Positions 1 through 63,351 of a DNA stretch of 63,351 bases are shown here, in pieces (the first letter of the stretch is position 1; every line of letters begins with the position of its first letter). The stretch comes from a virus. The position numbers and the translations under genes were made by a program. The notes beneath the pieces are model-generated. The model saw nothing but the letters and a program-made list of their open reading frames with translations. It was not told the origin of the DNA and ran no database searches. The stretch lies in IMG/VR virus record IMGVR_UViG_3300045988_110668. One strand, written 5' to 3'.

Positions 1-119
1 CTTTTTTTTCCAAGTATTTTTTGTCAATAGCCAGCAATTCGTTTTTAAGTATTTCTTCATAATTAGCCCTTAATTTATTTTCTTCTTCTGAATTACCTTT
101 GATGAAAGCTATATTTTCC
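1..119. repeat. Terminal direct repeat: assembly overlap of a circular or circularly permuted 63,232-bp genome
   Basis: Bases 1-119 are identical to 63233-63351. The tape-measure ORF stays in frame across the implied junction. Confidence 0.95.
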
Positions 120-2086
120 TCATACTTCTTTTGTGCCGTTGCTCTTTCTTTTTCATATTCGTCATCTATAAGGGAAATGCGGGTATCGGAAAGGCGTTTA
201 GCGATATCTTCTTGGTATTTGGCTTGTTCATCAGCTGATTTTTTACCTTCACTTTCTGTTTTTCCTAAGGGGGTTAATAAATCGTCTATATTTAGTTTAT
301 TTTCAAGTTTAATAGTTTGCCTCTCATTTTCTCTCAATTTATTTTGCATTTCAGATATTTTTTCATCTAAATCAGCAGCTTCTTTCCCTAGATCATAAAT
401 ATCTCTAGCTGCATTAGTTGCAGCAGCTGGACCTTTAGTCAATCTTCTTTCTGCATCCCGTATTTTATTATTCAAAACACTACGTTCGTAAAATAAGTTG
501 TTTAATTGGTCTTCATATTCCAACTGTTCTTTAGATCTTTCTACTAGCTTATCCTGTATAGCTCTTGCTTGTGCAGTTTTCAAGATTTGCCCAGCTAATC
601 TGTTATAGGAATCAGCAGCCTTACCGGCTAAAAAATCTTCATTGCTTATATTCTCGAAATATTCAGGGAATTTCCTCTGCAACTCATCAACAGCTGCATT
701 TCTTTCTTGCATTGAACGTGATGTATCTTGGGTTGCTTTATATAATAATTCTAGTTCTTTTCTCTCTTTGATAGAAGAAGATCTTCCTTCTTTTATCGCA
801 TCTACCCACATTCTTTCAGCAGAAACAATATCATCTATTGCCCCCTTACCTTTAAATAAGCTTGCTACCCAATCCATTATATCTTTTCCATATACAGAAA
901 GCAAAGTAATACCTACTACCAACGCTGTTTGCCAACTAAGAATAGATTTTGTAAGCTGCTTCCATACAGGAATACCTTTTTGTCCGGCTTCCTGCATTGC
1001 TTGATACTCTATTCTTGCTTTTTTCAGTTCATCGGCAAGCATCGGCAAGTTGTTGGATATTGCAAGGAAGAAAGTATTCCACCCGACAGCCAAAGAGGGT
1101 AATTCACGTGCGACTTGCTGAACCGACATATTTAATCCATTCCAATGAGACGCATAATTACCTACATTTCTTTGGTAGTTACCCATTTGAGCATCCATAG
1201 ACTTTAACTCATTCTTTAAAGTCTGTATTTGCTGTAAGGTCTTTTGCCCTTCAACTCCCAAAAACGAATCTTTAGGCATATTTTTCAGCCTTTTTTCAAG
1301 AGCTAATACCGCAGCATTCATTTCATTATAGCTGCTAGCAGTTGAAATAATAACCGCCGAATGATTCCGGATTAAATTGGAATATTGCTTGTTTTGCTCC
1401 GATAACTCTGTTTGTCTTTGCTTTAACAGGGCTGATTTATTGAGATATTCAGTAATTCCAATAGTCCCATTCTTATATTCCTTATCCAAAGACTTTAATT
1501 CATCGTTAAGCTCTTTTATTCGAATTTTATTTTGAATCGTATCTGCTGTTAATTTAGTTACATGGCTATCATAGGTTAATATGTTATCAACTATTTCTGT
1601 GTATTTTGCCTCTGTAGTTGAAATAGCCTGATTCAGTTGATTTGCCGATTGCGCATAAGATTGATTAGCTTGTGCGGCTGAATTTTGTGCACTGGAGGTA
1701 CTTTGAAATTTAGAAGAAAGCGCATCAAGAGAACCTGAAAGCTTATTTATGGTTTTAGTCAGATCATCAAATTGCTTAGGCAATGTATTTAACGTCAGCA
1801 ATTTTGTTATCTTGTTTCCATAGTCTCCAAGTAGTTTATTCTGTCTTTCCTGAATAGACGCCAACTTGTTTTGGGTAGTAATCAGGTTGTTTAACGCATT
1901 ATTATACGCATTGGATTTATCGGAAAGTTCTTGATAATTTTTAGGACTAATTTTCATCCCATTTGCTAATAGCCCTATGAATTTCTTATAGGCAGCATAG
2001 TTTTCATTGAATTCTGTTTTTAGGTTCTCTAATTGATTGAAAACGCTTTCATCTACTACATCAGTAATTTTTAATTCATTAGCCAT
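1..2086 (-). CDS. Tail tape measure protein, N-terminal ~695 codons (the ORF leaves the window at base 1 and resumes at 63232)
   Basis: ATG at 2086 (MANELKITDVVDESVFNQLENLK...). My own translation stays open down to base 1. The frame matches ORF 61902..63269 through the 119-bp overlap. The product is long, coiled-coil and Q/N/K/E-rich, with a hydrophobic segment ELPSLAVGWNTFFLAISNNLPML. It is absent from the ORF track only because no stop lies inside the window. The joined product is ~1138 aa. Confidence 0.8.
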   Translation of the reverse strand, partial: MANELKITDVVDESVFNQLENLKTEFNENYAAYKKFIGLLANGMKISPKNYQELSDKSNAYNNALNNLITTQNKLASIQERQNKLLGDYGNKITKLLTLNTLPKQFDDLTKTINKLSGSLDALSSKFQSTSSAQNSAAQANQSYAQSANQLNQAISTTEAKYTEIVDNILTYDSHVTKLTADTIQNKIRIKELNDELKSLDKEYKNGTIGITEYLNKSALLKQRQTELSEQNKQYSNLIRNHSAVIISTASSYNEMNAAVLALEKRLKNMPKDSFLGVEGQKTLQQIQTLKNELKSMDAQMGNYQRNVGNYASHWNGLNMSVQQVARELPSLAVGWNTFFLAISNNLPMLADELKKARIEYQAMQEAGQKGIPVWKQLTKSILSWQTALVVGITLLSVYGKDIMDWVASLFKGKGAIDDIVSAERMWVDAIKEGRSSSIKERKELELLYKATQDTSRSMQERNAAVDELQRKFPEYFENISNEDFLAGKAADSYNRLAGQILKTAQARAIQDKLVERSKEQLEYEDQLNNLFYERSVLNNKIRDAERRLTKGPAAATNAARDIYDLGKEAADLDEKISEMQNKLRENERQTIKLENKLNIDDLLTPLGKTESEGKKSADEQAKYQEDIAKRLSDTRISLIDDEYEKERATAQKKYEENIAFIKGNSEEENKLRANYEEILKNELLAIDKKYLEKK

Positions 2087-2104
2087 ATAACGTGCGAATT
2101 AAGT

Positions 2105-2139
2105 ACCATGCCACTTGACATAGTTTCCGCACAAATATA
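2105..2139 (-). promoter_or_regulatory. -7 box TATATTTG plus a conserved start-site-proximal hairpin (loop TCAAGTGG), upstream of the tape measure gene
   Basis: The minus strand reads TATATTTG (2139-2132), then ACTATG-TCAAGTGG-CATGGT (2124-2105). The same motif occurs at 18217-18249 and 59186-59215. Confidence 0.55.
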
Positions 2140-2195
2140 GAAATATTTTGGGAGTTTTACAAGCTATTTAGAATGAATAAATATAAGGAGGGATA

Positions 2196-2222
2196 GCAAA
2201 AGAAAAGCGGAGGTTAGTCCGC
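2196..2222 (-). terminator. Rho-independent terminator after ORF 2225..2713
   Basis: Minus strand: GCGGA-CTAACC-TCCGC followed by TTTTCTTTTG, starting 3 nt after the stop codon. Confidence 0.65.
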
Positions 2223-2224
2223 TT

Positions 2225-2713
2225 CTATTTTGATTCCATATCCATTATGACATCTTTTATGGCTTTTACATATTCTAAATGAATACTTCTTGATATCAAA
2301 TGGATATAAATATGTCTGTCTGCCTTAATCTCAATAGGTGTGTTTATTATATCGGTAATTCCATTTGACAACATATATTTATCAAACATTCTTGAGAACA
2401 AATTGCTTCTGAATTTTTGTGGAGTTACTCCTTTATCCCTTCTTAAAATGTCGTGTATGTCATCACAGTAGAAATATAATATCAAGTTCTCATTATCATT
2501 GAAAATTTCACCTATAACATTTGATATTTTTAGAAGTACTCCAATATCAGTGGGATTATCACCTTTTACTCTCTCAAGTGTGACATCTGCAATTTCAATA
2601 CTATCTCCAAATATTTCCCGCACCTCACACGGGATTATATCCAAATTAAATGGAGATAATATTATCCGATACTCATCTTCTGATTTAGAATTGATAGAAA
2701 CGGAAATATCCAT
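2225..2713 (-). CDS. Hypothetical protein (162 aa), accessory
   Basis: Track ORF with its own promoter and terminator context. No motif recognised. Confidence 0.6.
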   Translation of the reverse strand: MDISVSINSKSEDEYRIILSPFNLDIIPCEVREIFGDSIEIADVTLERVKGDNPTDIGVLLKISNVIGEIFNDNENLILYFYCDDIHDILRRDKGVTPQKFRSNLFSRMFDKYMLSNGITDIINTPIEIKADRHIYIHLISRSIHLEYVKAIKDVIMDMESK

Positions 2714-2723
2714 TCAGGGAAGA

Positions 2724-2876
2724 TTATACGTTGATTTTAATGGTACAGTTCTTTTTATTGCGTAATTTCTCCTGTTGAGACATTTTTCTATCTCTCAACT
2801 TATTTACAAAGTCCAATAGTGCTTTTGAGGGATTTTCTATAACAAATACCTCTTGTGTGTAAGATGAGGGTTTCAT
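2724..2876 (-). CDS. Small hypothetical protein (50 aa)
   Basis: My translation: MKPSSYTQEVFVIENPSKALLDFVNKLRDRKMSQQEKLRNKKNCTIKINV. It stops 10 nt before the ATG of 2713 and sits downstream of the -7 box at 2964-2971. It is below the track's length cutoff. Confidence 0.4.
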   Translation of the reverse strand: MKPSSYTQEVFVIENPSKALLDFVNKLRDRKMSQQEKLRNKKNCTIKINV

Positions 2877-2963
2877 ATTCAATTCTCCTTTGTTTTTTAT
2901 AAAATAACAGTACTACTGCTATCTTTGTTCGTAACGTATCAAAGATACATTGCTTTGATGTCG

Positions 2964-2971
2964 CAAATATA
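2964..2971 (-). promoter_or_regulatory. Bacteroidetes-type -7 box (TATATTTG)
   Basis: Reverse complement of CAAATATA. It lies ~90 nt upstream of the small ORF start at 2876. Confidence 0.5.
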
Positions 2972-2986
2972 AATAATACAAATCAA

Positions 2987-3002
2987 GATTGATTGATTGA
3001 TT
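2987..3002. repeat. (GATT)4 / (CAAT)4 tetranucleotide tract
   Basis: gattgattgattgatt, lying just upstream of the -7 box on the minus strand. Confidence 0.9.
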
Positions 3003-3052
3003 GAACAATTAACTATATCTGTTATTGGTTTTTAACGGTTTTAACTTTTTAG

Positions 3053-3083
3053 AAACAAAAACCGCCCTTCGCAATAGGGGCGG
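3053..3083 (-). terminator. Rho-independent terminator after ORF 3091..3354
   Basis: Minus strand: CCGCCC-N10-GGGCGG followed by TTTTTGTTT. Confidence 0.7.
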
Positions 3084-3090
3084 GAATGAG

Positions 3091-3354
3091 TTACAATGTT
3101 GACTCCGAGAAATCTAGTTCGTACACGATCTTTTCACTCTCGTCCCTACTGAATACTCCCACACAGATAAGTTCAGGGAATCCGGGACCTGGTATTGTAG
3201 AAAAAATTACGGATATTGCATCTCCCTCGGCAATATCCAGCGTTTTCACTAGCTTTTCGGCTTCTTGCTCACATAAATTTGCAAGTTTCTCCATGCTGTC
3301 CGTGTTCTTGCCACAGCTGACGGATAATCTGGAGGCGTAATTGGATGTTTTCAT
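3091..3354 (-). CDS. Hypothetical protein (87 aa)
   Basis: Track ORF followed by a terminator. The mirror-image + strand ORF 3086..3340 looks like a shadow. Confidence 0.55.
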   Translation of the reverse strand: MKTSNYASRLSVSCGKNTDSMEKLANLCEQEAEKLVKTLDIAEGDAISVIFSTIPGPGFPELICVGVFSRDESEKIVYELDFSESTL

Positions 3355-3374
3355 GATTATATTTTATTTGAGGG

Positions 3375-4259
3375 TTAGGATTCAGAGTTAAGCAGAGAGC
3401 CTGTCGCCTTATTCAATACCAGATGATATTTCTTTTTCTCTCCTGCCTTAGTGGTTGCTTCAACGTCTACTATTACGTTGTCTCCTTCCAATGAATATGA
3501 GGTCTTGTCTACTCTTATTTCTTCATCGGTAAATGTAGTCTGCCAGACAAAAGATTCTAAGTATCTATATTCTGATATATCTACACAATTTACAGTATTG
3601 CCTGCTATATAAACCATATTCTTTACAGATAAAGCTATATAGTTCTTCTGCTCTATATAGGCAATAAATTTCTCTGTATGCATAAACCCAGTTAGATTTT
3701 TCCATATAATATTTAAATCTTTATCTAATACAGAGATAAAATATGCACTAGTTCTTATTGTGGAATATATCACAATATATTCTCCATACCATTCTGCTAT
3801 TTTTTCGGGGTAAAAGCGCAAGGATGGACTTTGAGAATCATATATGTCTAAATATTCTTTTTTTACTATTTTACCTTCTCTTACTTTTAACATAAATTTA
3901 TGAGGATGAGCAACCTGAGCGCCATATAAACTGACCAATATATAGAGATGATCATTCTTATTTAAAGCACTTAAAATGAAACATCCATTAACTGGGTATT
4001 CTTTAGTTTCTCCAAACCCTAAGTCCTCAATATACCCTTCCGCCTTATCCTTGATAGTAAAAGCCTTGTTGCCTGATTCGTCAATAGCCTCTATATAATA
4101 ATCTCCTTCAAAAATATAAGATTGTAGTTTAATATCACCTACTTGAACCGTACTATTGATACTATATTTTGGAGGTTCCGGTTCATCTATTACATCTTCA
4201 CTAGAACTACAGCCTGCTAATAGCAATATTGCTACTAAAGGGAATAAAATTTTCTTCAT
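3375..4259 (-). CDS. Lipoprotein (294 aa)
   Basis: Signal peptide plus lipobox: MKKILFPLVAILLLAGC|SSSED. Confidence 0.8.
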   Translation of the reverse strand: MKKILFPLVAILLLAGCSSSEDVIDEPEPPKYSINSTVQVGDIKLQSYIFEGDYYIEAIDESGNKAFTIKDKAEGYIEDLGFGETKEYPVNGCFILSALNKNDHLYILVSLYGAQVAHPHKFMLKVREGKIVKKEYLDIYDSQSPSLRFYPEKIAEWYGEYIVIYSTIRTSAYFISVLDKDLNIIWKNLTGFMHTEKFIAYIEQKNYIALSVKNMVYIAGNTVNCVDISEYRYLESFVWQTTFTDEEIRVDKTSYSLEGDNVIVDVEATTKAGEKKKYHLVLNKATGSLLNSES

Positions 4260-4279
4260 GTTGTGTGTACTTTATGTGT

Positions 4280-5146
4280 TTATTTAATAAGTTCTCCTGT
4301 CTCCTTGTCAAATTCAAAATTTAAGACCTCTTTTTCTTCCGTTATATACGTGATATTTATAGTAACAAGAATGGTATTATTCTGGGAATAGGAAGACTCC
4401 CAACTATTTATGACAAACTCATTATTATTAATATCACACATGTATTGCCAAATATAATGGGAAGAGTTGCGAATATCATACCAACTGATCCTCAAAGGAT
4501 TTTTAGCATGAATTCCCTCCCCTCCACTTACATTTATTACATGATACAAATCTAAAACTTTGCCATAATGAGTATGTTTGCTTATAAGATTTAATTCATT
4601 ATCATACACATGTCCTTCTGAAGCGGTTGCTTCTGGATATGCGGAATAGTTTTCAGATACATGTATACTATTATCAAACCAAAATGCCATATCCGTAGGC
4701 AAGTAAGAACTAGTATTCAATGTTACTGCATGAACCTTGCCATTCTCGTAAGAATATAACTTTCTAATTCCCCAAAAACTCAAAATATCAGATTGGTCTC
4801 TTAAATCTGCTAATAGATAATATGTATTTTCATATTGAAGAATATCAAAAATTTTAATATACGAAGCGATAACATCTTTTTTATTTCCATATCCCAAATC
4901 TATATCCAACTTAGTCCCTTTTCCTATTTCTTCGGACACTTCAAAAAGGAATTCATTATCTTTACTAACCTTTATGGTGTAATTTTCTTCATTAAAATCA
5001 ATATTACAGCTAAAACCATTAACTAAAAATGCATTATTATCACAGGATTCCGTGTTTTCCTCATTATTTTTCTCTGGAACAGGATCGCTTTCTTCGCTGC
5101 ATCCAATAAGAAACAGCAAGGCAAATATTAGAAATGCTTTATTCAT
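4280..5146 (-). CDS. Lipoprotein (288 aa), architecture similar to 3375..4259
   Basis: Signal peptide plus lipobox: MNKAFLIFALLFLIGC|SEESD. Confidence 0.8.
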   Translation of the reverse strand: MNKAFLIFALLFLIGCSEESDPVPEKNNEENTESCDNNAFLVNGFSCNIDFNEENYTIKVSKDNEFLFEVSEEIGKGTKLDIDLGYGNKKDVIASYIKIFDILQYENTYYLLADLRDQSDILSFWGIRKLYSYENGKVHAVTLNTSSYLPTDMAFWFDNSIHVSENYSAYPEATASEGHVYDNELNLISKHTHYGKVLDLYHVINVSGGEGIHAKNPLRISWYDIRNSSHYIWQYMCDINNNEFVINSWESSYSQNNTILVTINITYITEEKEVLNFEFDKETGELIK

Positions 5147-5277
5147 ATTTTGTGTGTATTATGGTTGTACAAAAGCAAAATAAATGACAACTGTTCATAA
5201 ATGCAAGGAAATCAACATATATCTTTACTTTGAAGGTAAAAAAGTTGTTTTTCCTTGCTTTTTTCAAAAATAGTTTG

Positions 5278-5460
5278 TATGTTTGCGGCGTTCAACATAT
5301 TTAAATCGACTGTGCAGGCGGAGCTTGCATTCTTATGCAGGCATTTTTTATGCTTGTATTTAAAATATTGAGGTATATTGTACCCCCGTGTGGAACTATA
5401 ATGGAACCACAGCATAGTCGATATGTGTTGAACAGCGGGAAAGGCAATATACCTTTTTTA
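5278..5460 (+). promoter_or_regulatory. Promoter plus structured leader with interleaved P1 helix and intrinsic terminator (leader copy 1)
   Basis: Elements in order: TATGTTTG 5278-5285; P1 strands 5290-5311 / 5416-5433; box GCAGGCATTTTTTATGCTTGTA 5337-5358; terminator stem 5372-5380 / 5445-5453; T6. Confidence 0.7.
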
Positions 5461-5517
5461 TTTATTGTTATGTTCAACAATATCGACAATCATCATCAAA
5501 CAAATAATAGTAGTTTG

Positions 5518-6258
5518 ATGGCGACGTTAATCCACGACACGGATAGAATGAGTTCGCTTGAAATAGCTGAACTTACAGGCAAAAGACATGATGCTATCTT
5601 GCGAGACATCAGGAACTTACTAAAACAAGGAGTATCACACCACAATTTTGTGGAGACATCCTACAAGCAACCACAGCCAAGAGGAGGATATAAAGAACTC
5701 CCCTGCTTCGAACTCACCAAGAAAGGATGCCTGATCCTCGCCTCCGGCTACGACGCAGTACTCCGTGAGAAGATTATTGATCGCTGGGAACAACTCGAAC
5801 TAGAGAAGCGCAAACCTCAAACTCCCCAAACCTACCTCGAAGCCCTGAAAGCCCTCGTATCATCGGAAGAGGAAAAGCAACGGCTGGCACAGGAGAAGAA
5901 GCAACTAGAACAGCAAAACGCCAAACTCCAGCCAAAAGCAGCCTTTGCCGACGCAGCCTTCGCCACCGACGACAAGGTAGACATAGGAATGTCCGCCAAG
6001 ATCCTAAAGCTCGGATTCGGGCGAAATACCCTATTCGACAAGCTAAGGAAAGCGGGCGTATTCTTCGCCAACCGCAACGAACCCAAACAGAGGTTTATTG
6101 ATGCCGGATACTTCGAGATGAAGGAGAAATTCATCGAGCGAAACAATCATCCGGGATTTGTCGTAACCAAAGTGCTAGTTACCCAAAAGGGATTGGCTTA
6201 TCTGAACCACCTGTTTGGAGGAAAACCTTCTGACGGAAAGCTAGCCAAGATAGTATAA
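5518..6258 (+). CDS. Antirepressor-type protein (Rha-like N-terminus plus KilAC/ANT-like C-terminus)
   Basis: Start chosen at MATLIHDTDRMSSLEIAELTGKRHDAILRDIRNL (Rha-like). C-terminus reads KAAFADAAF...DIGMSAKILKLG...LFDKLRKAGV...GYFE (KilAC-like). The upstream 61 codons of the track ORF overlap the leader RNA. Confidence 0.75.
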   Translation: MATLIHDTDRMSSLEIAELTGKRHDAILRDIRNLLKQGVSHHNFVETSYKQPQPRGGYKELPCFELTKKGCLILASGYDAVLREKIIDRWEQLELEKRKPQTPQTYLEALKALVSSEEEKQRLAQEKKQLEQQNAKLQPKAAFADAAFATDDKVDIGMSAKILKLGFGRNTLFDKLRKAGVFFANRNEPKQRFIDAGYFEMKEKFIERNNHPGFVVTKVLVTQKGLAYLNHLFGGKPSDGKLAKIV

Positions 6259-6362
6259 CACACATCGCACATTTACAGCAGTCCGTTTCAATGCCGGACA
6301 GCCACAACTATATCGAAAAATTAAACGAATCACACGAATCACACTAATAAAAATATATCACT

Positions 6363-6518
6363 ATGGACTTATACGAAATTTTACTGCAAAGAATTGTATT
6401 ACTGACTGATGAATACTTGCAGTTAAAGGAAAGGGTTAAGGAGTTGGAGAACGAGACAAGAATAAAGAACTCAACGGCTCCAAGGATAATAAAGATGAGA
6501 ATAGAGAAAGCAAAATAA
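6363..6518 (+). CDS. Small coiled-coil protein (51 aa), paralog of 14348..14503
   Basis: MDLYEILLQRIVLLTDEYLQLKERVKELENETRIKNSTAPRIIKMRIEKAK compared with MDMYEVLLQRVITLTNEYLKLKERMSEMEKELNTKHLSSPRIIKMKIEKSK. Confidence 0.65.
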   Translation: MDLYEILLQRIVLLTDEYLQLKERVKELENETRIKNSTAPRIIKMRIEKAK

Positions 6519-6522
6519 GTTA

Positions 6523-6563
6523 GTGTCAGGGGCTTCGGCCGGCACATTAGTTGACGCCAATCA
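6523..6563 (+). repeat. Conserved motif GTGTCAGGGG..CCGGCACATTAGTTGACGCCAATCA (copy 1 of 3)
   Basis: Near-identical copies lie at 14305-14343 (-) and, rearranged, at 46138-46209 (-). Confidence 0.8.
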
Positions 6564-6567
6564 GCGG

Positions 6568-6601
6568 GAAAGGGTAGCTTAGGGCTGCCCTTTCTTTGAT
6601 T
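6568..6601 (+). terminator. Rho-independent terminator (convergent with the minus-strand gene ending at 6604)
   Basis: GAAAGGG-N13-CCCTTTC followed by TTTGATT. Confidence 0.6.
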
Positions 6602-6603
6602 AA

Positions 6604-7320
6604 TCACATTGCCAACAGATTGATGATACCCTGTCTGCCAATTCCGGTAATCTTTCTATGGTAGATAATATGACCGTTGTCAGCAACCTCTTGCTTTATA
6701 TCAAACCAACCAAGCGTAGAGTATTTGGTGTATGGAACCCACGTCTGATTAACTTTGTATTGTACGCCAAGTTCTTTTAAACGGTTATTGAGTTCAATTG
6801 CCGATTTAAGCCCTAGCTCTTTCGCAACCTCCGTACATGTATAGGTCTTATTGACATGAGTAAGCACAGCTACCTGTTTCTCCGCTTCAATGCGTGCCGA
6901 CCGTTCCTCTTTTAGCTTAGTGAGAAGTTCAATACCGAAATCCGGATTATTCAATATCTGGTCAATAATATTGTCGGTAGCATAGATGCCATGTTTGCGG
7001 ATTGAAGGTAGCACTTCACTAGTTATCCATTTACGAAACGGTTTTACCTTTTGAGAAGAACTTTGAAGGATTACATCGTAAAAACCTGATTCAGTAACAA
7101 AATTAGCTTTTGTATTTCCGATACTACCCTTTGTATAATTTAGGGCGTGTAAATCAAGCAATTGTACATCCTCGCTATCTAACCTACTCTTCACAGTTGT
7201 TGGATTTTGTAACTCCAGCACTTTGCAAATATCTGCCAAGCAGAATAATGGTTCTTCACTTGTTCCGGCTACACGCACTTCACCGAAAGCTTCATTTTTG
7301 AAAATCTGAATATCATTCAT
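6604..7320 (-). CDS. Bro-N plus KilAC-type antirepressor
   Basis: Start at MNDIQIFKNEAFGEVRVAGTSEEPLFCLADICKVLEL (Bro-N). The 31 upstream track codons overlap a leader terminator. Confidence 0.75.
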   Translation of the reverse strand: MNDIQIFKNEAFGEVRVAGTSEEPLFCLADICKVLELQNPTTVKSRLDSEDVQLLDLHALNYTKGSIGNTKANFVTESGFYDVILQSSSQKVKPFRKWITSEVLPSIRKHGIYATDNIIDQILNNPDFGIELLTKLKEERSARIEAEKQVAVLTHVNKTYTCTEVAKELGLKSAIELNNRLKELGVQYKVNQTWVPYTKYSTLGWFDIKQEVADNGHIIYHRKITGIGRQGIINLLAM

Positions 7321-7358
7321 ACAATTTTCGTAGTGTGCCCTTTCACACACAGGAATAT

Positions 7359-7475
7359 AAAAAAACAGCACCGAACGCTTGAGGATCTTTCGGCACTGTT
7401 TATATATTCCCAACTCTATGGAAATACTTAATATCTTATATGCGCTTCCCCAAGCTGTATCGCACTACAAATATA
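7359..7475 (-). promoter_or_regulatory. Promoter (TATATTTG, 7475-7468) plus a leader containing an intrinsic terminator
   Basis: Minus strand: ACAGTGCCGAA-N13-TTCGGTGCTGT (two G-U pairs) followed by T7, ~40 nt upstream of the ATG at 7320. Confidence 0.6.
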
Positions 7476-7613
7476 GCAAGTTTTTATTATTTGGCAAACA
7501 ATTATTTTATTTTTCTCTCGACGGTGTTTTATTGTTCTATTTTTCCTAAACTTTTTGTATAACCCCCGTGATTTTTCTAACAATGCACACCAAATATTAT
7601 TCTATTCTTCGTA

Positions 7614-7799
7614 TTACGGATATATGTATTCGACGAAAACACCCTTGTATTCTTCTCCCTCTTTTGCATACCAAATACTGCCATCCTCTTTTTTGAATAG
7701 AACATACACTGATTTCTCCATTTTAGCCGCCTTCTTTGCGATTTCCCGCATTTTCTCTTCAGAAGCAAGCCTCTTATTGCCTTGACACCAACAACTCAT
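7614..7799 (-). CDS. Hypothetical protein (61 aa)
   Basis: Track ORF; ATGA overlap with the upstream gene. Confidence 0.45.
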   Translation of the reverse strand: MSCWCQGNKRLASEEKMREIAKKAAKMEKSVYVLFKKEDGSIWYAKEGEEYKGVFVEYIYP

Positions 7800-8326
7800 A
7801 ATACGCCAAATTTTGAAAAGTAATTCTTAAGCGCCGGGTTAAGTACATATTTGAGGAAGTATTCACGGGACTTCACTCCTACTCCCAATATGGCACTCCC
7901 ATACTTCCTTTCTATATCCGGGCCTATGTCGCTTCCTCTTGTTTCTATCTTCAATCCCTTTGAGGACGAAGAGACACGTATAGAATCATAGAATTCGCCT
8001 GTTATAATGAGGTTGGGAGTATAAATATCTCTAGCCGGATAGCCCTGGAAAGAGGGAGTAGGTTTTGTTATTCTCTTCTTCATCTTAGCGTACCCCTTTG
8101 CATTGTTCTTCCACTTCCCGGCTTCATCAGTAGCAAACCAAGGGTCATTCAAGTAAGTCGGTCGCAATGGTTTATCATTCCCATTTACACCTGAATACAA
8201 CTGCTCTGTCACAAATTCCCTAACAAGAGATTTGTTCGAATCCATGGTATTTTGAATCTCTCCTTCAAACCCATTAACAAAAGCTGTCACATTATCCAAT
8301 GCTTCTTTTATTGTAGCCATATTCAA
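7796..8326 (-). CDS. Hypothetical structural-module protein (176 aa)
   Basis: Track ORF in the slot between the tail tube and the tape measure. Confidence 0.6.
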   Translation of the reverse strand: MNMATIKEALDNVTAFVNGFEGEIQNTMDSNKSLVREFVTEQLYSGVNGNDKPLRPTYLNDPWFATDEAGKWKNNAKGYAKMKKRITKPTPSFQGYPARDIYTPNLIITGEFYDSIRVSSSSKGLKIETRGSDIGPDIERKYGSAILGVGVKSREYFLKYVLNPALKNYFSKFGVL

Positions 8327-8385
8327 TTGATAAATAATAGAAAAAGGGAAGGCTACAGCCCTCCCTCCTCTGAAAAATAACCACT

Positions 8386-8574
8386 TTAAATAATACTCTC
8401 TGAAGGAGATCTGACACCTACAATTCTATCATAGATATCAGAGAGAATACTTTCCTTTTCATTTTCAGTCCGACCAGAAAAAAGGACTTTATGTTTAGCA
8501 ATAAACTCTTTTTTCTTCATTTTCCGCACTTCTTCGTCTACGAAATTGATACCTTCGACTTTCATGCCTTCCAT
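8386..8574 (-). CDS. Hypothetical protein (62 aa)
   Basis: Track ORF overlapping the stop of 8562..9410. Confidence 0.5.
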   Translation of the reverse strand: MEGMKVEGINFVDEEVRKMKKKEFIAKHKVLFSGRTENEKESILSDIYDRIVGVRSPSESII

Positions 8575-9410
8575 TGTTCAATACCGACAACACCATTCTC
8601 TTGTAGAACCTTCGGAGACTTCAAGGAAGGAGTACCGGTTGCTGTGATAACCAAATTTCCATTCTCAAATTTAACAGCGGACACCTCACCATCAAAACAA
8701 GTTGTTGCACCTTCAGCCAGTACCGCACCAAAGAAAGAAGTGATATCCAGATTTCCAAAGTGCTCTTTCAATTTATAATTGTTCTCTCCGGTATCCAGTT
8801 TTACAAGTTCAACATATACAAGGCCTTTCAAGGCTTCCACTACATCGAACTTATATACACGGTAATCAGCATTTTTCACATACTTCTCATAGTCCTTGAA
8901 CATTGTGCCTACCGTTAAATTAGCCTCGGTACCGGACGAATCCCAATCTTGGCCACCCGGATATATACCAGCAAGAGGAATACCGGCTAAAATATCAGTC
9001 CCGTCATTCATCCCATAAACAACATTGTTTTCATCCACGAAATAGGCATCAAAAGCCACTCCTTTAGCAGCCATGATATTTGCCTTTAAACTGGCGTCAT
9101 ATTCATCGACAGTCCACACATCATCTTTTGCTGAATACGAAGTGATTTTATTTGGACCGTAACCGACAGCGTTTTTATTCGCTTCACCGCCAGAAGGTGC
9201 GTATTCAATAATGGTTTTAATCGGAAAGATTCGATTTGGTCTATCATCGTGACAAGCAGCCTCCAGTAATTCAGCAGTCGCATTTGCCGGTAGCTTATAA
9301 CCATGCATAGTCAATATAATAGCCTTTACCTTTCCGGGATCAAGCAAACATTTTGAGGAACCGGTATTAAACTGAGCTATACCAGCACATTCTCTAAGTT
9401 CTATCGCCAT
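8562..9410 (-). CDS. Putative major tail (tube) protein
   Basis: 282-aa beta-rich ORF after the connector genes and before the tape-measure region. The call is based on position only. Confidence 0.45.
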   Translation of the reverse strand: MAIELRECAGIAQFNTGSSKCLLDPGKVKAIILTMHGYKLPANATAELLEAACHDDRPNRIFPIKTIIEYAPSGGEANKNAVGYGPNKITSYSAKDDVWTVDEYDASLKANIMAAKGVAFDAYFVDENNVVYGMNDGTDILAGIPLAGIYPGGQDWDSSGTEANLTVGTMFKDYEKYVKNADYRVYKFDVVEALKGLVYVELVKLDTGENNYKLKEHFGNLDITSFFGAVLAEGATTCFDGEVSAVKFENGNLVITATGTPSLKSPKVLQENGVVGIEQWKA

Positions 9411-9912
9411 AACATTTATTATTTTTGATTTTTATATTCAAATTCTTTATCTCAATAGCATCAATGAAATCTCTAAATGGTTTTCCGTCAGCTTCCACGC
9501 CTTTTCTGCCATATCGGTAGTTTTCCGTATACAAATGGGGAACTATACCGCTATATTCATTAATCAGGTCAGGAGAGGATAATATGCTACGAATAAATGC
9601 ATCATACACTGGCCGAAGCACTCTTTGAAAAGAAACCTTCTCTCTTTCCTCGTTAGTATACCCTTTTTGAGTATCAATCATAATAAGAAATTCAAGAGTT
9701 GCACCGAAAGTTTTGGATGTACGATCTTCGATATATGGTGAATACAGACATATTATAGGGAATTTTAAGCAACTTGTTTTCTGAGACTCACTCCATTCTG
9801 TCAATTGACCTGCAATGTATTCCCAATCCCCAAACATGTAAGATACGTTATTACCGTATATCTTAGCAGTATCTGCAACAACATCTCTAAATATGTCATT
9901 AATTGATTTCAT
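9394..9912 (-). CDS. Putative head-tail joining / tail terminator protein
   Basis: Synteny between the capsid and tail tube genes. Confidence 0.4.
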   Translation of the reverse strand: MKSINDIFRDVVADTAKIYGNNVSYMFGDWEYIAGQLTEWSESQKTSCLKFPIICLYSPYIEDRTSKTFGATLEFLIMIDTQKGYTNEEREKVSFQRVLRPVYDAFIRSILSSPDLINEYSGIVPHLYTENYRYGRKGVEADGKPFRDFIDAIEIKNLNIKIKNNKCYGDRT

Positions 9913-10406
9913 ATTCCCATTCCATTAATACATTCAAGCATAGTGCAGTTGAAAGAAAAACCTTCATATTCCTTATCTGATTCAAGAAAGTCATACAGGT
10001 CCTTATTCATCTGTACCATATCGTTCCAGGCAGAAACCAAAAGAATATTAGGATTAGCCTTCTCATCGCCAGAAGCATATACAGTTCCTACCGGAGTCTG
10101 TTTTATGCCACATCTTCTTACATAATGAAAATATACATAATTAGCCACCGGACTATATCCCCGAAAAGAAAGTTTATCCTTCAATTTTTCCCATTTATCG
10201 ACCTCATCTTCTTTTGATGAAAGATATTCAATAAATTTACGGCTCATACTTTCCCCTAAAACAAGTCGGAGATATTCTCTTTCATACAAATCAATATATG
10301 ATTGCAAATTATCTCTTTCCGCTATTCTGGTTGGTGAATCATTATCTATATCCCAGATAATGCCAATATTTAGAATCCCCGTAAAGTATGAACCGTCAAT
10401 AATCAT
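9909..10406 (-). CDS. Putative head-tail connector protein
   Basis: Synteny; ATGA overlap with the next gene. Confidence 0.4.
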   Translation of the reverse strand: MIIDGSYFTGILNIGIIWDIDNDSPTRIAERDNLQSYIDLYEREYLRLVLGESMSRKFIEYLSSKEDEVDKWEKLKDKLSFRGYSPVANYVYFHYVRRCGIKQTPVGTVYASGDEKANPNILLVSAWNDMVQMNKDLYDFLESDKEYEGFSFNCTMLECINGMGI

Positions 10407-10409
10407 GAA

Positions 10410-10625
10410 TTAGTCTTTTTTACGTTTTGTGAAAAGTTTTTCGCATCCTAAAGCCTTGGCATCATTAACCAATTCGCTAGTCGCTTCAATTTTACCTTCT
10501 GCATAAAACTTGCTGGCAAGAGGCATACCTACCATAACTTCCTCTCCACTTTTATACATTGTACCATCTTTGATAAACGTTACCTTGTAGCGTTTTGTCA
10601 AATTCATATTATATTCTCTTCCCAT
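10410..10625 (-). CDS. Hypothetical protein (71 aa) just downstream of the capsid gene
   Basis: Track ORF. Confidence 0.5.
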   Translation of the reverse strand: MGREYNMNLTKRYKVTFIKDGTMYKSGEEVMVGMPLASKFYAEGKIEATSELVNDAKALGCEKLFTKRKKD

Positions 10626-10632
10626 ACTTTAA

Positions 10633-11985
10633 TCAAATTGATTTGGTAATACCTTCAATAACTGTATTGAATTTGTCCTTAACAAATGCTGTCTTATATT
10701 GCGACTTGATGTAACACATCAGCCTTTTTTCAGCAAGCACCGTTACAATATTCTTTCTGAAATCATCGTTTTCCCAACCTAGAGAAATTGAAAGAGCCCA
10801 TAAGTCACGAATATTCAAATAAGAGAAATCTCCCATGATAAAGTCCCCCTGTGCTACTGCGGTAGTAGTTTCAACTCTTAATCCCTGAATCAACTCATCG
10901 TTGTATCGGAATGGGCGTAAGTACTGTCCGTTAGCATCTTTCGTTAATTGCATTGAAGCATAATCCAAAGGATTCATCAACACCAAGTTTGGACGATAAG
11001 CCATTTCACTAGTCGAGACGATTTGAGAATAAGCAGCAACAAGAGCGTCAAACATATTAGCCTTATCAATATAGAAGTTTGTCAAAGAGAAAGCCGGCAT
11101 ATCTGCGGCCACACCTTTGATTTCTCCAGACGATCCTGTACCTTCCAAAATTCCCTGTTCTTCCTTTATACCAAGCTTATTGACCATTTCCGTTTGTACC
11201 TCATTCACAAAGCTTGGAAAATCAGAAAGAGTTTCCTCTGTGAATTTAGCAGCAATAGCGACCTTGGCTGCCGTAACGGTCTTTTCTGCTAAAGTTGCAT
11301 CCATTAACGGTTTTAATCCGCCTTCGGAAACCCAAGCTGCATCACCATCTTTACTAACATATTCTGCATAAATAAGCGACCTGCTGTTAGTCCCAGAAAC
11401 ACTTGCATAATTACGAATTACAGTTTGAGATCTTGGATTTACAGATAAATTGGGATCGATCTCAACACCATAATGAGGGGCCAAAGAACCAGACGATATA
11501 ACCGCAGCATCCTTTGTATTTACTACCAGATTCAACTCTAACTTATTGCCCGGAGATGCTTTGCATGCAGACTTCAAATCAACTGTAGAACAACCATTTT
11601 GGTTTTCGGTAATATAAGCTTTTAACTGTTCCCGAAGTTGATCTTCAATAGACTTTAATTTATATGTCCCTCCTTTTGTCTTTTCGGTGGCCGCCTTAAT
11701 GCGTACAATTGTTTCTTCAAAAGATTTTAAGCGTTCATTGATAGATTCACTATCTGCAAATCCTTTTACTTCTTTCTTCAACTCCTCAATAGATTTTGTT
11801 GCATCTTCGATTGATTCCTTCATGGACTTAGAATCAATTTCATCTTTCATAAACTGATCAAAGAGAGCTTCCATATAGCCGTCAAGCCCTTTGGAAAACA
11901 CATCGAAAACCTTAGATTCATCTTCGGACAATCCTTTTGTATCAAGAAAGTCTTTAAACTCAATCTTTTTCACTTCTTTTCCCAT
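10633..11985 (-). CDS. Major capsid protein (HK97-like, with a coiled-coil N-terminal region)
   Basis: 450-aa ORF immediately after the prohead protease, with an E/K-rich coiled coil at the N-terminus. The call rests on synteny and size. Confidence 0.7.
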   Translation of the reverse strand: MGKEVKKIEFKDFLDTKGLSEDESKVFDVFSKGLDGYMEALFDQFMKDEIDSKSMKESIEDATKSIEELKKEVKGFADSESINERLKSFEETIVRIKAATEKTKGGTYKLKSIEDQLREQLKAYITENQNGCSTVDLKSACKASPGNKLELNLVVNTKDAAVISSGSLAPHYGVEIDPNLSVNPRSQTVIRNYASVSGTNSRSLIYAEYVSKDGDAAWVSEGGLKPLMDATLAEKTVTAAKVAIAAKFTEETLSDFPSFVNEVQTEMVNKLGIKEEQGILEGTGSSGEIKGVAADMPAFSLTNFYIDKANMFDALVAAYSQIVSTSEMAYRPNLVLMNPLDYASMQLTKDANGQYLRPFRYNDELIQGLRVETTTAVAQGDFIMGDFSYLNIRDLWALSISLGWENDDFRKNIVTVLAEKRLMCYIKSQYKTAFVKDKFNTVIEGITKSI

Positions 11986-11987
11986 AC

Positions 11988-12740
11988 TTACTTTAATTTT
12001 AAATTTTTGAACATCGATTTCACCTTATTGCCATGCATGTCGGCTTCCTTTTCTTCAAGTGAAGATTCTTTCCGATTCTCCGGCTTGAAAGATGCAAGTG
12101 ACATTGCTTTTGATATAATTCTTTGTATCTTCTGTTGCTTGGATGCGGACATTCCTGAACACATTTCAGATATTTCGAAATTTAATTCTTCATAAGCTTT
12201 TTCAGTATCTTCTATAGATTTTAACCCCAAATATTCAGTTTTCCCATTGCAACCGATAGAGACTACTGATATCTCATAAAGCTTTACCTCTTTCACAATG
12301 AAAGCGTCTTTTTCCGCATCGTATTCGCAATTTTCCCACACATATTGATAACCTATAGAGAACTGGTTTAAAGTTCCAGATTCGAGCTGTTTTATTGCCT
12401 GTTCTCCTCTCAGTACTTCATCTATTATTGCTTCAAAATAAAGCCCCTTTTCATCTTCGTTCAATACTGTAATCCGACCTATAGGTTCATTCATGTTATG
12501 CATCCACAACATGATTATCTTGTCATTTGCAGAACTCTCTGGACCTCGATCTTGGATACTCTTCGAGAAACAACCCTTAACCAATATATCTCCGGCTTTA
12601 TCTTTATTCCCAAAGACCGCAGCATAACCGCTAATAGTACGGCTTTCGTTGTCGTAATTTACTTCTTTAGCATAAATGGAGAATGTCTTATACTGCATCC
12701 CCATTCTTCCGCTATATTTATTAGTTTTATCCATTTTCAA
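11988..12740 (-). CDS. Prohead protease (HK97 / S78-like)
   Basis: 250-aa ORF between the portal and capsid genes. N-terminal region ISGYAAVFGNKDKAGDILVKGCFSKSI resembles prohead proteases. Confidence 0.65.
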   Translation of the reverse strand: MKMDKTNKYSGRMGMQYKTFSIYAKEVNYDNESRTISGYAAVFGNKDKAGDILVKGCFSKSIQDRGPESSANDKIIMLWMHNMNEPIGRITVLNEDEKGLYFEAIIDEVLRGEQAIKQLESGTLNQFSIGYQYVWENCEYDAEKDAFIVKEVKLYEISVVSIGCNGKTEYLGLKSIEDTEKAYEELNFEISEMCSGMSASKQQKIQRIISKAMSLASFKPENRKESSLEEKEADMHGNKVKSMFKNLKLK

Positions 12741-14040
12741 TAGAGTTATTAGTTTTTAATTCACCTTTTGGATTATCAGGATCAATATCTATAAACTTTG
12801 CTAGCTCATTTCTGGATTCATCAAGAGTTATTTGACCTTTTTCAACTAACTGAATTAAAGAAGAAGCCATTTTCTGAAATGCAGAAGAAGATGATGATTT
12901 ATCCTTTTGAAGGCAGTCTACATGGGTATAATCCAGCTTTATAAAAACACCCTTAGGGCAAATAGCGTCCGTTAAAGCTTCTGCAACTTTTTCAGAATCA
13001 GGAATAATAAGACCTTGATAAGCTGATTTTTCAGCTATGCTTTTATTGTCATATTTAGATTCATCAAATAAGCTATAATCAACTCCTACCGCATTGCATA
13101 TCTTTCTGCTACATCGTTCATCCTCTTCATGAAGTTTAAGCTGGGAGGAATCATAATTCAAAGGAATCCAACCAAGTTTTATCTTTGATGTCAGAATTGG
13201 GAATTTATTGAGAATGCCATATTTTTCTTTTAGTTTAGATTCCAATATTTCTTTTTCCTCTGGTGTCATAACTTGATTACCCATCTTATCGGTATAATCA
13301 GAATAAATAATACCTTTGGGACCGCCATTTACAATTAATTGATAACTGGCTGTCATCGCTGCAATCCAGTTATTAACCGGCATAGAAAGGGAGTCTGTAA
13401 CAGAAGAGAATTCTATGTCTCGATTGGAACCATTAACATTTGCAGAACTATCGTAAATTACAAAGTAGTCTTCGTCTGATAATTCTTCCCGCAAACCATC
13501 CCACTCCAAGTATACGCTAGAAACAATATCCTTTATATCATACTGGCGAAATAGTTTCCCAGAAGAAACCATGTGAAATATCTGTGCAGGTATGATATAC
13601 ATTGCGAGTGGCAATGATTTTTTTGCTGCTCTTACAGTGAAAATGGGACAATATCCGAAAAGTTTAAGAGACATCTCAATCTCTTTTAAAAAACCAACCC
13701 TTGTTTGAAGTGGATTAGGACGTGACAACAACTCTCTAATGTCGTTATATCCCTCTTTTTCATTACCTTCCTTATCTGTGACATATATTTTCCCATTCGC
13801 AAAAAGAGAACCTATTTTATTTACAACAGTAGAAAACGGGGTACATACAAGAAGAGAATCTGCTTTATCCCTATCCAATGTTAGATCATAATCATTTTTA
13901 ATTTTACCAGATGGCGAGAAGAAATTGGAAAGATACCAGAAATTCCCATTAGAATCCTTTTCAATAGCCTTTACTGTCTCTCTCATGGAGGGAACAGATA
14001 TATTAATCCTTTTTTGAAACCAATTTCCTAATTTAGACAT
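12727..14040 (-). CDS. Portal protein
   Basis: ~437-aa ORF upstream of the protease. Start chosen at MSKLGNWFQKRI (ATG 14040). Confidence 0.65.
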   Translation of the reverse strand: MSKLGNWFQKRINISVPSMRETVKAIEKDSNGNFWYLSNFFSPSGKIKNDYDLTLDRDKADSLLVCTPFSTVVNKIGSLFANGKIYVTDKEGNEKEGYNDIRELLSRPNPLQTRVGFLKEIEMSLKLFGYCPIFTVRAAKKSLPLAMYIIPAQIFHMVSSGKLFRQYDIKDIVSSVYLEWDGLREELSDEDYFVIYDSSANVNGSNRDIEFSSVTDSLSMPVNNWIAAMTASYQLIVNGGPKGIIYSDYTDKMGNQVMTPEEKEILESKLKEKYGILNKFPILTSKIKLGWIPLNYDSSQLKLHEEDERCSRKICNAVGVDYSLFDESKYDNKSIAEKSAYQGLIIPDSEKVAEALTDAICPKGVFIKLDYTHVDCLQKDKSSSSSAFQKMASSLIQLVEKGQITLDESRNELAKFIDIDPDNPKGELKTNNSIENG

Positions 14041-14267
14041 AAAAAGAATGATTATCTGATTTGAGATAACCATTCCCTACGAAATGAAGAGGTCTTTACG
14101 GACAAAAACACTAACGAAAAAATCCGATAGCATAAAAACGTATAGGTTCCGTGCGTCTTCACACGAAGGGATTGGTAATCCTCACCGCAAATATATATAT
14201 TATTTCTATTTAGTCCAAATAAAAATAGATAATTATTTTATGATGAAATAGACATGTTTATATAAAC

Positions 14268-14292
14268 AGAAAAAGCAGCTTTAAAAGCTACT
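14268..14292 (-). terminator. Rho-independent terminator ending antirepressor cassette 2
   Basis: Minus strand: AGTAGCTTT-T-AAAGCTGCT followed by TTTTTC. Confidence 0.6.
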
Positions 14293-14304
14293 CTTTCTTT
14301 TCGA

Positions 14305-14343
14305 TGGCGTCAACTAATGTGCCGGAACCGATACCCCTGACAC
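14305..14343 (-). repeat. Conserved motif GTGTCAGGGG..CCGGCACATTAGTTGACGCCA (copy 2 of 3)
   Basis: Matches 6523-6563. Confidence 0.8.
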
Positions 14344-14347
14344 TGGT

Positions 14348-14503
14348 TTATTTCGATTTTTCAATCTTCATTTTTATTATCCTAGGAGAAGATAAATGCT
14401 TCGTGTTCAACTCCTTTTCCATTTCAGACATTCTTTCTTTCAGTTTTAGATACTCGTTTGTCAAAGTAATAACTCTTTGTAGCAAGACTTCGTACATATC
14501 CAT
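14348..14503 (-). CDS. Small coiled-coil protein (51 aa), paralog of 6363..6518
   Basis: Internal Met of track ORF 14348..14617. It is preceded by the same GAATCACAC x2 spacer as its paralog. Confidence 0.65.
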   Translation of the reverse strand: MDMYEVLLQRVITLTNEYLKLKERMSEMEKELNTKHLSSPRIIKMKIEKSK

Positions 14504-14617
14504 AGCGACATATTTTATGGTGTGATTCGTGTGATTATTCGATATAATTGTGTGTACTCCCTGTGTATTGATAAATAGTACACAGGGATGATGAAAATGT
14601 GCTGTCAGCTTATACAA

Positions 14618-15448
14618 TCAAGACAATTTTGCAAGTTGGAACCCTAATAGCCCCAATAGTTCTATAAATTTATCCTCATACCATAAAGGTTGAGTGCTTT
14701 TAGGATTGTTGGGATTGACTTGATTTTCACCGTACAAAAGACCTGATTCAGTTATGGATTTGAAAGGCTTGTCTTTACCATGTGACGATTTTCTTTTCAT
14801 CTCACATAAGAATCCCTTTTGAATTGCTCTTTGATTAAACGCTTGTGCACTGATAGATAATCCTTTTTCTTTGAGCAATTCAGTGGCGGACTTTACTATC
14901 CCTTTGCTTGGGGTATAATCGGGTGTAGGTAATCCGAGAGGAGTGGCTACTTTCCCAAGCAATGAAAGTTTAGAAGAATCATTAAGATTAAGCAGTTCAC
15001 TTACACCCTTTACCCATTCAAGACCAACACGGACTTTTGTTGTTAAGGATGGCTCACGCTTAGATTTGTTCTGGTCTTCGATTGTTTTCTGGGCAGTGTG
15101 GTGGAATACTTGTCTGTACACCTCAAACACAGGTCTTACTTTGCGGGCGATGAAGAACTCCATACAAGAAACGGTTAGGTAGTAGTTCACTTTGTTGTTA
15201 CCTCCCCAACTTGCTTCATCTTGCTTGCCATTTTGGGCAAGCGTTTTGTAATCAACTCCTTCAATGAATTGCTCGTTTGATGTCAAAGCTCTAACAGCCT
15301 TTCCCTTTTCAGAATAGACCAACGGCCACACTTCATCAAGGTTAATTGGGAACTCGTTATCAGATTGGGATAACTTTAATACAACGTTGAAGTACGCTTT
15401 GATTTCGCTTTCGCTACTTTCCTTTGATAGAATAATTTCTTTTGCCAT
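14618..15448 (-). CDS. Antirepressor-like DNA-binding protein (276 aa)
   Basis: It occupies the same cassette position as the Rha/KilAC gene. The N-terminus FPINLDEVWPLVYSEKGKAVRAL..FIEGVDY resembles phage antirepressor N-domains; this family call is from memory only. Confidence 0.5.
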   Translation of the reverse strand: MAKEIILSKESSESEIKAYFNVVLKLSQSDNEFPINLDEVWPLVYSEKGKAVRALTSNEQFIEGVDYKTLAQNGKQDEASWGGNNKVNYYLTVSCMEFFIARKVRPVFEVYRQVFHHTAQKTIEDQNKSKREPSLTTKVRVGLEWVKGVSELLNLNDSSKLSLLGKVATPLGLPTPDYTPSKGIVKSATELLKEKGLSISAQAFNQRAIQKGFLCEMKRKSSHGKDKPFKSITESGLLYGENQVNPNNPKSTQPLWYEDKFIELLGLLGFQLAKLS

Positions 15449-15469
15449 TTTTGTAACGTTTTATGGCAT

Positions 15470-15660
15470 TGCAGAAAAAAAGACGGTCTGCAATTAACCC
15501 GTCGTTACACATACCTTAGTGGCAGTTGGGAAGCTGTTAACTTTCCTCACAGGTTTGCAGACCGTTGTATTATATATACAGCGTACTTACAAGCATAAAA
15601 AATGCCTGCTATTAGCAGACAACCGTCTGCCACTAAATATGTGTAACGCTGCAAATATAC
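15470..15660 (-). promoter_or_regulatory. Promoter plus structured leader (leader copy 2)
   Basis: Elements: TATATTTG 15659-15652; P1 strands 15647-15627 / 15525-15504 (20 bp); identical 22-nt box 15609-15588; terminator stem 15565-15555 / 15493-15483 (11 bp); T-run. Confidence 0.7.
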
Positions 15661-15812
15661 GCCATTTTTCTATAACGCCAAAGTTTTACATAAAAATTTT
15701 ATCTGATTATTATTGAATGAACATTGCTGAAATGTTCTATTTTTAATATAATTATAAAATCGGTCAGAAAAACACCGAGGGTAATACAAAAAACAATGTC
15801 CTATTTTTAAGA

Positions 15813-17693
15813 TTATATCATTTTTAAAGATTTTACACGAGCACATACACAAGATAGCACATACATACTTTCAAAACTGTTAATGCCGTCATAATCAGAC
15901 ATATTAGCTATTAATGCACTAAATGAATCATCCAATTCTGGAAAACAGATTGTTTTAATAATCGATTTATAAGATTCAATCATGGTTTTCTTGTCTGCTG
16001 TTTCTTCTCTTACCCACAAATTATGATCAACACGCCTTCTATAATCGTCTGCATAATGTTTCATCTCAACAGGTATCTCCATTTGTGCATTCCCGTCTAT
16101 TTTATTAATAAGCTGGTCAACAGGTATTAACGAATCGGAGAACAAGCAATCAATCATGAATATCTTTCCGTCAACAGCACAATAAGAAACCATTATAAAT
16201 AGCCCATTAATATTCGGGTGTATCTCAACAAATATATGGTTATTTTCTCCCATCTCTTCTTTCTTGTAGTACAGGACATCTATTTCACCTCTCATTTCCA
16301 CAGTTCCTGTAAGAGCATCGCAAGCATCATCATAAGAATTCTTTCCTTTCTTCCTATATGTTTTCAGTTGAGACGCAAACTCCGGCCACCTCCTTTCCCA
16401 ATCAGTAGGAAAATAAGTAAGATTTATCACCTCGGAAGATCTGGTAAAGATCCGAACCTCCTTATTTTTTGACTGATGAAACCAGCTTACTTGAGTCCTA
16501 GGATTACCAATTATCCGCATCTGTTTCTCTACATTCCTAGCAAATCCTCTTCCTCCATTATTGCTTTCCATATTCGCCTTGGATATTTGGTCTTTAGTAA
16601 GCATTTTAGCTGTTTCCGGCTCGGTAAATTCCATGTCCTTTTGTGTAAAAAGGACATCAAGAATAAAATTTCCTATCTCCGTATCAATATAATCAATAGA
16701 GCATAAATAATCACTCCCCGTATCTGCTGTATCTGTGTAATTCTTTCTTATTGCCCTATTTGTGATTGGTATAGTATCATAAGTTTTAAATTTACTATAC
16801 ATTAAGCCCTCCATAGGAGTAGGATTCTGCATATATTGAGTTTCAAAGACATAGCTGTTTACTTTTTGCATTCTATGCAGTTCTTCAAGTGTATGCTTAA
16901 ACTCCCATAAGGCTTTCTCTTCCCCATTTTCATAGACTATTACAGGAAGTGACAAAACAGTCCATTCTCCTGGCTCCGTTTCCATTAAATATCCGCAAAG
17001 GTCATGCTCATGAAGCCTTTGCATGATGATTATGATAGGGGTATTCCGTGAGTTTACACGGTTTCTTATTGTTGTTTCAAACCTTTGATTTACTTTTTCC
17101 CTAGGAGTGTCAGATATCGCATCTTCAGGCTTAACCGGATCGTCAATAATCAATGCACCTGCAAATTTAGAAGAAGGTTTTAATTCTTCTAATGCTTCGG
17201 ATAAATCGTTTTTATCATCGACAGCACCGGCTCCAAAACCTGTAACTTGCCCCCCAGCAGCCGTAGCGTACATGCCACCTCCTTCTGTTGTGTACCATTT
17301 CTTTTTTGCATCACTAGTTTTCTTTATGCCTACATAAGGAAATATACACTTGTATTCTTCCGACTTAACTATATCTCTTACTTCCTCCGAATTATCATTA
17401 GCAAGATCATCAGAATAAGACAAATGAAGAAATTTGGCAGATGGATTGATTGCAAGTCCATACGATATGAAATTCTTAACTACTAATTCCGTCTTGGAAT
17501 ACCTCGGAGCTATGTTTATAATCAGTTTCTTTATTTTTCCGTCAATCACATCATCAAGAGCCTGGCATATCTTTACGTGATGGTCGTTTACTACAAATTT
17601 ACGACCAAATCTTGCTTTAAAGAAATACCTCGTATAGTTCAATGTTCCTGACAAGCAAAATGCCCGTATGTAATCATATCCTTCCCCCATCAT
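15813..17693 (-). CDS. terL: Terminase large subunit
   Basis: 626-aa ORF overlapping the stop of the small-terminase gene. It has an ATPase-like N-terminal half (..LIINIAPRYSKTE.., ..ALIIDDPVKPED..) and a nuclease-sized C-terminal half. Confidence 0.8.
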   Translation of the reverse strand: MMGEGYDYIRAFCLSGTLNYTRYFFKARFGRKFVVNDHHVKICQALDDVIDGKIKKLIINIAPRYSKTELVVKNFISYGLAINPSAKFLHLSYSDDLANDNSEEVRDIVKSEEYKCIFPYVGIKKTSDAKKKWYTTEGGGMYATAAGGQVTGFGAGAVDDKNDLSEALEELKPSSKFAGALIIDDPVKPEDAISDTPREKVNQRFETTIRNRVNSRNTPIIIIMQRLHEHDLCGYLMETEPGEWTVLSLPVIVYENGEEKALWEFKHTLEELHRMQKVNSYVFETQYMQNPTPMEGLMYSKFKTYDTIPITNRAIRKNYTDTADTGSDYLCSIDYIDTEIGNFILDVLFTQKDMEFTEPETAKMLTKDQISKANMESNNGGRGFARNVEKQMRIIGNPRTQVSWFHQSKNKEVRIFTRSSEVINLTYFPTDWERRWPEFASQLKTYRKKGKNSYDDACDALTGTVEMRGEIDVLYYKKEEMGENNHIFVEIHPNINGLFIMVSYCAVDGKIFMIDCLFSDSLIPVDQLINKIDGNAQMEIPVEMKHYADDYRRRVDHNLWVREETADKKTMIESYKSIIKTICFPELDDSFSALIANMSDYDGINSFESMYVLSCVCARVKSLKMI

Positions 17694-18199
17694 AAGTCTT
17701 CTATTATTCGTTTGGCTTCCTCTTTACTCATAGGAGATACAATGTTTATATTCATATCTTGAGGAGAATCAAAGCCAAGCATTTTGCAAATGCGCTGGAT
17801 AGTCCATGTACGCCCATTTAGTTTTATTTCAATCCCATCCTTTCCTTGTTTCACGCTTTCGACCTGCATTGCCATTTCATTAGTCCAATCTTCGCTATCT
17901 TTGAAAATGACATTGCCGTTTTTTATGGTAAGGAAATTACGTATGTCAGCATACATAAAGCTTTTAAGCATATTTAATACCTCTTCTTTTGTAATGTCTG
18001 ATTTCCTCTTTAGTTCTTCTTGAAGCTCTTTTACCCTTACCAAAACCTTACCATTATCTAACAGAGCCGACGCTTTTGTCCATACCACTTTATCAGCCCA
18101 ATTTTCACTACTTGGATATGCACGCCTATAAGCCTCAGATGCATTCCCGCACTCAATATAGTAATTGCAAAATTTTTCCTGTTTTACTGATAACTTCAT
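17690..18199 (-). CDS. terS: Terminase small subunit
   Basis: MKLSVKQEKFCNYYIECGNASEAYRRAY is a typical small-terminase N-terminal HTH. Confidence 0.8.
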   Translation of the reverse strand: MKLSVKQEKFCNYYIECGNASEAYRRAYPSSENWADKVVWTKASALLDNGKVLVRVKELQEELKRKSDITKEEVLNMLKSFMYADIRNFLTIKNGNVIFKDSEDWTNEMAMQVESVKQGKDGIEIKLNGRTWTIQRICKMLGFDSPQDMNINIVSPMSKEEAKRIIEDL

Positions 18200-18216
18200 G
18201 TCTTTTCGTCTGATTA

Positions 18217-18249
18217 GCTACATGCCACTTGACATGTAGCACAAAGTTA
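18217..18249 (-). promoter_or_regulatory. -7 box TAACTTTG plus a perfect 8-bp hairpin GCTACATG-TCAAGTGG-CATGTAGC, upstream of terS
   Basis: Seen directly in the sequence. It shares its loop and core with 2105-2139 and 59186-59215. Confidence 0.6.
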
Positions 18250-18427
18250 GTAATTTCAGTTTATTATTTTACACTCTTCCCCCACATTTCCGCATTATAC
18301 AGGGCATAAGCATATAGCTTTATCTCTTCGCTGGTTTCCAGGAATTCCACTTTCATGGCTTCCTTCATACATTCCGCCAGTAGGTTGCTGTCTTCTTGGT
18401 TCATAATCATTTTAAAGGATCAATTAT

Positions 18428-18733
18428 TTATTCTCTGTCTTCTATTTTTCTTTTAAGATTACTGTATTCATCCTCAATATACTTGCTTATCTTGGCTGCA
18501 TCTTCGTAACGTTCAGACTCTATCAGTATTCTTTTTATCTCTTCAAGCTGATTGATGTATACGATGTCATTGCGGTCCGCTACATGCTGAATATAACTTT
18601 TGATGCCATTCAGCTTGTCCTCCATGCGTCTGTGCCATTTGCTTATCAAAATTACAACAATGGCAACGGTTGTGGCATTGAGGATGAATAACGCTATTTT
18701 AAGTATTAATTCTGCTATTTCGCTTATTGGCAT
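18428..18733 (-). CDS. Membrane-anchored hypothetical protein (101 aa)
   Basis: Track ORF with an N-terminal hydrophobic helix. Confidence 0.55.
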   Translation of the reverse strand: MPISEIAELILKIALFILNATTVAIVVILISKWHRRMEDKLNGIKSYIQHVADRNDIVYINQLEEIKRILIESERYEDAAKISKYIEDEYSNLKRKIEDRE

Positions 18734-18735
18734 GG

Positions 18736-19116
18736 CTATTCCTCCTCCACTAGTTTTAACGCTTCTTGTATTCCGACTTCCAATGCTTCTTCATAGGTGT
18801 CCCACTGACCGCCATCGTTAGGACCGTCAAATATTCCATCGGTTATATGAGTGCCATTGTCAGCTTTGCATATATCATAGCCATAACCGCAAGCGTTTCT
18901 AATGATGGAAATATGCAGGTTCTTGGTTTCACGTAGCCATTTTTGGGCAACGGGTTGAGTAGGTTGGGAACATAATTTTATTGGTAACCCGCTATTTGTT
19001 CTATTGGTACCATATTGTCTACTATCTTCAATATTAATAGCAATCATACATGGCTCATTAAAGACTTTCTCTCTCAGCATCTTTGCTGTCTCTAATGTTA
19101 CAAGTTCTTCGGTCAT
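18736..19116 (-). CDS. Hypothetical protein (126 aa)
   Basis: Track ORF, tightly packed with its neighbours. Confidence 0.55.
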   Translation of the reverse strand: MTEELVTLETAKMLREKVFNEPCMIAINIEDSRQYGTNRTNSGLPIKLCSQPTQPVAQKWLRETKNLHISIIRNACGYGYDICKADNGTHITDGIFDGPNDGGQWDTYEEALEVGIQEALKLVEEE

Positions 19117-19118
19117 AG

Positions 19119-19319
19119 TTATTCCTCCTTATTTAAATCTTCACAATGCAACTTATAAGCATAGGCAAACATCTTCAAAGTAATAGGTTCAAAGTGAAAG
19201 TCTGCCTGTTTACCTTCTACTACAACAGAAACGCATAAAATTCCATCACAAAAATCGAAATACGCCACAGCATCGTTATCTCCTTTGATAGAAAAGGTCT
19301 GTGTCTGTACGCTATCCAT
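19119..19319 (-). CDS. Hypothetical protein (66 aa)
   Basis: Track ORF. Confidence 0.5.
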   Translation of the reverse strand: MDSVQTQTFSIKGDNDAVAYFDFCDGILCVSVVVEGKQADFHFEPITLKMFAYAYKLHCEDLNKEE

Positions 19320-19743
19320 GATTCACCTCCTTCTCTTTAAAGTGTTCGATTAGCTCTTTTACGGTAGCCTTGTGACAATAAAGTGATTCTATCTGAGTTC
19401 CAACATGCCTTCCTCCGTTACGATCTGTAGATTGAAACCAAGTACCTTTAGGAATATAAACATATATTTCTACATCCATTATAAACCATTGATACTTGTC
19501 TGTATCATCCCTGAGTGAAGCGATAGCCAAGAAAAGTTCCTCGTTGGTTCCGCAATCAATAGAACGAGATAGTTCTTCCAAATACCCTAAAGGTCTATTT
19601 AAATAATATTCTCTATTTACAAATAGATAATTCCCTCTATCATCGTCTATACATTCAGGATGCAAATAATATCCCAACTCCTCCAACTTCTTCCGAAGCT
19701 CCGGTGTATTGCGTCTAATAAACGCTGCTGTTGTAAATCCCAT
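19312..19743 (-). CDS. Hypothetical protein (143 aa)
   Basis: Track ORF. Confidence 0.55.
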   Translation of the reverse strand: MGFTTAAFIRRNTPELRKKLEELGYYLHPECIDDDRGNYLFVNREYYLNRPLGYLEELSRSIDCGTNEELFLAIASLRDDTDKYQWFIMDVEIYVYIPKGTWFQSTDRNGGRHVGTQIESLYCHKATVKELIEHFKEKEVNHG

Positions 19744-19745
19744 AG

Positions 19746-20207
19746 TTATTTGTTTTTAAGTTCTTTCAATACCTTTTTCGCTATCTCATAGTAATTCAAC
19801 TGCCAATCAGAACAGATGTCGTCCGCTTCATCATCGTAATGATTGACATGTACGTATAAGTCCAATTCCTCCCTAAACTGTTCTCCGCATAATCCATCGT
19901 CATCACAATCATCATACATATTCAATTCATGGGCTACTTCTTTACATTCTTGATGTGTGATGAAGTCGCCCACTACTCCGTCATAGACATTTGTCTGACG
20001 GACATATTTTTGTCCTATCGCTATCTTTTCGCAACAAAACTCACATCCATGCTCTTTCCTGGCTGTTGGATAGGTTTCTCTTAATACTGTAGGCATAGTT
20101 AATCCTCCCATTCTTCGTCTTCGTATTGCATACAATATCCTAATAAGTTCAACTCTGGATCGTCCAATAAACATTCTGCTTGGTGTACACAATTCATGCA
20201 ACACCAT
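19746..20207 (-). CDS. Cys-rich hypothetical protein (the start may be the internal Met at 20096)
   Basis: Track ORF containing HGCEFCCEK...HQECKEV. Confidence 0.5.
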   Translation of the reverse strand: MVLHELCTPSRMFIGRSRVELIRILYAIRRRRMGGLTMPTVLRETYPTARKEHGCEFCCEKIAIGQKYVRQTNVYDGVVGDFITHQECKEVAHELNMYDDCDDDGLCGEQFREELDLYVHVNHYDDEADDICSDWQLNYYEIAKKVLKELKNK

Positions 20208-20241
20208 TCGTCTGATAATATACTCATTGTTATTCGTTTAA

Positions 20242-20499
20242 CTACTTTGTTACTATTGTTCTATCACTCCTTACTACTTTCATCTTAGGCTTCTTAAACT
20301 GTTTGTCGCACGATGTATAAGGAAGCCAATACGATCTATCTTCATATAAATATTGATCTATTGGAACAAGGTGAAACAATTCATTGTCAAAATCAACGCC
20401 AATCAGCATACACTCTATATCAACATCAGGATGCCTTTGGTGATAGATAATGATTTCGCTATGCCGATAAGAGTAATGAATAAATTGATTGCGAGTCAT
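20242..20499 (-). CDS. Hypothetical protein (85 aa)
   Basis: Track ORF. Confidence 0.5.
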   Translation of the reverse strand: MTRNQFIHYSYRHSEIIIYHQRHPDVDIECMLIGVDFDNELFHLVPIDQYLYEDRSYWLPYTSCDKQFKKPKMKVVRSDRTIVTK

Positions 20500-20546
20500 G
20501 ATTAAATCATTTTTTGTTTTTAATTGTTACCTTAGTTATTTCCATA

Positions 20547-20966
20547 TTAATCTCCTTTCTCTTTAATCCGTTCTAGTACATCTCTGTTGGCTTCGAGTAT
20601 TTCATCGAAAGACGGAATAGGCATCCAATAGATTACATCATCTCTATGATAACTCTCACTTGCAGCGCAGTCATACCAAAAGTGATATTCCATATCTTCG
20701 TTGTAATCTTCATCATAATGCGCTATTCTTATTGTTCCATCTACAAGCATTACTAATTTTTCGTTTGTATCTTCAGGCAACCGCTCTTTCGTGCTTATCC
20801 ACGGGGATTGCTTTGCGTGCCATTCTGCACCACATTGAAAATCTTCCATACAATCAGATTTCCGACTAACATAGTTATCTGGATCAACCTCCTTTAAAAC
20901 CTCTTTTCTAAACTTTGTTTTATTAGTAGCATAGTCGTATGCTGCTTCTTCTAATGTCTGTTTCAT
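20547..20966 (-). CDS. DUF551-like phage protein
   Basis: SPWISTKERLPED...VIYWMPIPSF pattern, recognised from memory. Confidence 0.5.
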   Translation of the reverse strand: MKQTLEEAAYDYATNKTKFRKEVLKEVDPDNYVSRKSDCMEDFQCGAEWHAKQSPWISTKERLPEDTNEKLVMLVDGTIRIAHYDEDYNEDMEYHFWYDCAASESYHRDDVIYWMPIPSFDEILEANRDVLERIKEKGD

Positions 20967-20967
20967 A

Positions 20968-21162
20968 TTACTCTGTTTTACGGTTTTCTCTTAATTTTTC
21001 TTCACTGACGGTAGTATTAGAAATTGTATTTGTATTATTGGGTTTGCAATACAAACACATTTGGGTAAAAGGTGAATATACCCTCCCACACTTCGGACAA
21101 ATCCAGCCCTGCTGTCCAAACAGTCCGTTATACGGATTGATTGCGCTTGATTCTTGTTTCAT
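20968..21162 (-). CDS. Small zinc-ribbon protein
   Basis: WICPKCGRVYSPFTQMCLYC. Start chosen at the internal ATG (MKQESSA). Confidence 0.5.
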   Translation of the reverse strand: MKQESSAINPYNGLFGQQGWICPKCGRVYSPFTQMCLYCKPNNTNTISNTTVSEEKLRENRKTE

Positions 21163-21379
21163 ATTATGGTTTATTAGATTAATATTTCTTCCCGTGCATT
21201 TTTTCACGGAGTTCGTTATACTTCATTTTCTGATTGCAACATGAGTCATTCCACCAGTTAATTCATGGCCTGTTATTGCCGTTAGATGCCCTAAATGCGG
21301 ATTAATTTCGCTTTTTGACGCTAACTTCCTTGACATTTAACCATTGTAGTACTCGCAATGGTTGCAATCTTTTGGACTG

Positions 21380-21411
21380 CCGTACAAGTTTAAAACAAGT
21401 ACGGCTTTTTT
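21380..21411 (+). terminator. Hairpin plus T-run oriented for the + strand
   Basis: CCGTAC-N13-GTACGG followed by CTTTTTT, in an otherwise minus-strand region. Confidence 0.35.
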
Positions 21412-21441
21412 CTATATTCTTCATTTCTATTTTTATTTTAA

Positions 21442-22206
21442 TTACACAAATAGCGATTGCTGGATACGTGATAACACAAATTTATTCGCATCAGCAAAGA
21501 ACTTTTTTTTAATCTCAAATCCGTATGCCCTGCGTCCCAACTGGGCAGCAGCTAATAAGGTAGAACCGCTTCCGGCACATGGATCAATAACGACATCACC
21601 TTTGTCGGTGAATATCTCTATCAGTCTACGAAGCAAAGGAACCGGCTTTTGCGTGCTATGAACCTTCGGAGTTTCATTGTCCAACACCCAATCAAAGCAA
21701 TTGAAGATCATCCGACCATCGTTGTTAAACTTTGGAAGTTTATCGCGGTAAAGCAACAATCCATATTCACAATTGCCGACTATCTTCATATTGGCTTTCA
21801 AGACTTGCGCTGAAAAGTTCTTTCTGAATACAAGATTGATGTAATTATTCAGCCCATATCTTTTACCCAGTTCAATATACCGGAACTGGTCTTCAAACTC
21901 GCAAAATATTATCATGCAAGGCGCCTTGCCTTTTTCCTTGGGTTCCTTTACAAGCATCTGGGAGCAGAAGTGCATAAACTCGGCAGGGCGAAAATCTTTA
22001 TCGGTATCAAAGAATTGTTTGCCGGCTAATTCGCTTTCCCCGTTCTTGTTATCTCCGTCCACATACCATGAAGGGTTAGAAGCATAAGCACTATTGCCTA
22101 AATTGTAAGGGACATCAGCTATAATTAACTGGGCTTTTGGGATTCCATAAGAACGGAAATTTTGGAAATGGTCATTGAATAACTTAGGTTTTATATTTTT
22201 ATCCAT
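21442..22206 (-). CDS. DNA methyltransferase (N6/N4 beta-class)
   Basis: IIADVPYNLG (DPPY-like motif IV) comes first, then C-terminal TQKPVPLLRRLIEIFTDKGDVVIDPCAGSGST (motif I). Confidence 0.8.
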   Translation of the reverse strand: MDKNIKPKLFNDHFQNFRSYGIPKAQLIIADVPYNLGNSAYASNPSWYVDGDNKNGESELAGKQFFDTDKDFRPAEFMHFCSQMLVKEPKEKGKAPCMIIFCEFEDQFRYIELGKRYGLNNYINLVFRKNFSAQVLKANMKIVGNCEYGLLLYRDKLPKFNNDGRMIFNCFDWVLDNETPKVHSTQKPVPLLRRLIEIFTDKGDVVIDPCAGSGSTLLAAAQLGRRAYGFEIKKKFFADANKFVLSRIQQSLFV

Positions 22207-22745
22207 TTTAATCCTCCTGATGTTTTACTCCTGCCATTTAATACTTGAGATATAGCCCCTTTACATAAACCTTTTGATTTTTCTGCTAATCTTACAGATT
22301 CAAAAACCTCGCCTGTGTTAACACATTTTACCATTGTATAAGAATGTCTCTTTTGATGTAATTCCCTATATGCATGTTTTAAATTATCACTTCGGCTACA
22401 CCACTCTAAATTATCAACATGGTTATTGCATTTATTACCATCTTTATGATTAACTTGTTCAAGGTTTAAAGGGTTATTTATAAAGGTTTTTGCAACAAGT
22501 CTATGAACTGTGAAAGCCTTAGTTTTATTCCCTATTCTTAGCCAAACGATACAATATCCATTATTTTGAATACCGTATTTAATAATTCTTCCTTTATGTA
22601 TACATGTATGTCCATTTTTACAATATCTTTTTCTATCAACAGATTTTATTCTACCAAAAGAAGATGCTTGGTATGAATAGTCTGTTTCAGGAATAATTTT
22701 CCAAACTTCTTGGAAATGGTCATTATATAGTTCTATATCTTTCAT
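22191..22745 (-). CDS. HNH homing-type endonuclease
   Basis: SFGRIKS..NGYCIV..VHRLVAKTFINNP..VNHKDGNKCNNHVDNLEWCSRSDN. Confidence 0.8.
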   Translation of the reverse strand: MKDIELYNDHFQEVWKIIPETDYSYQASSFGRIKSVDRKRYCKNGHTCIHKGRIIKYGIQNNGYCIVWLRIGNKTKAFTVHRLVAKTFINNPLNLEQVNHKDGNKCNNHVDNLEWCSRSDNLKHAYRELHQKRHSYTMVKCVNTGEVFESVRLAEKSKGLCKGAISQVLNGRSKTSGGLKWIKI

Positions 22746-22762
22746 TTCTATTCTGTTTTTAA

Positions 22763-23755
22763 TTATTTCTTTATTACAACTGCCATAGTACTAACAGCCG
22801 TTCCGCTTTCCTTGAACTCACCGGCTCCGATTTCAAAAACTTCTCCATGAACTTTTTCCAACCATTCCCGGAACTCAACACATTTCTTTTCAGACGCGAA
22901 TTTCCAATGCCGGCTGGTTATAACCGCAAGAATTCCACCTTCTTCCAAGCGTTCATACATAAGTCTTACATGGTCAATATCCTGATTACCGGAAAATGGA
23001 GGATTAGCAATAATCTTAGTGTAATGCCCTACACTATCTTTCGTAAAATCTTCATCAAGCAATATTACGTTATCAAGTGTATGAAGGAACTCCCTGTTTT
23101 CCGGCATCAGTTCATAGCATTCAACTGTTACTGACGGGCACGACCGATGAATCGCTTTTATCAGAGCACCACGTCCGGCACTTGGTTCAAGTACGGTATC
23201 TTTTTCGTGAATTCCACCGGCAAGCATTACCAACCAGTCTGCAATATCAGCAGGTGTTTCAAAGAACTGAAAATCTTTTTGCAAATCGCATCGCTTACCT
23301 TCTTTCAAGATGGAGAACACACGTTCCGGATTAAAAGGAAATGTGAATCCCTGTATCTTACCTCCCTGCCATGAGCCGCCAGCTTCTTCTATCCATTTTT
23401 TAGCTTCAGCATAGGATTTCTTATTGAATTGTACTTTCGGAAGTTTAAGAACACTATCCTCAAGAGTACAATGCTTCAGTATCTCTTCCACATTCCATTT
23501 CTTACCTTCATCAGCCTGGCTCTTCCTTTCATCAACCGGAGCGCCCGGCGCTAACAGTGAGGATATTTTCGTAATAACCATATTACTCGCATCCATAAAA
23601 GTATTAACACAGAAAAGCGCTTCCATAAGAAATTCAGTATCAACATATCCGGCAGCGTCATAAACATCTATGCCTTCAGTCATATCCGACAATTCATTGA
23701 GCTGGGTTACACTACCACGTAACGTTTTTATTAAAGTCTCTTTGTTGTTCATCAT
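22763..23755 (-). CDS. N6-adenine DNA methyltransferase (gamma-class order)
   Basis: VLEPSAGRGALI (motif I) then IIANPPFSG (motif IV), with a ~170-aa N-terminal extension. Confidence 0.75.
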   Translation of the reverse strand: MMNNKETLIKTLRGSVTQLNELSDMTEGIDVYDAAGYVDTEFLMEALFCVNTFMDASNMVITKISSLLAPGAPVDERKSQADEGKKWNVEEILKHCTLEDSVLKLPKVQFNKKSYAEAKKWIEEAGGSWQGGKIQGFTFPFNPERVFSILKEGKRCDLQKDFQFFETPADIADWLVMLAGGIHEKDTVLEPSAGRGALIKAIHRSCPSVTVECYELMPENREFLHTLDNVILLDEDFTKDSVGHYTKIIANPPFSGNQDIDHVRLMYERLEEGGILAVITSRHWKFASEKKCVEFREWLEKVHGEVFEIGAGEFKESGTAVSTMAVVIKK

Positions 23756-24818
23756 AACTTTTTTGTAAATAAATTCTTGTTGTATCTACACTACCATGAC
23801 CAAGAAGGTCTGCTAATTGAATTACATCTTTGGTTTTCTTCAGGAACATTTTAGCAAAGAAGTGCCGGAAGGCGTGAGCGTGCATTTTTTTCGAATCGAT
23901 ACCACAATGTTTACCCCATGCTTTTAGGTGTTGGGAAAAACCTCTCTGAGTCAACGGTCCGAATCTCCCAACAGCAAGAGTACCGGACTTGCCTGTCTCC
24001 TTTATATAGTCCTTCACTTCCCTCTGCAATTGCTTCTGGAAAAAGAAACGCCGATACTTGTTCCCTTTCCCTTTCAAAACAACTTCGCCGATCGCTATAT
24101 CCTCCCACGTGAATTGCTGAAACTCCGAGAGACGAGCTCCTGTAGTACCCAATACCTTAATAAAGAAATAGTAATCCTTGTTGTTTTTTGTTTTCAGATA
24201 CTCTAGTAACCGATTGTATTCATCTTCGGTAGGAACATTAGAAATATCTAGCCTACGTTTCATTTTAGGTCTCTTCAATTCTATCGGCTTTTTCATCCAT
24301 TTAGAGAACTTTTCCAAGGCAGTAATCCTTAAACGGATGGTTTGCGGAGACAATGTTTTTTCTTCTAATGTACGTATAAACCTCTTACAGTTTTCCATAT
24401 TTATATTGTTAGCGTATGCAAAATATTGCTTCAAGGATGTGTGATAAATATCCACTGTATGCGAAGAGTAATCATTGTTATCGGTTAGCCATATTATAAA
24501 ATCATTTAACAACTTTCTGTTCTTTTCCGAAATGGTGTCAAGTCTTTCTAAAGCTTTTACTTTCTTTTCTTGACGGTTATATCCGATTTTAAGGTGAAAC
24601 AATAAATCACAAATAGCTTCACTCATCAATGGATAACGTGCCCCAATATTGGCATTTTCACGCTTATAAGCCAGATAGCCACGACGATTGATTTCTTCGG
24701 CACTTTCAAGAAAATCAGTTACATATTTGATATATTTCCCAATAGTATCATAAGTTCTTCTTGTTGTATACAAGTAGCTAATATAATCAGTTAAGATTTT
24801 CTGCCTTTCATTATTCAT
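23712..24818 (-). CDS. Tyrosine recombinase (Xer/integrase family), second copy in this genome
   Basis: C-terminal HAHAFRHFFAKMFL...LLGHGSVDTTRIYL catalytic signature. Confidence 0.8.
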   Translation of the reverse strand: MNNERQKILTDYISYLYTTRRTYDTIGKYIKYVTDFLESAEEINRRGYLAYKRENANIGARYPLMSEAICDLLFHLKIGYNRQEKKVKALERLDTISEKNRKLLNDFIIWLTDNNDYSSHTVDIYHTSLKQYFAYANNINMENCKRFIRTLEEKTLSPQTIRLRITALEKFSKWMKKPIELKRPKMKRRLDISNVPTEDEYNRLLEYLKTKNNKDYYFFIKVLGTTGARLSEFQQFTWEDIAIGEVVLKGKGNKYRRFFFQKQLQREVKDYIKETGKSGTLAVGRFGPLTQRGFSQHLKAWGKHCGIDSKKMHAHAFRHFFAKMFLKKTKDVIQLADLLGHGSVDTTRIYLQKSYDEQQRDFNKNVTW

Positions 24819-25126
24819 GATTATTTATTTCTTTTTGATTTAATCTTAATAGGATTATTTTTGGTCCCTGTTCCAAAACTACTTAACGGAATCTTATGTA
24901 TCCGTAACCAGTATTTAAACCTTAGAATTTCATCTAATATAATTTTATTCATTTCATTATTGTTTTACTCTATTTGACTTCTACTTTAAACGGAAGAGGA
25001 TAACCGCCAATCAAACGATTGTAGACATCTTCCCAGCAGTACGGCATATTGGCATTATTTGCCAATTCCTTTGCTATCTCTTGTAATCTTTCTTTGCTCA
25101 TTACTATTCTGTTTTAAATTAAACTC

Positions 25127-26032
25127 CTATTCACAAAGTCCATGATAAAGACTCATACAGCTATACCCACCTTCTGGCTCAAACATATCATCCATACCGA
25201 CATCGTTACGGTTCACATACTCGAAAACTTCCTGTACTGTTGGATAAGTCCTATTTTTACAGAAACGATCAGGGATGTAACCGGGTGAGAAGAAAGACGA
25301 GCCTTTTGGAGTTTCTTCTTTCATCCTTTGCTCTGCATCTATCAAGCGGTTACGCCCGAACTCTTCTTGTGAAATGAGTTTGACTTCCTGCTTTCGGCAC
25401 ATAATACAAGGATAGCAACCAACACGGGAAAATCCACGAAAATACAAAGGATTTGGCTTTTGTCCGGCAGATAAGATATGATTTATTACTTCTTGTGCCG
25501 ACCACTGAAAAATCGGACGGGAAACGCTTGCATCATAGTGTTCACACCATTTAAGTACATCTTTTCTACGATAATCCTGCTTCCATACTTCAACAATCTT
25601 TCCTTTGCGATTCTTTTTAATGCGTTCGTAATACTCCCCAAAGTAATTGCATTCATAGGGAAGTTTAGCACGCTCTTCACTTTCCTTTGCCCGGATGCCT
25701 TGTATAATCACGCAAGGTTCAGTAAGTGAGAGAATGTAATCAATCATCGGTTTAATTTTCAATTCCGAAGTACAAAACCTTCTTTGGGAAGACGGGAACC
25801 GGGAGCGCTTGATAGACATATCTACAAAATCAGTATATTTCTTGCTTCTCAAAACTACTAATTTAACATCAAGCTGTTTGCACAGATCACTAATATGTTG
25901 ATAGGTTTCGGGATGCTCCCAACCAGTATCACAGAAAACAGCTTCTATTTTATCAGCTCCGTATTTATTGGTAGCCTGGATTAAACAGGCTTGCGAATCC
26001 TTACCACCGGAAAAACTTACTATTATTTTCAT
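25127..26032 (-). CDS. PAPS-reductase / PP-loop ATPase family protein
   Basis: N-terminal IIVSFSGGKDSQA PP-loop. Confidence 0.75.
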   Translation of the reverse strand: MKIIVSFSGGKDSQACLIQATNKYGADKIEAVFCDTGWEHPETYQHISDLCKQLDVKLVVLRSKKYTDFVDMSIKRSRFPSSQRRFCTSELKIKPMIDYILSLTEPCVIIQGIRAKESEERAKLPYECNYFGEYYERIKKNRKGKIVEVWKQDYRRKDVLKWCEHYDASVSRPIFQWSAQEVINHILSAGQKPNPLYFRGFSRVGCYPCIMCRKQEVKLISQEEFGRNRLIDAEQRMKEETPKGSSFFSPGYIPDRFCKNRTYPTVQEVFEYVNRNDVGMDDMFEPEGGYSCMSLYHGLCE

Positions 26033-26202
26033 TGCATATAGACTTTTTTATTTTCATCTTCAAAATATACTGTTTCATACTTATTGCGATTAAAAGCAAT
26101 AGGGAGGTTCTCTATCGGACAATATCCGAGAAACTCATACACTATTCCATTTTTGCGAATAGAGAATAGGTCACCTATTTTTAAATTCTTGATTTCGCTC
26201 AT
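26029..26202 (-). CDS. Small hypothetical protein (57 aa)
   Basis: My translation: MSEIKNLKIGDLFSIRKNGIVYEF... Its TGA overlaps the ATG of the PAPS-reductase gene. Confidence 0.4.
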   Translation of the reverse strand: MSEIKNLKIGDLFSIRKNGIVYEFLGYCPIENLPIAFNRNKYETVYFEDENKKVYMQ

Positions 26203-26213
26203 TTTTATATTTG

Positions 26214-26447
26214 TTATGTTTTAACTTCTTTGTATATTACATCAGGGTGATTCTCACAATATTTTATAATCTTTTCGTTTCCTTCCTGCCAACAAATAGG
26301 CACAGAGGCTAAACTTCTTACATTTTTTGCTAAATCGCAATCGTTGCAATTTTCTTTCCCCTTAACTTTGATTCGTTCATATTTCTTGCCATCTATAATT
26401 ATTTTACTCATTTCTATTCTTGTTATACGCAAATCCTTGATAATCAT
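26214..26447 (-). CDS. Small Cys-rich hypothetical protein (77 aa)
   Basis: Track ORF. Confidence 0.5.
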   Translation of the reverse strand: MIIKDLRITRIEMSKIIIDGKKYERIKVKGKENCNDCDLAKNVRSLASVPICWQEGNEKIIKYCENHPDVIYKEVKT

Positions 26448-26468
26448 TCAAGAACTTGCAAGGTTTAA

Positions 26469-27440
26469 TCAATTATCTAATTCTTCTATCGCTTTGAAAA
26501 TTTCAATAATCACATGCGGAACTATGGCGTTTCCATATCCTTTAATTGATTCCTGTCTCCATTTTGTGAAAGGAATGGTAAGGTTGTCCACATCAAAGGG
26601 AAGCCCATCATTTCCTCGACAAACAGGGGATTGAGTTGGGAAGTTTTCCCAGTTTGATCGGATATGTAATGATTCAGTTGGGATTTTCTGCTTGTACCGT
26701 CCTTTCTCTCCTTGCAGCATCCGTTGTGATGGCAACTCGCAGTAGGAGTAGGTAACAACCCCATCTTTGCTGCTAAAGCAATTGTTGGACGTTCCTTTGC
26801 ATTGGGTGAGCGGCTCTTGTTTATTCTTCCCGTTCCGGCATCTATCGAGGTCGGAGTGGGGAGCATCATTCCTGTGAGCAACAAACCACACTCTGTCTCT
26901 TCTGTGGGGCGCTCCGACGGCACAAGCCGGAATAAGCAACGGTTGGACGGAATATCCTTCTCGTTCAAGGTCTTTACAGATGGTTTCGACGACATACTCT
27001 TGTCGTAACAATACTCTTTTTCGGTTATCTTCTCCGAAAAGAGCGGTTTGGCTTCCCATTTCAGTCTCCTCACCGGACTGAACCATTGTGAGGATTCCAG
27101 CAACGTTTTCACCAATAACCCAAGTGGGTCGGATTTCGCGTATTGCTCGTAACATTTCTGGCCAGAGGTAACGGTTATCATCCGCTCCCTTTCTCTGACC
27201 TGCAAGGGAGAAAGGCTGGCAAGGAAATCCGCCTGTGAGGACATCGATTCTTCCTTTCCATTGACTAAAGTCTGTCTTTGTAATATCTTCATAATGTTCT
27301 GAATCAGGAAACCAATATTTTAGTATCTCGTTGCAAAAAGAGTTTATCTCACAGTGAAAGGCATTTTTCCAGCCCATCCATGACGCTGCAACGCTAGGGG
27401 CATCAAAGCCGCTAAATAAAGAACCGTGAGTTTTATTCAT
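26469..27440 (-). CDS. dcm: DNA (cytosine-5) methyltransferase
   Basis: Motifs in order: SLFSGFD (I-like), GGFPCQPFS (IV), ENV (VI), APHRRDRVW (VIII), GNAIVP (X). Confidence 0.85.
   Translation of the reverse strand: MNKTHGSLFSGFDAPSVAASWMGWKNAFHCEINSFCNEILKYWFPDSEHYEDITKTDFSQWKGRIDVLTGGFPCQPFSLAGQRKGADDNRYLWPEMLRAIREIRPTWVIGENVAGILTMVQSGEETEMGSQTALFGEDNRKRVLLRQEYVVETICKDLEREGYSVQPLLIPACAVGAPHRRDRVWFVAHRNDAPHSDLDRCRNGKNKQEPLTQCKGTSNNCFSSKDGVVTYSYCELPSQRMLQGEKGRYKQKIPTESLHIRSNWENFPTQSPVCRGNDGLPFDVDNLTIPFTKWRQESIKGYGNAIVPHVIIEIFKAIEELDN
26522..27292 (-). other. 256-codon ORF in the +1 frame, fully nested in dcm (candidate overprinted gene or frameshift isoform)
   Basis: Track ORF. It is 2.4 times longer than any other same-strand nested ORF in the window. 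Its product carries LPTPT x2 and LNPLFVEEMMGFPLMWT. Confidence 0.4.
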
Positions 27441-27561
27441 ATCATTCGTTGTTTAATTAATCACACCCATTAAGTAGTCTGATATTGCGTAGACTACCAG
27501 ATAAAATAAGATGTTAACTCCTAGGAGAAGGAGGATGTTTAGGAGTATTCTCATTGTTTGA

Positions 27562-28284
27562 TTACATTTTAGCAATATAAGGAATTCCAACACGAATAGA
27601 AGCTCTTTTAATAGCATCCTTATCTCCGCTTTCCACAAGCTTTTTCTCTTGTTCAAGGTATTCGACATAAGATATACTATTGTTATCACGTTCTTCAACT
27701 TCTTTTTGACGCTGTAAACGATATTGTTCACGTTCATGCCGATCAATTCCTTTTCTCCTTTCCGATATATATTCAAGCATAGCACTTGTTATCTTCATAG
27801 GATCAATAGCTCCGTAAAACCTCCCATATTTGCCAGATTTAAAACGAGCTATGAAAAAACATATTTCAGCGGCATTGATATAATAATACTCCGAAAGAAA
27901 TATTGCAGCCAATTCCTCAAGTTGAGTTTTGGCTATCTTTGTAGATACCTCTGCAAAATCATTCAACGTTCCAAATTGAATTTTAAGCCACTCTAAAGGA
28001 GTTTCATCCCCATAAGTAGAAGCCAAAAGCCCCAAACTTGGTATTTCAAGATTTAAAGCTAAATCTGCGTGTGTAGCATTACATCTGACAATTTTAAATT
28101 GCAAATCCGGGTTATAATCAAGAATGAATTGTGCCGGATCAGGGTATTTGTCCAATAATGCCCTCTGCTTCAAGCTCCTTTCTCTTTTTTGCGGCAGCTT
28201 CTCGGACGGTTGTAGCGACTGCAAGAACTGAATCACGTTTTCGCTGCTCGCTATCTTGTTGATTTTTACTAATCCTTGTTCCAT
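27562..28284 (-). CDS. Hypothetical replication-module protein (240 aa)
   Basis: Track ORF. The first in-frame ATG gives a 146-nt overlap with the upstream gene. Confidence 0.55.
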   Translation of the reverse strand: MEQGLVKINKIASSENVIQFLQSLQPSEKLPQKRERSLKQRALLDKYPDPAQFILDYNPDLQFKIVRCNATHADLALNLEIPSLGLLASTYGDETPLEWLKIQFGTLNDFAEVSTKIAKTQLEELAAIFLSEYYYINAAEICFFIARFKSGKYGRFYGAIDPMKITSAMLEYISERRKGIDRHEREQYRLQRQKEVEERDNNSISYVEYLEQEKKLVESGDKDAIKRASIRVGIPYIAKM

Positions 28285-29065
28285 TGTAGTTACCTTCTAA
28301 AATTTTAGTATAATTGGCCTGTTTGAATATCCAATCAAAGTCACACTTCCAGTTGCGATCATTTCCGCCAAGCAAGAAAGAACTTTGAAGAACAAGATTA
28401 AACACAGTCCTTACACTTTCCTTACTATATTGGGCTATGCGTGCCTTAACAGCTTTCTTACGTGTTTCAGTCATTGATTTTATAGCAGGAAGCTTATCTT
28501 TAAACAACTCATTGTACCAATTCATCAAGCCGTTATAATCAATATTTCCCGAAACAGAATGGAAAGAAAGCTCGCCTTTCTTTTCTTCTCCGTTAGGAGA
28601 AGTTTCTTTATTATCTTCCTTTTCCATTTCCATTTCCTCCGCGGTGTTCACGTCGTCATGACATAGTGTTGACGTGGTGTTCACGTCGTCATTTTTTAAA
28701 GCCCTACTAATCAATTCATTAACCAAAGATTTATCTTTACTGATGTATGATTTATCGTATCTCTTATCAATGATCTGATGGCTACGAAATGTGCGGATAA
28801 TGTAATAGCTTTCTTCTTTGTGAATAATAGGTATTAGCATCCGGGCATCTACTAAGGCATCTATCCATTTTTTTATTTCAGATACTCGTAAATTTTCATC
28901 ATAAGGAAAAATCTGTGATTTAAGAAGTGCGGCATTGCTTTTAATTACACCAAAATCATCTGCGAAATTCCAACACCCAATAAAGAAAAGTCGACATGGA
29001 ATAGGTAATTTCCCTATTTTTTCATCTTCCCAAAATTCGGGTTTAACTGTTCGTATGCGGGCCAT
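28139..29065 (-). CDS. Putative replication initiation / organiser protein
   Basis: N-terminal MARIRTVKPEFWEDEKIGKL...RLFFIGCWNFADDFGV is a pattern I associate with phage replication-region proteins. This is from memory only. Confidence 0.4.
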   Translation of the reverse strand: MARIRTVKPEFWEDEKIGKLPIPCRLFFIGCWNFADDFGVIKSNAALLKSQIFPYDENLRVSEIKKWIDALVDARMLIPIIHKEESYYIIRTFRSHQIIDKRYDKSYISKDKSLVNELISRALKNDDVNTTSTLCHDDVNTAEEMEMEKEDNKETSPNGEEKKGELSFHSVSGNIDYNGLMNWYNELFKDKLPAIKSMTETRKKAVKARIAQYSKESVRTVFNLVLQSSFLLGGNDRNWKCDFDWIFKQANYTKILEGNYNGTRISKNQQDSEQRKRDSVLAVATTVREAAAKKRKELEAEGIIGQIP

Positions 29066-29133
29066 GCTTATTATATAAATGTTTATCCATAATTAAAAGT
29101 TATTTAGGGTTACCGACAAGTAACCCTGTTGAT

Positions 29134-29904
29134 TTATGCGGCATCTTTCCCTAGAAACTTATTCACAAAATAGATTTGTCCTTTTCCCGTAACCTTCGTT
29201 GTAGTAGTAACTAACACCGTCCCATCTGGCTTGGTTATTGTTGTTTGTTTTATTTCAAACAATCCTAATTCCATAGATTTTTGTGTAGGTTGATTATAAT
29301 ATTGTCCTTTCTGACAGAGATAGCCATTATCACGCAGCCATGAGAACAAGCGATTTTGACCGATATTCACACCGTTCTGCTGTAGTATCTTCGCTAATTC
29401 AGCGATCAAACAAGAACGTTGGGAAGTCGAGACCGCATCGGCAAAAAGAACTTTAGGAGCGTCCTGTTGAATTTTACTTTCTACTTCGATAAGGCGCTGC
29501 TCTTTTCGTTTCAGTGTTTCTTGTGCTACAATCAACGCACGTGCCATAATTTCTTCGGGAGTATCATTTTGCTGGGTTGTAATATAGCCGCCATGTTTGC
29601 GGATAGATGGAAGAACTTCGCCACATACCCAATCTTGGAAAGGTTCGGCTTGTGGTTTATCCGAACGCATGATTACTTTATATAGATTCTTTTCTGTTAC
29701 AAAATTCATCTGCTGTGCTCTACCCATTGAATCTATGACCCCAAACCGAATGGGGGCATCCTTTATTCTTGATTGTACGGCGTCTACTCTTAACTCAAGC
29801 ACTTTACACACATCTGCCAAGCAGAATAATGGTTCTTCATTCTCATTCATCGCAATTCTTACCTCTCCGAATTGCTCATTCTGAAAGATTTTAATTTTAT
29901 TCAT
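29134..29904 (-). CDS. Bro-N plus KilAC-type antirepressor
   Basis: IFQNEQFGEVRIAMNENEEPLFCLADVCKVLEL (Bro-N) with a C-terminal LFADAVSTSQRSCLIAELAKIL..GYL (KilAC-like) region. Confidence 0.75.
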   Translation of the reverse strand: MNKIKIFQNEQFGEVRIAMNENEEPLFCLADVCKVLELRVDAVQSRIKDAPIRFGVIDSMGRAQQMNFVTEKNLYKVIMRSDKPQAEPFQDWVCGEVLPSIRKHGGYITTQQNDTPEEIMARALIVAQETLKRKEQRLIEVESKIQQDAPKVLFADAVSTSQRSCLIAELAKILQQNGVNIGQNRLFSWLRDNGYLCQKGQYYNQPTQKSMELGLFEIKQTTITKPDGTVLVTTTTKVTGKGQIYFVNKFLGKDAA

Positions 29905-29975
29905 AATATATTGATTTAAATTTTAGACAATAGCGATACAGGCGGAAGTATCTCATTCTGCCATTTAGTTAGAAT

Positions 29976-30212
29976 TTAAATATTTGATAACAGAAACTTT
30001 AAACAATCCTTGTGTGGATCGCCTGAATGATGACTAAAATGGTAATCCTGGAATTGCTGGAATAATCCTTGCGAGAGTATGAAGGCATAAGCTTCATTCT
30101 TGCAATTTTTTTCGATTAGGAACTTTTCATAAGATACAGTTTTCGCACTGCTGGGCGCAAAGTTGGGGTTACTATTATTCGCCTTAACTCTGATTTCGTT
30201 GGTTCTTGGCAT
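29976..30212 (-). CDS. Hypothetical protein (78 aa), first gene after leader copy 3
   Basis: Track ORF. Confidence 0.5.
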   Translation of the reverse strand: MPRTNEIRVKANNSNPNFAPSSAKTVSYEKFLIEKNCKNEAYAFILSQGLFQQFQDYHFSHHSGDPHKDCLKFLLSNI

Positions 30213-30231
30213 TGAACGAAATTTGAGTTGT

Positions 30232-30413
30232 TAAAAACAAGAAAGGCTATCGCCTCCCGTTCCGCCAAGAACCGACACCGTTAGAGATAACGAGCATCCA
30301 ATGGGATTTGATAGCCTTATATCTTTGCAATATTACGCTTACAAACGAACATAAAAATATGCACGTTAATCTCTTTCAGAAGTCTTGTTCTTGGCGTGAA
30401 CACCGCAAAGATA
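30232..30413 (-). promoter_or_regulatory. Promoter plus structured leader (leader copy 3)
   Basis: Elements: TATCTTTG 30413-30406; P1 strands 30401-30387 / 30272-30259 (14 bp); box-like hairpin 30364-30340; terminator stem 30318-30310 / 30251-30243 (9 bp); TTTCTTGTTTTT. Confidence 0.65.
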
Positions 30414-30444
30414 CACTCAAATTTCAAAATACCAAATGAAAATC

Positions 30445-30852
30445 TTATTTTTCTGCTAAGTAACCATTCACAACCTCTATAAACTCCTCCAAAGACCGGC
30501 AGACAACATACTTCGCTCCTATACTATCAAATTCCTTTTGATAGGCTTTTTGGTGATCGCTTTGTCTTCCTGTCTTAGTCTTTAATTCAATTCCCATAAA
30601 AGGATAATACTTGTTAGGGATCAACAGAAGTAAGTCAGGGAAACCGGCACGTACTCCCATCTGTTTAAACTTTGCAGCTTCGATAGCATTCCGTTTACCG
30701 CCATTAGGAGAATGATGCAACCTTAGCCTATATTGAGGATATTCCAAATCGAACCAGCAAACACAAGCTCTTTGCAAATCATCCTCTTCATGTTTTGGCT
30801 TCTTGCGGATATTCTTACCGCAGTACTGGGCTTTCATTTCTTCGAATGTCAT
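30445..30852 (-). CDS. VRR-NUC domain nuclease
   Basis: ..HHSPNGGKRN..GVRAGFPDLLLLIP..MGIELKTKTGRQSDHQK.. Confidence 0.75.
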   Translation of the reverse strand: MTFEEMKAQYCGKNIRKKPKHEEDDLQRACVCWFDLEYPQYRLRLHHSPNGGKRNAIEAAKFKQMGVRAGFPDLLLLIPNKYYPFMGIELKTKTGRQSDHQKAYQKEFDSIGAKYVVCRSLEEFIEVVNGYLAEK

Positions 30853-30853
30853 A

Positions 30854-31003
30854 TCAACCTTTCTCCTTACTCCTTTGGAGTTTCTTTCTAGTTTTACGAA
30901 TCATATCTTCATCTCTCAAATTATATCCCCTAATGAGGATTTCTGACGTTTTCAAGCACCGGACTATCGTCTGGTATTCTTGTTTGGTGATTGTTATTTT
31001 CAT
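30854..31003 (-). CDS. Small hypothetical protein (49 aa)
   Basis: My translation: MKITITKQEYQTIVRCLKTSEILIRGYNLRDEDMIRKTRKKLQRSKEKG. Its stop abuts the VRR-NUC ATG, and its ATG lies 2 nt after the tRNA-like element. Confidence 0.4.
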   Translation of the reverse strand: MKITITKQEYQTIVRCLKTSEILIRGYNLRDEDMIRKTRKKLQRSKEKG

Positions 31004-31004
31004 G

Positions 31005-31193
31005 TGGGACAAGCAGGAGTCGAACCTGCACAAGTATCGTCTGCTTTCTCGTTTTCGTCCGTAGATTGGTTATCCTACGATTTTTAAACTACTCAACCAG
31101 TTACTAACAGCACCGGTCTTGATGACATCCATTCTTATGTACACTTAGAATTTCCGTTCATTTAGTCTTAGCGCCCTATGACCATTTTGTCCC
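31005..31193 (-). ncRNA. tRNA-like RNA (acceptor stem plus canonical T-arm, ~157-nt non-tRNA interior)
   Basis: 5' GGGACAA pairs perfectly with 3' TTGTCCC. T-arm is GCAGG-TTCGACT-CCTGC. A -7-like box TAGCTTTG lies at 31248-31241. Confidence 0.5.
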
Positions 31194-31245
31194 ATGTTCG
31201 CCCGCCAATCTTCACAGACAGGCTGGGGTAAAAAGGTTAACAAAG

Positions 31246-31440
31246 CTATCTTAACAGCTCACTCTTGCGGATTATAGCTCTACCAGTGACGATAGTATTC
31301 TCCGTATTGTGAGATAATGTACTTTGCTTAATTCCTATCTGATCCTCGGACAAATGGCGAAATATGCCCGTTACCGAACTGAAATAATAGTTCCGCTTTT
31401 CGAAGATCAGGTAGACATGGATTACTTTAGTTCTACGCAT
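31246..31440 (-). CDS. Hypothetical protein (64 aa)
   Basis: Track ORF. Confidence 0.4.
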   Translation of the reverse strand: MRRTKVIHVYLIFEKRNYYFSSVTGIFRHLSEDQIGIKQSTLSHNTENTIVTGRAIIRKSELLR

Positions 31441-31496
31441 TTCGCATAACTTTTATTTCAAAACTTCCAAATAGCAGTTATTTGGAATAACACTTC

Positions 31497-31871
31497 CTAA
31501 TATCCCGTTTTATTTAATCTCATAGCTTCCTTCTCGTAACTCAACAAAGTGCGTAAGGCGTCTAATTGATGCGTACAAGCAGCATTAAGCCGGTCAAGCC
31601 TGTCCACCAAATACGATTCATCCTCCGCTATGCTGTCAAGCAAGGCATTTTGCACCTTTGCCGACAAACACTGCTCTTTTGCTATTGCGATGATAGTATT
31701 ACTTATCTCTGTGGATTTCTTCTTTCTGAGTAGCTTCTTTGCATCCGCAAGCATTTCACCGGATCGGTTCAGGTATACCATTATGACTGATATCCTTTCC
31801 TGTATCTCTACCGGATTATTTGAACAGGTAATGTTCAGGTAATCGTTTATTTCGCTAATTTCTTTTTCCAT
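31497..31871 (-). CDS. Hypothetical protein (124 aa)
   Basis: Track ORF. Confidence 0.55.
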   Translation of the reverse strand: MEKEISEINDYLNITCSNNPVEIQERISVIMVYLNRSGEMLADAKKLLRKKKSTEISNTIIAIAKEQCLSAKVQNALLDSIAEDESYLVDRLDRLNAACTHQLDALRTLLSYEKEAMRLNKTGY

Positions 31872-32539
31872 AAGCTACCTACCATTTTTTCAATTATTTC
31901 ATTAGCCTTCAGAATTCGCTTCTCAAATTCAGCGATAACAGATTCATCCCTTGTTATCTCTACTATATGAATATTATGCTTCAAGAATGGACAGAAAACA
32001 ACAAAATCAGCCTTTTCTAAACCCGTACAAGCCATTTCCGCTTGAACCTGGTAGAAGTACTTAGAGTTTACTGATTTAAGTGTGTCGTTATCCTTAACCT
32101 CCGCCATGTATTCCATGAACGTCTTAGGCAATGGACATTTAATCTCAACCACTTTCCTTGTACTACAAATGGTTGATATGCGGTCTGGTGAAGCAGAAAA
32201 ATAAGGTATTGTAGGGTGAGTAATGCTTTCGCATTCTTCCAGTTCGCATCTAGTAGCAAGTTGATACCGTTCCGCAGCAAAATCTTCATTGTCGTGTCCC
32301 CAATCAATAAATTTATTGCCGACACTTACCTGTTCCTGGTATATTTCAAACAGAAAATCATCCTTGATATATTTAGGAAGGAGATTTCTTTCCGCTGCAA
32401 CTTCATAGATATAGGAGAGGGCTGTCTTTCCAAACATCTCCCCTTTTTTCTTTCCGCTTGTCATAAGGTCACCTATCCGGCTTCCCGTGAAATTTCCCAA
32501 TCGGGCAACTAGCCAATCCTTTGACCCCTGCTCTATCAT
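31847..32539 (-). CDS. YqaJ-like (lambda-Exo-type) recombination exonuclease
   Basis: MIEQGSKDWLVARLGNFTGSRIGDLM N-terminal signature; paired with an upstream annealing-protein gene. Confidence 0.75.
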   Translation of the reverse strand: MIEQGSKDWLVARLGNFTGSRIGDLMTSGKKKGEMFGKTALSYIYEVAAERNLLPKYIKDDFLFEIYQEQVSVGNKFIDWGHDNEDFAAERYQLATRCELEECESITHPTIPYFSASPDRISTICSTRKVVEIKCPLPKTFMEYMAEVKDNDTLKSVNSKYFYQVQAEMACTGLEKADFVVFCPFLKHNIHIVEITRDESVIAEFEKRILKANEIIEKMVGSLWKKKLAK

Positions 32540-33390
32540 TGTTCAGTTTGATTAAAAATTTCACCAGTAGTTTCGTCTACGGATGTAGATATAGCCTTTT
32601 TCATCGCATCTTTCTTTGCTTCTTTGCTTTCACGTATCGGTTTCATTAATTCATCAACTGTAGTATCTTCGTCTTTCAGAGCCTGGATCGTTCCCATTAG
32701 CATTGAAATTTCATCAGCACCGATTTGATTTGCCGTTTGCTTTCCGCACATCTTTACAACTTCTTCTTCGGTTATGCCATAGTTGTTTTTGAAATTATTC
32801 AGCACCCCTGTTCTTACTTTCAAAAGTTTGTCATGGTCGGACAAATCACCGGTTATAAATTTTTGTGCTGCGTAGTACACTCTATCTGTTATAGCTTTAG
32901 GAATAACGGCAAATACGGCATTACGATAAGCAATTGAGTTTGCAGCGTTACCCGTAACTGTAATCATGTCGTCAGAAAATCGCTGTCCGTTTTTACCAAT
33001 GATACTACGTCTAACTTCAAATGCAGAAGCAACATTAGTTTCTAGATCCCAGCATGTCCCACGGCTGATGACTTGCTTGTCTGTTATTTGCACAACTTTT
33101 GCCTCTGTACGCATATTACCCCAATTAGAGACAATTATTTTAGCTAGATGAACGGACGGGCCGGTGATAGGTTTTCCGCCACGGGGAAGGGCGTAACTAC
33201 ATGATTGAGCTGTTTCTTGATTCATAGTAGCCATTACAACCGAGTTGTCTATACTGCGTCTTATATCTCGTGGATAACGTTTAGCTGTTGCTACTTGTGA
33301 ATCAACATTTGCTCTTTCTACGGCATCAACTTGTACGATTTGTACATCTTGCTCTTCAACGGGAAGCACTTCATAGTTTTCTAAATTCAT
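32536..33390 (-). CDS. Single-strand annealing protein (RecT-like)
   Basis: Position immediately upstream of the YqaJ exonuclease gene, plus size. The family call is tentative. Confidence 0.5.
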   Translation of the reverse strand: MNLENYEVLPVEEQDVQIVQVDAVERANVDSQVATAKRYPRDIRRSIDNSVVMATMNQETAQSCSYALPRGGKPITGPSVHLAKIIVSNWGNMRTEAKVVQITDKQVISRGTCWDLETNVASAFEVRRSIIGKNGQRFSDDMITVTGNAANSIAYRNAVFAVIPKAITDRVYYAAQKFITGDLSDHDKLLKVRTGVLNNFKNNYGITEEEVVKMCGKQTANQIGADEISMLMGTIQALKDEDTTVDELMKPIRESKEAKKDAMKKAISTSVDETTGEIFNQTEQ

Positions 33391-33456
33391 ATCTTATATT
33401 ATTTAAAGTGGTTTAAATTGCTCCCGGAGTGCCGATCAAAGCAAACCGGGATTAAG

Positions 33457-34122
33457 TTAAGATAGTTTGCGGATAATCTCACCGCCATACGAGTTTTTAG
33501 TCAGTTCTATAAACTCATATACAGTAAACCTATCATTGTCTACATCTATACCTTTGTCCTTACAAAAAGCTTCTCTTCCAGCCTTGCAACTCTCAGTGAG
33601 TACATGATGCCATATAAACAAGTCTTTAGCAGAATACTTTCTAGAAAAGTCAGAAAAATGCTCTTTAAACTTAAGAATCCTTTCCTCTTCTGTACTATCA
33701 TCATAAAGCTTTTCTCGCAAAGATTCAAATGCCTCATGTAGAGTATTACCATGAGAAATTTGATTGTTCTCTTTTGCTATAAAACAGGGAGTAAGAGATA
33801 AATCAGACTGAAGGATAAAACCTTTTGCGATATTACCCTTTACATTTGTGATAATAGTAGGTATATTATCTACTACATAAATAGAATTCCCATTTATGGA
33901 TTTTATGCCATAGCCATAGCCAGAGCCAGAGCCAGAGCCAGAGCCATCGCCATCGCCAGAGCCATAGCCAGAGCCATAGCCATCGCCAGAGTCATAGCCA
34001 GAGCCAGAGCCATCGCCATAGCCATAGCCAGAGCCAGAGCCATAGCCATAGCCAGAGCCATAGCCATAGCCAGAGCCAATACTTAGAAACTGCTTTATTC
34101 TATCTTCCATTACCTTGCCCAT
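33457..34122 (-). CDS. Protein with a ~60-aa (G/S/D)-Y low-complexity N-terminus and a globular C-terminal domain
   Basis: GSGYGYGSGYGYGSGSGYGYGDGSGSGYDSGDGYGSGYGSGDGDGSGSGSGSGYGYG. Confidence 0.7.
   Translation of the reverse strand: MGKVMEDRIKQFLSIGSGYGYGSGYGYGSGSGYGYGDGSGSGYDSGDGYGSGYGSGDGDGSGSGSGSGYGYGIKSINGNSIYVVDNIPTIITNVKGNIAKGFILQSDLSLTPCFIAKENNQISHGNTLHEAFESLREKLYDDSTEEERILKFKEHFSDFSRKYSAKDLFIWHHVLTESCKAGREAFCKDKGIDVDNDRFTVYEFIELTKNSYGGEIIRKLS
33907..34077. repeat. Degenerate hexanucleotide tandem repeat (GCCAKM)n, ~28 units
   Basis: gccatagccagagccagagcc...; it encodes the Gly-Ser/Tyr/Asp tract. Confidence 0.9.
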
Positions 34123-34391
34123 ACCGGTACACTTTCAATAGATTTTACAGCTTCATCCGAACACGGGATAATTTCAATCACATCCAGGATCTCTATCTCT
34201 GGAACCGTAACTGTGAATTTGCATTCATGTGGGTTAGTTGTACCATTAACTGCTAATTGAGATATACTAGCAGCACCATCCCAATACCACAATCTACGAC
34301 AATTTGCGAGCTTAACCTCACTACCATTTCTTTCTACTAACTCTCCGAAAAATACACCGGAACGATCTCCTCTTACAATTACTTTTTTCAT
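34110..34391 (-). CDS. Hypothetical protein (93 aa)
   Basis: Track ORF. Confidence 0.55.
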   Translation of the reverse strand: MKKVIVRGDRSGVFFGELVERNGSEVKLANCRRLWYWDGAASISQLAVNGTTNPHECKFTVTVPEIEILDVIEIIPCSDEAVKSIESVPVWAR

Positions 34392-34619
34392 AACTATATA
34401 TATTATTAAAGTGGTTAATCGAAAATAAAGCGTCTATTTTCACAAACCGACGCTTTCGAAAATTTTAATATACAAAAAAGATTGTTCCTAGATACCGAAC
34501 CAACGGACACTAGGATAGTATAGAACATGTAAAACTCAAATACAGGGACTCGCACCCTACGACATCCTGGGGTGTCGGCATTGGGTTAATTAATAAATGA
34601 ATGGAATATAATTTTATAG

Positions 34620-34928
34620 CTATTTTACATTGATATACTTATTTAAATCAATCGTAGCCAAAGCTTGTTTAATCTCCAATCTGGAATAGCATACAGGAGA
34701 ATTTTTACCTATCCCTTTTCTTTTGCCTTTTATTAATCCTTCTGATTCCATTTTGTTTATATATGAAGGATCGATACCAAGAACCTTGAACCATCTAACC
34801 AACTCTCTTGTGCTTATATTATCTTTCGTTGGTTCATAAACTTTAATAGCCTTCATGTACCCAACTTGAACCATATCAGCCATAATGTTTTTTAATTGAT
34901 ATAAATCTAGCTCTAGCTTTGTTTTCAT
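34620..34928 (-). CDS. Putative small DNA-binding (excisionase/HTH-like) protein
   Basis: Track ORF. ..STRELVRWFKVLGIDPSYINKMESEGLIKGKRKG.. looks HTH-like. Confidence 0.4.
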   Translation of the reverse strand: MKTKLELDLYQLKNIMADMVQVGYMKAIKVYEPTKDNISTRELVRWFKVLGIDPSYINKMESEGLIKGKRKGIGKNSPVCYSRLEIKQALATIDLNKYINVK

Positions 34929-34959
34929 AGCTATTGTGTATTACTACATGAATTATAAA

Positions 34960-35193
34960 TTAGTAGTTTCTTACTACATCAATATATCCAGCTTTCCGGT
35001 TTGTTAGCACTGAATATAGTGATTGGTCTTTTTCAGTTATTCTATCTATTTTAGCCAATCTATTTAAGTCAGATACACATCTACGAAGTTGTATAACTAA
35101 TGTATCACTAAAATTGTAACGAATTGAGTCTTCTTTTTTTCTCAATTTCTTTTTTATTTCTGCTCTTTCTTTAATTTCTTTTCTTCCTGCCAT
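34960..35193 (-). CDS. Hypothetical basic protein (77 aa)
   Basis: Track ORF. Confidence 0.5.
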   Translation of the reverse strand: MAGRKEIKERAEIKKKLRKKEDSIRYNFSDTLVIQLRRCVSDLNRLAKIDRITEKDQSLYSVLTNRKAGYIDVVRNY

Positions 35194-35221
35194 AACTATT
35201 AAAATTTAAATTATTGACTTG

Positions 35222-35293
35222 TGGACGTAACTGGATTCGAACCAGTAATAAACCAACTGGGCAGGTAATCTCATGCACTGCCACTTTACGCCC
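35222..35293 (-). ncRNA. tRNA-like RNA, 72 nt (acceptor plus T-arm, no cloverleaf)
   Basis: 5' GGGCGTA pairs with 3' TACGTCC (one G-U). T-arm is ACTGG-TTCGAAT-CCAGT. Internal hairpin GGCAG-N13-CTGCC. Confidence 0.5.
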
Positions 35294-35382
35294 GTTTGCC
35301 TGTATCACGTCAGATACAGGACTTAATCGAAACACGAATTTTCACACATAAAACAGCTATTCTCCCGAACCGCATACCTATA

Positions 35383-35544
35383 TCACTTTTCTCTCTTTAG
35401 TCTCTTTTGGTGCTTTTCCATGTATATGGAACATAATGCAAATACAGCAAACGAAAGCCAAAATACAATATTCATTTCGTTTGCAAGCAATACTGTTAAT
35501 GCAAACGATATTGCCCAAATTCCTAATAGTGGAGTACGTTTCAT
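35383..35544 (-). CDS. Small two-helix membrane peptide (53 aa)
   Basis: My translation: MKRTPLLGIWAISFALTVLLANEMNIVFWLSFAVFALCSIYMEKHQKRLKREK. Confidence 0.4.
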   Translation of the reverse strand: MKRTPLLGIWAISFALTVLLANEMNIVFWLSFAVFALCSIYMEKHQKRLKREK

Positions 35545-35569
35545 AATATTAATTATTTGATTATTATTG

Positions 35570-35651
35570 TGGACGGAACCGGAGTCGAACCGGTCTCACG
35601 GAATATTGGTGCACCTCACCGCAGTTTCAGCCATGATATACACATCCGCCC
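35570..35651 (-). ncRNA. tRNA-like RNA, 82 nt (acceptor plus T-arm, no cloverleaf)
   Basis: 5' GGGCGGA pairs with 3' TCCGTCC (one G-U). T-arm is ACCGG-TTCGACT-CCGGT. Contains an internal palindrome GGTGCACC. Confidence 0.5.
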
Positions 35652-36078
35652 GATTAATTAAAAAAGTGCACTATCTTCACAGACCGTACACTATACAACA
35701 CACAAACACAAAATAAAACACTACATAAAAGTGCCCTACCCGATTCTCACTACCGGATGTCAGTTTCAAACTGTCAGTAGGGCTATATTACAATCAGCGT
35801 ACGGACGCCTATTCCCGTTTTCTTACTGATAAAGACGATGTTTTTCAGACTGATTTTTTCGATATATTACTTACTCACGTTGCTTCCTTCCGCTCATATC
35901 ATCGCTGGTTGGCTATTACGCTATACTCCGCCTCGGCTATAATGCTTATTAGCGCAGGCTACTTTAACGTGCCCTGAACACGGCTTCATTTTTGAGGGTT
36001 AAGCCTCCCATCCCGAATTAGGATTCATCGGTTTACCGTTATGCTCTGAAAGCGTTTCGCTCGCTTCTTCCGTAGGTT
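35652..36078 (-). ncRNA. ORF-free, relatively GC-rich segment with many local helices (candidate structured ncRNA; the alternative is an origin region)
   Basis: No ORF of 60 aa or more in any frame from 35194 to 36078. Helices include GCCCTAC/GTAGGGC (35733-39 / 35777-83) enclosing CAGTT/AACTG. Confidence 0.3.
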
Positions 36079-36264
36079 CTAACCTAACAGAGATTCGTAA
36101 AATTTTATACTTTCCAAAAAGGAATCTATAATTTCACTTTTAGTTTTATTACTTTTCGCCAATTTCCTAACAGTGGATTCATCATAAGTTTCTAAGTCTT
36201 TCACATATTTACGAAGAAAGACTAATTGATTATTTATATATTCTATATCCATAATTACCTCCAA
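36079..36264 (-). CDS. Hypothetical protein (61 aa)
   Basis: Track ORF. Confidence 0.5.
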   Translation of the reverse strand: MEVIMDIEYINNQLVFLRKYVKDLETYDESTVRKLAKSNKTKSEIIDSFLESIKFYESLLG

Positions 36265-36533
36265 GAACTATCACGATTTATATAATCAGCATGATTCCCG
36301 GTAAAGAACGCTTTCAATACATTACCTTCTTTTTTAGGAAACTCCGGCTTATATGACTTCTTTTCCTCTTCAATCTCTCTATATTCTTTTTGTTGTCTCT
36401 TTGCCAAGAACCAATCCTGTTTCAATGCTTCACTCAAAGAAATACGACGATACGCTTTCAAGATGTGAGCGTGTTTCATTATCTCACTGTTATTGAAATT
36501 TCCGGTTTCTGTCAAAAATGTAAATGCGTTCAT
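36255..36533 (-). CDS. Hypothetical early protein (92 aa)
   Basis: Track ORF; the first gene leftward of the operator region. Confidence 0.55.
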   Translation of the reverse strand: MNAFTFLTETGNFNNSEIMKHAHILKAYRRISLSEALKQDWFLAKRQQKEYREIEEEKKSYKPEFPKKEGNVLKAFFTGNHADYINRDSSWR

Positions 36534-36610
36534 CTTGATCTCTTTTTAGTTATTACTATTGTTTCTATCAAATTTTATCCTTTTATTTGTATTGGATTGA
36601 TTTGGTATTG

Positions 36611-36666
36611 CAAATATACTATAAGAAATTATACTATCAAAATATATACTATAAATAATTATAGTA
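36611..36666. promoter_or_regulatory. Operator array: TATACTATMA x3 at 15-bp spacing plus an inverted TTATAGTA, overlapping a -7 box
   Basis: Repeats at 36615-24, 36630-39 and 36645-54. The inverted copy is at 36659-66. CAAATATA lies at 36611-18. Confidence 0.6.
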
Positions 36667-36715
36667 AAAACATTATTTAACTATTAGAGCGGATTATACA
36701 TTATTATATAAAATC

Positions 36716-37039
36716 ATGGAATTGAAAGAATTTATAAAAGAGACAATATCAAGCATCGCAGATGCAGTATATGAACTTAATGAGGAGAAATCAGAAAATG
36801 GTCTTATCGTTAATCCATCAAAAATGAAATGGAAAGGAGAAACCAATGATTTATACGAAGATGGAAGAATTGTTAAAAATATAGAGTTCAACCTTAGCGT
36901 ACAAGCATCAGATAAAAATGGAACGGGAATAGGGCTTAAAATTAATATTGTAAATGCTGGAATTGGTAATGAAAAGACCAACTCCACCATAAGTACAATT
37001 AAGTTTTCTATTCCGGTTGCTTTCCCTCCACAGAAGTAA
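36716..37039 (+). CDS. trypco2-like small protein (107 aa)
   Basis: N-terminal helix LKEFIKETISSIADAV, then IEFNLSVQASDKNGTGIGLKINIVNAGIGNEKTNSTISTIKFSIPV. This pattern is recalled from trypsin-co-occurring domain 2 proteins. Confidence 0.5.
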   Translation: MELKEFIKETISSIADAVYELNEEKSENGLIVNPSKMKWKGETNDLYEDGRIVKNIEFNLSVQASDKNGTGIGLKINIVNAGIGNEKTNSTISTIKFSIPVAFPPQK

Positions 37040-37199
37040 CCCATTTATAGAAAACTTGAGCTAGTTCCAAAGGGGTGCTAATCCATTTTCCAGAGCAGCA
37101 TTGAGCTTCATAAACATAAACTGCGTATTTTAAACAATTCATTCTAATTTGTTCATCAGAATTACATGAATCGGGAGATAGGTTTAATTTTTCGTCCAT
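37008..37199 (-). CDS. Hypothetical protein (63 aa)
   Basis: Track ORF; its 3' end overlaps the convergent 36716..37039 by 32 nt. Confidence 0.45.
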   Translation of the reverse strand: MDEKLNLSPDSCNSDEQIRMNCLKYAVYVYEAQCCSGKWISTPLELAQVFYKWVTSVEGKQPE

Positions 37200-37344
37200 A
37201 GTTTTTGGGGCTAACTGTTATTAATTGGAAATAAAAATATCCGCAATAGGTTGCAGCTACTACGGATACCATATATTAAACCTCTTGTGAGGGAAGTTTA
37301 ACCACTTTGTCTCTGTAACATCTGCAACTTGTTACGATGCAAAG

Positions 37345-37365
37345 ATACTATAATAATTTATAGTA
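37345..37365. promoter_or_regulatory. Palindromic operator ATACTATAA-TAA-TTTATAGTA in the divergent region
   Basis: Same half-site as the 36611-36666 array. It lies next to the box TATCTTTG (reverse complement of 37340-37347). Confidence 0.55.
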
Positions 37366-37387
37366 CAAACAAACAGTTGATTTATTT

Positions 37388-37804
37388 ATGGAAAGAGATG
37401 AACGTTTTTTAGAAGTGATTAATGAACTTCAAATTACAGCTTATACGCTTGAAAAAGAAAATGGTATAAAAAATGCGCAAGCCAAAGTGTCTCATTACAA
37501 AAAAGGAGTAACCAAAAGTATATCTTCAGATATAATAGTTGGGCTTTGTGAGGCATATCCGCAAGTTAACGCTAATTACATTCTCACCGGCAACGGCCCC
37601 ATGTTCAAGGAAGAACAAGCCACTCAAAACATTAACGAACATTCACAAGTAATACAAATAGACAACACAAAACAGGTAAGACACATGCTGGATGTTATAA
37701 ATGAACAACAAAAAACGATAGAAAACCTAACAGAATATATCAAAAAGATAGAAGGAAACCCGAAAAGAAGTATAGAAAACAAGAAGGATGGTATGACCGC
37801 ATAA
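37388..37804 (+). CDS. CI-like repressor (HTH)
   Basis: ..FLEVINELQITAYTLEKENGIKNAQAKVSHYKKG.. is an XRE-type HTH. It is the only long + strand gene in the lysogeny region and is divergent from the early genes. Confidence 0.6.
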   Translation: MERDERFLEVINELQITAYTLEKENGIKNAQAKVSHYKKGVTKSISSDIIVGLCEAYPQVNANYILTGNGPMFKEEQATQNINEHSQVIQIDNTKQVRHMLDVINEQQKTIENLTEYIKKIEGNPKRSIENKKDGMTA

Positions 37805-37853
37805 ACAAATATAACATATCCTTTGTTCTCAAATGACCTAAATATCTAAAAAT

Positions 37854-38051
37854 ATGGATGACCCTTTGTTTAGAGAGTTTGAGAATGTACTATCTGTTAT
37901 GAAAAGGCAGAATGAAGTGATTAAGGAAGTTGTATTAAAAGAACCATTAGAAAAGATGAAATTGATTGTCTGTTCCGGGAAAAGAACGGATGATAGTTTT
38001 AACCTTAAATCTTTTAATAAAGACATACTTAAGAAAATGAGACAAATTTAA
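37854..38051 (+). CDS. Hypothetical protein (65 aa) co-oriented with the repressor
   Basis: Track ORF. Confidence 0.45.
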   Translation: MDDPLFREFENVLSVMKRQNEVIKEVVLKEPLEKMKLIVCSGKRTDDSFNLKSFNKDILKKMRQI

Positions 38052-38068
38052 TTGTCTATTTGCAAAGG

Positions 38069-38110
38069 AAGGCGTGACCTATCAAAAAGATCACGCCTTG
38101 TTTGTATATT
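38069..38110 (+). terminator. Terminator of the repressor operon
   Basis: AAGGCGTGA-N13-TCACGCCTT followed by GTTTGTATATT. Confidence 0.6.
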
Positions 38111-38133
38111 ATAAGCTATCTCATTTTAATAAA

Positions 38134-38235
38134 TTACAGTCTTTTTATCCATTTCTTCCCAGACGGAGTTTCGGTATAAATCCAAAAGGAAATGGTTATT
38201 ACCGTTATAAGTCCAAATCCATATAATGCTATCAT
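38134..38235 (-). CDS. Small hydrophobic peptide (33 aa), tandem paralog B
   Basis: MIALYGFGLITVITISFWIYTETPSGKKWIKRL. Confidence 0.4.
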   Translation of the reverse strand: MIALYGFGLITVITISFWIYTETPSGKKWIKRL

Positions 38236-38236
38236 A

Positions 38237-38341
38237 TCAAAGATCTTTCAGCCATTTCTTGCCACTTTTGGTATGTGACCAAATAACTAGCGCAGCCCCT
38301 ATGACACTAGTCATTAAGAAAATCATTGTTAATGCATCCAT
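38237..38341 (-). CDS. Small hydrophobic peptide (34 aa), tandem paralog A
   Basis: MDALTMIFLMTSVIGAALVIWSHTKSGKKWLKDL. Confidence 0.4.
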   Translation of the reverse strand: MDALTMIFLMTSVIGAALVIWSHTKSGKKWLKDL

Positions 38342-38348
38342 ATTACTT

Positions 38349-38591
38349 TCATTTTAAAATTCTATTAGCAAAATTGGCAAAAATGTAAGTAGAAAAAATT
38401 CCCAATACAATTGTAGTCCAATTTATTTCATTTGAAGCATTAGTAAACAAGGGAGTTATACCACCCAACACAAGGGCGGCAAACACAAGTTTAGATAAAT
38501 CGAAGAAGTAACTAGCAAGCTTTTCCCGCCTAGTCTTATCTTTGTCCTTAACCTCCTTCTTTGCTTCTTGCATTTTGCTAAAATTGCCCAT
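38349..38591 (-). CDS. Two-TM small membrane protein (80 aa)
   Basis: Track ORF. Confidence 0.55.
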   Translation of the reverse strand: MGNFSKMQEAKKEVKDKDKTRREKLASYFFDLSKLVFAALVLGGITPLFTNASNEINWTTIVLGIFSTYIFANFANRILK

Positions 38592-38646
38592 ATTCTAACT
38601 ATTGACAACGCAAATGTACAAAAATAGTTTGATTATTCAAATTAAA

Positions 38647-39981
38647 TTAATACACGTTATTATTAAACACATAATCAATAACTTTGGAATTAGCCTCATT
38701 TATAGAACTAAAATCCTTCTTGATATAAATTTCAGTTACCCTCATGGATTCGTCAACATGATTTAAGGCGGAATGGACTACATACTTGTCTATTTTAAGA
38801 TCATTAGCCGCAATAGTAGCCCATGAATGGCGGGCAGCATAAAATTCCAAATCTTCTATGATGTCACCGTTCTTTTTTGACTTATTTATATCGTTAATGC
38901 TCTTCTCAATCTCCTTAAGGCCCTTATTGATAGCTTTATTAAAGTTCTTATAATCGGCATACATTTGATAGAATCTGAACACTCTTTTCCCTGTATGATC
39001 TTTGTATTTCTCCAGCAGATCGGAAATAAACGGGGGTACATCTACATGAATTTCCGCGTTATCTCTACGTCTAGTTCTTGTTTTCTCTCTGAAATACTGA
39101 ATCGTATTATTGCTTATCTTATCACAGCTATATAAGTCAGCAGAATTCATTCCTATCAGACAGAAAGACAAGATAAATACATCTTTTGCAAGATTATATC
39201 TGCAATTTTGCTCTACATTTTTCCTGGCGTTATGCCGCATTATGTAGGGTAAATCATAAATTGCTTTTATTGTTTGCGGTGATAATGCCCTTTTTCTTGT
39301 AGTCTCTTCTTTGGGAACCTTAAACTTCATGAATGGAGACCAAGGTATTAGTATTACTCCTTTCTCTTCATCGTTATATTTTAATTTAGCCTCCTTATGC
39401 AAATGCCGAATACATGCGGTATAGTTAGATAACATTCTATTGGTTGTGATACGCTTCCCTTTTTTTATAGCTTCTAAATTGGATTTCTCCTTTTTTTCTA
39501 TCAGAAACTTCGAATAATTAACCAGCATTGAATAGGTTATTTCAGAAATAGATATAATATCTCTTTTCATAAAGTTGATTAATGACTGAAGCATGCCTTT
39601 GTAATTAGAAGCAGTTCCATTTTTACCTTGTTTTTCAAGATTGTTTATATAGTCCTTTGCAAAAGATACAAAATCAATATCTTTCTTTTTGTCTTCTTCC
39701 TTTTGGTTCAAATAATCGACCAATTCATCTATTGACATATTATCTATAGTAAGAGCGATCTTGCTACATTTATTACGATAATAATTGATAATCTCATTGC
39801 ACTGATCTATCTTTTCCTGATTTTTTATCTTGAAATTCTTGACCGTCAAATCTTCTTGGTTTACATATATAGAGGTTGGCAACCTTCGAACAACCCTGTT
39901 ATGAGTTATCCGAATTTTTACATTCCAGGTCTTATCTTTTCTTTTTTGGTGCTTTTGCACTTCTGCTTTAAATGTAGCCAT
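38647..39981 (-). CDS. int: Tyrosine integrase (Bacteroidetes phage/CTn type)
   Basis: Start at MATFKAEVQKHQKRKDKTWNVKIRITHNR. C-terminal ARHSWATIAAN...HSALNH...TEIYI. Confidence 0.85.
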   Translation of the reverse strand: MATFKAEVQKHQKRKDKTWNVKIRITHNRVVRRLPTSIYVNQEDLTVKNFKIKNQEKIDQCNEIINYYRNKCSKIALTIDNMSIDELVDYLNQKEEDKKKDIDFVSFAKDYINNLEKQGKNGTASNYKGMLQSLINFMKRDIISISEITYSMLVNYSKFLIEKKEKSNLEAIKKGKRITTNRMLSNYTACIRHLHKEAKLKYNDEEKGVILIPWSPFMKFKVPKEETTRKRALSPQTIKAIYDLPYIMRHNARKNVEQNCRYNLAKDVFILSFCLIGMNSADLYSCDKISNNTIQYFREKTRTRRRDNAEIHVDVPPFISDLLEKYKDHTGKRVFRFYQMYADYKNFNKAINKGLKEIEKSINDINKSKKNGDIIEDLEFYAARHSWATIAANDLKIDKYVVHSALNHVDESMRVTEIYIKKDFSSINEANSKVIDYVFNNNVY

Positions 39982-40015
39982 AATTTCATATGTATTTTTT
40001 ATGCTTTTCTTTTTC

Positions 40016-40033
40016 GAGCAACAATAGAGCAAC
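40016..40033 (+). repeat. 18-bp direct repeat GAGCAACAATAGAGCAAC (putative integrase arm site, copy 1)
   Basis: Identical to 40282-40299. Confidence 0.85.
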
Positions 40034-40170
40034 AATTTCAAGCAAAAGTAGCGTTTTAAATCAAAAGTAACAAAATAAAAGGGCTATAAATCATTTTAGA
40101 CTTATAACCCTATTTATTTATAATCATCTGAAAATCAACACAAACAACTAATAATCAGACCTTATTTTTG

Positions 40171-40220
40171 TGGAGCGGTAAGCGAGACTCGAACTCGTGA
40201 CCCTTAGCTTGGGAAGCTAA
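40171..40220 (-). other. 3' half of a tRNA-Gly(CCC)-like gene: putative attP core
   Basis: Minus strand: TTAGC-TTCCCAA-GCTAA (anticodon arm, CCC), GGGTC, T-arm ACGAG-TTCGAGT-CTCGC, TTACCGC-T-CCA. There is no 5' half upstream. Confidence 0.65.
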
Positions 40221-40281
40221 CCAATAAAACAATATAATAATATGTACAACAAATACTTACAACAACACATTACAACAAAAA

Positions 40282-40299
40282 GAGCAACAATAGAGCAAC
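40282..40299 (+). repeat. 18-bp direct repeat (putative arm site, copy 2)
   Basis: Identical to 40016-40033. Confidence 0.85.
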
Positions 40300-40396
40300 T
40301 TTATCCAAATTAGAAACTTTCCTCTTTTTATTCAGGTAAATATAAGAAATATTTTATAGAATAGAAACAAAGTCGGATATAATCAAAAAAGGCAGC

Positions 40397-40648
40397 TCAT
40401 TCGGCTGCTTTTCCTATCTTCTCCTTAAACAATCTCAACTGATCTATACTAGGATGAAAAGTAGGATTCTCCCAGTTCCTAGAGATAACCGAAATCATTG
40501 AATCCAGAAACTTCCCGCAGTCGAGAATCTTCGCACATTTATCCAATTGGAACTCTCCGGAAGGATATTTCTTGCTGTCAAGAACATCCTTAGCCCATGT
40601 CAGTAACTCATTCACCGAGTCGTGGTTGTATTTATTTTCCTCCGCCAT
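40397..40648 (-). CDS. Hypothetical protein (83 aa)
   Basis: Start moved to MAEENKYNHDS because a TACCTTTG -7 box lies inside the longer track ORF. Confidence 0.5.
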   Translation of the reverse strand: MAEENKYNHDSVNELLTWAKDVLDSKKYPSGEFQLDKCAKILDCGKFLDSMISVISRNWENPTFHPSIDQLRLFKEKIGKAAE

Positions 40649-40786
40649 AATAACTTTGTTTTCGGCAAAGGTATAAAAAATCCCGGCATATCTAATACAC
40701 CGGGAGGATTCCATTTTAAAGAGGCAGTTATAAATGGAAGGAGCTATTCACCAAACATATAATCCTCAAAGTACAAGAGATTCCTT

Positions 40787-41233
40787 TTATTGAGGATCAT
40801 GTACGCCATATATTTTGGCTGGGAGAGTAAAAGAAGGGAGTCCTGTGCGGACAATCATATTTTGAATATACTCTCTAAAATAAGGCCAGATAAATACTGA
40901 TAAACTTATCTCTTTAAAAACATCAAAGAAATCTTTTGTTATTGTGACCTCTTTTAATTTACTATATCTGACTTTAAACTCTCCAGATATAGTAAATAGT
41001 TTCTCCGCATTTTCTTGCTCGCCAATTATACCTTCAAGCTTAAAGGAAGCTATAAAACAAGCATTACTTTCAGATTCAGAAAACGAGTATTTATCTTTAA
41101 AATTTAAATTGATAGAGCCTCCTTCTGATACACACTCAAACACCTTAACATTTCCATCCGAAAGAAATATATTATCTAATTTTATGGAAGTTAATATTGA
41201 AGAATATTCTTCTGGGGTAATTTTATTTTTCAT
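40787..41233 (-). CDS. SecB-like chaperone
   Basis: C-terminal IWPYFREYIQNMIVRTGLPSFTLP parallels E. coli SecB [26 protein letters not shown]. Confidence 0.7.
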   Translation of the reverse strand: MKNKITPEEYSSILTSIKLDNIFLSDGNVKVFECVSEGGSINLNFKDKYSFSESESNACFIASFKLEGIIGEQENAEKLFTISGEFKVRYSKLKEVTITKDFFDVFKEISLSVFIWPYFREYIQNMIVRTGLPSFTLPAKIYGVHDPQ

Positions 41234-41235
41234 AT

Positions 41236-41784
41236 TTATATAACTGATTTAAATTCGGTATGTTCATAAAAACGAGATTGAGTAGCATTACAAAACAAGG
41301 TATTTGTTTTGTAATTAATTGAATTAAGGTTCCTTAAAATCATATCATTTTGGGCAGTAATCTTTTCATCAATCTCATCTATTTTTCTTTCACATTTCAA
41401 TGAAACATCATGTTGTCCAATTCCGTATGCTAATAATTGATTAACATAAGAATTGAGGGAAACACCATTCATTTTAGCTTGTTGTATCAACGAAGAATGA
41501 ACCCATGAGGATGTTCTAACTGAAAATGTACCACTTGAATTTTGCTCCTCATTTACAACTTCAGGGATAGGCTCTCCTTTTTCATACAACATTTCTATAA
41601 AAGCATCTTTTTCTTCAATAAAACTATTTAAAGCAGATACTTTATCTTCTCCTATCCCATGACAAGCATTTAAACCAAGCTCATTGCAGTATGCAACATA
41701 CCACTTTTCGCCATCAAGTTCTTCTTTTTTAATAATAACATTGTACTCCAATGATTTGTAGTACTGTAAATCTTTTCGTGACAT
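41236..41784 (-). CDS. hicB: HicB-family antitoxin with a ~60-aa C-terminal extension
   Basis: YNVIIKKEELDGEKWYVAYCNELGLNACHGIGEDKVSALNSF..GEPIPE, then SGTFSVRTSSWVHSSLIQQAKMNGVSLNSYVNQLL (RHH-like), then extra residues. Confidence 0.75.
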   Translation of the reverse strand: MSRKDLQYYKSLEYNVIIKKEELDGEKWYVAYCNELGLNACHGIGEDKVSALNSFIEEKDAFIEMLYEKGEPIPEVVNEEQNSSGTFSVRTSSWVHSSLIQQAKMNGVSLNSYVNQLLAYGIGQHDVSLKCERKIDEIDEKITAQNDMILRNLNSINYKTNTLFCNATQSRFYEHTEFKSVI

Positions 41785-41804
41785 AATTGTATTGGGTTAG
41801 TGAG

Positions 41805-42128
41805 TTATTGCTTTTTCTTTATCCTTATTATTTCAATTAACACTGGATAAAGATACTGTTTAAAATTAGTCCTCTTTATTAGGACTTCATTGCCACCTTT
41901 ATGGACAACGTGTACTCCAAAATATTTGCCAGGTGTTGGGGCTAAAGGGTGATAAAATCTTTCCATAGAACCACGTGGGCTATCTTGTAATTTTGATCCA
42001 AGAAATTCCGCAATCTTAACCACATGATTAAAAGGCAGATCCACCACAGGCGCACTATAAAGATTTTCTAGTTCTTTTTCCGCATCCTCAATAGTGGTAT
42101 CATTCGTTATTTTAAACTTAAATTTCAT
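41805..42128 (-). CDS. hicA: HicA-like toxin (divergent; GSM instead of GSH)
   Basis: ..PRGSMERFYHP..GVHVVHKGGNEVLIKRTNFKQYL... Position is immediately upstream of hicB. Confidence 0.55.
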   Translation of the reverse strand: MKFKFKITNDTTIEDAEKELENLYSAPVVDLPFNHVVKIAEFLGSKLQDSPRGSMERFYHPLAPTPGKYFGVHVVHKGGNEVLIKRTNFKQYLYPVLIEIIRIKKKQ

Positions 42129-42465
42129 ATAAAACCGAATTTTGGTTGCAAATATAATACCAATATTCCAATTTATAACAGAAAAAAGATAAAAAAGTTC
42201 TTTTTCTTACTCTATTTATACTTATATTCTTTTATAAATATATATAAGAATCCCCGACTACATAGCCAGGGACAAACACAAAGATATAACCCTTGCAATA
42301 ATAGCAAGAGGAATAAGCCAGTATAGCCACTTTTCTAGGCGTTCCATAGCATTACTAGCAGAAGCCGGCAGAAATCCGAGTGGTATCGGTCGTCTGCTTG
42401 TGAAATCAAATCATCTATGTAGTCTTTTTCTCTCATTTTCGCCTGTATTTCTGACAAAATGCCCC

Positions 42466-42891
42466 TTAATATCTTCGGCATAAGTTCTTCCTGCAATGTT
42501 CACACAAGAAGTTCTTCGCTATTGGAAACATCTTCTGACCTACCTCACCGGAAAGATATTGGGCTTCCTCCCCGTAAGGATCAATATTGAATACCTGTGA
42601 GATATGCCGGCACAAGTGCCCTTTTTCGTGGTCCCATGAGTTTTGAAACTCTCCCGGGGAAGAAGTGAGAGCAATTACCATCACAGTCTCACGGTCCTCA
42701 AAGTTCGAATAAGTAAGACCGGTATTGAGAACCCCGGAAGAGAGGTTTCTGTATGCCTGTTTGAAATCCTCTCCTCTACAACCGATACGGTGAAGTGCGC
42801 ATAGAATATCACTGGTCCAGTAAGTCGTTACGGCATAGTACACCTTAACTATCCAATCATATTTCGGTATGTAGAAATCTTGAACTATCAT
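42466..42891 (-). CDS. Small HExxH protein (putative zinc metallopeptidase)
   Basis: WDHEKGHLCRH motif; last gene of the 7-gene cassette. Confidence 0.5.
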   Translation of the reverse strand: MIVQDFYIPKYDWIVKVYYAVTTYWTSDILCALHRIGCRGEDFKQAYRNLSSGVLNTGLTYSNFEDRETVMVIALTSSPGEFQNSWDHEKGHLCRHISQVFNIDPYGEEAQYLSGEVGQKMFPIAKNFLCEHCRKNLCRRY

Positions 42892-42893
42892 AA

Positions 42894-43373
42894 TCAGAGC
42901 ATATCATCCCACATTATAGGTGTGCCACTTCCGATACAATCCGCATAGAAACGGGTAAAAGGAAGACCGTCATACCCGTCAGGATCATCTATGTAATCCT
43001 TCAAGAATAATGCCAAATGGGATTCATCTATAATGGAACTCTTATAATAATCAGCTTTCGCCATATTAGCTACATATACGCAATCATACCCAGCATCTTT
43101 CTCCAGTTTAATTCCGTACTTTTTCAGAAGCTCTTCTACTTCCTCCTTTTTGATCGAAACGAGTTTTTCCTTCTGCTTGGTAGCCTTGTTCTCAACTTCC
43201 ATTTTAGAAACAGCCCATTCACACATCTTCTTAGAGAAGTGCCAACCGTATAACGACAGATAATTTTTCATTGCCGGAGGCATCTTGTCATACGTATCTA
43301 GTCTTTGTCCCATAATTAATTGCTTTTTAGGATAAGAGGGGATTTCTCCCCTCATACGATTAATAGAACTCAC
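42894..43373 (-). CDS. Hypothetical protein (159 aa)
   Basis: Track ORF. Confidence 0.6.
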   Translation of the reverse strand: MSSINRMRGEIPSYPKKQLIMGQRLDTYDKMPPAMKNYLSLYGWHFSKKMCEWAVSKMEVENKATKQKEKLVSIKKEEVEELLKKYGIKLEKDAGYDCVYVANMAKADYYKSSIIDESHLALFLKDYIDDPDGYDGLPFTRFYADCIGSGTPIMWDDML

Positions 43374-43641
43374 CGTTTGAGCGTCTGCGTCTGCGCTCTC
43401 CCATATCTCCGTATATAGGGGATTCCGGGAAATAGCCTGGCATACGACGTTCGTTCATACCGTCACTATCGTAACGTCCATTCTCACGGAATCCCATTCC
43501 ACCGCCACGCATTTCACTCATGGCCTTTTCATAACCATGACGGCAACCTTCACGATAGGCTTCTTCAACCTCGTTTCTTCCTCTCATTCCGAAATCACGA
43601 TCATATCCATCGTGTTCTTCTCTTATCGTCCACATTCCCAT
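43360..43641 (-). CDS. R/G/M/E/D-rich low-complexity protein (93 aa)
   Basis: Track ORF; 14-nt overlap with the next gene. Confidence 0.55.
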   Translation of the reverse strand: MGMWTIREEHDGYDRDFGMRGRNEVEEAYREGCRHGYEKAMSEMRGGGMGFRENGRYDSDGMNERRMPGYFPESPIYGDMGERRRRRSNGEFY

Positions 43642-43643
43642 AA

Positions 43644-44201
43644 TTATTTCTTTGTTTTGGATGTTTCAATTACTCCGAGCTGTTCCATTAACTTCTGATT
43701 CTGTACAATGAGGTCAGCCATATTTCTGCTCATCTCCTGCATGTTCTTATCCATATTGGACATTTGCCCTTTCAATGCGGATATTTCCTGCTCCTGCTGT
43801 TGCTTGGCTGCAAATTCAGGGTTAAGCATGGCAAGCATCTGGTCACATACCCCAAGAAAGTTCTGATGATATTCCACGCTTTTTAGAACATCCTCACTCT
43901 TCTGTTTCATAGTAAGGACCTCGGTATTCATCTCGTCTCTTGACCCTGTAATCAGCATTCCTGTTTTAACATCATCAGCAATATTGGCATTAGCCGGTAT
44001 CTCTTGCAAATTGACATTCTGTCCGTTTATATTCACGACAAAATCAATAACCTGGACAGGCTGTGGATAAGGCATGTTGGGAACAGTCTTATATATAGTT
44101 TTTATAGGGCTTACATTAACGACCTGCCCACATTCCAAACTTGGATTTGCACCTCTGTGAAGAAGATATAACGTACTGTTTACTCGTAAGTTCTGAAACA
44201 T
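43644..44201 (-). CDS. Hypothetical protein with a Q/M-rich C-terminal coiled coil (185 aa)
   Basis: Track ORF. Confidence 0.6.
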   Translation of the reverse strand: MFQNLRVNSTLYLLHRGANPSLECGQVVNVSPIKTIYKTVPNMPYPQPVQVIDFVVNINGQNVNLQEIPANANIADDVKTGMLITGSRDEMNTEVLTMKQKSEDVLKSVEYHQNFLGVCDQMLAMLNPEFAAKQQQEQEISALKGQMSNMDKNMQEMSRNMADLIVQNQKLMEQLGVIETSKTKK

Positions 44202-44270
44202 GATTGTTTAATTTTAAAGGAGTGTGGCTATTTCCATTTTGGAAAATACCACAAAACTCCATGTTAATTA

Positions 44271-44687
44271 TTACTTGCTCCGTAAAGAAGCGGTTTCTAC
44301 TGTAGGAGCCGGAACCGTTGTCGGTCTGTATCCGCCATTAACAAGATACAATTCGTTGGTGTACTTGTTGTAATGAATCTCATAGATGCCGGTTCCAGCC
44401 AAGTTTGCAACAGTTACAGGCTCATTGTTATAAGCCATCAACGGTCTTGTGTCCCCGTTAGTCCCTATCAGTATCGGGAGTGTTGCAGTCGTACCAGCAG
44501 GGATCGCCTGACGAAGATTGACATAGAACCCTCCGACATAGTCCCTGTTGCGGAACGCATGGTTAGGAAGCTCCAAAGTCACATTTTCAGTACCGACAGT
44601 TACAGCCACCGTAGGAAGAGTATTGAAATTCGCTCTTCCTATTGACGGAAACGAGAACGGAAATCCTGTAAAAAAGTTAGGCCACAT
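44271..44687 (-). CDS. Beta-rich hypothetical protein (138 aa)
   Basis: Start at ATG 44687, preceded by AGGAGG. The longer track ORF begins with TTG. Confidence 0.55.
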   Translation of the reverse strand: MWPNFFTGFPFSFPSIGRANFNTLPTVAVTVGTENVTLELPNHAFRNRDYVGGFYVNLRQAIPAGTTATLPILIGTNGDTRPLMAYNNEPVTVANLAGTGIYEIHYNKYTNELYLVNGGYRPTTVPAPTVETASLRSK

Positions 44688-44710
44688 AATTACCTCCTTT
44701 CTTACCAGAA

Positions 44711-45676
44711 TCAACCCCAGTAGTTATTACAACCGCATCCGCTACGTCCGTATGCTGAGTCACCAACATAAGCACCGAAAGCAGCCGCACGGTAAGTATC
44801 CATGTTTACACCAACAATGTTAGGGTATTGAACTGGAACTGTGTTAGGTAACTTGCATTTGATTCCATCAACATCGCTTTGCAATGCTTGCAATCCTGCT
44901 GCAAGGGGAGCAATCTGTTGACCTACCGCATTCAGGATTGTAGCATTCTGATTACGTTGGGAGATTTCAGCCGTAAGAGTTGCCTTTTCCGCAGTAAGAG
45001 ATGCAATCTTATCCTGTAATGCCTGATTCTGAATTGCATCAAGTTTGGCAAGGATAGCATTCGTGTTGGCAGTAGCACCGTCACGTAATGACAATGCGTT
45101 TTGGTTTGCAGTATTAACCAATGTATTGGTCTGGTTGCACATTGCAAGCTGACTCTCATATCCTTGTGTGGTTACAAGCTGTTTCATATCGCAGCAACAG
45201 CTACAGATTTGAGATGTCAGAGCGTTGTTACCCTGCATAATTGCGGTAAGGATACTGTTGGTATTCTGTCCCATTTGGTTGCCAAGACCACAGATTGCCT
45301 GGGATACAGAGTTAATACCGGCAAGGATTTGATCGGAAGAAGTGTTCACGGCTTGTGCCAGTGATGCAATATCGACACCGTTTCGGTTAAGTGTCTGCAT
45401 GATCATCTCTCTTCCTTCGTTCGCTCCTTGATTGTTATTTCCGCCAAAGCCGAAATTGCCATTTCCAAAAATAGCCGCAATCACAATAAGCGCAATGATG
45501 TCTTGAAAACCACCATTGTTACCAAAGAAACCACCGTTACCATTGCCGCCTCCAAGCAGCCCCATCAAGTATCCGGTATCAATTCCTCTGTTTTGCAAAG
45601 ACGGAAGAATAGAAGCAAGCAGACCGTTGCCTGAAGCCGCTCCACCGTCTTGGTTAAAAACATACGTTCTTTCCAT
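44711..45676 (-). CDS. Gly/Asn-rich membrane-anchored coiled-coil protein with Cys clusters (321 aa)
   Basis: GGGNGNGGFFGNNGGFQDIIALIVIAAIFGNGNFGFGGNN, ..ICSCCCD.., C-terminal GCGCNNYWG. Confidence 0.6.
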   Translation of the reverse strand: MERTYVFNQDGGAASGNGLLASILPSLQNRGIDTGYLMGLLGGGNGNGGFFGNNGGFQDIIALIVIAAIFGNGNFGFGGNNNQGANEGREMIMQTLNRNGVDIASLAQAVNTSSDQILAGINSVSQAICGLGNQMGQNTNSILTAIMQGNNALTSQICSCCCDMKQLVTTQGYESQLAMCNQTNTLVNTANQNALSLRDGATANTNAILAKLDAIQNQALQDKIASLTAEKATLTAEISQRNQNATILNAVGQQIAPLAAGLQALQSDVDGIKCKLPNTVPVQYPNIVGVNMDTYRAAAFGAYVGDSAYGRSGCGCNNYWG

Positions 45677-45747
45677 AGAGATTTATACTTTTTTATTACG
45701 GTCAATATCAACCGCATCACAAAAGTATATAATAGAAACTGCGTAAA

Positions 45748-46044
45748 TCAGAGCTCATTTTCAAGCGATTTACGAATATTTTGCAAATATATTGCAATCA
45801 TTTTATTTGTTGTTTTTCGACTCTCAAAAGTAGATATCAGGTAACGTACACTGGCTGATGTTTTGTGAAGCAAAGTGGCGATCTGTTCAGGGTACAGACC
45901 GAATTCAGTAAGGAAGAACACTACAATGGAGCGGGCATCAACAACTTCAGTCACTTTACTTGATGAAAGGATTAATTCTGTGGAAACTTCAGTTTCTTTT
46001 CCTACAAGGTTCAATATTTCGGCAAAAATCTCTGACTTACACAT
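45748..46044 (-). CDS. DnaA-domain-IV-like HTH protein (putative regulator)
   Basis: ..SSSKVTEVVDARSIVVFFLTEFGLYPEQIATLLHKTSASVRYLI.. Confidence 0.55.
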   Translation of the reverse strand: MCKSEIFAEILNLVGKETEVSTELILSSSKVTEVVDARSIVVFFLTEFGLYPEQIATLLHKTSASVRYLISTFESRKTTNKMIAIYLQNIRKSLENEL

Positions 46045-46137
46045 GGTAATTAATTTTTTTGTTGTACTTTTGCCCTTGCCAATCAGTACATACACCAAAA
46101 GAACAAAAGCATACTTCGGAATGTTAAGGATATTATA

Positions 46138-46209
46138 CCCCCTGACACAACCGATGTATGCTTTGGTGTATTAAAGTATTGATTGGCGTCAACTTTAATG
46201 TGTCGGGGG
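46138..46209 (-). repeat. Third, rearranged copy of the CACATTA(A)AGTTGACGCCAATCA / GTGTCAGGGG motif pair
   Basis: Minus strand: CCCCCGACACATTAAAGTTGACGCCAATCA-N31-GTGTCAGGGGG. Confidence 0.7.
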
Positions 46210-46414
46210 TTCTTTTTACTCTACCCCCAAAAGAGCTACATTTGTTATGATAACCGGCCTTCTACTTACCGGATAAACTTAGTGCTTAGTATTAATTAAT
46301 GTATCATTTTAGCCTCCTTTCTTTTAAAACATTTTTCCATTGGAAATTGTTATGTAAGTAAAACTTAAACTTTTCATACCGGAAACGGTCTGTGAAGATA
46401 GTAGTTCCGGTAAT

Positions 46415-46885
46415 TTACCACATAAACAAGTTATAACTAACTCCGGCACCGAAGTACCAACCTCCCGGATAACTATATCCTGCCTGCAAGCCCAATCCCC
46501 AGCGTTTCTTCTTCTGTAAAGGTGAAAGAGTAATAATTTCCTTGTCTCTGTACACCTCCATAAAATCAAGGCTGGGATTATATCCACTGACTACCGCCCG
46601 GTAATCATCGGTCTTATACTCCTTGCTTGTTATCGGTATCAGTGCCGGAATAGAATCTCCTTCTACGATTCTGTCAGTCGTTGTATCTATCAGAATAGGT
46701 AGATATACCGTATCGGTACGTTTCATATTTTCTTTTACCGGCTTAGGGATTGTGTCTCTTACTGTGTCCCGGATATGTACGGTATCTCCCTTAATATAAA
46801 CCGATGACGGCTCGTGCGGATTACAACGCATCCACACGAGAACACCTATAAGCAGGCAGACTAATATCCAAGGGAGGGACTTCAT
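46415..46885 (-). CDS. Membrane protein with an N-terminal TM helix and an aromatic C-terminus (possible lysis accessory)
   Basis: MKSLPWILVCLLIGVLVWMRC... ...WGLGLQAGYSYPGGWYFGAGVSYNLFMW. ATGA overlap with the upstream gene. Confidence 0.5.
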   Translation of the reverse strand: MKSLPWILVCLLIGVLVWMRCNPHEPSSVYIKGDTVHIRDTVRDTIPKPVKENMKRTDTVYLPILIDTTTDRIVEGDSIPALIPITSKEYKTDDYRAVVSGYNPSLDFMEVYRDKEIITLSPLQKKKRWGLGLQAGYSYPGGWYFGAGVSYNLFMW

Positions 46886-47151
46886 AGGATCTCCTTGCTC
46901 GTCCAAGCCGGACTAGACAACAATACATTTAAATCCTCGCCCTCATAGGTAGGATAAGGGAAAGACAACTCTTCCGTTCCGTCATCAGCAATAGTCCTAA
47001 TCATCTTATGAGGAAATAACGCAGCATAGTGCTGGCATTTCATCAAGGTTTCACTCTCATTTACACTCTTGCGAGGAACAAGGTTACGCTTGTTTATCTC
47101 ATCCTGAGGGACCTCTTGCAAGTCAATTGTTGGGAATACAGTGTATTTCAT
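46882..47151 (-). CDS. Hypothetical protein (89 aa)
   Basis: Track ORF. Confidence 0.5.
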   Translation of the reverse strand: MKYTVFPTIDLQEVPQDEINKRNLVPRKSVNESETLMKCQHYAALFPHKMIRTIADDGTEELSFPYPTYEGEDLNVLLSSPAWTSKEIL

Positions 47152-47182
47152 AAACTTTACTATTGAATTACTATCAGACTAA

Positions 47183-48997
47183 TTATACTTGCTCCCAAGT
47201 AACACTCCCATCCTCGTTGAAGATAATTCTCTTACCTGCTATCTCAACTACTGTATGAGAAGATGAACCTATTATGATCTGATTACTATCGGATGTTTTA
47301 ACATTGTACCCTATGGCAATAGAATTTTCTATCACTGCCGGAGTGCTCTTAGAATGCAGTTTAGCTAAATGTCCTATACAGATATTATTCTTACCGTCGA
47401 CATCATAATTGTTCATTGCATCCATTCCTATAGCAACATTTCCTTCACCTTCTATATACAATGCAGCATTAGCCCCGACAGCGACACATTTAGTGTTATT
47501 ACGCACACCTGCAGATGCCCCGACAGCAACACATTTTGATTTAGCAAAATGTGCAGAACCACCACTTAATGTTCTATGCCCTATAGCTACGTTATCGACG
47601 AAATCATTGCTATTTGTCTGCCCTAACGCATTTGTCCCAATTGCGACATTGCGTTCTCCTTGCCCTCTAACCTCTCCCAATGCAGCCTTACCTATTGCTA
47701 CATTATCCTCTCCTTTTGGTATATACCACGCCGCATCAGAACCTATTGCTATATTTCTATCTCCCTCAATTAGGCGCGTTAGGGGGAATGTTCCTATACC
47801 GATATTCCTTGCTCCATATTTTAAGGAACTTAACGATCTCTGACCTATTGCAATGTTGCGGGATCCATTCTGGTTCTTTGCAAGGGCATCGGTTGCACCT
47901 ATTGCAATGTTCCACCAGCCTGTAATGTTATCTGTCATTGTGCCTCCTTCAACATTTTCGTAGTGCTTATTACTATCAGAATCAAGTTCTACCTCTATTG
48001 ATGCCTCATCCTCAGAAACAATTTTACGAAGTTCCACTCCATACACACTTCCATCATATGCTGATGATGCGGTAATTTTAAGACTACCACCGTCCGATAT
48101 CATACCAACATAGAATTTACCTAACGTTCCATTATAGATATCACATAATCCCCCCTCACCGATACTAACACAAACATCCTTTTCGTATGTGCCGACTTTA
48201 GAATAATTGAATATTGCTACATATTTTTCACCCTCAATAGTAGCATGATCAAAAATAAGAGTATCTGTATTGCCTATAGCATGCGTATAAACCCCTTCTG
48301 TGTATTGCCAGTTATCTCCATTGCCAACAATTGAACTGATAAGGTTATCGCCAAGATATAATTTTTTACTTACTTTTCTACGAATGCAAGTTTTAATATC
48401 TTCGGATTGAATATCTTCGTCAAGAGTCACAAGCCCATCTAGTCCAACTCTGAGAAATTTCCCTGCGTTGTTTATTCCTTGCTGTTTATCAACCTTGCCA
48501 TTTATTAATCCAAATTCTGATTTGTATTCAATATTGGTAGGTTCATAGCTTACTCCAGATGAATTAGCGCAATAGACATATAGGTAATTACAATCAGAAG
48601 GTAATACTATCTCAAATGGAAAGTAGTGAGTCTCAATGCTTGTATATCCGTCACAAGCATTAACAATTGAACCGGATACGAAATCGCAATCTTTTACAGG
48701 CAACACGGAGGCTCCATGAGCCGTATCTATCGGTGTAATCATCAGATTTCTTCCTGCCACAACAGGGATAACCTTGTGCTTTGTCAATCCATAATTTCCA
48801 TTAGTTCTGAAAACTAAATCACTACTTGTAATTAATCCACTCCGATAATCATACAAATTCAAGTCGATTGCTTGGGCTTCAATACCAGTAATTTTATCTA
48901 CCTTTGAAAATATTTCCTCAAAGTTCCCATCTATCCCTTGCGCAATGACTCCCCACTTTTGTTCGGAGTCCTTTGCTATGTCAAATATCTTTTCCAT
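47183..48997 (-). CDS. Tail fibre with YadA-head-like N(I/V)AIG repeats
   Basis: At least 12 repeats of ..RNIAIG../..NVAIG../..CVAVGA.. in the C-terminal half. Confidence 0.7.
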   Translation of the reverse strand: MEKIFDIAKDSEQKWGVIAQGIDGNFEEIFSKVDKITGIEAQAIDLNLYDYRSGLITSSDLVFRTNGNYGLTKHKVIPVVAGRNLMITPIDTAHGASVLPVKDCDFVSGSIVNACDGYTSIETHYFPFEIVLPSDCNYLYVYCANSSGVSYEPTNIEYKSEFGLINGKVDKQQGINNAGKFLRVGLDGLVTLDEDIQSEDIKTCIRRKVSKKLYLGDNLISSIVGNGDNWQYTEGVYTHAIGNTDTLIFDHATIEGEKYVAIFNYSKVGTYEKDVCVSIGEGGLCDIYNGTLGKFYVGMISDGGSLKITASSAYDGSVYGVELRKIVSEDEASIEVELDSDSNKHYENVEGGTMTDNITGWWNIAIGATDALAKNQNGSRNIAIGQRSLSSLKYGARNIGIGTFPLTRLIEGDRNIAIGSDAAWYIPKGEDNVAIGKAALGEVRGQGERNVAIGTNALGQTNSNDFVDNVAIGHRTLSGGSAHFAKSKCVAVGASAGVRNNTKCVAVGANAALYIEGEGNVAIGMDAMNNYDVDGKNNICIGHLAKLHSKSTPAVIENSIAIGYNVKTSDSNQIIIGSSSHTVVEIAGKRIIFNEDGSVTWEQV

Positions 48998-49000
48998 AAC

Positions 49001-51457
49001 TTATTCGTTTTTAATTAATGTTTCATTTGAAATTAAAGTCTCGTTGTCTAACATTGTCAAGTAGCTGGAGATAACTATGTTGATCTTCTGTGGAGACTTG
49101 GTGATCTTTCCGGTTACTTCATAGATACCGTTGTCTCCAGATATGGATATGTCGCTAATGGCGTTAGATGATATACCGACCAGCTTATCAGAGGAATTTG
49201 ACAATGTTATGGTGATAGTGACCGTACTACCCTCAGCAACGTATTCCCCCGGATTAACCGAGTAGGATATCGACGAATAAGGGATGTTGCTCTTCACTAT
49301 TGGTCTAAACTCCACCATGCCCGGATACAGAGTGCCTAGTTTGTGCTTCTTTAGCTGGCGCTCGATTAAGAATTTACTCATAGAGTAATGAAAAAGCATA
49401 AAGGAATACAGCGCTAAAGCGGAATAACCGTTATTGATACCATACCTAGCGATTGTTAATCCTGTGCCTAAACTAGTAGAAGAACCTTTATTAATAACTG
49501 TATCTTTATACTGATATGTTGACTGATAACAAATCTCTCTTTCCTTATTGATAGATATAGCAGTATTAGCTAGATAGGAATAGGTAGATTCATTTGCGTT
49601 AACGCTTCTATGTTCTACTAAGAAGGGAGTATTAGCATTTTCACCAGCAGCATCACTTGTAGCTGTAAACTGAGGAGTACTTACTATTGGATATGCTCTA
49701 TCAATAACCACAGTGTAATCCTTCAATCCCAAGTCACCTACAAACTGACCATAGTCATCTACTCCGTCAAAGCAAAGAGCACCTGCGAAGTCGGGAATTT
49801 GCTCAATAACTAATCCTGTCCAATCTAAGCTAGTGTCATTAACTTTAAACCCGTGACCATTACTACTCGCTCCTGAGGGCGGTAATGTATGTATTCCGTC
49901 CTTATCTAATCGAAAGTTTTTTAATGAACCATTGTCGTAATACCCATAGTCTACATAACCATTAGAATTAATACCAGATACTTTTATCTTAAAACTAGGT
50001 AATTCAGTTACATACCACATTAACCAAGTTCTTTTTAAACTACCATTAACGGTAAAACTATAACTATTATAGCTTATTTTAGATTCGGCATCTTTTGACC
50101 AAATACCAAAATTAGTAACATATTTACCAATCCCACTTCCCGGATTCCAACCAATATTGAACAACTGCAAGTCTCGGCTATTACCACTATAATCAATCAA
50201 CTTATCGCCAAACTGTGTATGATTATCATTAGTAAGACCTTGCTTCTTGACATCATAGTAAATATCAGGTTTAACATACTTGTCCAAGTTGAAGTAGGCG
50301 ATTACTTGATTAATTTCGTCAGTGGTCAATACTCGTTTGGCGATGAAAGTCCAGTACCAGGCAACAGAGGAAGTGTACCATATCCCTTGATTATTAAATC
50401 CTTCAACAGAAAAATAATCTAATCCCGTAGACTCTAACAAACTGTTAGCTATATAATCATTTTTATCTCCCAGTATGGTGTTTACATTAGATATCTGACC
50501 GTTTCTTATATCGGTTGAAGTATAGCCGTATATTCCAGTTTTCCCGGGTTTCCCTTTTTCTATCTTAGATTCCAAATAAGAAGTAGGGGTAAATAACCAG
50601 TTATTTCTATTAACAGGATCGGATGTATCACTAATTTGACACATCATGGACACCACCGTTAACTCATTGCTTCCGCCCAGCATCTCGGATACAGGATTCT
50701 GACTGACAATCATGTCGTCGACTCCGTCAGTAACAAAGGCGCCTTCATATTCTGGAAGAACTTCAATAGTTATATCACAATCGAATTCTGTAACTTCCTC
50801 TGATATAGGACTAATAAACATTCCTATCCAAACATTAGTAGTTGAATCTAATAATGCGTCTGTTGGAACAAACGATTTAGCTAATTTATGAGTACCATTA
50901 CTTAAAAATATTGATGTTTCCCTTGTTGCATCTTTCGTAGCTAAATATTTGTAAACAAATTTACTATTTCCTTCAAGACCTTTAACAGTAACTCTAAAAG
51001 CGGGTATTTCTTTTATATTAGTTAGCACTCCATTTTCTTTCACATAACTATATAACAGACCTCTATTTGCAAGTCTGACATGAGTTATATGAATCGTAGT
51101 ACTAGTAGTATCAGAAGTATAATTTGCTGTACCTGAAAGATGTTCCCAAGTCTTATTATCACCGAACACTACTGGATAACCATTACAACCTGACATACCC
51201 TCATACGCAGCATTAAGTATCTCAAAATCACCTCCCCTGCCAGGAAGTTTGTTCTTGATGATATTGCGGTCGGGATCAGTATTGCTCTTGCCGTCAGCTA
51301 TCCATACACCTGCCAAGGAAGACAATACATCGGGAGAGATGTAGGGACGGTCGGTAACGGAAGAAGCTCCCGGAACTCCCAACTTAATCGCATTGAAGCG
51401 GATAGGATCAAGCCCTATCGCATCAAGCCTAATCGGATTTAATCCTATCGCTCCCAT
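49001..51457 (-). CDS. Large tail / receptor-binding protein (818 aa)
   Basis: Size and position among the fibre genes. Confidence 0.55.
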   Translation of the reverse strand: MGAIGLNPIRLDAIGLDPIRFNAIKLGVPGASSVTDRPYISPDVLSSLAGVWIADGKSNTDPDRNIIKNKLPGRGGDFEILNAAYEGMSGCNGYPVVFGDNKTWEHLSGTANYTSDTTSTTIHITHVRLANRGLLYSYVKENGVLTNIKEIPAFRVTVKGLEGNSKFVYKYLATKDATRETSIFLSNGTHKLAKSFVPTDALLDSTTNVWIGMFISPISEEVTEFDCDITIEVLPEYEGAFVTDGVDDMIVSQNPVSEMLGGSNELTVVSMMCQISDTSDPVNRNNWLFTPTSYLESKIEKGKPGKTGIYGYTSTDIRNGQISNVNTILGDKNDYIANSLLESTGLDYFSVEGFNNQGIWYTSSVAWYWTFIAKRVLTTDEINQVIAYFNLDKYVKPDIYYDVKKQGLTNDNHTQFGDKLIDYSGNSRDLQLFNIGWNPGSGIGKYVTNFGIWSKDAESKISYNSYSFTVNGSLKRTWLMWYVTELPSFKIKVSGINSNGYVDYGYYDNGSLKNFRLDKDGIHTLPPSGASSNGHGFKVNDTSLDWTGLVIEQIPDFAGALCFDGVDDYGQFVGDLGLKDYTVVIDRAYPIVSTPQFTATSDAAGENANTPFLVEHRSVNANESTYSYLANTAISINKEREICYQSTYQYKDTVINKGSSTSLGTGLTIARYGINNGYSALALYSFMLFHYSMSKFLIERQLKKHKLGTLYPGMVEFRPIVKSNIPYSSISYSVNPGEYVAEGSTVTITITLSNSSDKLVGISSNAISDISISGDNGIYEVTGKITKSPQKINIVISSYLTMLDNETLISNETLIKNE

Positions 51458-51738
51458 TACTCTTCTGATTCAAAATATTGAGCCTTGACCGGCTGCGTCT
51501 CACATTCAATCTTGATGTATTGTCCGGGGATTATTCCGACAATCGGACGGGCGAACTTCTTATCGTAATTTCTGCTCTCTACAACAGAGAAATTTTCTCC
51601 GTCATAGCTTATATACACCCAAAGCTTACCTCCTTTTTCAAATGTGATCTGCAATCCTATTTCTGCCGAATTTACTTGTACAGTATCACTTATATAATTA
51701 CGTTCGTCTTTAGCAAAGGTTATATCTGTTAATGCCAT
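51457..51738 (-). CDS. Hypothetical protein (93 aa)
   Basis: Track ORF. Confidence 0.5.
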   Translation of the reverse strand: MALTDITFAKDERNYISDTVQVNSAEIGLQITFEKGGKLWVYISYDGENFSVVESRNYDKKFARPIVGIIPGQYIKIECETQPVKAQYFESEE

Positions 51739-51755
51739 GATTGTTCCTCCTATTA

Positions 51756-52274
51756 TTATGATTCAAATTTGATATCGTTAATTCTATTCAACCACCCTCG
51801 TTTGAACTTGTTGTTTGCAGGACGTTTCCGGCAGATGTCCTCTATAAAATCAAAACGAGCAATCTTGATCCGATCAAATAACTCGCGTGGATTCTTAGAA
51901 TTAACTGCCGAAATGGTTTTTGGTCCGACAATACCGTCAGGAATTACGCCGACCAATTCCTGCGGGATCTTGATACCATGAATACCAGAGGCCCACACCC
52001 AATCAACGAGAATATTAGCAACTGATTGAGATTTTATCTCGTCAGCCTTCCAACGGTCCCAATACATTGTTTTCATGATCTCTGTCCATTCCTCCTTAGA
52101 GAGATTCTTCAACCTTTCTATTGTTGGTTTTGGATAGCCTTTTTTCTTGCAATAAGCCTCATAGGTGGAGATTGTTACTCCCATATTGGTAGCTCCTCCT
52201 AAATCATCAGGATCATTTACGAAACCACCTTCCCATTTTAAGATGAACGGTGCCAATTCTTTTACATCTGCCAT
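51756..52274 (-). CDS. Endolysin (GH108 N-terminal domain plus peptidoglycan-binding domain)
   Basis: [24 protein letters not shown] signature. Confidence 0.85.
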
Positions 52275-52286
52275 ATTTCTTTCCTC

Positions 52287-52565
52287 CTATAATATCAATG
52301 TTAATACTCCCAACGCCAGACCCACGCAATCACAGATGATGTCTTTAATTGAGAACTCTGTTTTCTTACAATACTTATCGTATATCTCCTTCAAGATGAA
52401 GATTGCTATGGTTATAATGATTGCTTCCCATAGTGGCACAATTCCAAAAAACTTTGATAGCCATATTATCAAGTTCTGGCACACTATAATGTGAGCCATG
52501 CCGTCTAATCCTATCTTGGATAGAGATTTACTGATTAATGTCTCGATTCTATTTACCCAATTCAT
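52287..52565 (-). CDS. Small membrane protein (holin/antiholin candidate)
   Basis: Two or three hydrophobic helices, adjacent to the endolysin gene. Confidence 0.5.
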   Translation of the reverse strand: MNWVNRIETLISKSLSKIGLDGMAHIIVCQNLIIWLSKFFGIVPLWEAIIITIAIFILKEIYDKYCKKTEFSIKDIICDCVGLALGVLTLIL

Positions 52566-53028
52566 CCACTTCCTCCTTTTCTATAATTTCCTTCACATCC
52601 TCCTTATCAACCTTAAACACCTTCTTACCAAACACACCCAAAGCCCCGATAAGATTGATGTTAATCCCCTTTGGCTTCAGTATATTCCCAACGATTGAGC
52701 ATCCCTCTATAAAGCATACCAATAAGCAGGAGTACACATCAATAGGATATTCATTATGACTCGCTACGCTAATCATACAGACCATGCATACGAAAGCAAA
52801 GTAAGTGACCATTTTTCCCATGGTCGCACGAATTGCGCGAGAGAATCTTACTTTATCACCCATTAGCATGCTTTTCCTTACTCCGAACAGGAGATCACAG
52901 AGAATTACCGCACACGTAACAATCAGCCATGGAATCATATTTTGCAATGATTCGGCAACAAACGCTCCGGCTATTGCGGCGAAACTGCCAGTAGTGGTAT
53001 GGATTATCGCTTCTTTCATATTAGACAA
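52549..53028 (-). CDS. Holin-family membrane protein
   Basis: Multi-TM. ..WLIVTCAVILCDLLFGVRKS..SRAIRATMGKMVTYF.. resembles the holin family 4 pattern. Confidence 0.6.
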   Translation of the reverse strand: MSNMKEAIIHTTTGSFAAIAGAFVAESLQNMIPWLIVTCAVILCDLLFGVRKSMLMGDKVRFSRAIRATMGKMVTYFAFVCMVCMISVASHNEYPIDVYSCLLVCFIEGCSIVGNILKPKGININLIGALGVFGKKVFKVDKEDVKEIIEKEEVDELGK

Positions 53029-53516
53029 GTCAGATAAACGGTTAACAACGAAATTACCTCTATCCAGAACATAGGTTTCCTTTTGACAAGAGTCGCAATG
53101 AAGTTACCCGTCCAGTTCTCACTTATCGCAATAGCCAGATATGCAATAAATCCCACCCATAGAAAAAGCCAATACCAGGCATTACAACCTACCCATATTT
53201 GGGAGAAGATTAAAGACATGGCGGCACCGATACAATGTGATACCTTCTGGCTTCCTTTAAAGTTGGGAGACACACCCAACACTCCCATTCCGACAACAGA
53301 AAGGAATACAAGAAACTGGCTGTTCTCGGAACTGGCTTCCAATGCAGCCGGAAGAAGCAATGCACCGGAACCGACCATGCAAAGAGTAAACCAGAACTTA
53401 TGCGTCAGGGCGTAGTAGGTATCACTGATTGAATAAGGGATTTCTTTACCCTTCTTTATCATCGCGAAGACATACCCGGCGATGAGGATGAATGACATTA
53501 ATACTAGTAAAATCAT
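53016..53516 (-). CDS. Polytopic membrane protein (166 aa)
   Basis: About 5 hydrophobic helices. Confidence 0.55.
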   Translation of the reverse strand: MILLVLMSFILIAGYVFAMIKKGKEIPYSISDTYYALTHKFWFTLCMVGSGALLLPAALEASSENSQFLVFLSVVGMGVLGVSPNFKGSQKVSHCIGAAMSLIFSQIWVGCNAWYWLFLWVGFIAYLAIAISENWTGNFIATLVKRKPMFWIEVISLLTVYLTCLI

Positions 53517-53536
53517 AGGTTTATCTGTTTTTTAAG

Positions 53537-53800
53537 TTATTGATTTACTTTTGAAAGAGCTTCGTTGACAGCCATTCGATCAATTACACGAGTAAATAGC
53601 TGTGTATACTTTTTTAGAGATTCCGCTTGTTCAGGCGATATATCAACTTCTCCTTCCCGGTGTATATCTTGTGCAAGATTAAATTCTCCAAGATCACCTG
53701 TAGTCTGAAAAATCGCATTTCCAAATGTTTTAGATACATCGATGGTACTCTTATTCCCTTCGAGATCCACTAGTTCAATTTTTCTAAAATCTATTTTCAT
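53537..53800 (-). CDS. Hypothetical protein (87 aa)
   Basis: Track ORF. Confidence 0.5.
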   Translation of the reverse strand: MKIDFRKIELVDLEGNKSTIDVSKTFGNAIFQTTGDLGEFNLAQDIHREGEVDISPEQAESLKKYTQLFTRVIDRMAVNEALSKVNQ

Positions 53801-53808
53801 TGTTACAA

Positions 53809-56800
53809 TTATTTAATAAACAGGTTATTAACGTAATATGGTGGGGAAGTCTTAGCAATATCAGCTGTCACAAATGTTACGAACTTCCAAGGTTCAATAG
53901 TATAAGTTAGAGAACTAGGCTGATTATATACCACTCTTTTAGGATAATCAGAGCTATTAACAACCGTCACTTTCTTGAATGTTGCAGAATCGCAAATACG
54001 CAAAACATAATTTCCATTTCCTTCCATAACAATGCAATCTATAGGTTGTCCCGATTGAGGATATCTATCTACATTATTATCTGATCCATAACCATAGATG
54101 TGAACATAAAAATTCCAATCATTATTGGCAAAAACTTTAATTGTAGTCATTACTCTATGCCCGAACTCCCCTCTGCACCACAAGTCAGATGTGTAAAATC
54201 TCCATGAGCGACCTTCCTCAGAATTGTACCCTTGTTGGTATAAATCCCCAGAAATCCAAGTTTTTGAAAAATCAATATTAAACGAAGAGGAAACATTATC
54301 TCCAGAGCCTTCTGTATTAAAAGAAATCTTGCCTTGCATCTTGCCTGCATTATCAATAGCTTGTAATTCTTTGAAAGTACCCGTTGCCCCTTTTAATTTT
54401 GTCACTTCAAGAGTATCAACGTTAATAAACTCCGTCTTTATCTTCCCGGCTTCTATGAAAGTCTTTCCGCCTACGGTCATTCCCCCACTTTCAGGAAGAG
54501 ATATTTTTCCGTCAGCAGTTAACTCAACACCTGTCTGATTATGCTTGATGGAGCCTTCAGTCATTAACCAACCCTCTGTCTTCTCCAGATTACCCACAAA
54601 TATCCCCGAAGTACCGAGGACATCAATAGTTGCGTTCTGCGCCAAAAGGACGTTGGTAGCTACGTTCACAAATTCACTGAATTCTTCCCACTTCGTTGAA
54701 TCGAAAGAAGAAGTAGATGTATGAGTAATCTTACAGAGTTTGTTCTGGCCGTTATAGATTACAGTATCTATAAATGCATCATTATGATAATACTCTGTAT
54801 TTGCTGCCCATACTCCACGCGGGCGGAGCATTGCACCGGGTAATCCAGTCTTTCCTTGGCTTCCAGTAATACAAACCGGATCGCTTTCCCATGTAGAATT
54901 GTCCGTATAAGTGACCTTGGTCTTAGACCATAAGTATTTGCCGTTTTGCCACGTGGGAGAAGTGCTAGACCAAGAACCACCAACTAAGGAACTGGAAGAA
55001 GTCGAAAGGTAGTATAAGACATCAACAGCACTTATCCCTACGCCATCGTTCCCGCTAGGCCCCTTTCCGCCTGTCACACATACGGGGTTAGTTTCCGTAT
55101 AAGAATTGTCTGTATAAGTTATAATGGAACGTGTCCAGATATATTTACCGTCCTTCCATGCCGGAACAGTAGTAGACCATGAACCACCCGTAGTGGTACT
55201 ATATGATGTAGATAGGTAGTATTGCTCGGAAACACTCTTAACGCCAATTCCCGTAGCCCCCTTACCACCCGTCACACATATCGGATCGGTTGTCGTTGAT
55301 GCGCTATCTGTATATGTTATTACTGACCTAGTCCAAATATATTTCCCATTTTCCCATGTCGGAGGTGTTGTACTCCAAGAGCCACCAACCAAGGAATTAG
55401 AAGAAGTAGATAGATAATATTCTTCGACAATGCTTGATACTCCCCTACCATTATCTCCAGTACTGCCTTTACCTCCGGTGATACAAGCCGGATTGGTTTC
55501 AATAGACGAACCGTCTGTATAGACCACTTTGGTTTTACTCCAAATGTATTTCCCATCTACCCAAGTTGGTGAGTTCGTAGACCATGAACCACCGGAAAGG
55601 GAGGTTGAAGAACTGGAAAGATAATAAAGAACATCAACGCTCTGTACACCTTTACCGTCTTTTCCTGCTTCGCCCTTGATTTTAGACCAAGTATAATCGG
55701 CAAACACATTGCTATCTGCCTGTACAAAATCTACATATACACCCATGTATACACCGGGAGTCTCACCATTATTAGCGGTGAAGGTTTTCCCGTCATCAGA
55801 GTATTTGATGTGAAGGTAGCTGGTCTTCCCATTTTCTCCATTTGTACCAGGTATGCCATCACCTCCTTCAAATTTAGCCCATGTATACTTAGAAGGATCG
55901 CTGCTACTTGCTTGAACAAAGTCAACATAAGTACCAATATATTTATTGGGAGTATCAGTCATTTGAGAAGCCGTAGGATTCTGGACGGGAGAATACTTGA
56001 TATGAAAATATGAAGTTTTTCCGTCAGCACCATCTTTCCCGGGTATTCCGTCCTTTCCGGGCGCTCCTTGTGAGCCTGTATCCCCTTTAGATATAGATTT
56101 CAACCAGTCCGTAGAAGAATCTGACGGTTCCTGCGTAGTCGTGGACTCAATGCAAATCCATGTACTGCCGTTATGAGTCACTTCATCGTAGTACCAGTAT
56201 GTGTCGGATTTCCATTTACCCTTGAATACCGGAATGGGAGCCTCAGTCACACCGTCACTGGATATCTGCCTGATAGTTCCGGTCATATAGACTCTATTGA
56301 GATATGCGCTATGACCGGACATATCAATGCCAAACAGCTTCAGGTTAGATAAGTCGCCTAACTGCATGGCTATCATGTCCTTCGTTATTTCCCAGTTATT
56401 AACACCCTTAAGGAAGCGGATGTAATTCTGTGTAGAGTAACATGACTTTTGGCGCTCAGCGTTAGTGAAATTACCGTATGCGACAAAATGCATCGCCTTA
56501 CAAGGATTGAAAGTATATCCACTACGGAGGACGTATTTAAAAGAAGAGTTATCTATCTTTTCTGTAATCCGAAAATACGCAGTTTGGAAACCGGTATCGT
56601 TATTGAATACTCCCTTACAGATATCATCAACCTCTACTTGTGATACCTCCCCGGGTTCCAGCTTTAAATGAACGGTCTTGTTCGCTGCATCCACTGATTC
56701 AATGATACCACCGCCGGGAGCATTCCATTCTTCACCGGATACAATAGACACACGGTTATACCGCAACTCCGGTACTTCCAAGAAATCACGCAGCCGCAAG

Positions 56801-57276
56801 GACTTTGCGTCAATATGGCCTTCGGGAGTAATCAGCCAGCCTAGGAGATTCTGCACGTAGTCTTTTGATGATATTTCCTTTGAGAAAGTTGCGTCTTCGG
56901 CTATCAATTTCTGAATAACAGCCTTGATCTTAACATTAATACCGGCAAGGAAAGTTATCAACCCTCTAGCTTCATCATCCTCTATCTTGCTAAGATATTT
57001 GTTCCCGGATTCTTCTTCCGTAATAATTGGAGATAATCGATAATGCTTTCTACCGTCTTCTTCAGATATAGTATCATCCTTCACCAGTTTATACACGCCT
57101 TCGCCTATTTCGACAGAAATAATCTGACCGGCATACGGGAAATACTCTTCCGCGTCCGTATTACGGGCATACGATGTCGCATCCTCCAATGTCTTGAAGG
57201 TTTCAGTGGAATCAATAGGTCTTCCCGTTGTTCTTTTATATTGTAATGCAAAACTACTTCCGTTTATCTTCACCAT
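53809..57276 (-). CDS. Tail fibre with collagen-like G-X-Y stretches and tandem ~65-aa repeats
   Basis: Start at MVKINGSSF, 5 nt after the upstream stop. GDTGSQGAPGKDGIPGKDGADGK, then four repeats of ..YYLS.S...L.GGSWS...P.W..GKY.W......YTD. Confidence 0.8.
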   Translation of the reverse strand: MVKINGSSFALQYKRTTGRPIDSTETFKTLEDATSYARNTDAEEYFPYAGQIISVEIGEGVYKLVKDDTISEEDGRKHYRLSPIITEEESGNKYLSKIEDDEARGLITFLAGINVKIKAVIQKLIAEDATFSKEISSKDYVQNLLGWLITPEGHIDAKSLRLRDFLEVPELRYNRVSIVSGEEWNAPGGGIIESVDAANKTVHLKLEPGEVSQVEVDDICKGVFNNDTGFQTAYFRITEKIDNSSFKYVLRSGYTFNPCKAMHFVAYGNFTNAERQKSCYSTQNYIRFLKGVNNWEITKDMIAMQLGDLSNLKLFGIDMSGHSAYLNRVYMTGTIRQISSDGVTEAPIPVFKGKWKSDTYWYYDEVTHNGSTWICIESTTTQEPSDSSTDWLKSISKGDTGSQGAPGKDGIPGKDGADGKTSYFHIKYSPVQNPTASQMTDTPNKYIGTYVDFVQASSSDPSKYTWAKFEGGDGIPGTNGENGKTSYLHIKYSDDGKTFTANNGETPGVYMGVYVDFVQADSNVFADYTWSKIKGEAGKDGKGVQSVDVLYYLSSSSTSLSGGSWSTNSPTWVDGKYIWSKTKVVYTDGSSIETNPACITGGKGSTGDNGRGVSSIVEEYYLSTSSNSLVGGSWSTTPPTWENGKYIWTRSVITYTDSASTTTDPICVTGGKGATGIGVKSVSEQYYLSTSYSTTTGGSWSTTVPAWKDGKYIWTRSIITYTDNSYTETNPVCVTGGKGPSGNDGVGISAVDVLYYLSTSSSSLVGGSWSSTSPTWQNGKYLWSKTKVTYTDNSTWESDPVCITGSQGKTGLPGAMLRPRGVWAANTEYYHNDAFIDTVIYNGQNKLCKITHTSTSSFDSTKWEEFSEFVNVATNVLLAQNATIDVLGTSGIFVGNLEKTEGWLMTEGSIKHNQTGVELTADGKISLPESGGMTVGGKTFIEAGKIKTEFINVDTLEVTKLKGATGTFKELQAIDNAGKMQGKISFNTEGSGDNVSSSFNIDFSKTWISGDLYQQGYNSEEGRSWRFYTSDLWCRGEFGHRVMTTIKVFANNDWNFYVHIYGYGSDNNVDRYPQSGQPIDCIVMEGNGNYVLRICDSATFKKVTVVNSSDYPKRVVYNQPSSLTYTIEPWKFVTFVTADIAKTSPPYYVNNLFIK

Positions 57277-57280
57277 AATC

Positions 57281-58261
57281 TTATGCAGTTTTAAAAGTGA
57301 AAGTATCAGGGTCATTCAATCCGGGTGTCTGAATAACCCACATCTTATAACTAATAGCGGCACTTCCATTGGCTCCTTCTACGGAAATATCCACCGGACC
57401 GGTAGTAATACCCGTATCTTCTATGAAGTTACCCGGGTAAGCTGTCAATGTCAATTCCTTGATCACATCTGCTGGAATACACACAGCAATCGTTTTCCAT
57501 TTATCTACAGAGAACTTATATGTGCCTGGGCCGCTATAAAGTCCACTTGTTCCTAATGCACGTACTTCAGCAGAAGTGGTGGGAACAGAAGAACATATAC
57601 CGGCAAACCATTTACGGCGGACATTTACACTGATCTTATCAGTCAAGGTTGCTTCCGGAGTTTTCCCATCTTCACTTGCAGAATATACCACCGTAGCCGT
57701 ATATGTTTCGTTTTTTACATATTGCCCTTCTAATATTCTGGTTGCCGTCTGTATGCCATTGGATTCAGGAGAAAATTCCATAACATTTTCTTCATCTCCG
57801 TCATAATACGCCTTTACGATCGCTCCCTGACTACCTTTATTGGAGGTATAAGTTATCATCCCTTTGCTTGTGCCATACTCTACGTCGTTAGGAGTTGAGA
57901 GACGGGAAACCAAGGAAGCGCTATTGACGCCACTAAATATTGCAATAAATATTTCTTCGTAAGACATTCCCTTTTGAAGAATCTTTCCCGGCTTTACATA
58001 CCCTACCTGGGGAGAAGATACCTTAATATCCTGACTTAACGAGGCCCCCCCTCCTATTTCCTTTACGTTTCCCTTATCTGTTCGAACTACAATTCGCGGA
58101 GATGAATCTTCATCATGTATATATATCTCACCTCTATTTAACCCTTCCAAAGAACGATCTTCTGCCGGATCAACAGGTGCGGCAGGAGGATATACAGGTG
58201 TCCCTTTCTCATCCACCTCATTTCCATGCCATAATATTTTAGATATATTCTTTTTCATCAT
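57281..58261 (-). CDS. Tail / baseplate-associated protein (326 aa)
   Basis: Synteny. Confidence 0.5.
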   Translation of the reverse strand: MMKKNISKILWHGNEVDEKGTPVYPPAAPVDPAEDRSLEGLNRGEIYIHDEDSSPRIVVRTDKGNVKEIGGGASLSQDIKVSSPQVGYVKPGKILQKGMSYEEIFIAIFSGVNSASLVSRLSTPNDVEYGTSKGMITYTSNKGSQGAIVKAYYDGDEENVMEFSPESNGIQTATRILEGQYVKNETYTATVVYSASEDGKTPEATLTDKISVNVRRKWFAGICSSVPTTSAEVRALGTSGLYSGPGTYKFSVDKWKTIAVCIPADVIKELTLTAYPGNFIEDTGITTGPVDISVEGANGSAAISYKMWVIQTPGLNDPDTFTFKTA

Positions 58262-59157
58262 ACCTCTATTTTGTTAGTATTAACAAAAGCAACTTTCGTT
58301 TCGTCATACTGAAGCATCTCACCATTCCTAGGATTGTCAACATTAAATCCGACAAGATTAATAGCGGAAGATTTTCCGGGTACTCCTCCAACTCCAGAGA
58401 TTTCATTTTCCAATGGTTCCAAGATAATAGACACGGAAAACATCTGTCCGTCTTCCGATACTGGAGACATCTCAGGAGTAGAGTTTCCTGAACGTACATA
58501 TCCTTTTCCGTTAATTCTGAAGTCAGACACACATAAGATTTTATTGATAAACTGCGCGAACCAATAGGGGATACCGGATGCATTTCCGCATGTCAAGGAA
58601 AAGGCATCATAAGGAATAGAGTACAATTCTATTATCTCTTGCTTCTGGTTTCTAAATTGCTCATTTTCTATCTTAGGCGAAAATCCTCCCGGTTTAAAAC
58701 CGGCTTCCAGCCTGAAATTAAATACCTGTTGTGCATCATCGATCCAGAAAATGTTATCAAACGGAGAATTATTATCCTTATGAGAGTAAGAAATAAGAGA
58801 TGTTTCTTCAAGCATCAGGCTATCAGAGCAAACGGCAAAAGGCTCGCTTAAGACATAGAAATCTCCGGATGCATCCACAACTTCTATTTTGTAAACCGAA
58901 TCCGATAACCCGGTTATATTAGAATAGTACATCTTAGTACTATCATTGACTTCATATTCTAATAGGCTGATACTACTTTGAGTCCCGACTATCAAATTTC
59001 TAAGATATGCCCTTACAGTATGGGAAGAATCATTTGAAAAGATTTGAATCAGAACGTTATCATTAGTATGAAAACGTTGAATATAGTCTATGTCCTGTTG
59101 GAATTTATTCTTTATAGGATTAAAGAACAATGGACAGATGTCTCCTATTTTAATCAT
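58258..59157 (-). CDS. Tail / baseplate-associated protein (299 aa)
   Basis: Synteny; it has its own promoter/hairpin motif upstream. Confidence 0.5.
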   Translation of the reverse strand: MIKIGDICPLFFNPIKNKFQQDIDYIQRFHTNDNVLIQIFSNDSSHTVRAYLRNLIVGTQSSISLLEYEVNDSTKMYYSNITGLSDSVYKIEVVDASGDFYVLSEPFAVCSDSLMLEETSLISYSHKDNNSPFDNIFWIDDAQQVFNFRLEAGFKPGGFSPKIENEQFRNQKQEIIELYSIPYDAFSLTCGNASGIPYWFAQFINKILCVSDFRINGKGYVRSGNSTPEMSPVSEDGQMFSVSIILEPLENEISGVGGVPGKSSAINLVGFNVDNPRNGEMLQYDETKVAFVNTNKIEV

Positions 59158-59185
59158 ACGGTCTTTTCGTTCTTAAGTGGGTAAC

Positions 59186-59215
59186 AGTGCCACATGACAC
59201 TTCACTGCAAATATA
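59186..59215 (-). promoter_or_regulatory. -7 box TATATTTG plus hairpin AGTG-TCATGTGG-CACT
   Basis: Third copy of the late-operon motif. Confidence 0.55.
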
Positions 59216-59298
59216 CCAATAATCTCAAAAATAGCAAAAGATTTTCCTTTTTATTGCATATAAGCAACAGAAGGCACTTTAACAATCCTCTTATTGTT

Positions 59299-61284
59299 CT
59301 AACTCTTCACTTCTTTTACGATCAGCGTATATGTAGCGGCCTTCTCCTTTGCGACATTCAATGACATCTGCTTTATATACCCGGTTATTATTTTACCTTT
59401 ATTGCTAAATGACACCAAACCGGTTAAATCGCTGGGAGTAGACATATCGCTAGTTTTCACCTCTACCTCCGATACTGTAAACAAACGTCCAGATGTCGGG
59501 AAATCGTCGGTCTCTTTCACACCATTGATAGCAACATCACTATTTCCGTCAGAAGATGTAAACTTAAGCATTCCAGTACAAGATCCTATATATTTTTTGT
59601 TCGCCTCCAGCATAAAACGTGGCGAATATTGAAAATTAAACATAGTCTCAGGACTTAGCAACCCGGAAAACTGAGAAGGTGTATATGCCCTATACAATTT
59701 GAGATTCACCCCGTCTTGATCGCAACTTACAAAGAATACATCATTATCACTGTCGTTATCCGTAGTATCCTCGCCTCTTTTCTGAACCAGAAACTCTATT
59801 CCGTAGGCATCTGCCCTATACGGACTTATCAGAGACAAGGTATTGTCCCGCAAGTTAAGCCCGGTAGAAAATTCATTGGTAAACCGGAACTCATCACGGC
59901 CGTTAACACTGTCATAATCTTCTTTGTCATAACCAACCTTTACAGAAGAATATATTAAAGAGTCATTCACGGAGAACTCATAATCGTTTATTTCTGTACC
60001 TAAATCTTTAACTACCGTTGAAGTGAACAGTTTATCACGATGCATGAAGGTCACAGTATTTTCATTTATAACAGGTACATAACCAAACTCAGCCTCCATC
60101 CAATCGCAGAATTTTTTATAAGAAGTATATAGTTTTGCATTCGGAAGGCCACGGGCACTTTCCGCCGCCATGATATAGGAAGTAGAAAGCCTATCCATGC
60201 TCATACGGGGATCATAATCATCAATAAGTCCGGAATACGTTTCGGTACTATCGGTCATGCTATCCAGCAATTTTCCAAGAACTGTAATAGGCGAGATTAC
60301 ATCTATGTTTACAGTGTTAATTCTAGACATAAAGCTTATTCCCAATGAAAAGTTAGGGAAAACTACGTCAACTACATTTTTGGTAAAAGAACCTTCTGAG
60401 ATAGGAGCTCCGAAAGTCAACTCCATCATGAAATAGGTCTTTTGTCCTTTTATCAAATCAATTGGTATAATTTCATTGATATATTTGTAAAATCCGTCAC
60501 TATAATGCGACCACACGTCTTCGATAGCCCCACCAGAGTCTTTCTTGAATATCCGGAGCTTGATATTCTTAACTATTCCCTCATATATGTGTACATAATA
60601 GTCTGTTGTGAAATTAAAATCAATATGCACATCCGCCAAAGCTTCGGCAAAAGGTACCCCTTCCTCCAAACTACTTTCGGTAAATTGGGCGTCGCTAAAA
60701 ATTATAGGGGAATCCAAAGAAGGAAGTTCGCTATTGCTCAATTTATATATAGGGATTGTATATGCATAAGTTCCACCGAAAACCTTTGTTATATTAACAT
60801 ACTGAACACCGTCCGATTCATAAGTACTTCCTCCTAATACATATTTAGCCTCATATTGAAACTTCAAGCCATCATAATTCAAACTTCTGGTATAAAGATC
60901 GGCTACCGGATATTCATACAGAATATTCCTTTTTGCCTTGATGATAGCAGCGAGATTATCGTCAACCGCATTGATAGAGACAACCATACCGCCTTCCGAA
61001 TAAGTTCCAAAATCCAATGTGCAATGAAATATCTTATCCCAATTCCAGCTATTATTCCTTTTATAGAAAGCAATGCCGGCTTTAGAAGAAAGATAGTTTT
61101 TTGCAAACTCCTCCTTTAAAAGCTCGTAGGAGCGATTGACAAATTCGAATTTTGTACTAAACGACCGGATTACCCCGTCATAATTACTTCTCTTATAAGC
61201 CAATTCGAAATCATCCCAATTCTTAAGATCATCGGTCGCTTCATAAGATATTCCGTTTATTAATATCTGGCATCTGAAATACAT
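59299..61284 (-). CDS. Large tail-tip protein (661 aa)
   Basis: Second gene after the tape measure. Confidence 0.5.
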   Translation of the reverse strand: MYFRCQILINGISYEATDDLKNWDDFELAYKRSNYDGVIRSFSTKFEFVNRSYELLKEEFAKNYLSSKAGIAFYKRNNSWNWDKIFHCTLDFGTYSEGGMVVSINAVDDNLAAIIKAKRNILYEYPVADLYTRSLNYDGLKFQYEAKYVLGGSTYESDGVQYVNITKVFGGTYAYTIPIYKLSNSELPSLDSPIIFSDAQFTESSLEEGVPFAEALADVHIDFNFTTDYYVHIYEGIVKNIKLRIFKKDSGGAIEDVWSHYSDGFYKYINEIIPIDLIKGQKTYFMMELTFGAPISEGSFTKNVVDVVFPNFSLGISFMSRINTVNIDVISPITVLGKLLDSMTDSTETYSGLIDDYDPRMSMDRLSTSYIMAAESARGLPNAKLYTSYKKFCDWMEAEFGYVPVINENTVTFMHRDKLFTSTVVKDLGTEINDYEFSVNDSLIYSSVKVGYDKEDYDSVNGRDEFRFTNEFSTGLNLRDNTLSLISPYRADAYGIEFLVQKRGEDTTDNDSDNDVFFVSCDQDGVNLKLYRAYTPSQFSGLLSPETMFNFQYSPRFMLEANKKYIGSCTGMLKFTSSDGNSDVAINGVKETDDFPTSGRLFTVSEVEVKTSDMSTPSDLTGLVSFSNKGKIITGYIKQMSLNVAKEKAATYTLIVKEVKS

Positions 61285-61287
61285 AGG

Positions 61288-61905
61288 TTATTTATGTTTT
61301 ATCGATTTGCTCATAGACTTTACATCTTCACACATACGCTTTACCATGAAAGCATATTCCTTTGCACTAATCTCGTTCTTCCGGATTTGCATTCCAAAAT
61401 GAGACATAACCATCACTCTTTCTCTTGCAAAGTAGTTTTTATCCATTTTTGAGTTATTTTCAGGCTTTTCCTTAGCATTTATTCGTTCAAGCATATATTT
61501 ACTCATAGAAAGGATAGAATATACTTTCTTACGTATCTTTTCGTGTTCGGAGGGAAAATATGAAAATCCAAACTCTGAAAGAATATGTGCAGCATCCTCC
61601 CAATCCTTGTTTTTAATCATAATTTCAACTCCCTTCATACACTCAATTTTTATGTGAAGGTTGATTAAATTGTTTCTTTGGGACATTTCAGACAGAAAAG
61701 AGGATCCTCCGATTATCTCTACATATTCGGTAATGAGTTTCTCCGATTGTTCGGACAGTTCTTTTTCAGAATGTTCTCCTTCGATGATAAGCTTACTCTT
61801 ATCTCCTGTAAATACATCAATGAATGTATCTAGGGAAATTTTATCAAGATCGGTGTATAACATAGTTTTTACGTACTCCTTCACACGCTTATTAATTATA
61901 TTCAA
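61288..61905 (-). CDS. Hypothetical protein immediately downstream of the tape measure (205 aa)
   Basis: Its start overlaps the tape-measure stop by 4 nt. Confidence 0.5.
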   Translation of the reverse strand: MNIINKRVKEYVKTMLYTDLDKISLDTFIDVFTGDKSKLIIEGEHSEKELSEQSEKLITEYVEIIGGSSFLSEMSQRNNLINLHIKIECMKGVEIMIKNKDWEDAAHILSEFGFSYFPSEHEKIRKKVYSILSMSKYMLERINAKEKPENNSKMDKNYFARERVMVMSHFGMQIRKNEISAKEYAFMVKRMCEDVKSMSKSIKHK

Positions 61906-63351
61906 ATAATACCTGATAGATTACGATATTCGGAAGTTCGGGCCATTTTCCGCAATGTCTTGTTCAAGTTTGCCATACTTTGATTAGCCATATCCATTTT
62001 TCGTTCAAGGTTTTTATAATCATTCTTGACATTGACAATAACCGGTTCTCCATTATTGTTTCTCATTTGTCGATCAAGCATTAGAGCATCAGAATGTAAA
62101 GACATCTTGCGATAATCGACCAAATTAGGGATAACCTTCGCTCTTTTGGGGATATCTACCAAAGTGGGAACAGAAGGAGTAATATACGCACCATTATCAG
62201 TTTCAATAACCTCCTGCCTGCCTCCATCACCAACAATAGCCAATCCACCGGGATGATTATCAGTCCCCTTTGCGTATTTAGGTATCGGCTGCGAGGCAAT
62301 TATAGCTACTTGGGCGGCTCCCATAGCTCCGATTACAGCCGCAAGAATAGGACCGGCGAAAGGTCCGGCCTCTGCCAAAGCCTTCATTATAGCCTGAGAG
62401 GTAGCAATAGTCGTCTGAATAATAGAATTAGCCTTTTGCCACTTGGCCTGCTTTTGTTCCAAGTCAGCTTTTTGCTTTTCCAATTCCTTATTTTTATCTG
62501 CTGTTGCTTGCTCGGCAGCTCTTTTTCTAGCTTCTGCTTCCTCTGTAGAGATAACACCGGACTCCGCCAACTCCTCAATGCGTTCTATCTCTTCTTCTCC
62601 AGCTTCCTCGTTCTTTTCCTGTTGCTCTTCTATTTTCTCCATTTGTTGGTCGTACATTCCAACCATAATAGAAGTTAGCCCTTCTGATATTGCACTGATA
62701 CTAGCTAATAAATCTTCAATTTCTAGTTTACCATCACGGACAACTTTTGTAATTAGGCTCATTAACCCACTAAATAATGTGCCCAATCCATCTACTGCAT
62801 TATTGCTGACATATTCCAAATGCTGCAATGAAGCTTCCAACTCTGCCCAATACTTCTTTTCATCTTCTGTTTCTTCATCTCTGGCTTTCTTCTTAGCGTC
62901 ACGCACTTTATTAGCTAAATCTATTTCAGCTTTCGCTAGAGCCTCTTTTATTTTAAACTTTTCCTCATCAGACAGACCAGAAATCTCGATTTGTTCTTTG
63001 AGGAGATCAATCGCTCTTTGAGCTTCTTGAAGAGCGTATTTTTGAGTTATTTCAGCTTTGTTTTTCTCGTATTGTTCTTTAGAAATTTCTCCCTGTCTGT
63101 ATCGTTCTAATTCATCATCAATCTCTTTTTGCATATTTTGAGAATATGCAATAGCTAATGTTGCATATTCTTGTTGCTTTTCTTCCAATTGATACTTAAC
63201 AGAAGCCTCTATCTTCTTCCTTTCTTCTTCATCTTTTTTTTCCAAGTATTTTTTGTCAATAGCCAGCAATTCGTTTTTAAGTATTTCTTCATAATTAGCC
63301 CTTAATTTATTTTCTTCTTCTGAATTACCTTTGATGAAAGCTATATTTTCC
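61902..63351 (-). CDS. Tail tape measure protein, C-terminal part (continuation of 1..2086)
   Basis: Track ORF 61902..63269 (LAIDKKYLEKK...) continues upstream without a stop to the window end. It has a coiled-coil E/K-rich region, then a Gly/Ala-rich hydrophobic stretch (GPFAGPILAAVIGAMGAAQVAIIASQP). It lies upstream of the tail-tip genes. Confidence 0.8.
   Translation of the reverse strand, partial: ENIAFIKGNSEEENKLRANYEEILKNELLAIDKKYLEKKDEEERKKIEASVKYQLEEKQQEYATLAIAYSQNMQKEIDDELERYRQGEISKEQYEKNKAEITQKYALQEAQRAIDLLKEQIEISGLSDEEKFKIKEALAKAEIDLANKVRDAKKKARDEETEDEKKYWAELEASLQHLEYVSNNAVDGLGTLFSGLMSLITKVVRDGKLEIEDLLASISAISEGLTSIMVGMYDQQMEKIEEQQEKNEEAGEEEIERIEELAESGVISTEEAEARKRAAEQATADKNKELEKQKADLEQKQAKWQKANSIIQTTIATSQAIMKALAEAGPFAGPILAAVIGAMGAAQVAIIASQPIPKYAKGTDNHPGGLAIVGDGGRQEVIETDNGAYITPSVPTLVDIPKRAKVIPNLVDYRKMSLHSDALMLDRQMRNNNGEPVIVNVKNDYKNLERKMDMANQSMANLNKTLRKMARTSEYRNLSGII
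63233..63351. repeat. Second copy of the terminal direct repeat
   Basis: Identical to bases 1-119. Confidence 0.95.

Follow-up and report, generated by a model that had tools for sequence, protein, structure and literature searches.

Introduction

The c4 RNA of phages P1 and P7, reportedly characterized by Citron and Schuster in 1990 and 1992, is said to be an antisense RNA of the immI operon (c4-icd-ant) that regulates this antirepressor operon. c4 and the CI RNA of phage P4 are RNAs of 70-80 nt that are released by RNase P processing and carry their antisense bases in loops; the sar RNA of phage P22 is an antisense RNA from the opposite strand that represses the antirepressor gene ant by pairing at the ribosome binding region. 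In P4, the antisense segment is located in the leader of the regulated operon (seqA-seqB-seqC) (PMC4825925). In Gifsy-1 of Salmonella, IsrK is both a small RNA with its own Rho-independent terminator and the leader of isrK-orf45-anrP; read-through leads into a small ORF and then the antirepressor gene, and pairing between a section of the leader and the region of the small ORF yields a fold that is silent in translation, to which there is an active alternative (PMC4825925).

The window that we analyzed, a stretch of viral DNA of 63,351 nt that represents a Bacteroides prophage, contains three sites (copies 1, 2 and 3) for which the original prediction had proposed the same kind of leader in front of antirepressor-type operons. 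The matches of a covariance model (R1) and the Pfam and PHROGs assignments of the genes identify all three as related leaders that precede antirepressor-type genes. Each has a closing helix (P1) and a terminator (T) with the 5′ strand of T inside P1, as had been proposed, and both helices covary across many relatives. This work concerns copy 3, for which all of the elements originally listed are found on the minus strand (Table 1). By function, its closest analogues are the Gifsy-1 IsrK, phage P1 c4 and P4 CI RNAs; these are not homologues.

As in the IsrK operon, the order in copy 3 is a leader, a small ORF (78 aa) and an antirepressor-type (Bro-N/KilAC) gene. However, there is no sequence or model similarity between the two (no Rfam match), and the host belongs to a different phylum. 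Bacteroidetes largely lack Shine-Dalgarno-led initiation; in copy 3 the start codon itself would be masked, with a copy of the start site at the 5′ end of the RNA competing for the masking strand, and the 5′ strand of the strong terminator lies inside the helix that joins the 5′ and 3′ parts of the leader, which also distinguishes it from IsrK. As in c4 and CI, an antisense segment in the leader is complementary to two other segments of its own transcript, one located upstream and one located downstream where the first ORF starts (the arrangement that marks C4 and IsrK), and specificity resides in short variable segments; as in c4 of phage P1, the operon encodes an antirepressor. The leader differs from c4 and CI in its length (~170 nt), in being a predicted primary transcript, in holding its antisense strand in a long helix, and in the predicted intrinsic terminator that separates its antisense segment from the target. 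Rfam C4 (RF01695) and IsrK gave no match at gathering score in the window, nor at E-values up to 10 around copies 1-3. Copy 3 would share RNA-level repression of an antirepressor gene with P22 sar, but all of its elements are on the mRNA strand, as the G.U pairs described below indicate.

The leader also resembles attenuators and riboswitch platforms, that is, it is a 5′ leader with conserved alternative pairings, one set of which is a stem plus U-tract just upstream of an ORF, and a closing helix ties its 5′ end to the strand that adjoins the terminator. Unlike in those systems, P1 and the terminator use separate bases rather than competing for them, and start-site masking would be an additional layer. 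Neither a known aptamer (Rfam scans) nor a conserved leader peptide (reading frames from the AUG in the conserved box) was found in the leader.

Results

Elements and fold of the copy 3 leader

Table 1. Features of copy 3, its downstream genes and the two other leader copies.
Feature	Coordinates	Strand	Basis or remark
-7 promoter box TATCTTTG(C)	30406-30413	-	sequence; match to consensus TANNTTTGY
P1 5′ strand GTTCACGCCAAGAAC	30387-30401	-	at the RNA 5′ end; resembles start-site segment D; covaries with the P1 3′ strand in 9 variants
Helix L 5′ strand AGAGATTAACGTGCAT	30359-30374	-	MFE fold; covariation
Box hairpin ACGTGCATA-TTTT-TATGTTCGT, with the conserved AUUUUUUAUG element	30345-30366	-	sequence, variants
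Box as originally delimited, GTGCATATTTTTATGTTCGTTTGTA	30364-30340	-	sequence
Terminator stem T, 5′ strand AAGGCTATC	30310-30318	-	pairs with GATAGCCTT (30251-30243)
UCCC	30303-30306	-	pairs with GGGA (30258-30255), lengthening T
Helix L 3′ strand ATGCTCGTTATCTCT (30297-30283) and overlapping local hairpin CGTTA-TCTC-TAACG (30292-30279)	30279-30297	-	MFE fold, covariation
P1 3′ strand GTTCTTGGCGGAAC	30259-30272	-	14 bp with the P1 5′ strand, one bulged A
GGGA-GGC, T 3′ strand GATAGCCTT (30251-30243) and U-tract TCTTGTTTTT (30242-30233)	30233-30258	-	terminator scan
Start-site segment D GTTCAATGCCAAGAACC	30201-30217	-	start codon (30212-30210) and codons 2-4 of the 78-aa ORF; complementary to the P1 3′ strand
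78-aa ORF, first gene past the leader	29976-30212	-	conserved in relatives
Bro-N + KilAC (ANT) antirepressor-type gene	29134-29904	-	Pfam PF02498 (3.9e-18), PF03374 (2.8e-34); PHROG 130 'anti-repressor Ant' (3.2e-87)
Copy 1 (type I)	5278-5487	+	promoter and leader 5278-5460, D = ATGTTCAACAATATCGAC 5470-5487; precedes Rha + KilAC gene
Copy 2 (type I)	15443-15659	-	promoter and leader 15659-15475, two-part D CGTTACA + ATGGCA at 15458-15443; precedes 276-aa gene

The copy 3 RNA (172 nt) folds with a free energy of -63.9 kcal/mol, compared with -38.2 +/- 3.7 kcal/mol for 200 shuffled sequences (z = -6.9); the z-scores of the three copies range from -5 to -7. In addition to P1, which is followed immediately by ACGGGAGG, the fold contains a long-range helix of 15 bp (helix L) between AGAGAUUAACGUGCAU and AUGCUCGUUAUCUCU. 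Both strands of helix L have alternative partners: the 3′ part of the 5′ strand (a′) alternatively pairs with b′ to form the box hairpin, and the 3′ strand includes the 5′ arm of the local hairpin CGTTA-TCTC-TAACG, so this hairpin and helix L are mutually alternative pairings. The local hairpin had been listed as a variable element; it is present and it covaries, but its 5′ arm is thus also part of helix L.

The terminator stem consists of 9 bp extended by CCC:GGG and is followed by UCUUGUUUUU, that is, it has the stem and U-tract of an intrinsic (Rho-independent) terminator. The segment that contains its 3′ strand (30233-30258) also folds as a small hairpin, GGGAGGC-GATA-GCCTTTC, and it is this version that was flagged as terminator-like in the scan.

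The Bacteroides -7 promoter consensus is TANNTTTGY (PMC8748976). The sequence TATCTTTGC at 30413-30405 (-) fits this element of a sigma-A type promoter; most of it (TATCTTTG) had been listed among the elements of the leader, correctly placed but not recognized as a promoter box. The position of the box is constant throughout the relatives, also among those identified by protein homology. On the -33 side, copy 3 has TTTTG at 30432-30428, only ~14 nt from the -7 box; in copy 2, the spacing between TTTG and that box is 19 nt. Because TATCTTTGC fits the consensus, the transcript is predicted to start at about G30401, the first base of P1, and the leader transcript would extend from there to the U-tract at ~30233 (~170 nt).

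A family of leaders in front of antirepressor-type genes

Model R1 was built from copy-2-type sequences only, so copy 3 did not contribute to it. It nevertheless matches copy 3 (30234-30413, minus strand) with 25.7 bits (E = 7.9e-6) and copy 1 with 45.2 bits (E = 1.6e-11), the E-values being rough because the calibration was shortened. Over the whole window it gives three matches (copies 1, 2 and 3) and detects no fourth leader copy; the Bro-N gene at 7320 has a simple leader that is unrelated to the family.

At least 72 distinct relatives from human-gut viral contigs, up to three per genome, could be aligned. They adjoin a Bacteroides -7 promoter box and precede genes for Rha, Bro-N, KilA-N or AntA proteins with KilAC ('Ant'; Pfam, PHROGs) or a small ORF; an ORF on the same strand always follows 10-65 nt past the leader. 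The small ORF of copy 3 has no Pfam or PHROG match.

The order of the elements in copy 3 is that of the family: -7 box, P1 5′ strand, box hairpin, T 5′ strand, CCC, P1 3′ strand, GGG, T 3′ strand, U-tract, and D at the start codon. However, copy 3 and its relatives do not have the local P2 hairpin and the P3 hairpin with a UAAUG loop that are found in copies 1 and 2, and have helix L instead. We therefore assign copy 3 to a separate subtype (type II; copies 1 and 2 are type I); it is a member of the family, as had been proposed, but is not simply a degenerate copy.

The original prediction had suggested that a battery of antirepressors may be co-regulated; the three copies have core motifs in common but differ in their P1 and start-site sequences. 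The same holds throughout the family: leaders with entirely different helices carry the same core motifs, no two leaders of a genome or contig have identical P1/D sequences, and the helix sequences vary widely in front of near-identical proteins. Copy 1 is the sole plus-strand unit among minus-strand genes, and no other promoter was found for its gene; this gene can therefore be transcribed only through the leader.

Most of the relatives were found by an exact-word search, and the relatives of copy 3 were found through the downstream protein, not through the RNA. In 80 loci of Bro-N/KilAC relatives, R1 detected only leaders near-identical to copy 3; the divergent type II leaders were located by eye and by pattern. 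In an exact-word scan of a genome collection, chance matches to the 17-mer dominated, and the sole true member among the matches listed is from a Parabacteroides MAG.

The leaders of copies 2 and 3 had no blastn match in deposited phage genomes. Scans of the whole window with Rfam 15 at gathering score, and relaxed scans (E-values up to 10) around each copy, gave only chance-level matches for the leaders, and a search of the literature for RNA motifs of Bacteroides or of antirepressors did not retrieve the element. The leaders form an RNA family that is carried by temperate phages of gut Bacteroidales and is missing from Rfam and from the literature searched. The one true Rfam family in the window is DUF2693-FD, at 35733-35783. 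The FopS small RNAs concern polysaccharide utilization loci and are unrelated.

Covariation of the helices

RNAalifold on MAFFT alignments recovered only the helices that are conserved in sequence (the box hairpin and the type I helix CCCGU:RCGGG), because the variable helices were misaligned; we therefore used a covariance model, comparisons of duplex energies within and between leaders, and an anchored mini-alignment. In the family alignment (A5, at least 72 relatives), which was fitted to the model structure, 93.5% of the cells are paired, 30 of 36 pairs have compensatory changes, and none of 500 shuffles equals this score. The mini-alignment (A8) was anchored on CCAA/TTGG by our own choice. 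For P1 of the type II relatives of copy 3, in this mini-alignment of relatives found through the downstream protein, the pairing is kept in 84.9% of the cells, and compensatory changes affect 9 of 14 pairs (0/500 shuffles at the observed score).

The duplex energies lead in the same direction. The two P1 strands of the same leader pair with -32 kcal/mol, as against -13.7 kcal/mol when strands of different leaders are combined (32 distinct P1 sequences); for T the values are -15.7 and -7.1 kcal/mol (25 distinct sequences). Within the copy 3 subfamily, T varies as AAGGCTGTC/GACAGCCTT in L309 and AAGCTGTTCG/CGGACAGCTT in L270, among others, and its extension UCCC:GGGA is replaced by CUCUC:GAGAG in L274 and by CUUCCC:GGGAAG in L270; in type I, the homologous helix CCCGU:RCGGG has the compensatory versions CCCAU:GUGGG and CCUGU:ACAGG. 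Helix L has differing sequences in six variants, and the compensatory version AGUGAU:AUCACU occurs in L135 and L139. The box hairpin (GGGCAU:AUGCCU in L048, UGGAU:AUCCA in L270) and the local hairpin (CAUAG/CUAUG in L269, CAUU/AAUG in L274, CUAC/GUAG in L270 and L316) covary as well; the conservation of the box in most of the set results from the exact-word search by which those sequences were selected. The helices contain 209 G.U pairs and 18 A.C mismatches, that is, G.U is tolerated and A.C is not, which argues that the elements act as RNA transcribed from this strand.

Complementarity to the start site

Two segments are complementary to the 3′ strand of P1, namely the 5′ end of the RNA and D, which holds the start codon and the first few codons of the ORF behind the leader; we therefore regard this 3′ strand as an anti-start-site strand. 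Its complementarity to D was missing from the original prediction. In 5 of 9 variants, D matches the P1 3′ strand over a longer stretch than the 5′ strand does. The D bases in the copy 3 subfamily form codons 1-5, yet they covary.

The duplex of the P1 3′ strand with D in copy 3 has an energy of -24.5 kcal/mol, unexceptional compared with background matches across the genome of -26 to -27 kcal/mol; the case for D therefore rests on its position and its covariation. Across 58 leaders, the P1 3′ strand pairs with its own start site with -19.5 kcal/mol, compared with -12.2 kcal/mol for start sites of other leaders. In the copy 3 subfamily (the same mini-alignment), the D pairing holds in 88.1% of the cells, with compensatory changes in 9 of its 14 pairs and 0/500 shuffles at the observed score. 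Because D covaries inside coding sequence, we argue that the link between the leader and the downstream gene is under selection; because the complementarity to the start codon is conserved, control of translation is as likely to be part of the mechanism as termination.

Discussion

A proposed mechanism

The leader probably keeps antirepressor-type induction genes off until a signal arrives. As to how, our preferred reading, to which we give somewhat better than even chances, is that copy 3 is a promoter-proximal, cis-acting attenuator that uses alternative folds for premature termination and for masking of the start site. From the pairings we infer termination, read-through, the direction of the regulation and the signal. 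Two sets of pairings are conserved. One (A) is a long rod, made up of P1 between the 5′ end and its 3′ strand and of helix L; the other (B) consists of the box hairpin, the local hairpin and the strong terminator (T with CCC:GGG, then the U's). The start codon and first codons of the ORF (D) are a further potential partner of the P1 3′ strand. The gene would be transcribed only by read-through of the leader terminator. With set B formed, most transcripts would end at the terminator as a short RNA, and in those that escape the free P1 3′ strand would clamp the start site. With the P1 3′ strand held by the 5′ end, the strong terminator would be disfavored and the start site free, that is, the 5′ end would be the releasing strand. 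Expression of the 78-aa ORF and the Bro-N/KilAC gene would then depend on a controller (possibly a protein, an RNA, a metabolite or the speed of elongation) that determines whether the 5′ strand or the conserved core is available.

In type I leaders the two states are within ~6 kcal/mol of each other, and in type II leaders blocking the 5′ 22 nt gives the T fold in 5 of 7 variants. In copy 3 the rod is favored by ~14 kcal/mol, and a 7-bp hairpin plus U-tract persists in the rod fold. The mutual exclusion of P1 and T is a deduction on our part, because the two helices have no nucleotides in common, T having only its 5′ strand inside P1. The P1 3′ strand is contiguous with GGGA and the T 3′ strand, so a pseudoknot with coaxial stacking of P1 and T is also conceivable, in which case termination would be constitutive.

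Alternative explanations

The leader could instead be a trans-acting small RNA of the immunity type (like phage P1 c4, P4 CI and Gifsy-1 IsrK), with the terminated ~170-nt leader active on the read-through transcripts of its own cassette, a reading that we consider unlikely but worth weighing seriously. Either its P1 3′ strand would block the start site (c4-like repression) or its 5′ strand would free the start site (IsrK-like activation), with an address for each cassette. The layout is that of c4, CI and IsrK, with an upstream copy, an antisense segment, a target at the start of a small ORF and an antirepressor gene (PMC4825925 for IsrK and CI); a unit with its own predicted promoter and terminator and with its 5′ end in a helix suits a stable RNA, and the P1/D sequences always differ between the leaders of a genome or contig. 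However, the lowest-energy fold locks the antisense strand in P1 (-25 to -37 kcal/mol, compared with -13 to -30 kcal/mol for the D duplex), no further targets above background are found in the window, the Rfam C4 and IsrK models do not match, and action in cis accounts for the complementarity without extra assumptions. A ligand- or protein-sensing switch, in which the fold is selected by a metabolite, or by a protein of phage or host, bound to the conserved core (the AUUUUUUAUG hairpin, CCCGUG/RCGGG and the type I UAAUG loop), seems improbable to us. It would explain why core motifs are common to leaders with completely different helices and why the leader is tied to one functional class of genes, and it is compatible with type I states that are close in energy; but type II lacks P2, P3 and the UAAUG loop, so there is no single conserved pocket, the conservation of the box in most of the set is a consequence of the exact-word search, and no riboswitch model in Rfam matches.

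We regard as more doubtful again that the locus is a gene for a stable small RNA that is made constitutively and serves some other purpose. P1 and T would then coexist in a pseudoknot, and the complementarity to the start would be only leak-proofing or a by-product. Three things disfavor this reading: transcription of the gene behind copy 1, which lacks any other promoter, has to pass through the leader, D covaries within coding sequence, and an ORF on the same strand always lies within 10-65 nt. The coaxial stacking allowed by P1 and T, the very low z-scores of the folds and the hairpin plus U-tract in both folds of copy 3 speak for it. Finally, the 5′ strand, its inverted copy and D could be operators in the DNA for a binding protein such as the Bro-N or Rha product; one segment over the transcript start and another over the start codon are typical operator positions, and the downstream proteins have DNA-binding domains. 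The ratio of G.U pairs to A.C mismatches and the variation of the helices in front of near-identical proteins led us to reject operators, which would also leave the covariation of T, L and the box hairpin unexplained. A variant of this explanation, attenuation by a leader peptide from the AUG that most members have in the box, was likewise rejected, since neither the length nor the sequence of the frames is conserved and AUAUCC replaces the AUG in L270; together, we assign these two proposals a very small probability.

Significance

The leaders might be modular RNA locks in which a variable, self-matching address (5′ strand, anti-start strand and start site) makes each cassette autonomous and the shared core senses one common input, e.g., a metabolite of the host, a change in elongation under stress, or an RNA-binding protein encoded by phage or host. 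This is a speculative proposal to which we attach a low probability; a single common sensor is not evident because the core differs between types I and II. If it is true, one signal in the gut could release several antirepressors at once and so induce the prophage, perhaps together with other prophages of the same cell; with a small molecule as input, the family would represent a new class of riboswitch that is linked to the choice between lysis and lysogeny in Bacteroides.

The natural address sequences, which are probably orthogonal, may be useful as parts for the control of genes in Bacteroides. The design principle of c4, CI and IsrK recurs here in another phylum, in an RNA that has no detectable similarity to them in sequence or by model and that has a predicted intrinsic terminator built in. 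The induction decision in temperate phages of gut Bacteroidales is largely obscure and their regulatory RNAs are almost unexplored; the family offers a concrete and widespread element that is easy to mutate and that precedes the likeliest triggers of induction among the genes.

The copy 3 leader and its relatives

When 29900-30700 is read on the minus strand, all of the elements that the original prediction had assigned to copy 3 are found where they were placed (see table); the interpretation attached to them is supported in part. The 172-nt RNA folds with -63.9 kcal/mol compared with -38.2 ± 3.7 kcal/mol for shuffled sequences (z = -6.9; copy 1, -5.7; copy 2, -5.2), and its rod fold, that is, the fold with the closing helix P1 and the long-range helix L, still retains a small hairpin with a U-tract.

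Elements of the copy 3 leader and start-site segments (D) of the three leader copies
Feature	Sequence	Position	Strand	Basis or pairing
Promoter box	TATCTTTG	30413-30406	-	sequence
P1 5' strand	GTTCACGCCAAGAAC	30401-30387	-	14 bp with P1 3' strand, one bulged A
P1 3' strand	GTTCTTGGCGGAAC	30272-30259	-	partner of P1 5' strand
Box		30364-30340	-	sequence
Helix L (15 bp)		30374-30359 with 30297-30283	-	long-range
Terminator stem (T) 5' strand	AAGGCTATC	30318-30310	-	pairs with T 3' strand
T 3' strand	GATAGCCTT	30251-30243	-	followed by TCTTGTTTTT
Small local hairpin		30292-30279	-	sequence
Segment after P1	ACGGGAGG	3' of P1	-	sequence
D, copy 3	GTTCAATGCCAAGAACC	30217-30201	-	ATG at 30212
D, copy 1	ATGTTCAACAATATCGAC	5470-5487	+
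D, copy 2	CGTTACA...ATGGCA	15458-15443	-

The covariance model R1 was built from three copy-2-type sequences with a structure that was checked by hand. In the window, R1 identifies copy 2 (238 bits), copy 1 (45.2 bits, E 1.6e-11), and copy 3 (25.7 bits, E 7.9e-6); the one other match is the antisense of copy 2, so the window contains exactly three leader copies. The proposal that three antirepressor operons have the same kind of leader thus holds in that all three match R1; copy 3 is, however, a distinct subtype (type II; copies 1 and 2 are type I). The simpler leader proposed for the Bro-N gene at 7320 is borne out: it is unrelated, with no R1 match. This leader of the Bro-N/KilAC gene (6604-7320) is located at 7360-7474 (-) and is made up of TATATTTG, then the hairpin AACAGTGCCGAA...TTCGGTGCTG and a T-run.

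An exact search of IMG/VR with the 17-base box common to copies 1 and 2 finds at least 117 loci, nearly all with identical architecture among the matches listed; the copy 3 box adds 26 loci, and R1 also retrieves members without the exact box (L028, L048, L042, and L007). Rfam 15 contains no family that matches any of the three copies, whether scanned at the gathering score or with E relaxed to 10; blastn against the phage genomes deposited in INPHARED gives no match to the copy 2 or copy 3 leader, and literature searches yielded no description of this family. Several viral contigs have two leaders close together (L084:2252-4356, L028:4827-5549, L048:11874-12342, and L042:9302-9955); their P1 and start-site sequences differ each time, and some precede small ORFs (88-94 aa) without a known family.

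Genomic context

The sequence of the window is that of a temperate phage or prophage of Bacteroides. Over 1.4 kb it shares 95% identity with Bacteroides phage BKO1-TP3, and its phage genes include portal, capsid, and VRR-NUC. Its sole curated RNA family is the DUF2693-FD RNA (Rfam RF02926; 35733-35783, -; 56.5 bits, E 1.5e-10).

The Bacteroides -7 promoter consensus is TANNTTTGY (PMC8748976). A match is located 3-4 nt upstream of P1 in every family member, so the transcript is predicted to start at approximately the first base of P1. An ORF begins 10-65 nt downstream of the leader and belongs to one of three groups: proteins with an N-terminal Rha, Bro-N, KilA-N, or AntA domain and, in most, a C-terminal KilAC (ANT) domain; a protein of 263-276 aa that has no Pfam match (copy 2 type); or a small ORF (78-94 aa). 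PHROGs labels the downstream proteins "anti-repressor Ant"; the leader is tightly associated with antirepressor-type genes. It is not obligatory for the protein family, because some Bro-N/KilAC relatives have another leader (TATATTTG, then the hairpin GAGCCATATCC...GGATATGGCTC and a T-run, about 270-160 nt 5' of the Bro-N match in L275 and L324) or directly follow another gene (L268 and L342).

Copy 1 heads a lone plus-strand unit amid minus-strand genes, so no other promoter is possible. The gene that follows probably starts at ATG 5470 (+) rather than 5518; the in-frame extension of 16-17 codons, which contains D, is open in all variants, one with a 3-nt indel. In the region 12727-17693 (-), copy 2 and its gene form a cassette between the portal gene and a 626-aa ORF (no Pfam match; terminase-like from its position), within the structural module; late transcription would have to cross the leader terminator.

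Covariation of the helices

In a model-based alignment of 72 distinct sequences, which is biased towards the structure because it was fitted to R1, 93.5% of the cells are paired and 30/36 pairs show compensatory changes; none of 500 shuffles reaches the observed value, and sliding the partner columns reduces pairing to 34-41%. Independently of any alignment, we compared duplex energies within each leader with those of cross-pairing between different leaders: P1, -32 vs -13.7 kcal/mol (32 distinct sequences); T, -15.7 vs -7.1 kcal/mol (25 distinct sequences). In a plain MAFFT alignment, the short extension of T (CCCGU:RCGGG) has the compensatory forms CCCAU:GUGGG and CCUGU:ACAGG.

Near-identical relatives of copy 3 supply one informative double change (AGAGAU to AGUGAU with AUCUCU to AUCACU), which supports helix L. 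Divergent relatives were gathered via the downstream Bro-N/KilAC protein loci, that is, without selection on RNA; many have type II leaders 5' of a homologous small ORF, with quite different helix sequences and nine P1/D combinations. T, CCC:GGG (e.g., CUCUC:GAGAG), the box hairpin, and helix L covary, as does the local hairpin of the original prediction (CAUAG/CUAUG, CAUU/AAUG, and CUAC/GUAG). The local hairpin and helix L are alternatives because they share bases; likewise, the segment that immediately precedes the U-rich loop has alternative partners, either the box, through its 3' half, or the far L strand.

P1 and D sequences of type II leaders
P1 5' strand	D
GTTCACGCCAAGAAC / GTTCTCGCCAAGAAC (two bulge variants)	ATGCCAAGAACC
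GTCTTCGCCAAAGAC	ATGCCAAAGACCGG
GCAAGTACGCCAAACCTGC	ATGCCAAACCTGATG
GTTTCACAGACCAAGGAAAC	ATGACCAAGGAAATG
GTTTCATGCCAACGAAAC	ATGCCAACGAAATTG
GTTCCCGCCAAGAACA	ATGCCAAGAACAGG
GTTTTCCCGCCAAGAAAAC	ATGCCAAGAAACTTG
AAAGTTCGCCAAACTTT	ATGCCAAACTTCAAC

A covarying, proposed mask of the start site

The P1 3' strand has two complementary partners in each of the three copies and throughout the family: the RNA's 5' end, and D, which lies where translation of the following ORF begins. The P1 3':D duplex averages -19.5 kcal/mol within 58 leaders vs -12.2 kcal/mol for mismatched pairs; for copy 3 alone, its energy is unexceptional vs the genome-wide background. In a mini-alignment without gaps, for which the invariant CCAA/TTGG served as the anchor, 84.9% of the P1 5':P1 3' cells and 88.1% of the P1 3':D cells are paired, each with 9/14 compensatory pairs and a score reached by 0/500 shuffles. 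The D bases are also codons 1-5 of a conserved protein. In five variants, more positions of the P1 3' strand are matched by D than by the 5' strand, and in silico removal of the first 30 nt leads to pairing between D and the P1 3' strand for copies 1 and 3. The covarying complementarity to the start site, a proposed mask, is a well-supported new feature of these leaders. In copy-2-type leaders (15443-15470, -, and class B relatives), a conserved (C)TATAATGCCA 3' of the terminator can pair with the AUGGCA start region, leaving the outer part of D looped.

Mechanism and alternatives

The leaders thus combine a promoter box, a highly structured RNA, a stem with a U-tract, two conserved alternative sets of pairings, and complementarity among three segments, one of which takes in the start codon. 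The downstream gene would be expressed solely by read-through, making the terminator an attenuator; in transcripts whose 5' end does not hold the P1 3' strand, that strand would mask the start site, so the 5' end would be the releasing strand. The calculated type I energies are compatible with a switch (two states within about 6 kcal/mol). In type II the rod is favored by 12-25 kcal/mol, so the choice of fold would have to be kinetic or factor-driven; with the 5' 22 nt blocked, 5/7 type II variants adopt the T fold (box hairpin, local hairpin, and extended T).

The main rival, an RNA that acts in trans like c4, CI, and IsrK, is compatible with the proposed cis-acting attenuator. A sensor for a ligand or protein is also possible, but the difference between the type I and type II cores weakens this reading. 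P1 and T have no nucleotides in common and could form a stacked pseudoknot; if the two coexist, a constitutive small RNA is possible. DNA operators are disfavored: the helices contain 209 G.U pairs vs 18 A.C mismatches, a ratio that is indicative only because the duplex program favors G.U, and this excess points to RNA on the leader strand rather than DNA palindromes. A leader peptide is likewise disfavored.

The c4 design of phage P1 resembles those of IsrK and P4 CI. In Gifsy-1, IsrK is a terminated leader RNA with silent and active folds, and read-through reaches a small ORF followed by anrP, an antirepressor gene; the P4 CI RNA has two pairing partners, the upstream seqA and the downstream seqC (PMC4825925). 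The design of the leaders described here is like these, a likeness of working, not family membership: the curated models of the known RNAs (c4/CI/IsrK) do not match them, and they are twice as long. Unlike the known systems, they have a predicted intrinsic terminator that separates the antisense strand from its target; that strand lies within a long helix, and the hosts are Bacteroidales. The proposed control of antirepressor genes by these leaders in gut Bacteroides phages is directly testable.

What the first reader, a model, noticed from the sequence alone, without database searches (positions are those of the whole stretch)
31005..31193. 189-nt tRNA-like RNA: perfect acceptor stem and canonical T-arm around a non-tRNA core
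On the minus strand, 5' GGGACAA (31193-31187) pairs perfectly with TTGTCCC. That strand follows a perfect T-arm GCAGG-TTCGACT-CCTGC and is itself followed by a discriminator A (31005).

About 157 nt, rather than about 40, separate the acceptor 5' strand from the T-arm. I cannot draw a D-arm or a 7-nt anticodon loop. The interior contains local hairpins such as CGTAG-N10-CTACG.

A -7-like box TAGCTTTG (31248-31241) sits about 48 nt upstream. A 49-codon ORF starts 2 nt after the 3' end.

Two more elements with the same signature lie at 35570-35651 and 35222-35293. Three independent acceptor complements of 7 nt are very unlikely by chance.

Possible roles: an RNase P / RNase Z processing punctuation mark for early mRNAs, a decoy for tRNA-targeting defences, or part of a larger ornate RNA.
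Basis: seen in the sequence. Interest (0 to 1): 0.7.

Follow-up and report, generated by a model that had tools for sequence, protein, structure and literature searches.

The report
Phage tRNA-shaped RNA in swappable slot
A gut Bacteroidales phage carries a real 189-nt RNA gene with the ends and elbow of a tRNA but no anticodon, and related phages put at least eleven different tRNA-shaped RNAs in exactly the same genomic slot, which looks like an undescribed phage RNA system, perhaps tRNA decoys.

Summary
On the minus strand, 31193-31005 has a perfect 7-bp acceptor stem, a GCAGG-TTCGACT-CCTGC T-arm and discriminator A. Two smaller elements (35651-35570, 35293-35222) share this signature. Three such signatures occur in the window, against none in 500 shuffles.

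It is not an ordinary tRNA, an intron-containing tRNA or a tmRNA. ARAGORN, Rfam and 1455 simulated splicings all fail.

I read it as a class-II-like cloverleaf:
- a D-arm-like hairpin;
- a 40-nt hairpin in place of the anticodon arm, with an 11-nt loop holding the palindrome UGUACA;
- a large variable arm whose interior exists in two unrelated versions.

The main new result is comparative. A conserved leader hairpin with a GUGA loop marks a slot found 74 times in related gut phages. Every copy is followed at once by a tRNA-shaped body, and there are 11 different bodies, swapped exactly between G1 and A73. The first 84 nt are 98.8-100% identical where flanking genes are 88-92% identical.

Best reading: an early-expressed, RNase P/Z-processed tRNA mimic, probably a decoy for a tRNA-binding factor. 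The gene is well supported; the function is inferred. The closest precedent is T4 species 1 RNA, whose function I know of no assignment for.

The parts
31005..31193 (-). E1 RNA body, 189 nt, G1 to discriminator A73 (allele 'A')
   Evidence: Sequence. It is the same unit that is swapped in related phages. 54 copies in two variants occur in IMG/VR and gut metagenomes.
31187..31193 (-). Acceptor 5' strand GGGACAA (G3-C70, not G:U)
   Evidence: Pair probabilities 0.74-1.0.
31163..31184 (-). D-arm-like hairpin: UGGUC / GACUA with loop AUAGGGCGCUAA (contains GGG)
   Evidence: Folds (pair probability 0.8-1.0). The A30G change in L006 keeps the pair as U.G.
31122..31161 (-). 40-nt hairpin replacing the anticodon arm: AUGA..UCAU outer stem, AUUCU/AGAAU inner stem, 11-nt loop AAGUGUACAUA with the palindrome UGUACA
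   Evidence: Folds. It lies in the 5' 84 nt that are 98.8-100% identical where the flanks are 88-92%. There is no 7-nt anticodon loop.
31031..31121 (-). Oversized variable arm, tentatively closed by CAAG/CUUG one nucleotide before the T-stem
   Evidence: The constrained fold equals the MFE for variant B (-45.0 kcal/mol; pair probability 0.54). For variant A it is 2.4 kcal/mol worse than the MFE and has pair probability 0.0. The helix never varies, so covariation cannot test it.
31042..31109 (-). Swappable interior 'module A' (68 nt; hairpins ACCGGU..ACUGGU and CGUAGG..CUACG). Allele B replaces it with an unrelated 38 nt.
   Evidence: The A/B alignment scores no better than shuffles. Module A is 92.6-100% identical, about the same as the flanks.
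31013..31029 (-). T-arm GCAGG-UUCGACU-CCUGC
   Evidence: the only stretch that matches any Rfam model. G49-C65 changes to U-A on both sides in five loci, and one locus (L110) has only the 5' change, leaving an unpaired U.C.
31005..31012 (-). Acceptor 3' strand UUGUCCC plus discriminator A. The next base is C, and no CCA is encoded.
   Evidence: A73 followed by C is seen after every body listed.
31201..31227 (-). Leader hairpin: outer stem, inner GUCU-GUGA-AGAU hairpin with a GNRA loop. It ends 7 nt before G1. The window copy has a 4-nt deletion in the outer stem.
   Evidence: z -2.2 here; -4.1 for the common form. The motif precedes nearly all tRNA-like genes of the phage group.
31241..31248 (-). 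Bacteroides-type -7 box TAGCTTTG, a possible promoter. It overlaps the stop codon of ORF 31246-31440.
   Evidence: The block from GCTTTG onward is conserved even where the upstream gene differs. Weak on its own. No -33 TTTG was seen.
30854..31003 (-). 49-codon ORF that begins 2 nt after A73, followed by a VRR-NUC nuclease gene (30445-30852)
   Evidence: The closeness of the ATG is not conserved in allele-B loci.
35570..35651 (-). E2, an 82-nt tRNA-like RNA: G3:U70, no D-arm, long hairpin with conserved loop UGAAACU
35222..35293 (-). E3, a 72-nt tRNA-like RNA: G3:U70, 5-bp hairpin with a 13-nt loop in place of the D and anticodon arms
35665..35692 (-). Leader hairpin of E2 with the same inner GUCU-GUGA-AGAU motif, followed by U6
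   Evidence: z -3.3.
35298..35322 (-). Leader hairpin of E3 (CCUGUAUC..GAUACAGG, then CAAAC): the second leader type
35733..35783 (-). DUF2693-FD RNA (Rfam RF02926): a 7-bp terminal stem with a 5-bp/7-nt-loop hairpin stacked on its 3' strand, 81 nt upstream of E2
   Evidence: 56.5 bits against a gathering score of 44.5.

Best explanation
E1 is a real gene of a temperate Bacteroidales siphovirus. It encodes a stable, non-decoding RNA built on a tRNA frame.

Shown:
- It lies in the early region downstream of the presumed lysis-lysogeny switch, among recombination and anti-repressor genes.
- A conserved leader hairpin with a GNRA loop precedes it.
- The unit conserved and exchanged between phages runs exactly from G1 to A73.
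- The acceptor stem, T-arm and a D-arm-like hairpin are kept, and the anticodon arm is replaced by a highly conserved 40-nt hairpin.
- The variable arm is enlarged and exists in two unrelated versions.
- Related phages place at least ten other tRNA-shaped bodies in the same slot.

Inferred:
- The primary transcript is cut by RNase P at G1 and by RNase Z, or exonucleases, near A73-C74. The CCA-adding enzyme then completes the 3' end. The result is an abundant RNA with the L-shape and elbow of a tRNA.
- This RNA acts in trans as a tRNA mimic. It occupies a host or rival tRNA-binding factor that reads the acceptor/T-arm/elbow. The replaced anticodon domain gives specificity or makes the RNA an inert substrate.
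- The many alleles, the early expression and the position among accessory genes fit a counter-defence or host-takeover decoy best.

The confidence given below applies to the whole statement. That E1 is a functional tRNA-like RNA gene I put at about 0.85. The decoy mechanism I put at about 0.3.
For: Signature beyond chance: 3 observed against 0 in 500 shuffles.

Slot test that does not select for pairing: the leader motif alone finds 74 copies. 73 are followed at once by a body with a 7/7 acceptor stem and a 4-5/5 T-stem. The 74th (L049), read by eye, has a 6/7 acceptor stem and a 5/5 T-stem. There are 11 different bodies, flanked by the same '...GAACAT' leader and, for several of the bodies, the same 'CATGAAAATAAC...' trailer. 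Other slots behave the same way: 20/20, 41/41 and 21/24.

Compensatory G49-C65 to U-A change in the T-stem.

The E1 5' 84 nt are 98.8-100% identical in genomes whose adjacent genes are 88-92% identical.

The fold has a D-arm-like hairpin and high pair probabilities.

Some class-II-framed alleles in the same slot score above Rfam's tRNA gathering threshold (39.2 and 36.5 bits). The slot therefore holds tRNA derivatives.

Every body has A73 followed by C.

Early-operon context: an integrase lies upstream of the region. In the cultured phage BS-TP2 the order is repressor, DUF2693 gene, DUF2693-FD, then tRNA-like genes.

A precedent exists: T4 rnaC has a T-arm and paired ends.
Against: - There is no expression, processing or binding data of any kind.
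- E1 itself is a narrow family: 16 distinct sequences in two variants, all from human gut. Covariation inside the core is almost absent, and two single sequences carry changes that break a pair (G39C, U63C).
- The high identity of the 5' 84 nt could reflect a recent sweep or transfer of the cassette and not purifying selection.
- The CAAG/CUUG closing helix never varies and is not favoured in variant A.
- No tRNA-targeting defence gene or tRNA enzyme was found in the window to point to a partner.
- Canonical tRNAs share some slots with tRNA-like bodies. That fits a cis-processing role equally well.
Confidence: 0.5

Rival explanations
1. Cis-acting processing or stability element ('tRNA punctuation'). 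Only the parts recognised by RNase P and RNase Z are selected. Cleavage separates early transcripts, sets the 5' end of the downstream mRNA (the AUG lies 2 nt after A73), or caps the upstream mRNA with a stable structure. The middle of the RNA is free to drift, expand or be replaced.
For: The acceptor stem, T-arm and D-arm are the constant parts, and the middles differ completely between alleles. Module A evolves about as fast as the flanking genes. Canonical tRNAs and tRNA-like bodies are interchangeable in one slot. E2 and E3 have no -7 box of their own and must be cut out of a longer transcript. The ATG directly follows E1 in type-1 trailers.
Against: The 40-nt anticodon-arm substitute and the D-arm are more conserved than the neighbouring coding DNA. 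The closeness of the ATG is lost in allele-B loci, where the ORF starts about 25 nt downstream. G3:U70 is kept in 7 of 20 acceptor frames while positions 4-7 covary, and RNase P and RNase Z do not need G3:U70. Three to four such elements within 4.8 kb exceed what punctuation requires.
Confidence: 0.22
2. An aminoacylated tRNA mimic. After CCA addition a host synthetase that ignores the anticodon charges the RNA. The charged RNA then acts like a tmRNA acceptor domain on stalled ribosomes, as a non-ribosomal aminoacyl donor, or as a sink for a synthetase.
For: Many sister elements carry only anticodon-independent identity marks. G3:U70 with A73, the alanine identity, is present in 7 of 20 frames, including E2 and E3, and G.U pairs are rare at other acceptor positions. 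Many slot alleles have a leucine-type D-arm GGCGGAAUUGGUAGACGC with A73. That AlaRS charges minihelices and that LeuRS does not read the anticodon is textbook knowledge, not tested here.
Against: E1 has G3-C70 and an atypical D-arm, so it has no recognisable identity set. No tag reading frame is conserved: the frame that is open in the window stops after 5 codons in L011 and after 4 in variant B (read from the sequences). The tmRNA model matches only the T-arm (7-9.8 bits). The 61-nt methionine-frame derivative lacks the anticodon that MetRS needs.
Confidence: 0.1
3. A tRNA scaffold that carries cargo. The frame only provides processing and nuclease resistance, as in engineered tRNA scaffolds. 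The active part is the inserted domain, acting as an aptamer, an antisense segment, or a self-association module through the palindromic UGUACA loop.
For: One frame occurs with different inserts: GGUGGUA frames of 116, 123, 151, 156, 191 and 201 nt, and E1 modules A and B. The 6-nt palindrome in the 11-nt loop never varies. The inserts are mostly closed by a helix that ends 1-3 nt before the T-stem (read from the sequences).
Against: No complementarity above chance to the phage's own transcripts: the longest match is 11 nt, found twice, where about 2.9 are expected. No insert matches a known Rfam motif at gathering level. Host targets could not be searched.
Confidence: 0.12
4. A decaying tRNA pseudogene, or an ordinary tRNA interrupted by an intron.
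For: The frame clearly derives from tRNA genes, and sister slots hold canonical tRNAs.
Against: ARAGORN with introns finds nothing at E1. None of 1455 single-deletion versions of E1-A gives a tRNA, and the nine weak calls for E1-B depend on module B alone. The stems are perfect in all 54 copies, with one compensatory change. The body is more conserved than the neighbouring genes. Allele exchange is exact to the base.
Confidence: 0.03

Closest known systems
Bacteriophage T4 species 1 RNA (rnaC; AF158101 70908-71046) and species 2 RNA (rnaD)
   Same: A phage-encoded small stable RNA (139 nt). It has a canonical T-arm (CCGGG-UUCGAAU-CCCGG) directly followed by a 3' strand that pairs with the 5' end. 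It has a large non-tRNA interior and lies among tRNA genes. From my own knowledge, its function has not been established.
   Different: No sequence similarity. The T4 acceptor pairing is imperfect (5 of 7, with two U.U). No leader hairpin, no alternative alleles in one slot and no swappable module are known for T4. The host is a proteobacterium. Only rnaC shows the T-arm; rnaD does not.
Class II (long variable arm) tRNAs, Rfam RF00005
   Same: A 7-bp acceptor stem, a 5-bp T-stem with a UUCGANU loop, A73, a D-arm-like hairpin with GG, and an extra arm inserted just before the T-stem. Sister alleles in the same slot reach the Rfam tRNA gathering score.
   Different: No 5-bp/7-nt anticodon arm. 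Length 189 nt. Neither ARAGORN nor the Rfam tRNA model detects it. It cannot decode.
tmRNA (RF00023), tRNA-like domain
   Same: An acceptor stem and T-arm that bracket a large non-tRNA interior, with A73. E2 and E3, but not E1, also have G3:U70.
   Different: E1 has G3-C70. It has no conserved tag frame, no P2 helix joining the two ends, and about half the length of a tmRNA. Only the 17-nt T-arm aligns (7-9.8 bits against a gathering score of 47).
DUF2693-FD RNA (RF02926)
   Same: The same phages, the same early operon and the same strand. It has a 7-bp terminal stem with a 5-bp/7-nt-loop hairpin stacked on the 3' strand, which is acceptor/T-arm minihelix geometry. One copy lies 81 nt upstream of E2.
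   Different: 49-51 nt. The loop AGUGAGA is not a T-loop. E1 does not match the model.
Engineered tRNA scaffolds for recombinant RNA (from my own knowledge, not checked here)
   Same: A tRNA whose anticodon region is replaced by foreign structured RNA, so that the cell processes and stabilises it.
   Different: Those are man-made. Here the arrangement is natural, polymorphic and in a phage.

Membership tests
tRNA (RF00005) | 7-bp acceptor stem closed by the 5' and 3' ends, plus a discriminator base | tested here: met
   GGGACAA/UUGUCCC pair 7/7, with A73.
tRNA (RF00005) | 5-bp T-stem with a 7-nt UUCRANY loop adjoining the acceptor 3' strand | tested here: met
   GCAGG-UUCGACU-CCUGC. One compensatory change is seen.
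tRNA (RF00005) | D-arm (3-4 bp stem, loop with G18G19) two nucleotides after the acceptor stem | tested here: inconclusive
   A 5-bp hairpin with a 12-nt loop containing GGG sits in the right place, after 'AA'. Its size and sequence are atypical, and tertiary pairing cannot be tested here.
tRNA (RF00005) | Anticodon arm: 5-bp stem, 7-nt loop with U33 and a purine at 37 | tested here: not met
   A 40-nt hairpin with an 11-nt loop takes its place. ARAGORN finds 0 genes. None of 1455 deletion variants gives a tRNA.
tRNA (RF00005) | Reaches the covariance-model gathering score (29 bits) | tested here: not met
   No tRNA hit even at E<=10 on a 281-nt stretch.
tmRNA (RF00023) | G3:U70 alanine identity pair | tested here: not met
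   E1 has G3-C70. E2 and E3 do have G3:U70.
tmRNA (RF00023) | Conserved tag-peptide reading frame with a resume codon and a stop | tested here: not met
   Frames differ between variants A, B and L011 (read). ARAGORN reports no tmRNA.
tmRNA (RF00023) | Covariance-model score (gathering 47 bits) | tested here: not met
   7-9.8 bits, over the T-arm only.
Intron-containing tRNA | Removing one contiguous insert restores a canonical cloverleaf. Bacterial tRNA introns are group I or group II. | tested here: not met
   ARAGORN -i finds nothing at E1. The deletion scan is negative for E1-A. No intron family appears in Rfam. The insert is too short for a group I intron (my own knowledge).
Phage tRNA-like stable RNAs (T4 rnaC type; informal class, no model) | Phage-encoded; T-arm plus paired termini around a non-tRNA interior; lies among tRNA or tRNA-like genes | tested here: met
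   This is a shared architecture only, with no sequence homology.
Phage tRNA-like stable RNAs (T4 rnaC type; informal class, no model) | Accumulates as a discrete RNA processed by RNase P, with a CCA end | not testable with these tools
   Needs RNA end mapping and enzyme assays.
DUF2693-FD (RF02926) | Match to the 49-nt covariance model | tested here: not met
   Only 35733-35783 matches, not E1.

The most novel reading that the evidence does not exclude
These gut Bacteroidales phages keep several leader-marked 'tRNA-like RNA slots'. Natural tRNA scaffolds are exchanged there as exact G1-to-A73 cassettes. Some are alanine-type (G3:U70) or leucine-type acceptors without an anticodon. Others, like E1, carry a conserved hairpin with a palindromic loop and a replaceable module. 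Together they would form a diversifying arsenal of tRNA mimics that neutralise tRNA-directed host defences or toxins, or redirect aminoacyl-tRNA-using enzymes. That would be an RNA counterpart of protein anti-defence islands.
Probability: 0.25. Interest if true: 0.85.

Novelty: new variant of a known kind. Interest (0 to 1): 0.62.

Why it matters
Phage tRNA genes are usually explained by codon supply, or more recently as replacements for tRNAs cut by host defences. These RNAs cannot decode. Yet they are kept, expressed from the early region, and exchanged as exact cassettes among prevalent human-gut phages.

If they are decoys or aminoacylated mimics, they would reveal a new layer of the phage-host conflict fought through tRNA shape, in the dominant gut phylum. 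They would also give a function to a class of RNA whose first example, T4 species 1 RNA, has none that I know of. They would be a natural counterpart of the tRNA scaffolds used in RNA engineering.

Practically, standard annotation misses all of them. ARAGORN finds none in the window, and none is annotated in the cultured phage BS-TP2.

Tried and rejected
- Ordinary tRNA or tmRNA: ARAGORN finds 0 genes. Rfam gives no hit at gathering level or at E<=10 beyond the T-arm.
- Intron-containing tRNA: ARAGORN -i gives only a spurious chimera that joins a stretch upstream of E2 to the E3 T-arm. The deletion scan is negative for E1-A.
- tmRNA-like tag: a 13-codon frame is open in the window but is not conserved in L011 or in variant B (read).
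- Chance: a loose definition is not significant. A strict one is.
- Host tRNA with the same 3' half, or a prophage in species-representative genomes: no match to the 24-mer.
- Wider E1 family: an exact 25-mer in IMG/VR, a 26-mer in metagenomes, nhmmer over 1.58 Mb of related loci and blastn against GenBank phages find only the two variants.
- Homology between modules A and B: not above shuffles.
- Antisense targets in the phage: none above chance.
- A large structured RNA upstream of DUF2693-FD (35784-36254): z-score -0.96, not pursued.
- tRNA-related enzymes in the window: none among about 50 ORFs scanned.
- Literature: no paper describing such elements was found. The paper behind DUF2693-FD does not discuss that motif in its main text, and its supplements are not held.
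- A formal tool-based covariation count on the E2 family was dropped because MAFFT misaligned acceptor position 7. Pair tables were computed by script instead.
Full report
**1. The observation**

Reading the minus strand confirms each sequence statement.
- GGGACAA (31193-31187) pairs 7/7 with TTGTCCC (31012-31006).
- That 3' strand directly follows GCAGG-TTCGACT-CCTGC (31029-31013) and is followed by A (31005).
- 157 nt lie between the acceptor 5' strand and the T-stem.
- The hairpin CGTAG-N10-CTACG, the box TAGCTTTG (31248-31241) and the 49-codon ORF starting at 31003 are all present.
- The two further elements are at 35651-35570 (E2, 82 nt) and 35293-35222 (E3, 72 nt).

A loose definition of the signature is not significant: 4 observed against 0.9 expected. 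I then required a G+C-rich T-stem and a 7/7 acceptor stem with at least 4 G-C pairs. The window has 3 such signatures, and 500 dinucleotide-preserving shuffles have none.

**2. What it is not**

- ARAGORN finds no tRNA or tmRNA in the window.
- With introns allowed, ARAGORN reports only a chimera joining a stretch upstream of E2 to the E3 T-arm.
- Rfam at gathering level finds one family in the whole window, DUF2693-FD at 35783-35733.
- At E<=10, even on a 281-nt stretch, only the 17-nt T-arm of E1 aligns, to the tmRNA model at 7-9.8 bits.
- I simulated splicing by removing every contiguous segment that leaves 66-95 nt (1455 variants). None of the E1 variants is called a tRNA. The nine weak calls for the sister variant depend on its private module.
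- A 13-codon frame in the interior is open in the window. It is closed after 5 codons in L011 and after 4 in variant B (sequences). There is therefore no tmRNA-like tag.

**3. Anatomy**

Thermodynamic folding gives the following plan, in RNA positions:
- acceptor stem (1-7 with 182-188);
- AA;
- a D-arm-like hairpin UGGUC/GACUA whose 12-nt loop contains GGG (10-31, pair probability 0.8-1.0);
- A;
- a 40-nt hairpin (33-72) with an AUUCU/AGAAU top stem and the 11-nt loop AAGUGUACAUA, which contains the palindrome UGUACA;
- a large region (73-163);
- U;
- the T-arm (165-181);
- the acceptor 3' strand and A73.

The large region can be closed by CAAG/CUUG. In variant B this costs nothing and has probability 0.54. 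In variant A it costs 2.4 kcal/mol and has probability 0.0.

This is the plan of a class II tRNA with the anticodon arm replaced and the variable arm enlarged. The closing helix never varies, so I treat it as tentative.

**4. Relatives of E1**

I searched with an exact 25-mer in IMG/VR (22 contigs), a 26-mer in metagenomes (23 contigs, all that are labelled are human gut), and nhmmer over 1.58 Mb of related loci. These give 54 copies and 16 distinct sequences in two forms. The 189-nt form is the one in the window. The 158/159-nt form replaces RNA 85-152 with an unrelated 38 nt, and the alignment of the two modules is no better than shuffles.

The first T-stem pair changes from G-C to U-A in five loci, and one locus (L110) carries only the 5' change, which leaves an unpaired U.C. 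Inside the core, variation is too scarce for a covariation test. Two single sequences each break a pair (G39C, U63C).

The first 84 nt are 98.8-100% identical in genomes whose adjacent genes are 88-92% identical at the DNA level. Module A, at 92.6-100%, evolves about as fast as the flanks. The D-arm and the 40-nt hairpin are therefore either under strong constraint or have spread recently.

**5. The slot**

This is the main new result. I fetched 80 related loci through the neighbouring 284-aa gene and scanned them with a simple acceptor/T-arm script. The scan showed about 25 clusters of tRNA-shaped genes. Many share a frame but have entirely different middles. For example, GGTGGTA frames with a leucine-type D-arm GGCGGAATTGGTAGACGC occur in versions of 116, 123, 151, 156, 191 and 201 nt.

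That scan selects for pairing, so I repeated the test using only the upstream leader motif. The motif occurs 74 times. In 73 copies, the 7 nt immediately after it pair 7/7 with the 7 nt that follow a T-arm whose stem has 4 or 5 of its 5 pairs. In the 74th copy (L049, read by eye) the acceptor stem has 6/7 pairs and the T-stem 5/5. There are eleven different bodies in this one slot:

| Body | Length (nt) |
|---|---|
| E1-A | 189 |
| E1-B | 158/159 |
| GGGCGTG, G3:U70 | 98 |
| GGGGAGG | 104 |
| GGAGAGG | 114 |
| GGTGGTA | 123 |
| GGAGATG | 144 |
| GGGGCGT | 153/154 |
| GGTGGTA | 156 |

The leader ends in ...GAACAT|G1. The same trailer A73|CATGAAAATAAC... follows several of the bodies, and others have different trailers. 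The exchanged unit is thus exactly the predicted mature RNA. This is the strongest indirect evidence for ends at G1 and A73.

Three other leader types behave the same way, with 21/24, 20/20 and 41/41 copies followed by a tRNA-like body. A fourth, methionine-type leader holds three things: canonical 74/75-nt tRNA-Met(CAU) genes, 61-nt derivatives that lack the anticodon arm, and a 162-nt class-II-like body (13 of 18 copies).

Two slot-1 alleles reach Rfam's tRNA gathering score (39.2 and 36.5 bits). Every body listed has A73 followed by C.

**6. The leader**

The hairpin has an outer stem whose sequence varies (GCCUGCC/GGCGGGC, GUGUACG/GUGCAC, CCCCGCC/CGCGGGG). Its inner motif is conserved: GUCY-GUGA-RGAU, a short stem capped by a GNRA loop. 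The pair next to the loop covaries, U-A against C-G. z-scores range from -2.2 to -4.2. The window's E1 copy has a 4-nt deletion in the outer stem.

E2 has the same inner motif, followed by U6. E3 has a different hairpin followed by CAAAC.

The -7 box is weak evidence on its own (88 matches against 74 expected). However, the block from GCTTTG onward is conserved even where the upstream gene differs. E2 and E3 have no box of their own and are presumably cut out of the early transcript.

**7. Context**

The window is most of a temperate siphovirus genome. Nearly all genes are on the minus strand. It encodes terminase, portal, capsid and tail proteins, two integrases, DNA methylases, Ant/Bro-type proteins, a RecE-like exonuclease and a VRR-NUC nuclease.

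Relatives occur as prophages in Bacteroides, Dysgonomonas, Prevotella and Tannerella genomes. The Dysgonomonas prophage carries a 137-nt tRNA-like gene.

In the cultured phage BS-TP2 the order is repressor, divergent DUF2693 gene, DUF2693-FD RNA, then tRNA-like genes that the record does not annotate. By analogy, E2, E3 and E1 lie in the immediate-early operon. No tRNA-modifying, ligating or charging enzyme was found in the window.

**8. Identity marks**

Among 20 distinct acceptor frames, G.U occupies position 3:70 in seven. These include E2, E3 and the 69-, 78-, 80- and 98-nt families. G.U pairs are rare elsewhere, and positions 4-7 covary with Watson-Crick pairs.

G3:U70 with A73 is the alanine identity set, and a minihelix is enough for AlaRS. 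LeuRS likewise ignores the anticodon. Both statements are established knowledge that I did not test here. Many sister RNAs therefore look chargeable without an anticodon. E1 is the exception: it has G3-C70 and an atypical D-arm.

**9. Mechanism**

The following are shown:
- a conserved, exactly bounded tRNA-framed gene;
- a leader hairpin;
- an early-region location;
- alternative alleles in one slot;
- a strongly conserved anticodon-arm substitute;
- a replaceable module.

The following are inferred:
- RNase P and RNase Z processing and CCA addition give a stable L-shaped RNA;
- this RNA acts in trans as a mimic that engages a factor reading the acceptor/T-arm/elbow;
- it most plausibly works as a decoy in phage-host conflict, given the allelic diversity and the accessory-gene neighbourhood.

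Rivals:
- **Cis-acting processing element only.** The variable middles support it, and so does the fact that canonical tRNAs are interchangeable with tRNA-like bodies. The conservation pattern and the G3:U70 conservation weaken it.
- **Aminoacylated mimic.** More likely for E2 and E3 than for E1.
- **Scaffold presenting cargo or a dimerisation loop.** I found no antisense target in the phage.
- **Pseudogene or intron-containing tRNA.** Rejected.

**10. Comparison and novelty**

The nearest precedent is T4 species 1 RNA. In the T4 record it shows a perfect T-arm and a 5/7 acceptor-like pairing around a non-tRNA interior, and I know of no assigned function.

E1 fails the membership tests for tRNA, tmRNA and DUF2693-FD. 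I found no paper describing anticodon-less tRNA-like cassettes in Bacteroidales phages. That search covers open-access text only.

I rate E1 as a new variant of a known kind, namely phage tRNA-like stable RNA. The slot system around it is the more novel part.

Noticed in passing
window 35733-35783 (-): A DUF2693-FD RNA (RF02926, 56.5 bits) lies 81 nt upstream of E2. Its shape has the geometry of a tRNA acceptor/T-arm minihelix: a 7-bp terminal stem with a 5-bp/7-nt-loop hairpin abutting the 3' strand, followed by A then C. It may therefore belong to the same system as the tRNA-like genes.
   Followed up: partly
window 31201-31227, 35665-35692 (-); L057, L068, L071 and others: A conserved leader hairpin ends 5-23 nt before G1 of nearly every tRNA-like gene. 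It has a variable outer stem and an inner GUCY-GUGA-RGAU GNRA-capped stem with a covarying closing pair. It has no Rfam match. It could be a processing, protection or protein-binding signal.
   Followed up: partly
window 35570-35651 and 35222-35293 (-); L024, L034, L044, L057 and others: E2, E3 and four other unrelated short families (69-98 nt) all keep G3:U70 plus A73 while the rest of the acceptor stem covaries. They look like alanine-accepting RNAs without an anticodon. The 69-nt family is a near-normal tRNA frame whose anticodon loop is cut down to 4 nt.
   Followed up: partly
L058:2923, L069:3234, L071:3053, L078:5896, L093:3612, L097:8644: 61-nt derivatives of a phage tRNA-Met(CAU) gene in which the whole anticodon arm is replaced by CUUUAG or similar. 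They sit behind the same leader as the intact 74/75-nt gene in sister phages.
   Followed up: no
window 31139-31149 (-), RNA 45-55 of E1: The 11-nt loop AAGUGUACAUA contains the invariant 6-nt palindrome UGUACA flanked by purines. This is the layout of a kissing-loop dimerisation site. No test was possible.
   Followed up: no
all loci, first base after A73: The base after the discriminator is C in every genuine element listed (ACA, ACU, ACG, ACC), and CCA is almost never encoded. This hints at a shared 3'-end maturation rule.
   Followed up: no
window 33457-34122 (-): This early gene encodes a 221-aa protein whose first ~75 residues are almost pure (G/S)Y(G/S)/D repeats (GSGYGYGSGYGYGSGSGYGYGDGSGSGY...). 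This is a low-complexity Gly/Tyr/Ser domain, and the underlying hexanucleotide repeat produced spurious microRNA hits in Rfam.
   Followed up: partly
L131 (Bacteroides phage BS-TP2, PQ571275) about 7290-7345, 7515-7703, 7981-8062, 13799-13906: A cultured, prevalent temperate phage carries a second DUF2693-FD-like hairpin and three tRNA-like genes, none of them annotated in the record. One is about 190 nt with an A+U-rich acceptor stem UAAAAGG/CUUUUUA. This gives a ready experimental system.
   Followed up: partly
L128:9499-9635 (Dysgonomonas sp. 511 prophage): A 137-nt tRNA-like gene (GGGATAG...CTATCCCA) lies next to the homologous recombination gene. The phenomenon therefore extends beyond Bacteroides.
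   Followed up: no
window 21442-27440 (-): A cluster for DNA modification and mobility. It holds an N6/N4 DNA methylase, an HNH/NUMOD4 endonuclease, a tyrosine integrase (23712-24818, a second one besides 38647-40041), a PAPS-reductase/QueC-like protein and a C5 cytosine methylase.
   Followed up: no
window 41236-41784 (-): A HicB-family antitoxin-like protein is encoded in the phage. No HicA partner was looked for.
   Followed up: no

What the first reader, a model, noticed from the sequence alone, without database searches (positions are those of the whole stretch)
35222..35293. 72-nt tRNA-like element preceded by a perfect 8-bp hairpin
On the minus strand, GGGCGTA (35293-35287) pairs with TACGTCC (one G-U). 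The T-arm is ACTGG-TTCGAAT-CCAGT, with discriminator A at 35222.

The 40-nt interior folds best as GGCAG-N13-CTGCC, not as D and anticodon arms. Position 8 is A.

Immediately upstream is the hairpin CCTGTATC-N6-GATACAGG (35298-35319). ORF 34960..35193 starts about 28 nt downstream.

This element and 35570-35651 share the same acceptor ends (GGGCGnA...TnCGTCCA), which suggests they are paralogs.
Basis: seen in the sequence. Interest (0 to 1): 0.65.

Follow-up and report, generated by a model that had tools for sequence, protein, structure and literature searches.

The report
Anticodon-less tRNA mimic in phage operon
A gut Bacteroides phage carries a conserved 72-base RNA element in its early operon that keeps the top half of a tRNA but has no anticodon, one of a family of swappable tRNA look-alikes not found in Rfam, in annotated phage records or in the papers searched.

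Summary
Window 35293..35222 (minus strand) folds into a 7-bp acceptor stem (G3:U70, A73), a canonical T-arm (UUCGAAU) and an irregular interior hairpin. It has no D-arm and no anticodon arm. ARAGORN and Rfam do not call it.

It is conserved in 38 contigs (12 distinct sequences) with compensatory changes in the T-stem and the interior hairpin. It is better conserved than the protein gene downstream. It is not the phage att site: that is a tRNA-Gly fragment at 40171-40196, next to the integrase.

Related Bacteroides phages carry at least 16 types of such elements. Those whose interior was read have 2-4-nt loops, large inserts or lost arms in place of the anticodon loop. They sit as exchangeable cassettes at the same intergenic slots. 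Each follows a stable hairpin and is followed by a C.

Best reading: host tRNA-processing enzymes (RNase P, 3' trimming, CCA addition) cut it out of the early polycistronic RNA. This separates the flanking small-gene mRNAs and releases a non-decoding tRNA mimic that alanyl-tRNA synthetase could probably charge. Whether the cut or the released RNA is the selected function is open. It is a new variant of a known kind.

The parts
35222..35293 (-). tRNA-like element B, 72 nt. Acceptor 5' strand 35287-35293 and 3' strand 35223-35229, with G3:U70. Discriminator A73 at 35222.
   Evidence: Sequence. Family alignment and pair counts (99.2% of cells paired, 4 pairs with changes on both sides, 0/500 shuffles as good). 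Present in 38 loci.
35258..35283 (-). Interior irregular hairpin (element positions 11-36): 9 pairs, two bulges, 6-nt loop. It takes the place of the D and anticodon arms.
   Evidence: RNAalifold. Compensatory changes at 13:34 and 20:27. The loop sequence is not conserved (UGAGAU, UGAGCU or UAAAAU).
35247..35257 (-). 11-nt linker GUUGGUUUAUU with an invariant GG (35253-35254). CAGUUGGUU is identical to the D-loop of a tRNA-Val on contig L058. Candidate partner of the T-loop (tRNA elbow); this role is inferred.
   Evidence: G40 and G41 are invariant in 12 distinct sequences while positions 36, 38 and 42 vary. tRNA-Val sequence.
35230..35246 (-). T-arm ACUGG-UUCGAAU-CCAGU with G53-C61.
   Evidence: Loop invariant. 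Stem pairs 49:63 and 50:62 change on both sides (CG to UA), and 48:64 varies between AU and GU.
35299..35320 (-). Leader hairpin CCUGUAUC-N6-GAUACAGG. CAAAC (35294-35298) follows it, directly before G1.
   Evidence: Present in 37 of 38 loci. The loop is 5-6 nt and the spacer 4-5 nt. A paralogous copy, CCUGCAUC/GGUGCAGG, shows a compensatory change.
35321..35382 (-). Very highly conserved spacer between the p53 stop codon and the leader hairpin. It contains a GNRA-hairpin motif copy, GC-G-GUUC-GGGA-GAAU-A-GC, at 35356-35373.
   Evidence: 93-100% identical in 11 of 12 relatives (77% in L065), including relatives whose p77 coding sequence is only 65-80% identical. Fold.
35194..35221 (-). 28-nt A/U-rich leader, beginning with C74, between the element and the ATG of the 77-aa ORF.
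   Evidence: The leader is 24-28 nt in relatives. A C follows the discriminator in essentially all element types.
34960..35193 (-). Downstream 77-aa ORF (p77), hypothetical protein.
   Evidence: All homologues are hypothetical. Some gene callers extend the ORF through the element, but the reading frame is not conserved between relatives.
35383..35544 (-). Upstream 53-aa hydrophobic peptide ORF (p53).
35570..35651 (-). Paralogous tRNA-like element A, 82 nt: GGGCGGA...UCCGUCCA, with G3:U70 and A73.
   Evidence: This slot holds at least 6 different tRNA-like cassettes in relatives.
35666..35691 (-). GNRA hairpin GUGUAC-G-GUCU-GUGA-AGAU-A-GUGCAC. A U6 run (35660-35665) follows; the hairpin ends 14 nt before element A.
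35733..35783 (-). DUF2693-FD RNA motif (Rfam RF02926), the only Rfam hit in the window.
   Evidence: 56.5 bits against a gathering score of 44.5.
31005..31193 (-). Third tRNA-like element, 189 nt: GGGACAA...UUGUCCCA. The downstream ATG starts 1 nt after it (one C in between). A GNRA hairpin at 31201-31227 precedes it.
   Evidence: Relatives carry 98-nt or 159-nt cassettes here between identical flanks.
40171..40196 (-). 3' fragment of tRNA-Gly(CCC): the phage attachment core, 130 nt from the integrase gene (38647-40041).
   Evidence: Integrated prophages lie beside a host tRNA-Gly(CCC) gene.

Best explanation
Element B is a genuine, conserved, non-decoding tRNA mimic that is transcribed as part of the phage early (lytic) polycistronic RNA.

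What it keeps and what it lacks:
- It keeps the parts of a tRNA that the tRNA-maturation machinery reads: the 7-bp acceptor stem, A73, the canonical T-arm, and a GG that could dock on the T-loop.
- It has no anticodon, so it cannot decode.

Proposed mechanism:
1. Host RNase P cuts 5' of G1 (35293).
2. The 3' end is cut or trimmed at A73/C74, and CCA is completed.
3. This separates the upstream p53 mRNA from the downstream p77 mRNA. The new 3' end of the p53 mRNA is capped by the 8-bp hairpin. The p77 mRNA is left with a short A/U-rich leader.
4. A 72-nt tRNA top-half mimic is released. With G3:U70 and A73 it should be a substrate for alanyl-tRNA synthetase.

Shown here: the structure, its conservation, its position in the operon, the absence of an anticodon, and that it is not an att site.

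Inferred: transcription, cleavage by RNase P and a 3' nuclease, charging with alanine, and which of the two outcomes (mRNA punctuation or a trans-acting mimic) is the selected one. I lean slightly towards both mattering.
For: Structure and conservation
- The structure is kept by compensatory changes.
- The element is 83-98% conserved where the downstream coding sequence is 65-80% identical.
- The loop of the interior hairpin varies freely, while the acceptor, T-arm, GG, A73 and C74 are fixed.

Transcription context
- The element is co-oriented with and lies between small ORFs.
- No Bacteroides-type promoter box (TAnnTTTG) occurs on this strand between 36618 and 31248.

Leader hairpins
- All 16 tRNA-like types examined in relatives follow a stable hairpin that ends 0-14 nt upstream.

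Position relative to ORFs
- In phages of the window type the elements end 1-28 nt before ORF starts.
- The third slot abuts the ATG (CCCA-C-AUG), so that ORF would need the cut to expose its start.

For a released product
- In the B. xylanisolvens XB1A prophage, four such elements form an ORF-free array that ends in a strong terminator.
- G3:U70 with A73 recurs in 8 of about 19 types, while acceptor pairs 5-7 covary.

Established knowledge (from memory, not tested here)
- RNase P and tRNase Z need only the acceptor/T-arm half.
- G3:U70 suffices for AlaRS.
- tRNA-like processing signals are known: plant mitochondrial t-elements, MALAT1 mascRNA and E. coli secG-leuU.
Against: - There is no expression or end-mapping data. 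Transcription and cleavage are wholly inferred.
- The promoter scan is a consensus match only.
- G3:U70 becomes G3:C70 in 4 of 38 loci (3 of 12 distinct sequences), and the related GGGUGGU-type cassette has A3:U70 in phage BS-TP2. Alanine charging therefore cannot be essential everywhere.
- A C at position 74 may disfavour tRNase Z (recalled from B. subtilis work), so the 3' cut is uncertain.
- Family diversity is low (95% mean identity), which limits the power of the covariation test.
- ORF-free arrays argue against pure punctuation. The close abutment to ORFs argues against a purely trans-acting role.
Confidence: 0.55

Rival explanations
1. The selected function lies only in the released RNA. 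The phage makes anticodon-less tRNA top-half mimics as decoys or sponges for a host factor that reads the acceptor stem, T-arm and CCA end. Candidates are acceptor-end-directed immune nucleases or transferases, AlaRS, EF-Tu or the CCA-adding enzyme. Segmentation of the mRNA would be incidental.
For: - ORF-free tandem arrays that end in a terminator.
- 3-4 different types per phage, with rapid cassette replacement at fixed slots.
- The G3:U70/A73 alanine identity is retained across 8 types.
- Many types keep a full D-arm and elbow, which is more than a processing signal needs.
- A Bacteroidetes Cas12a3 immune nuclease recognises exactly the acceptor stem, T-arm and CCA tail (PMC12851939).
Against: - No target is identified.
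- Pfam scans of 40 of the window's ORFs found no tRNA-targeting or tRNA-using enzyme.
- G3:U70 is not invariant.
- This reading does not explain the universal upstream hairpins, or why the third slot abuts the start codon.
Confidence: 0.3
2. It is an unprocessed cis-acting structure in the p53-p77 intergenic RNA. It would act as a 5' stabiliser or a translational or transcriptional regulator of p77, and its resemblance to a tRNA would be incidental to that role.
For: - It sits a fixed short distance (24-28 nt) from the p77 start.
- It is embedded in a very highly conserved noncoding module with two further hairpins.
- A conserved C74 could disfavour 3' cleavage.
Against: - An exact canonical T-loop with G53-C61, a 7-bp acceptor and A73 are hard to explain without tRNA-binding factors.
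- The same slots accept unrelated tRNA-like cassettes, some of which pass the Rfam tRNA threshold.
- No alternative pairing with the leader or any other target was found.
Confidence: 0.1
3. It is a decaying tRNA pseudogene, or a tRNA-derived att or recombination scar, with no function of its own.
For: - The last 25 nt are identical to the 3' end of a tRNA-Val(GAC) gene on another viral contig (L058), and 6 of the 7 bases of the 5' acceptor strand match it.
- Temperate phages often carry tRNA fragments at att sites.
Against: - Both acceptor strands are present and they covary.
- It has been conserved in 38 contigs better than the adjacent genes.
- It lies about 4 kb inside integrated prophages.
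- The real att core is a tRNA-Gly(CCC) 3' fragment at 40171-40196, beside the integrase.
- Three such elements occur in one operon, against 0.5 expected by chance.
Confidence: 0.03
4. It is a miniature tmRNA-like molecule. Charged with alanine, it would enter stalled ribosomes with SmpB and interfere with, or substitute for, trans-translation.
For: - The best Rfam similarity is to the two ends of the tmRNA model (13.8 bits, E 0.02 over 7 kb).
- It shares G3:U70, A73 and the T-arm, and it lacks a D-stem, as in the tmRNA tRNA-like domain.
Against: - The score is far below the tmRNA gathering score of 47.
- It has no mRNA-like domain, tag ORF or pseudoknots.
- The long single-stranded linker is 3' of the internal helix. 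As I recall tmRNA, the linker there is 5' of the helix.
- G3:U70 is lost in 4 of 38 loci.
- Sister cassettes mimic other tRNAs (Leu-like D-arms, U73 types).
Confidence: 0.02

Closest known systems
tRNA-like processing signals in mRNAs: plant mitochondrial t-elements, animal mitochondrial tRNA punctuation, MALAT1/mascRNA, E. coli secG-leuU (from my own knowledge)
   Same: - An acceptor-plus-T-arm mimic embedded in a longer transcript at gene boundaries, with a degenerate interior.
- The upstream RNA ends in a protective structure (here the 8-bp hairpin; in MALAT1 a triple helix).
- One slot would give a leaderless mRNA, as in animal mitochondria.
   Different: - This is a dsDNA temperate phage of Bacteroides.
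- There are many exchangeable cassette types.
- An alanine identity pair is frequent.
- Some relatives have ORF-free arrays.
- Cleavage has not been demonstrated.
tRNA-like domain of tmRNA (Rfam RF00023)
   Same: G1-C72, G2-C71, G3:U70, A73, a canonical T-arm and no D-stem. It is the best, though weak, Rfam match.
   Different: - It is 72 nt long, with no coding or pseudoknot domain.
- The linker topology is reversed relative to tmRNA as I recall it.
- It scores 13.8 bits against a gathering score of 47.
Phage or viral non-decoding tRNA-like RNAs: T4 stable RNAs C and D in the tRNA cluster, the RNase P-processed P1/P7 C4 RNA, and the MHV68 vtRNA-miRNA units (from my own knowledge)
   Same: Virus-encoded, tRNA-shaped or RNase P-processed small RNAs that do not decode. 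They are made from longer transcripts, near immunity or early genes.
   Different: - There is no sequence relationship.
- No antisense target was found in the window.
- The cassette architecture with leader hairpins and C74 is specific to this group.
DUF2693-FD RNA motif (Rfam RF02926)
   Same: Same phage lineage and same operon. It lies 440 nt upstream and is conserved next to the A slot in relatives.
   Different: It is a separate 49-nt three-stem motif. Element B gives no match to it.
Canonical tRNA (Rfam RF00005, ARAGORN)
   Same: The acceptor stem, discriminator and T-arm are canonical. Sister cassettes (71-nt, 98-nt and 146-nt types) pass the Rfam tRNA threshold.
   Different: - No D-arm and no anticodon arm.
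- A8 instead of U8.
- Not called by ARAGORN or Rfam.

Membership tests
Canonical tRNA (RF00005 / ARAGORN) | 7-bp acceptor stem with an unpaired discriminator | tested here: met
   GGGCGUA/UACGUCC plus A73. 100% of cells paired in 12 distinct sequences.
Canonical tRNA (RF00005 / ARAGORN) | T-arm: 5-bp stem with G53-C61 and a 7-nt UUCRANY loop | tested here: met
   ACUGG-UUCGAAU-CCAGU. The loop is invariant and the stem covaries.
Canonical tRNA (RF00005 / ARAGORN) | D-arm, and an anticodon arm with a 7-nt loop | tested here: not met
   The 40-nt interior forms one irregular hairpin with a 6-nt loop of variable sequence.
Canonical tRNA (RF00005 / ARAGORN) | Detected by the tRNA finder, or reaches the Rfam gathering score | tested here: not met
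   ARAGORN finds 0 genes in the window. There is no RF00005 hit even at E <= 10.
tmRNA (RF00023) | Alanine identity in the acceptor (G3:U70, A73) plus a T-arm | tested here: met
   Present in the window and in 34 of 38 loci. The other 4 have G3:C70.
tmRNA (RF00023) | mRNA-like domain with a tag reading frame and pseudoknots; reaches the Rfam gathering score | tested here: not met
   The element is 72 nt in total. It scores 13.8 bits against 47. ARAGORN calls no tmRNA.
tmRNA (RF00023) | Binds SmpB and is alanylated | not testable with these tools
   Needs biochemistry.
att-site tRNA fragment of a temperate phage | Only a 3' tRNA fragment, next to the integrase, at the prophage border | tested here: not met
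   Both acceptor strands are present. It lies about 4 kb inside prophages L244, L246 and L247. The real core, a tRNA-Gly 3' fragment, is at 40171-40196.
tRNA-like mRNA processing signal (t-element / mascRNA type) | Acceptor/T-arm mimic located at the boundary of mRNA segments inside a longer transcript | tested here: met
   It is intergenic and co-oriented. No promoter box lies between 36618 and 31248. The next ATG is 28 nt away, and a hairpin ends 5 nt upstream.
tRNA-like mRNA processing signal (t-element / mascRNA type) | Cleaved by RNase P at the 5' end and by a tRNA 3' nuclease | not testable with these tools
   No transcriptome or enzymology is available.
DUF2693-FD RNA (RF02926) | Match to the 49-nt covariance model | tested here: not met
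   The only hit is at 35733-35783. Nothing matches at 35222-35293.
Bacterial Y RNA-like (YrlA) | The 5' and 3' ends form a Ro-binding stem, with an internal tRNA-like domain; encoded next to rsr | tested here: not met
   Here the termini form the acceptor stem itself, and no longer enclosing helix exists. No Ro-type (TROVE) domain turned up in the 40 ORFs scanned against Pfam, but the window was not scanned exhaustively.

The most novel reading that the evidence does not exclude
Temperate Bacteroides phages carry a previously undescribed class of exchangeable, anticodon-less tRNA mimics. Many keep the alanine identity set. Each comes with a leader hairpin. They would be matured by the host tRNA machinery and act in trans as charged top-half decoys against host factors or immune effectors that read tRNA acceptor ends (for example Cas12a3-like nucleases). 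Cassette turnover would then reflect an arms race.
Probability: 0.25. Interest if true: 0.85.

Novelty: new variant of a known kind. Interest (0 to 1): 0.66.

Why it matters
If these elements are processed as proposed, abundant human-gut Bacteroides prophages organise their early operons with tRNA mimics, in the way mitochondria punctuate their transcripts. At the same time they would produce a set of non-decoding, probably chargeable, tRNA look-alikes.

This would add a bacterial-virus example to tRNA mimicry. It would explain intergenic regions that gene callers currently leave empty or mis-annotate: some callers produce 115-123-aa versions of the p77 ORF that read through the element.

It also gives a concrete, testable link to the tRNA-end-directed defences recently found in Bacteroidetes. 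The accompanying GNRA-hairpin motif and the neighbouring DUF2693-FD motif suggest that this stretch of the early operon is unusually rich in structured RNA.

Tried and rejected
- **att-site remnant.** Rejected. The real att core is a tRNA-Gly(CCC) fragment at 40171-40196, and the element lies inside prophages.
- **Coding sequence.** Rejected. The overlapping ORFs (35171-35335 minus strand, 35214-35351 plus strand) are not conserved. The hairpin loop (5-6 nt), the spacer (4-5 nt) and the leader (24-28 nt) carry indels that are not multiples of three. Extended 115-123-aa gene calls exist in relatives, but in a frame the window does not share.
- **Canonical or intron-containing tRNA.** Rejected.
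- **tmRNA.** Rejected.
- **Antisense regulator.** No complementarity longer than 12 nt to anything else in the window. Host targets could not be tested.
- **Own promoter or terminator.** The sigma-70 scan was uninformative (25 hits found, 25 expected). The Bacteroides -7 box scan found none near the element.
- **Genome-collection scan with a pattern specific to element B.** It found nothing. The pattern for element A found 7 Bacteroides genomes.
- **GenBank phage records.** None contains the element. The isolated relative BS-TP2 has other tRNA-like types, none annotated as RNA.
- **Literature searches.** No description of these elements was found. The supplement that describes DUF2693-FD is not held in the library.
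- **Function of p77.** No Pfam or PHROG match, and all homologues are hypothetical.

Full report
**1. The observation**

On the minus strand, 35293..35222 reads GGGCGUAAAGUGGCAGUGCAUGAGAUUACCUGCCCAGUUGGUUUAUUACUGGUUCGAAUCCAGUUACGUCCA. It has these features:
- A 7-bp acceptor stem whose single G-U pair is at position 3:70, with discriminator A73 at 35222.
- A canonical T-arm, ACUGG-UUCGAAU-CCAGU.
- A at position 8.
- A 40-nt interior with no D-arm and no anticodon arm.

The 8-bp hairpin CCUGUAUC-UGACGU-GAUACAGG is real, but it lies at 35299-35320, one base from the stated coordinates. CAAAC follows it. The ATG of ORF 34960..35193 is 28 nt downstream.

ARAGORN finds no tRNA or tmRNA in the whole window. 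The only Rfam family above threshold is DUF2693-FD at 35733-35783. At permissive thresholds the element weakly matches the two ends of the tmRNA model (13.8 bits against a gathering score of 47).

A strict scan for a T-arm followed by a 7-bp acceptor finds three strong hits: 35222-35293, 35570-35651 and 31005-31193. All are on the minus strand of the early region. Shuffled windows give 0.52 hits on average.

**2. Genomic setting**

The window is a temperate siphovirus-type phage of Bacteroides, with these genes:
- Portal, capsid, terminase and tail genes.
- An integrase at 38647-40041, and a repressor-like regulator on the plus strand at 37388-37804.
- A minus-strand early operon with small ORFs, a YqaJ exonuclease, VRR-NUC and an antirepressor.

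Relatives lie as prophages in B. xylanisolvens, B. congonensis, B. bouchesdurhonensis and B. acidifaciens. The isolated phage BS-TP2 of B. salyersiae is a distant relative.

Bacteroides-type promoter boxes (TAnnTTTG) occur on the minus strand at 37347, 36618, 31248 and 30413, with none between 36618 and 31248. This is a consensus match only. If it is right, the element is probably transcribed together with its flanking ORFs.

**3. Conservation and structure**

Pattern scans of viral and metagenome contigs found the element in 38 loci, as 12 distinct sequences.

On that alignment the structure is an acceptor stem, an irregular hairpin at positions 11-36, and a T-arm. Pair counts for this structure:
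- 99.2% of cells are paired.
- Four pairs change on both sides: 13:34 and 20:27 in the interior hairpin, 49:63 and 50:62 in the T-stem.
- No shuffle out of 500 does as well.
- Slid registers drop to 28-46% paired.

Diversity is low (95% mean identity), so this is moderate rather than overwhelming support.

The loop of the interior hairpin is not conserved (UGAGAU, UGAGCU or UAAAAU). The GG in the 11-nt linker is invariant. CAGUUGGUU in that linker matches the D-loop of a tRNA-Val whose 3' 25 nt are identical to those of the element. This suggests descent from a tRNA, with the elbow contact retained; that is inference.

The element is 83-98% identical in relatives whose downstream p77 coding sequence is only 65-80% identical. 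The noncoding spacer upstream is 93-100% identical in 11 of 12 relatives.

Indels of one base in the hairpin loop, the spacer and the leader rule out a coding role.

**4. It is not an att site**

Integrated relatives lie directly beside a host tRNA-Gly(CCC) gene next to the integrase, about 4 kb from the element. The window carries the matching tRNA-Gly 3' fragment at 40171-40196.

**5. The wider family**

Related phages carry many tRNA-like elements that do not decode:
- A 71-nt type and a 67-nt type have normal D-arms but a 4-nt loop where the anticodon loop should be.
- 98-, 106- and 146-nt types have tRNA-Leu-like D-arms and long inserts.
- There are also a 133-nt type and others.
- Some pass the Rfam tRNA threshold. 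ARAGORN labels many of them 'tRNA-???' with 2- or 4-nt anticodons.

They behave as cassettes at fixed slots:
- The slot of 35570-35651 holds at least six unrelated types between conserved flanks.
- The slot of 31005-31193 holds 98-, 159- or 189-nt versions.
- The slot of the present element holds a D-arm-containing 70-nt type in L245.

Features shared across types:
- Every one of 16 types examined follows a stable hairpin that ends 0-14 nt upstream.
- A C follows the discriminator in essentially all of them, usually as CAA, CUA or CAU.
- Eight of about 19 types keep G1-C72, G2-C71, G3:U70 and A73, while pairs 5-7 covary.
- G3:U70 is still not invariant. It is G:C in 4 of 38 loci of this family, and the related GGGUGGU-type cassette has A:U in BS-TP2.

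A model built from the present family finds 35570-35651 at 22 bits (E about 1e-3). In L185 and L051 that slot uses the same CCUG(U/C)AUC hairpin plus CAAAC leader. Both results support paralogy.

**6. Mechanism**

The conserved parts are exactly those read by RNase P, tRNA 3' nucleases, the CCA-adding enzyme, AlaRS and EF-Tu; that is established knowledge, not tested here. Everything needed for decoding is absent.

I therefore propose that the host tRNA machinery excises the element from the early polycistronic RNA.

Two consequences follow, and the data support each in part.

mRNA punctuation:
- The leader hairpins are where a 3'-end protector of the upstream fragment should be.
- The elements end 1-28 nt before ORF starts.
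- The third slot abuts its ATG (CCCA-C-AUG), so cleavage would create a near-leaderless mRNA and expose the start.

A released, stable tRNA mimic:
- The B. xylanisolvens prophage has four elements in an ORF-free array closed by a strong terminator.
- The alanine identity set recurs.
- Many types keep a full L-shape.
- Cassettes turn over quickly.

A Bacteroidetes Cas12a3 nuclease that reads the acceptor stem, T-arm and CCA tail (PMC12851939) shows that defences aimed at this half of the tRNA exist. No link to these phages has been shown.

**7. Comparison with known families**

The element is not a member of tRNA, tmRNA, DUF2693-FD or YrlA; defining features were tested and not met.

It works most like the tRNA-like processing signals known from plant mitochondria (t-elements), animal mitochondria, MALAT1/mascRNA and bacterial tRNA-mRNA co-transcripts. 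It also resembles phage non-decoding stable RNAs such as T4 RNAs C and D and P1 C4. These comparisons come from my own knowledge.

I found no Rfam family, no annotated phage record and no paper that describes it.

**8. Verdict**

- The element is real, and it is a new variant of a known kind: tRNA mimicry or tRNA-like processing signals.
- Confidence that it is a conserved structured RNA: about 0.9.
- Confidence that it is processed by the tRNA machinery as described: about 0.55.
- Whether punctuation, a trans-acting mimic or both is the selected function remains open.

Noticed in passing
window 35666-35691(-), 31201-31227(-), about 34425-34455(-), about 46377-46412(+), 35356-35373(-): A repeated hairpin motif. 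It has a conserved inner part, G-GUYY-GNGA-RRAU-A (GNRA tetraloop, closing G-U), and covarying outer stems. The strict pattern has four copies against 0.25 expected, and a fifth variant lies in the highly conserved spacer. Copies precede tRNA-like modules in the window, in L002 and in BS-TP2. It has no Rfam match. It could be a boxB/nut-like protein-binding site or a terminator.
   Followed up: partly
window 35570-35651(-) slot; L014:705-850, L051:2867-2936, L185, L191, L138: The slot between the GNRA hairpin with its U-tract and the p53 leader holds at least six unrelated anticodon-less tRNA-like cassettes in different phages, between near-identical flanks.
   Followed up: partly
window 31005-31193(-); L191:7370-7467, L185:2475-2633: The third tRNA-like element ends one base before the ATG of a 49-aa ORF (CCCA-C-AUG). 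Relatives have 98-nt or 159-nt versions here. Processing would give a near-leaderless mRNA. A Bacteroides -7 box, TAGCTTTG, starts at 31248.
   Followed up: partly
window 40171-40196(-): A 3' fragment of tRNA-Gly(CCC), with 2 mismatches to the host gene, 130 nt from the integrase start. It is the probable attP core. Prophages L244, L246 and L247 sit beside the host tRNA-Gly(CCC) gene.
   Followed up: yes
L201:3600-4900(-) (B. xylanisolvens XB1A, NC_021017) and L199, L198, L203: An ORF-free region of about 1.2 kb holds 3-4 tandem tRNA-like elements (types seen across these loci: 71, 98, 67 and 83 nt in L201, plus 106 and 159 nt in L203). It follows an 85-aa membrane peptide ORF and ends in a strong intrinsic terminator. 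One variant (L203:6827-6985) has an 88-nt insert in place of the 4-nt 'anticodon' loop.
   Followed up: partly
window 35733-35783(-); L204:2462-2510; L014:576-626: The DUF2693-FD Rfam motif lies just upstream of the tRNA-like modules in most of this phage lineage. In BS-TP2 the first early gene is annotated, by structural alignment, as a DUF2693 (SH3-barrel) protein. No DUF2693 domain was detected among the 40 window ORFs scanned.
   Followed up: partly
window 34392-34619(-): A 228-nt intergenic gap holds a T-arm-like hairpin, AGGG-UGCGAGU-CCCU (34542-34560), and a GNRA-hairpin copy. A similar sequence (…GUAGGGUUAAAGCCCCUGUUAUUUGAGUUUUAA…) lies inside the B. xylanisolvens array. It may be a degenerate tRNA-like module.
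   Followed up: no
window 23712-24818(-), 25127-26032(-), 26469-27440(-), 21442-22206(-): A second tyrosine recombinase, a PAPS-reductase/QueC-like protein and two DNA methylases lie downstream of the early operon. This is probably a DNA-modification module.
   Followed up: no
P0004-P0016, P0018: Public gene calls of 115-123 aa for p77 homologues read through the tRNA-like element. These are probably mis-annotations caused by the absence of stop codons in one frame.
   Followed up: partly
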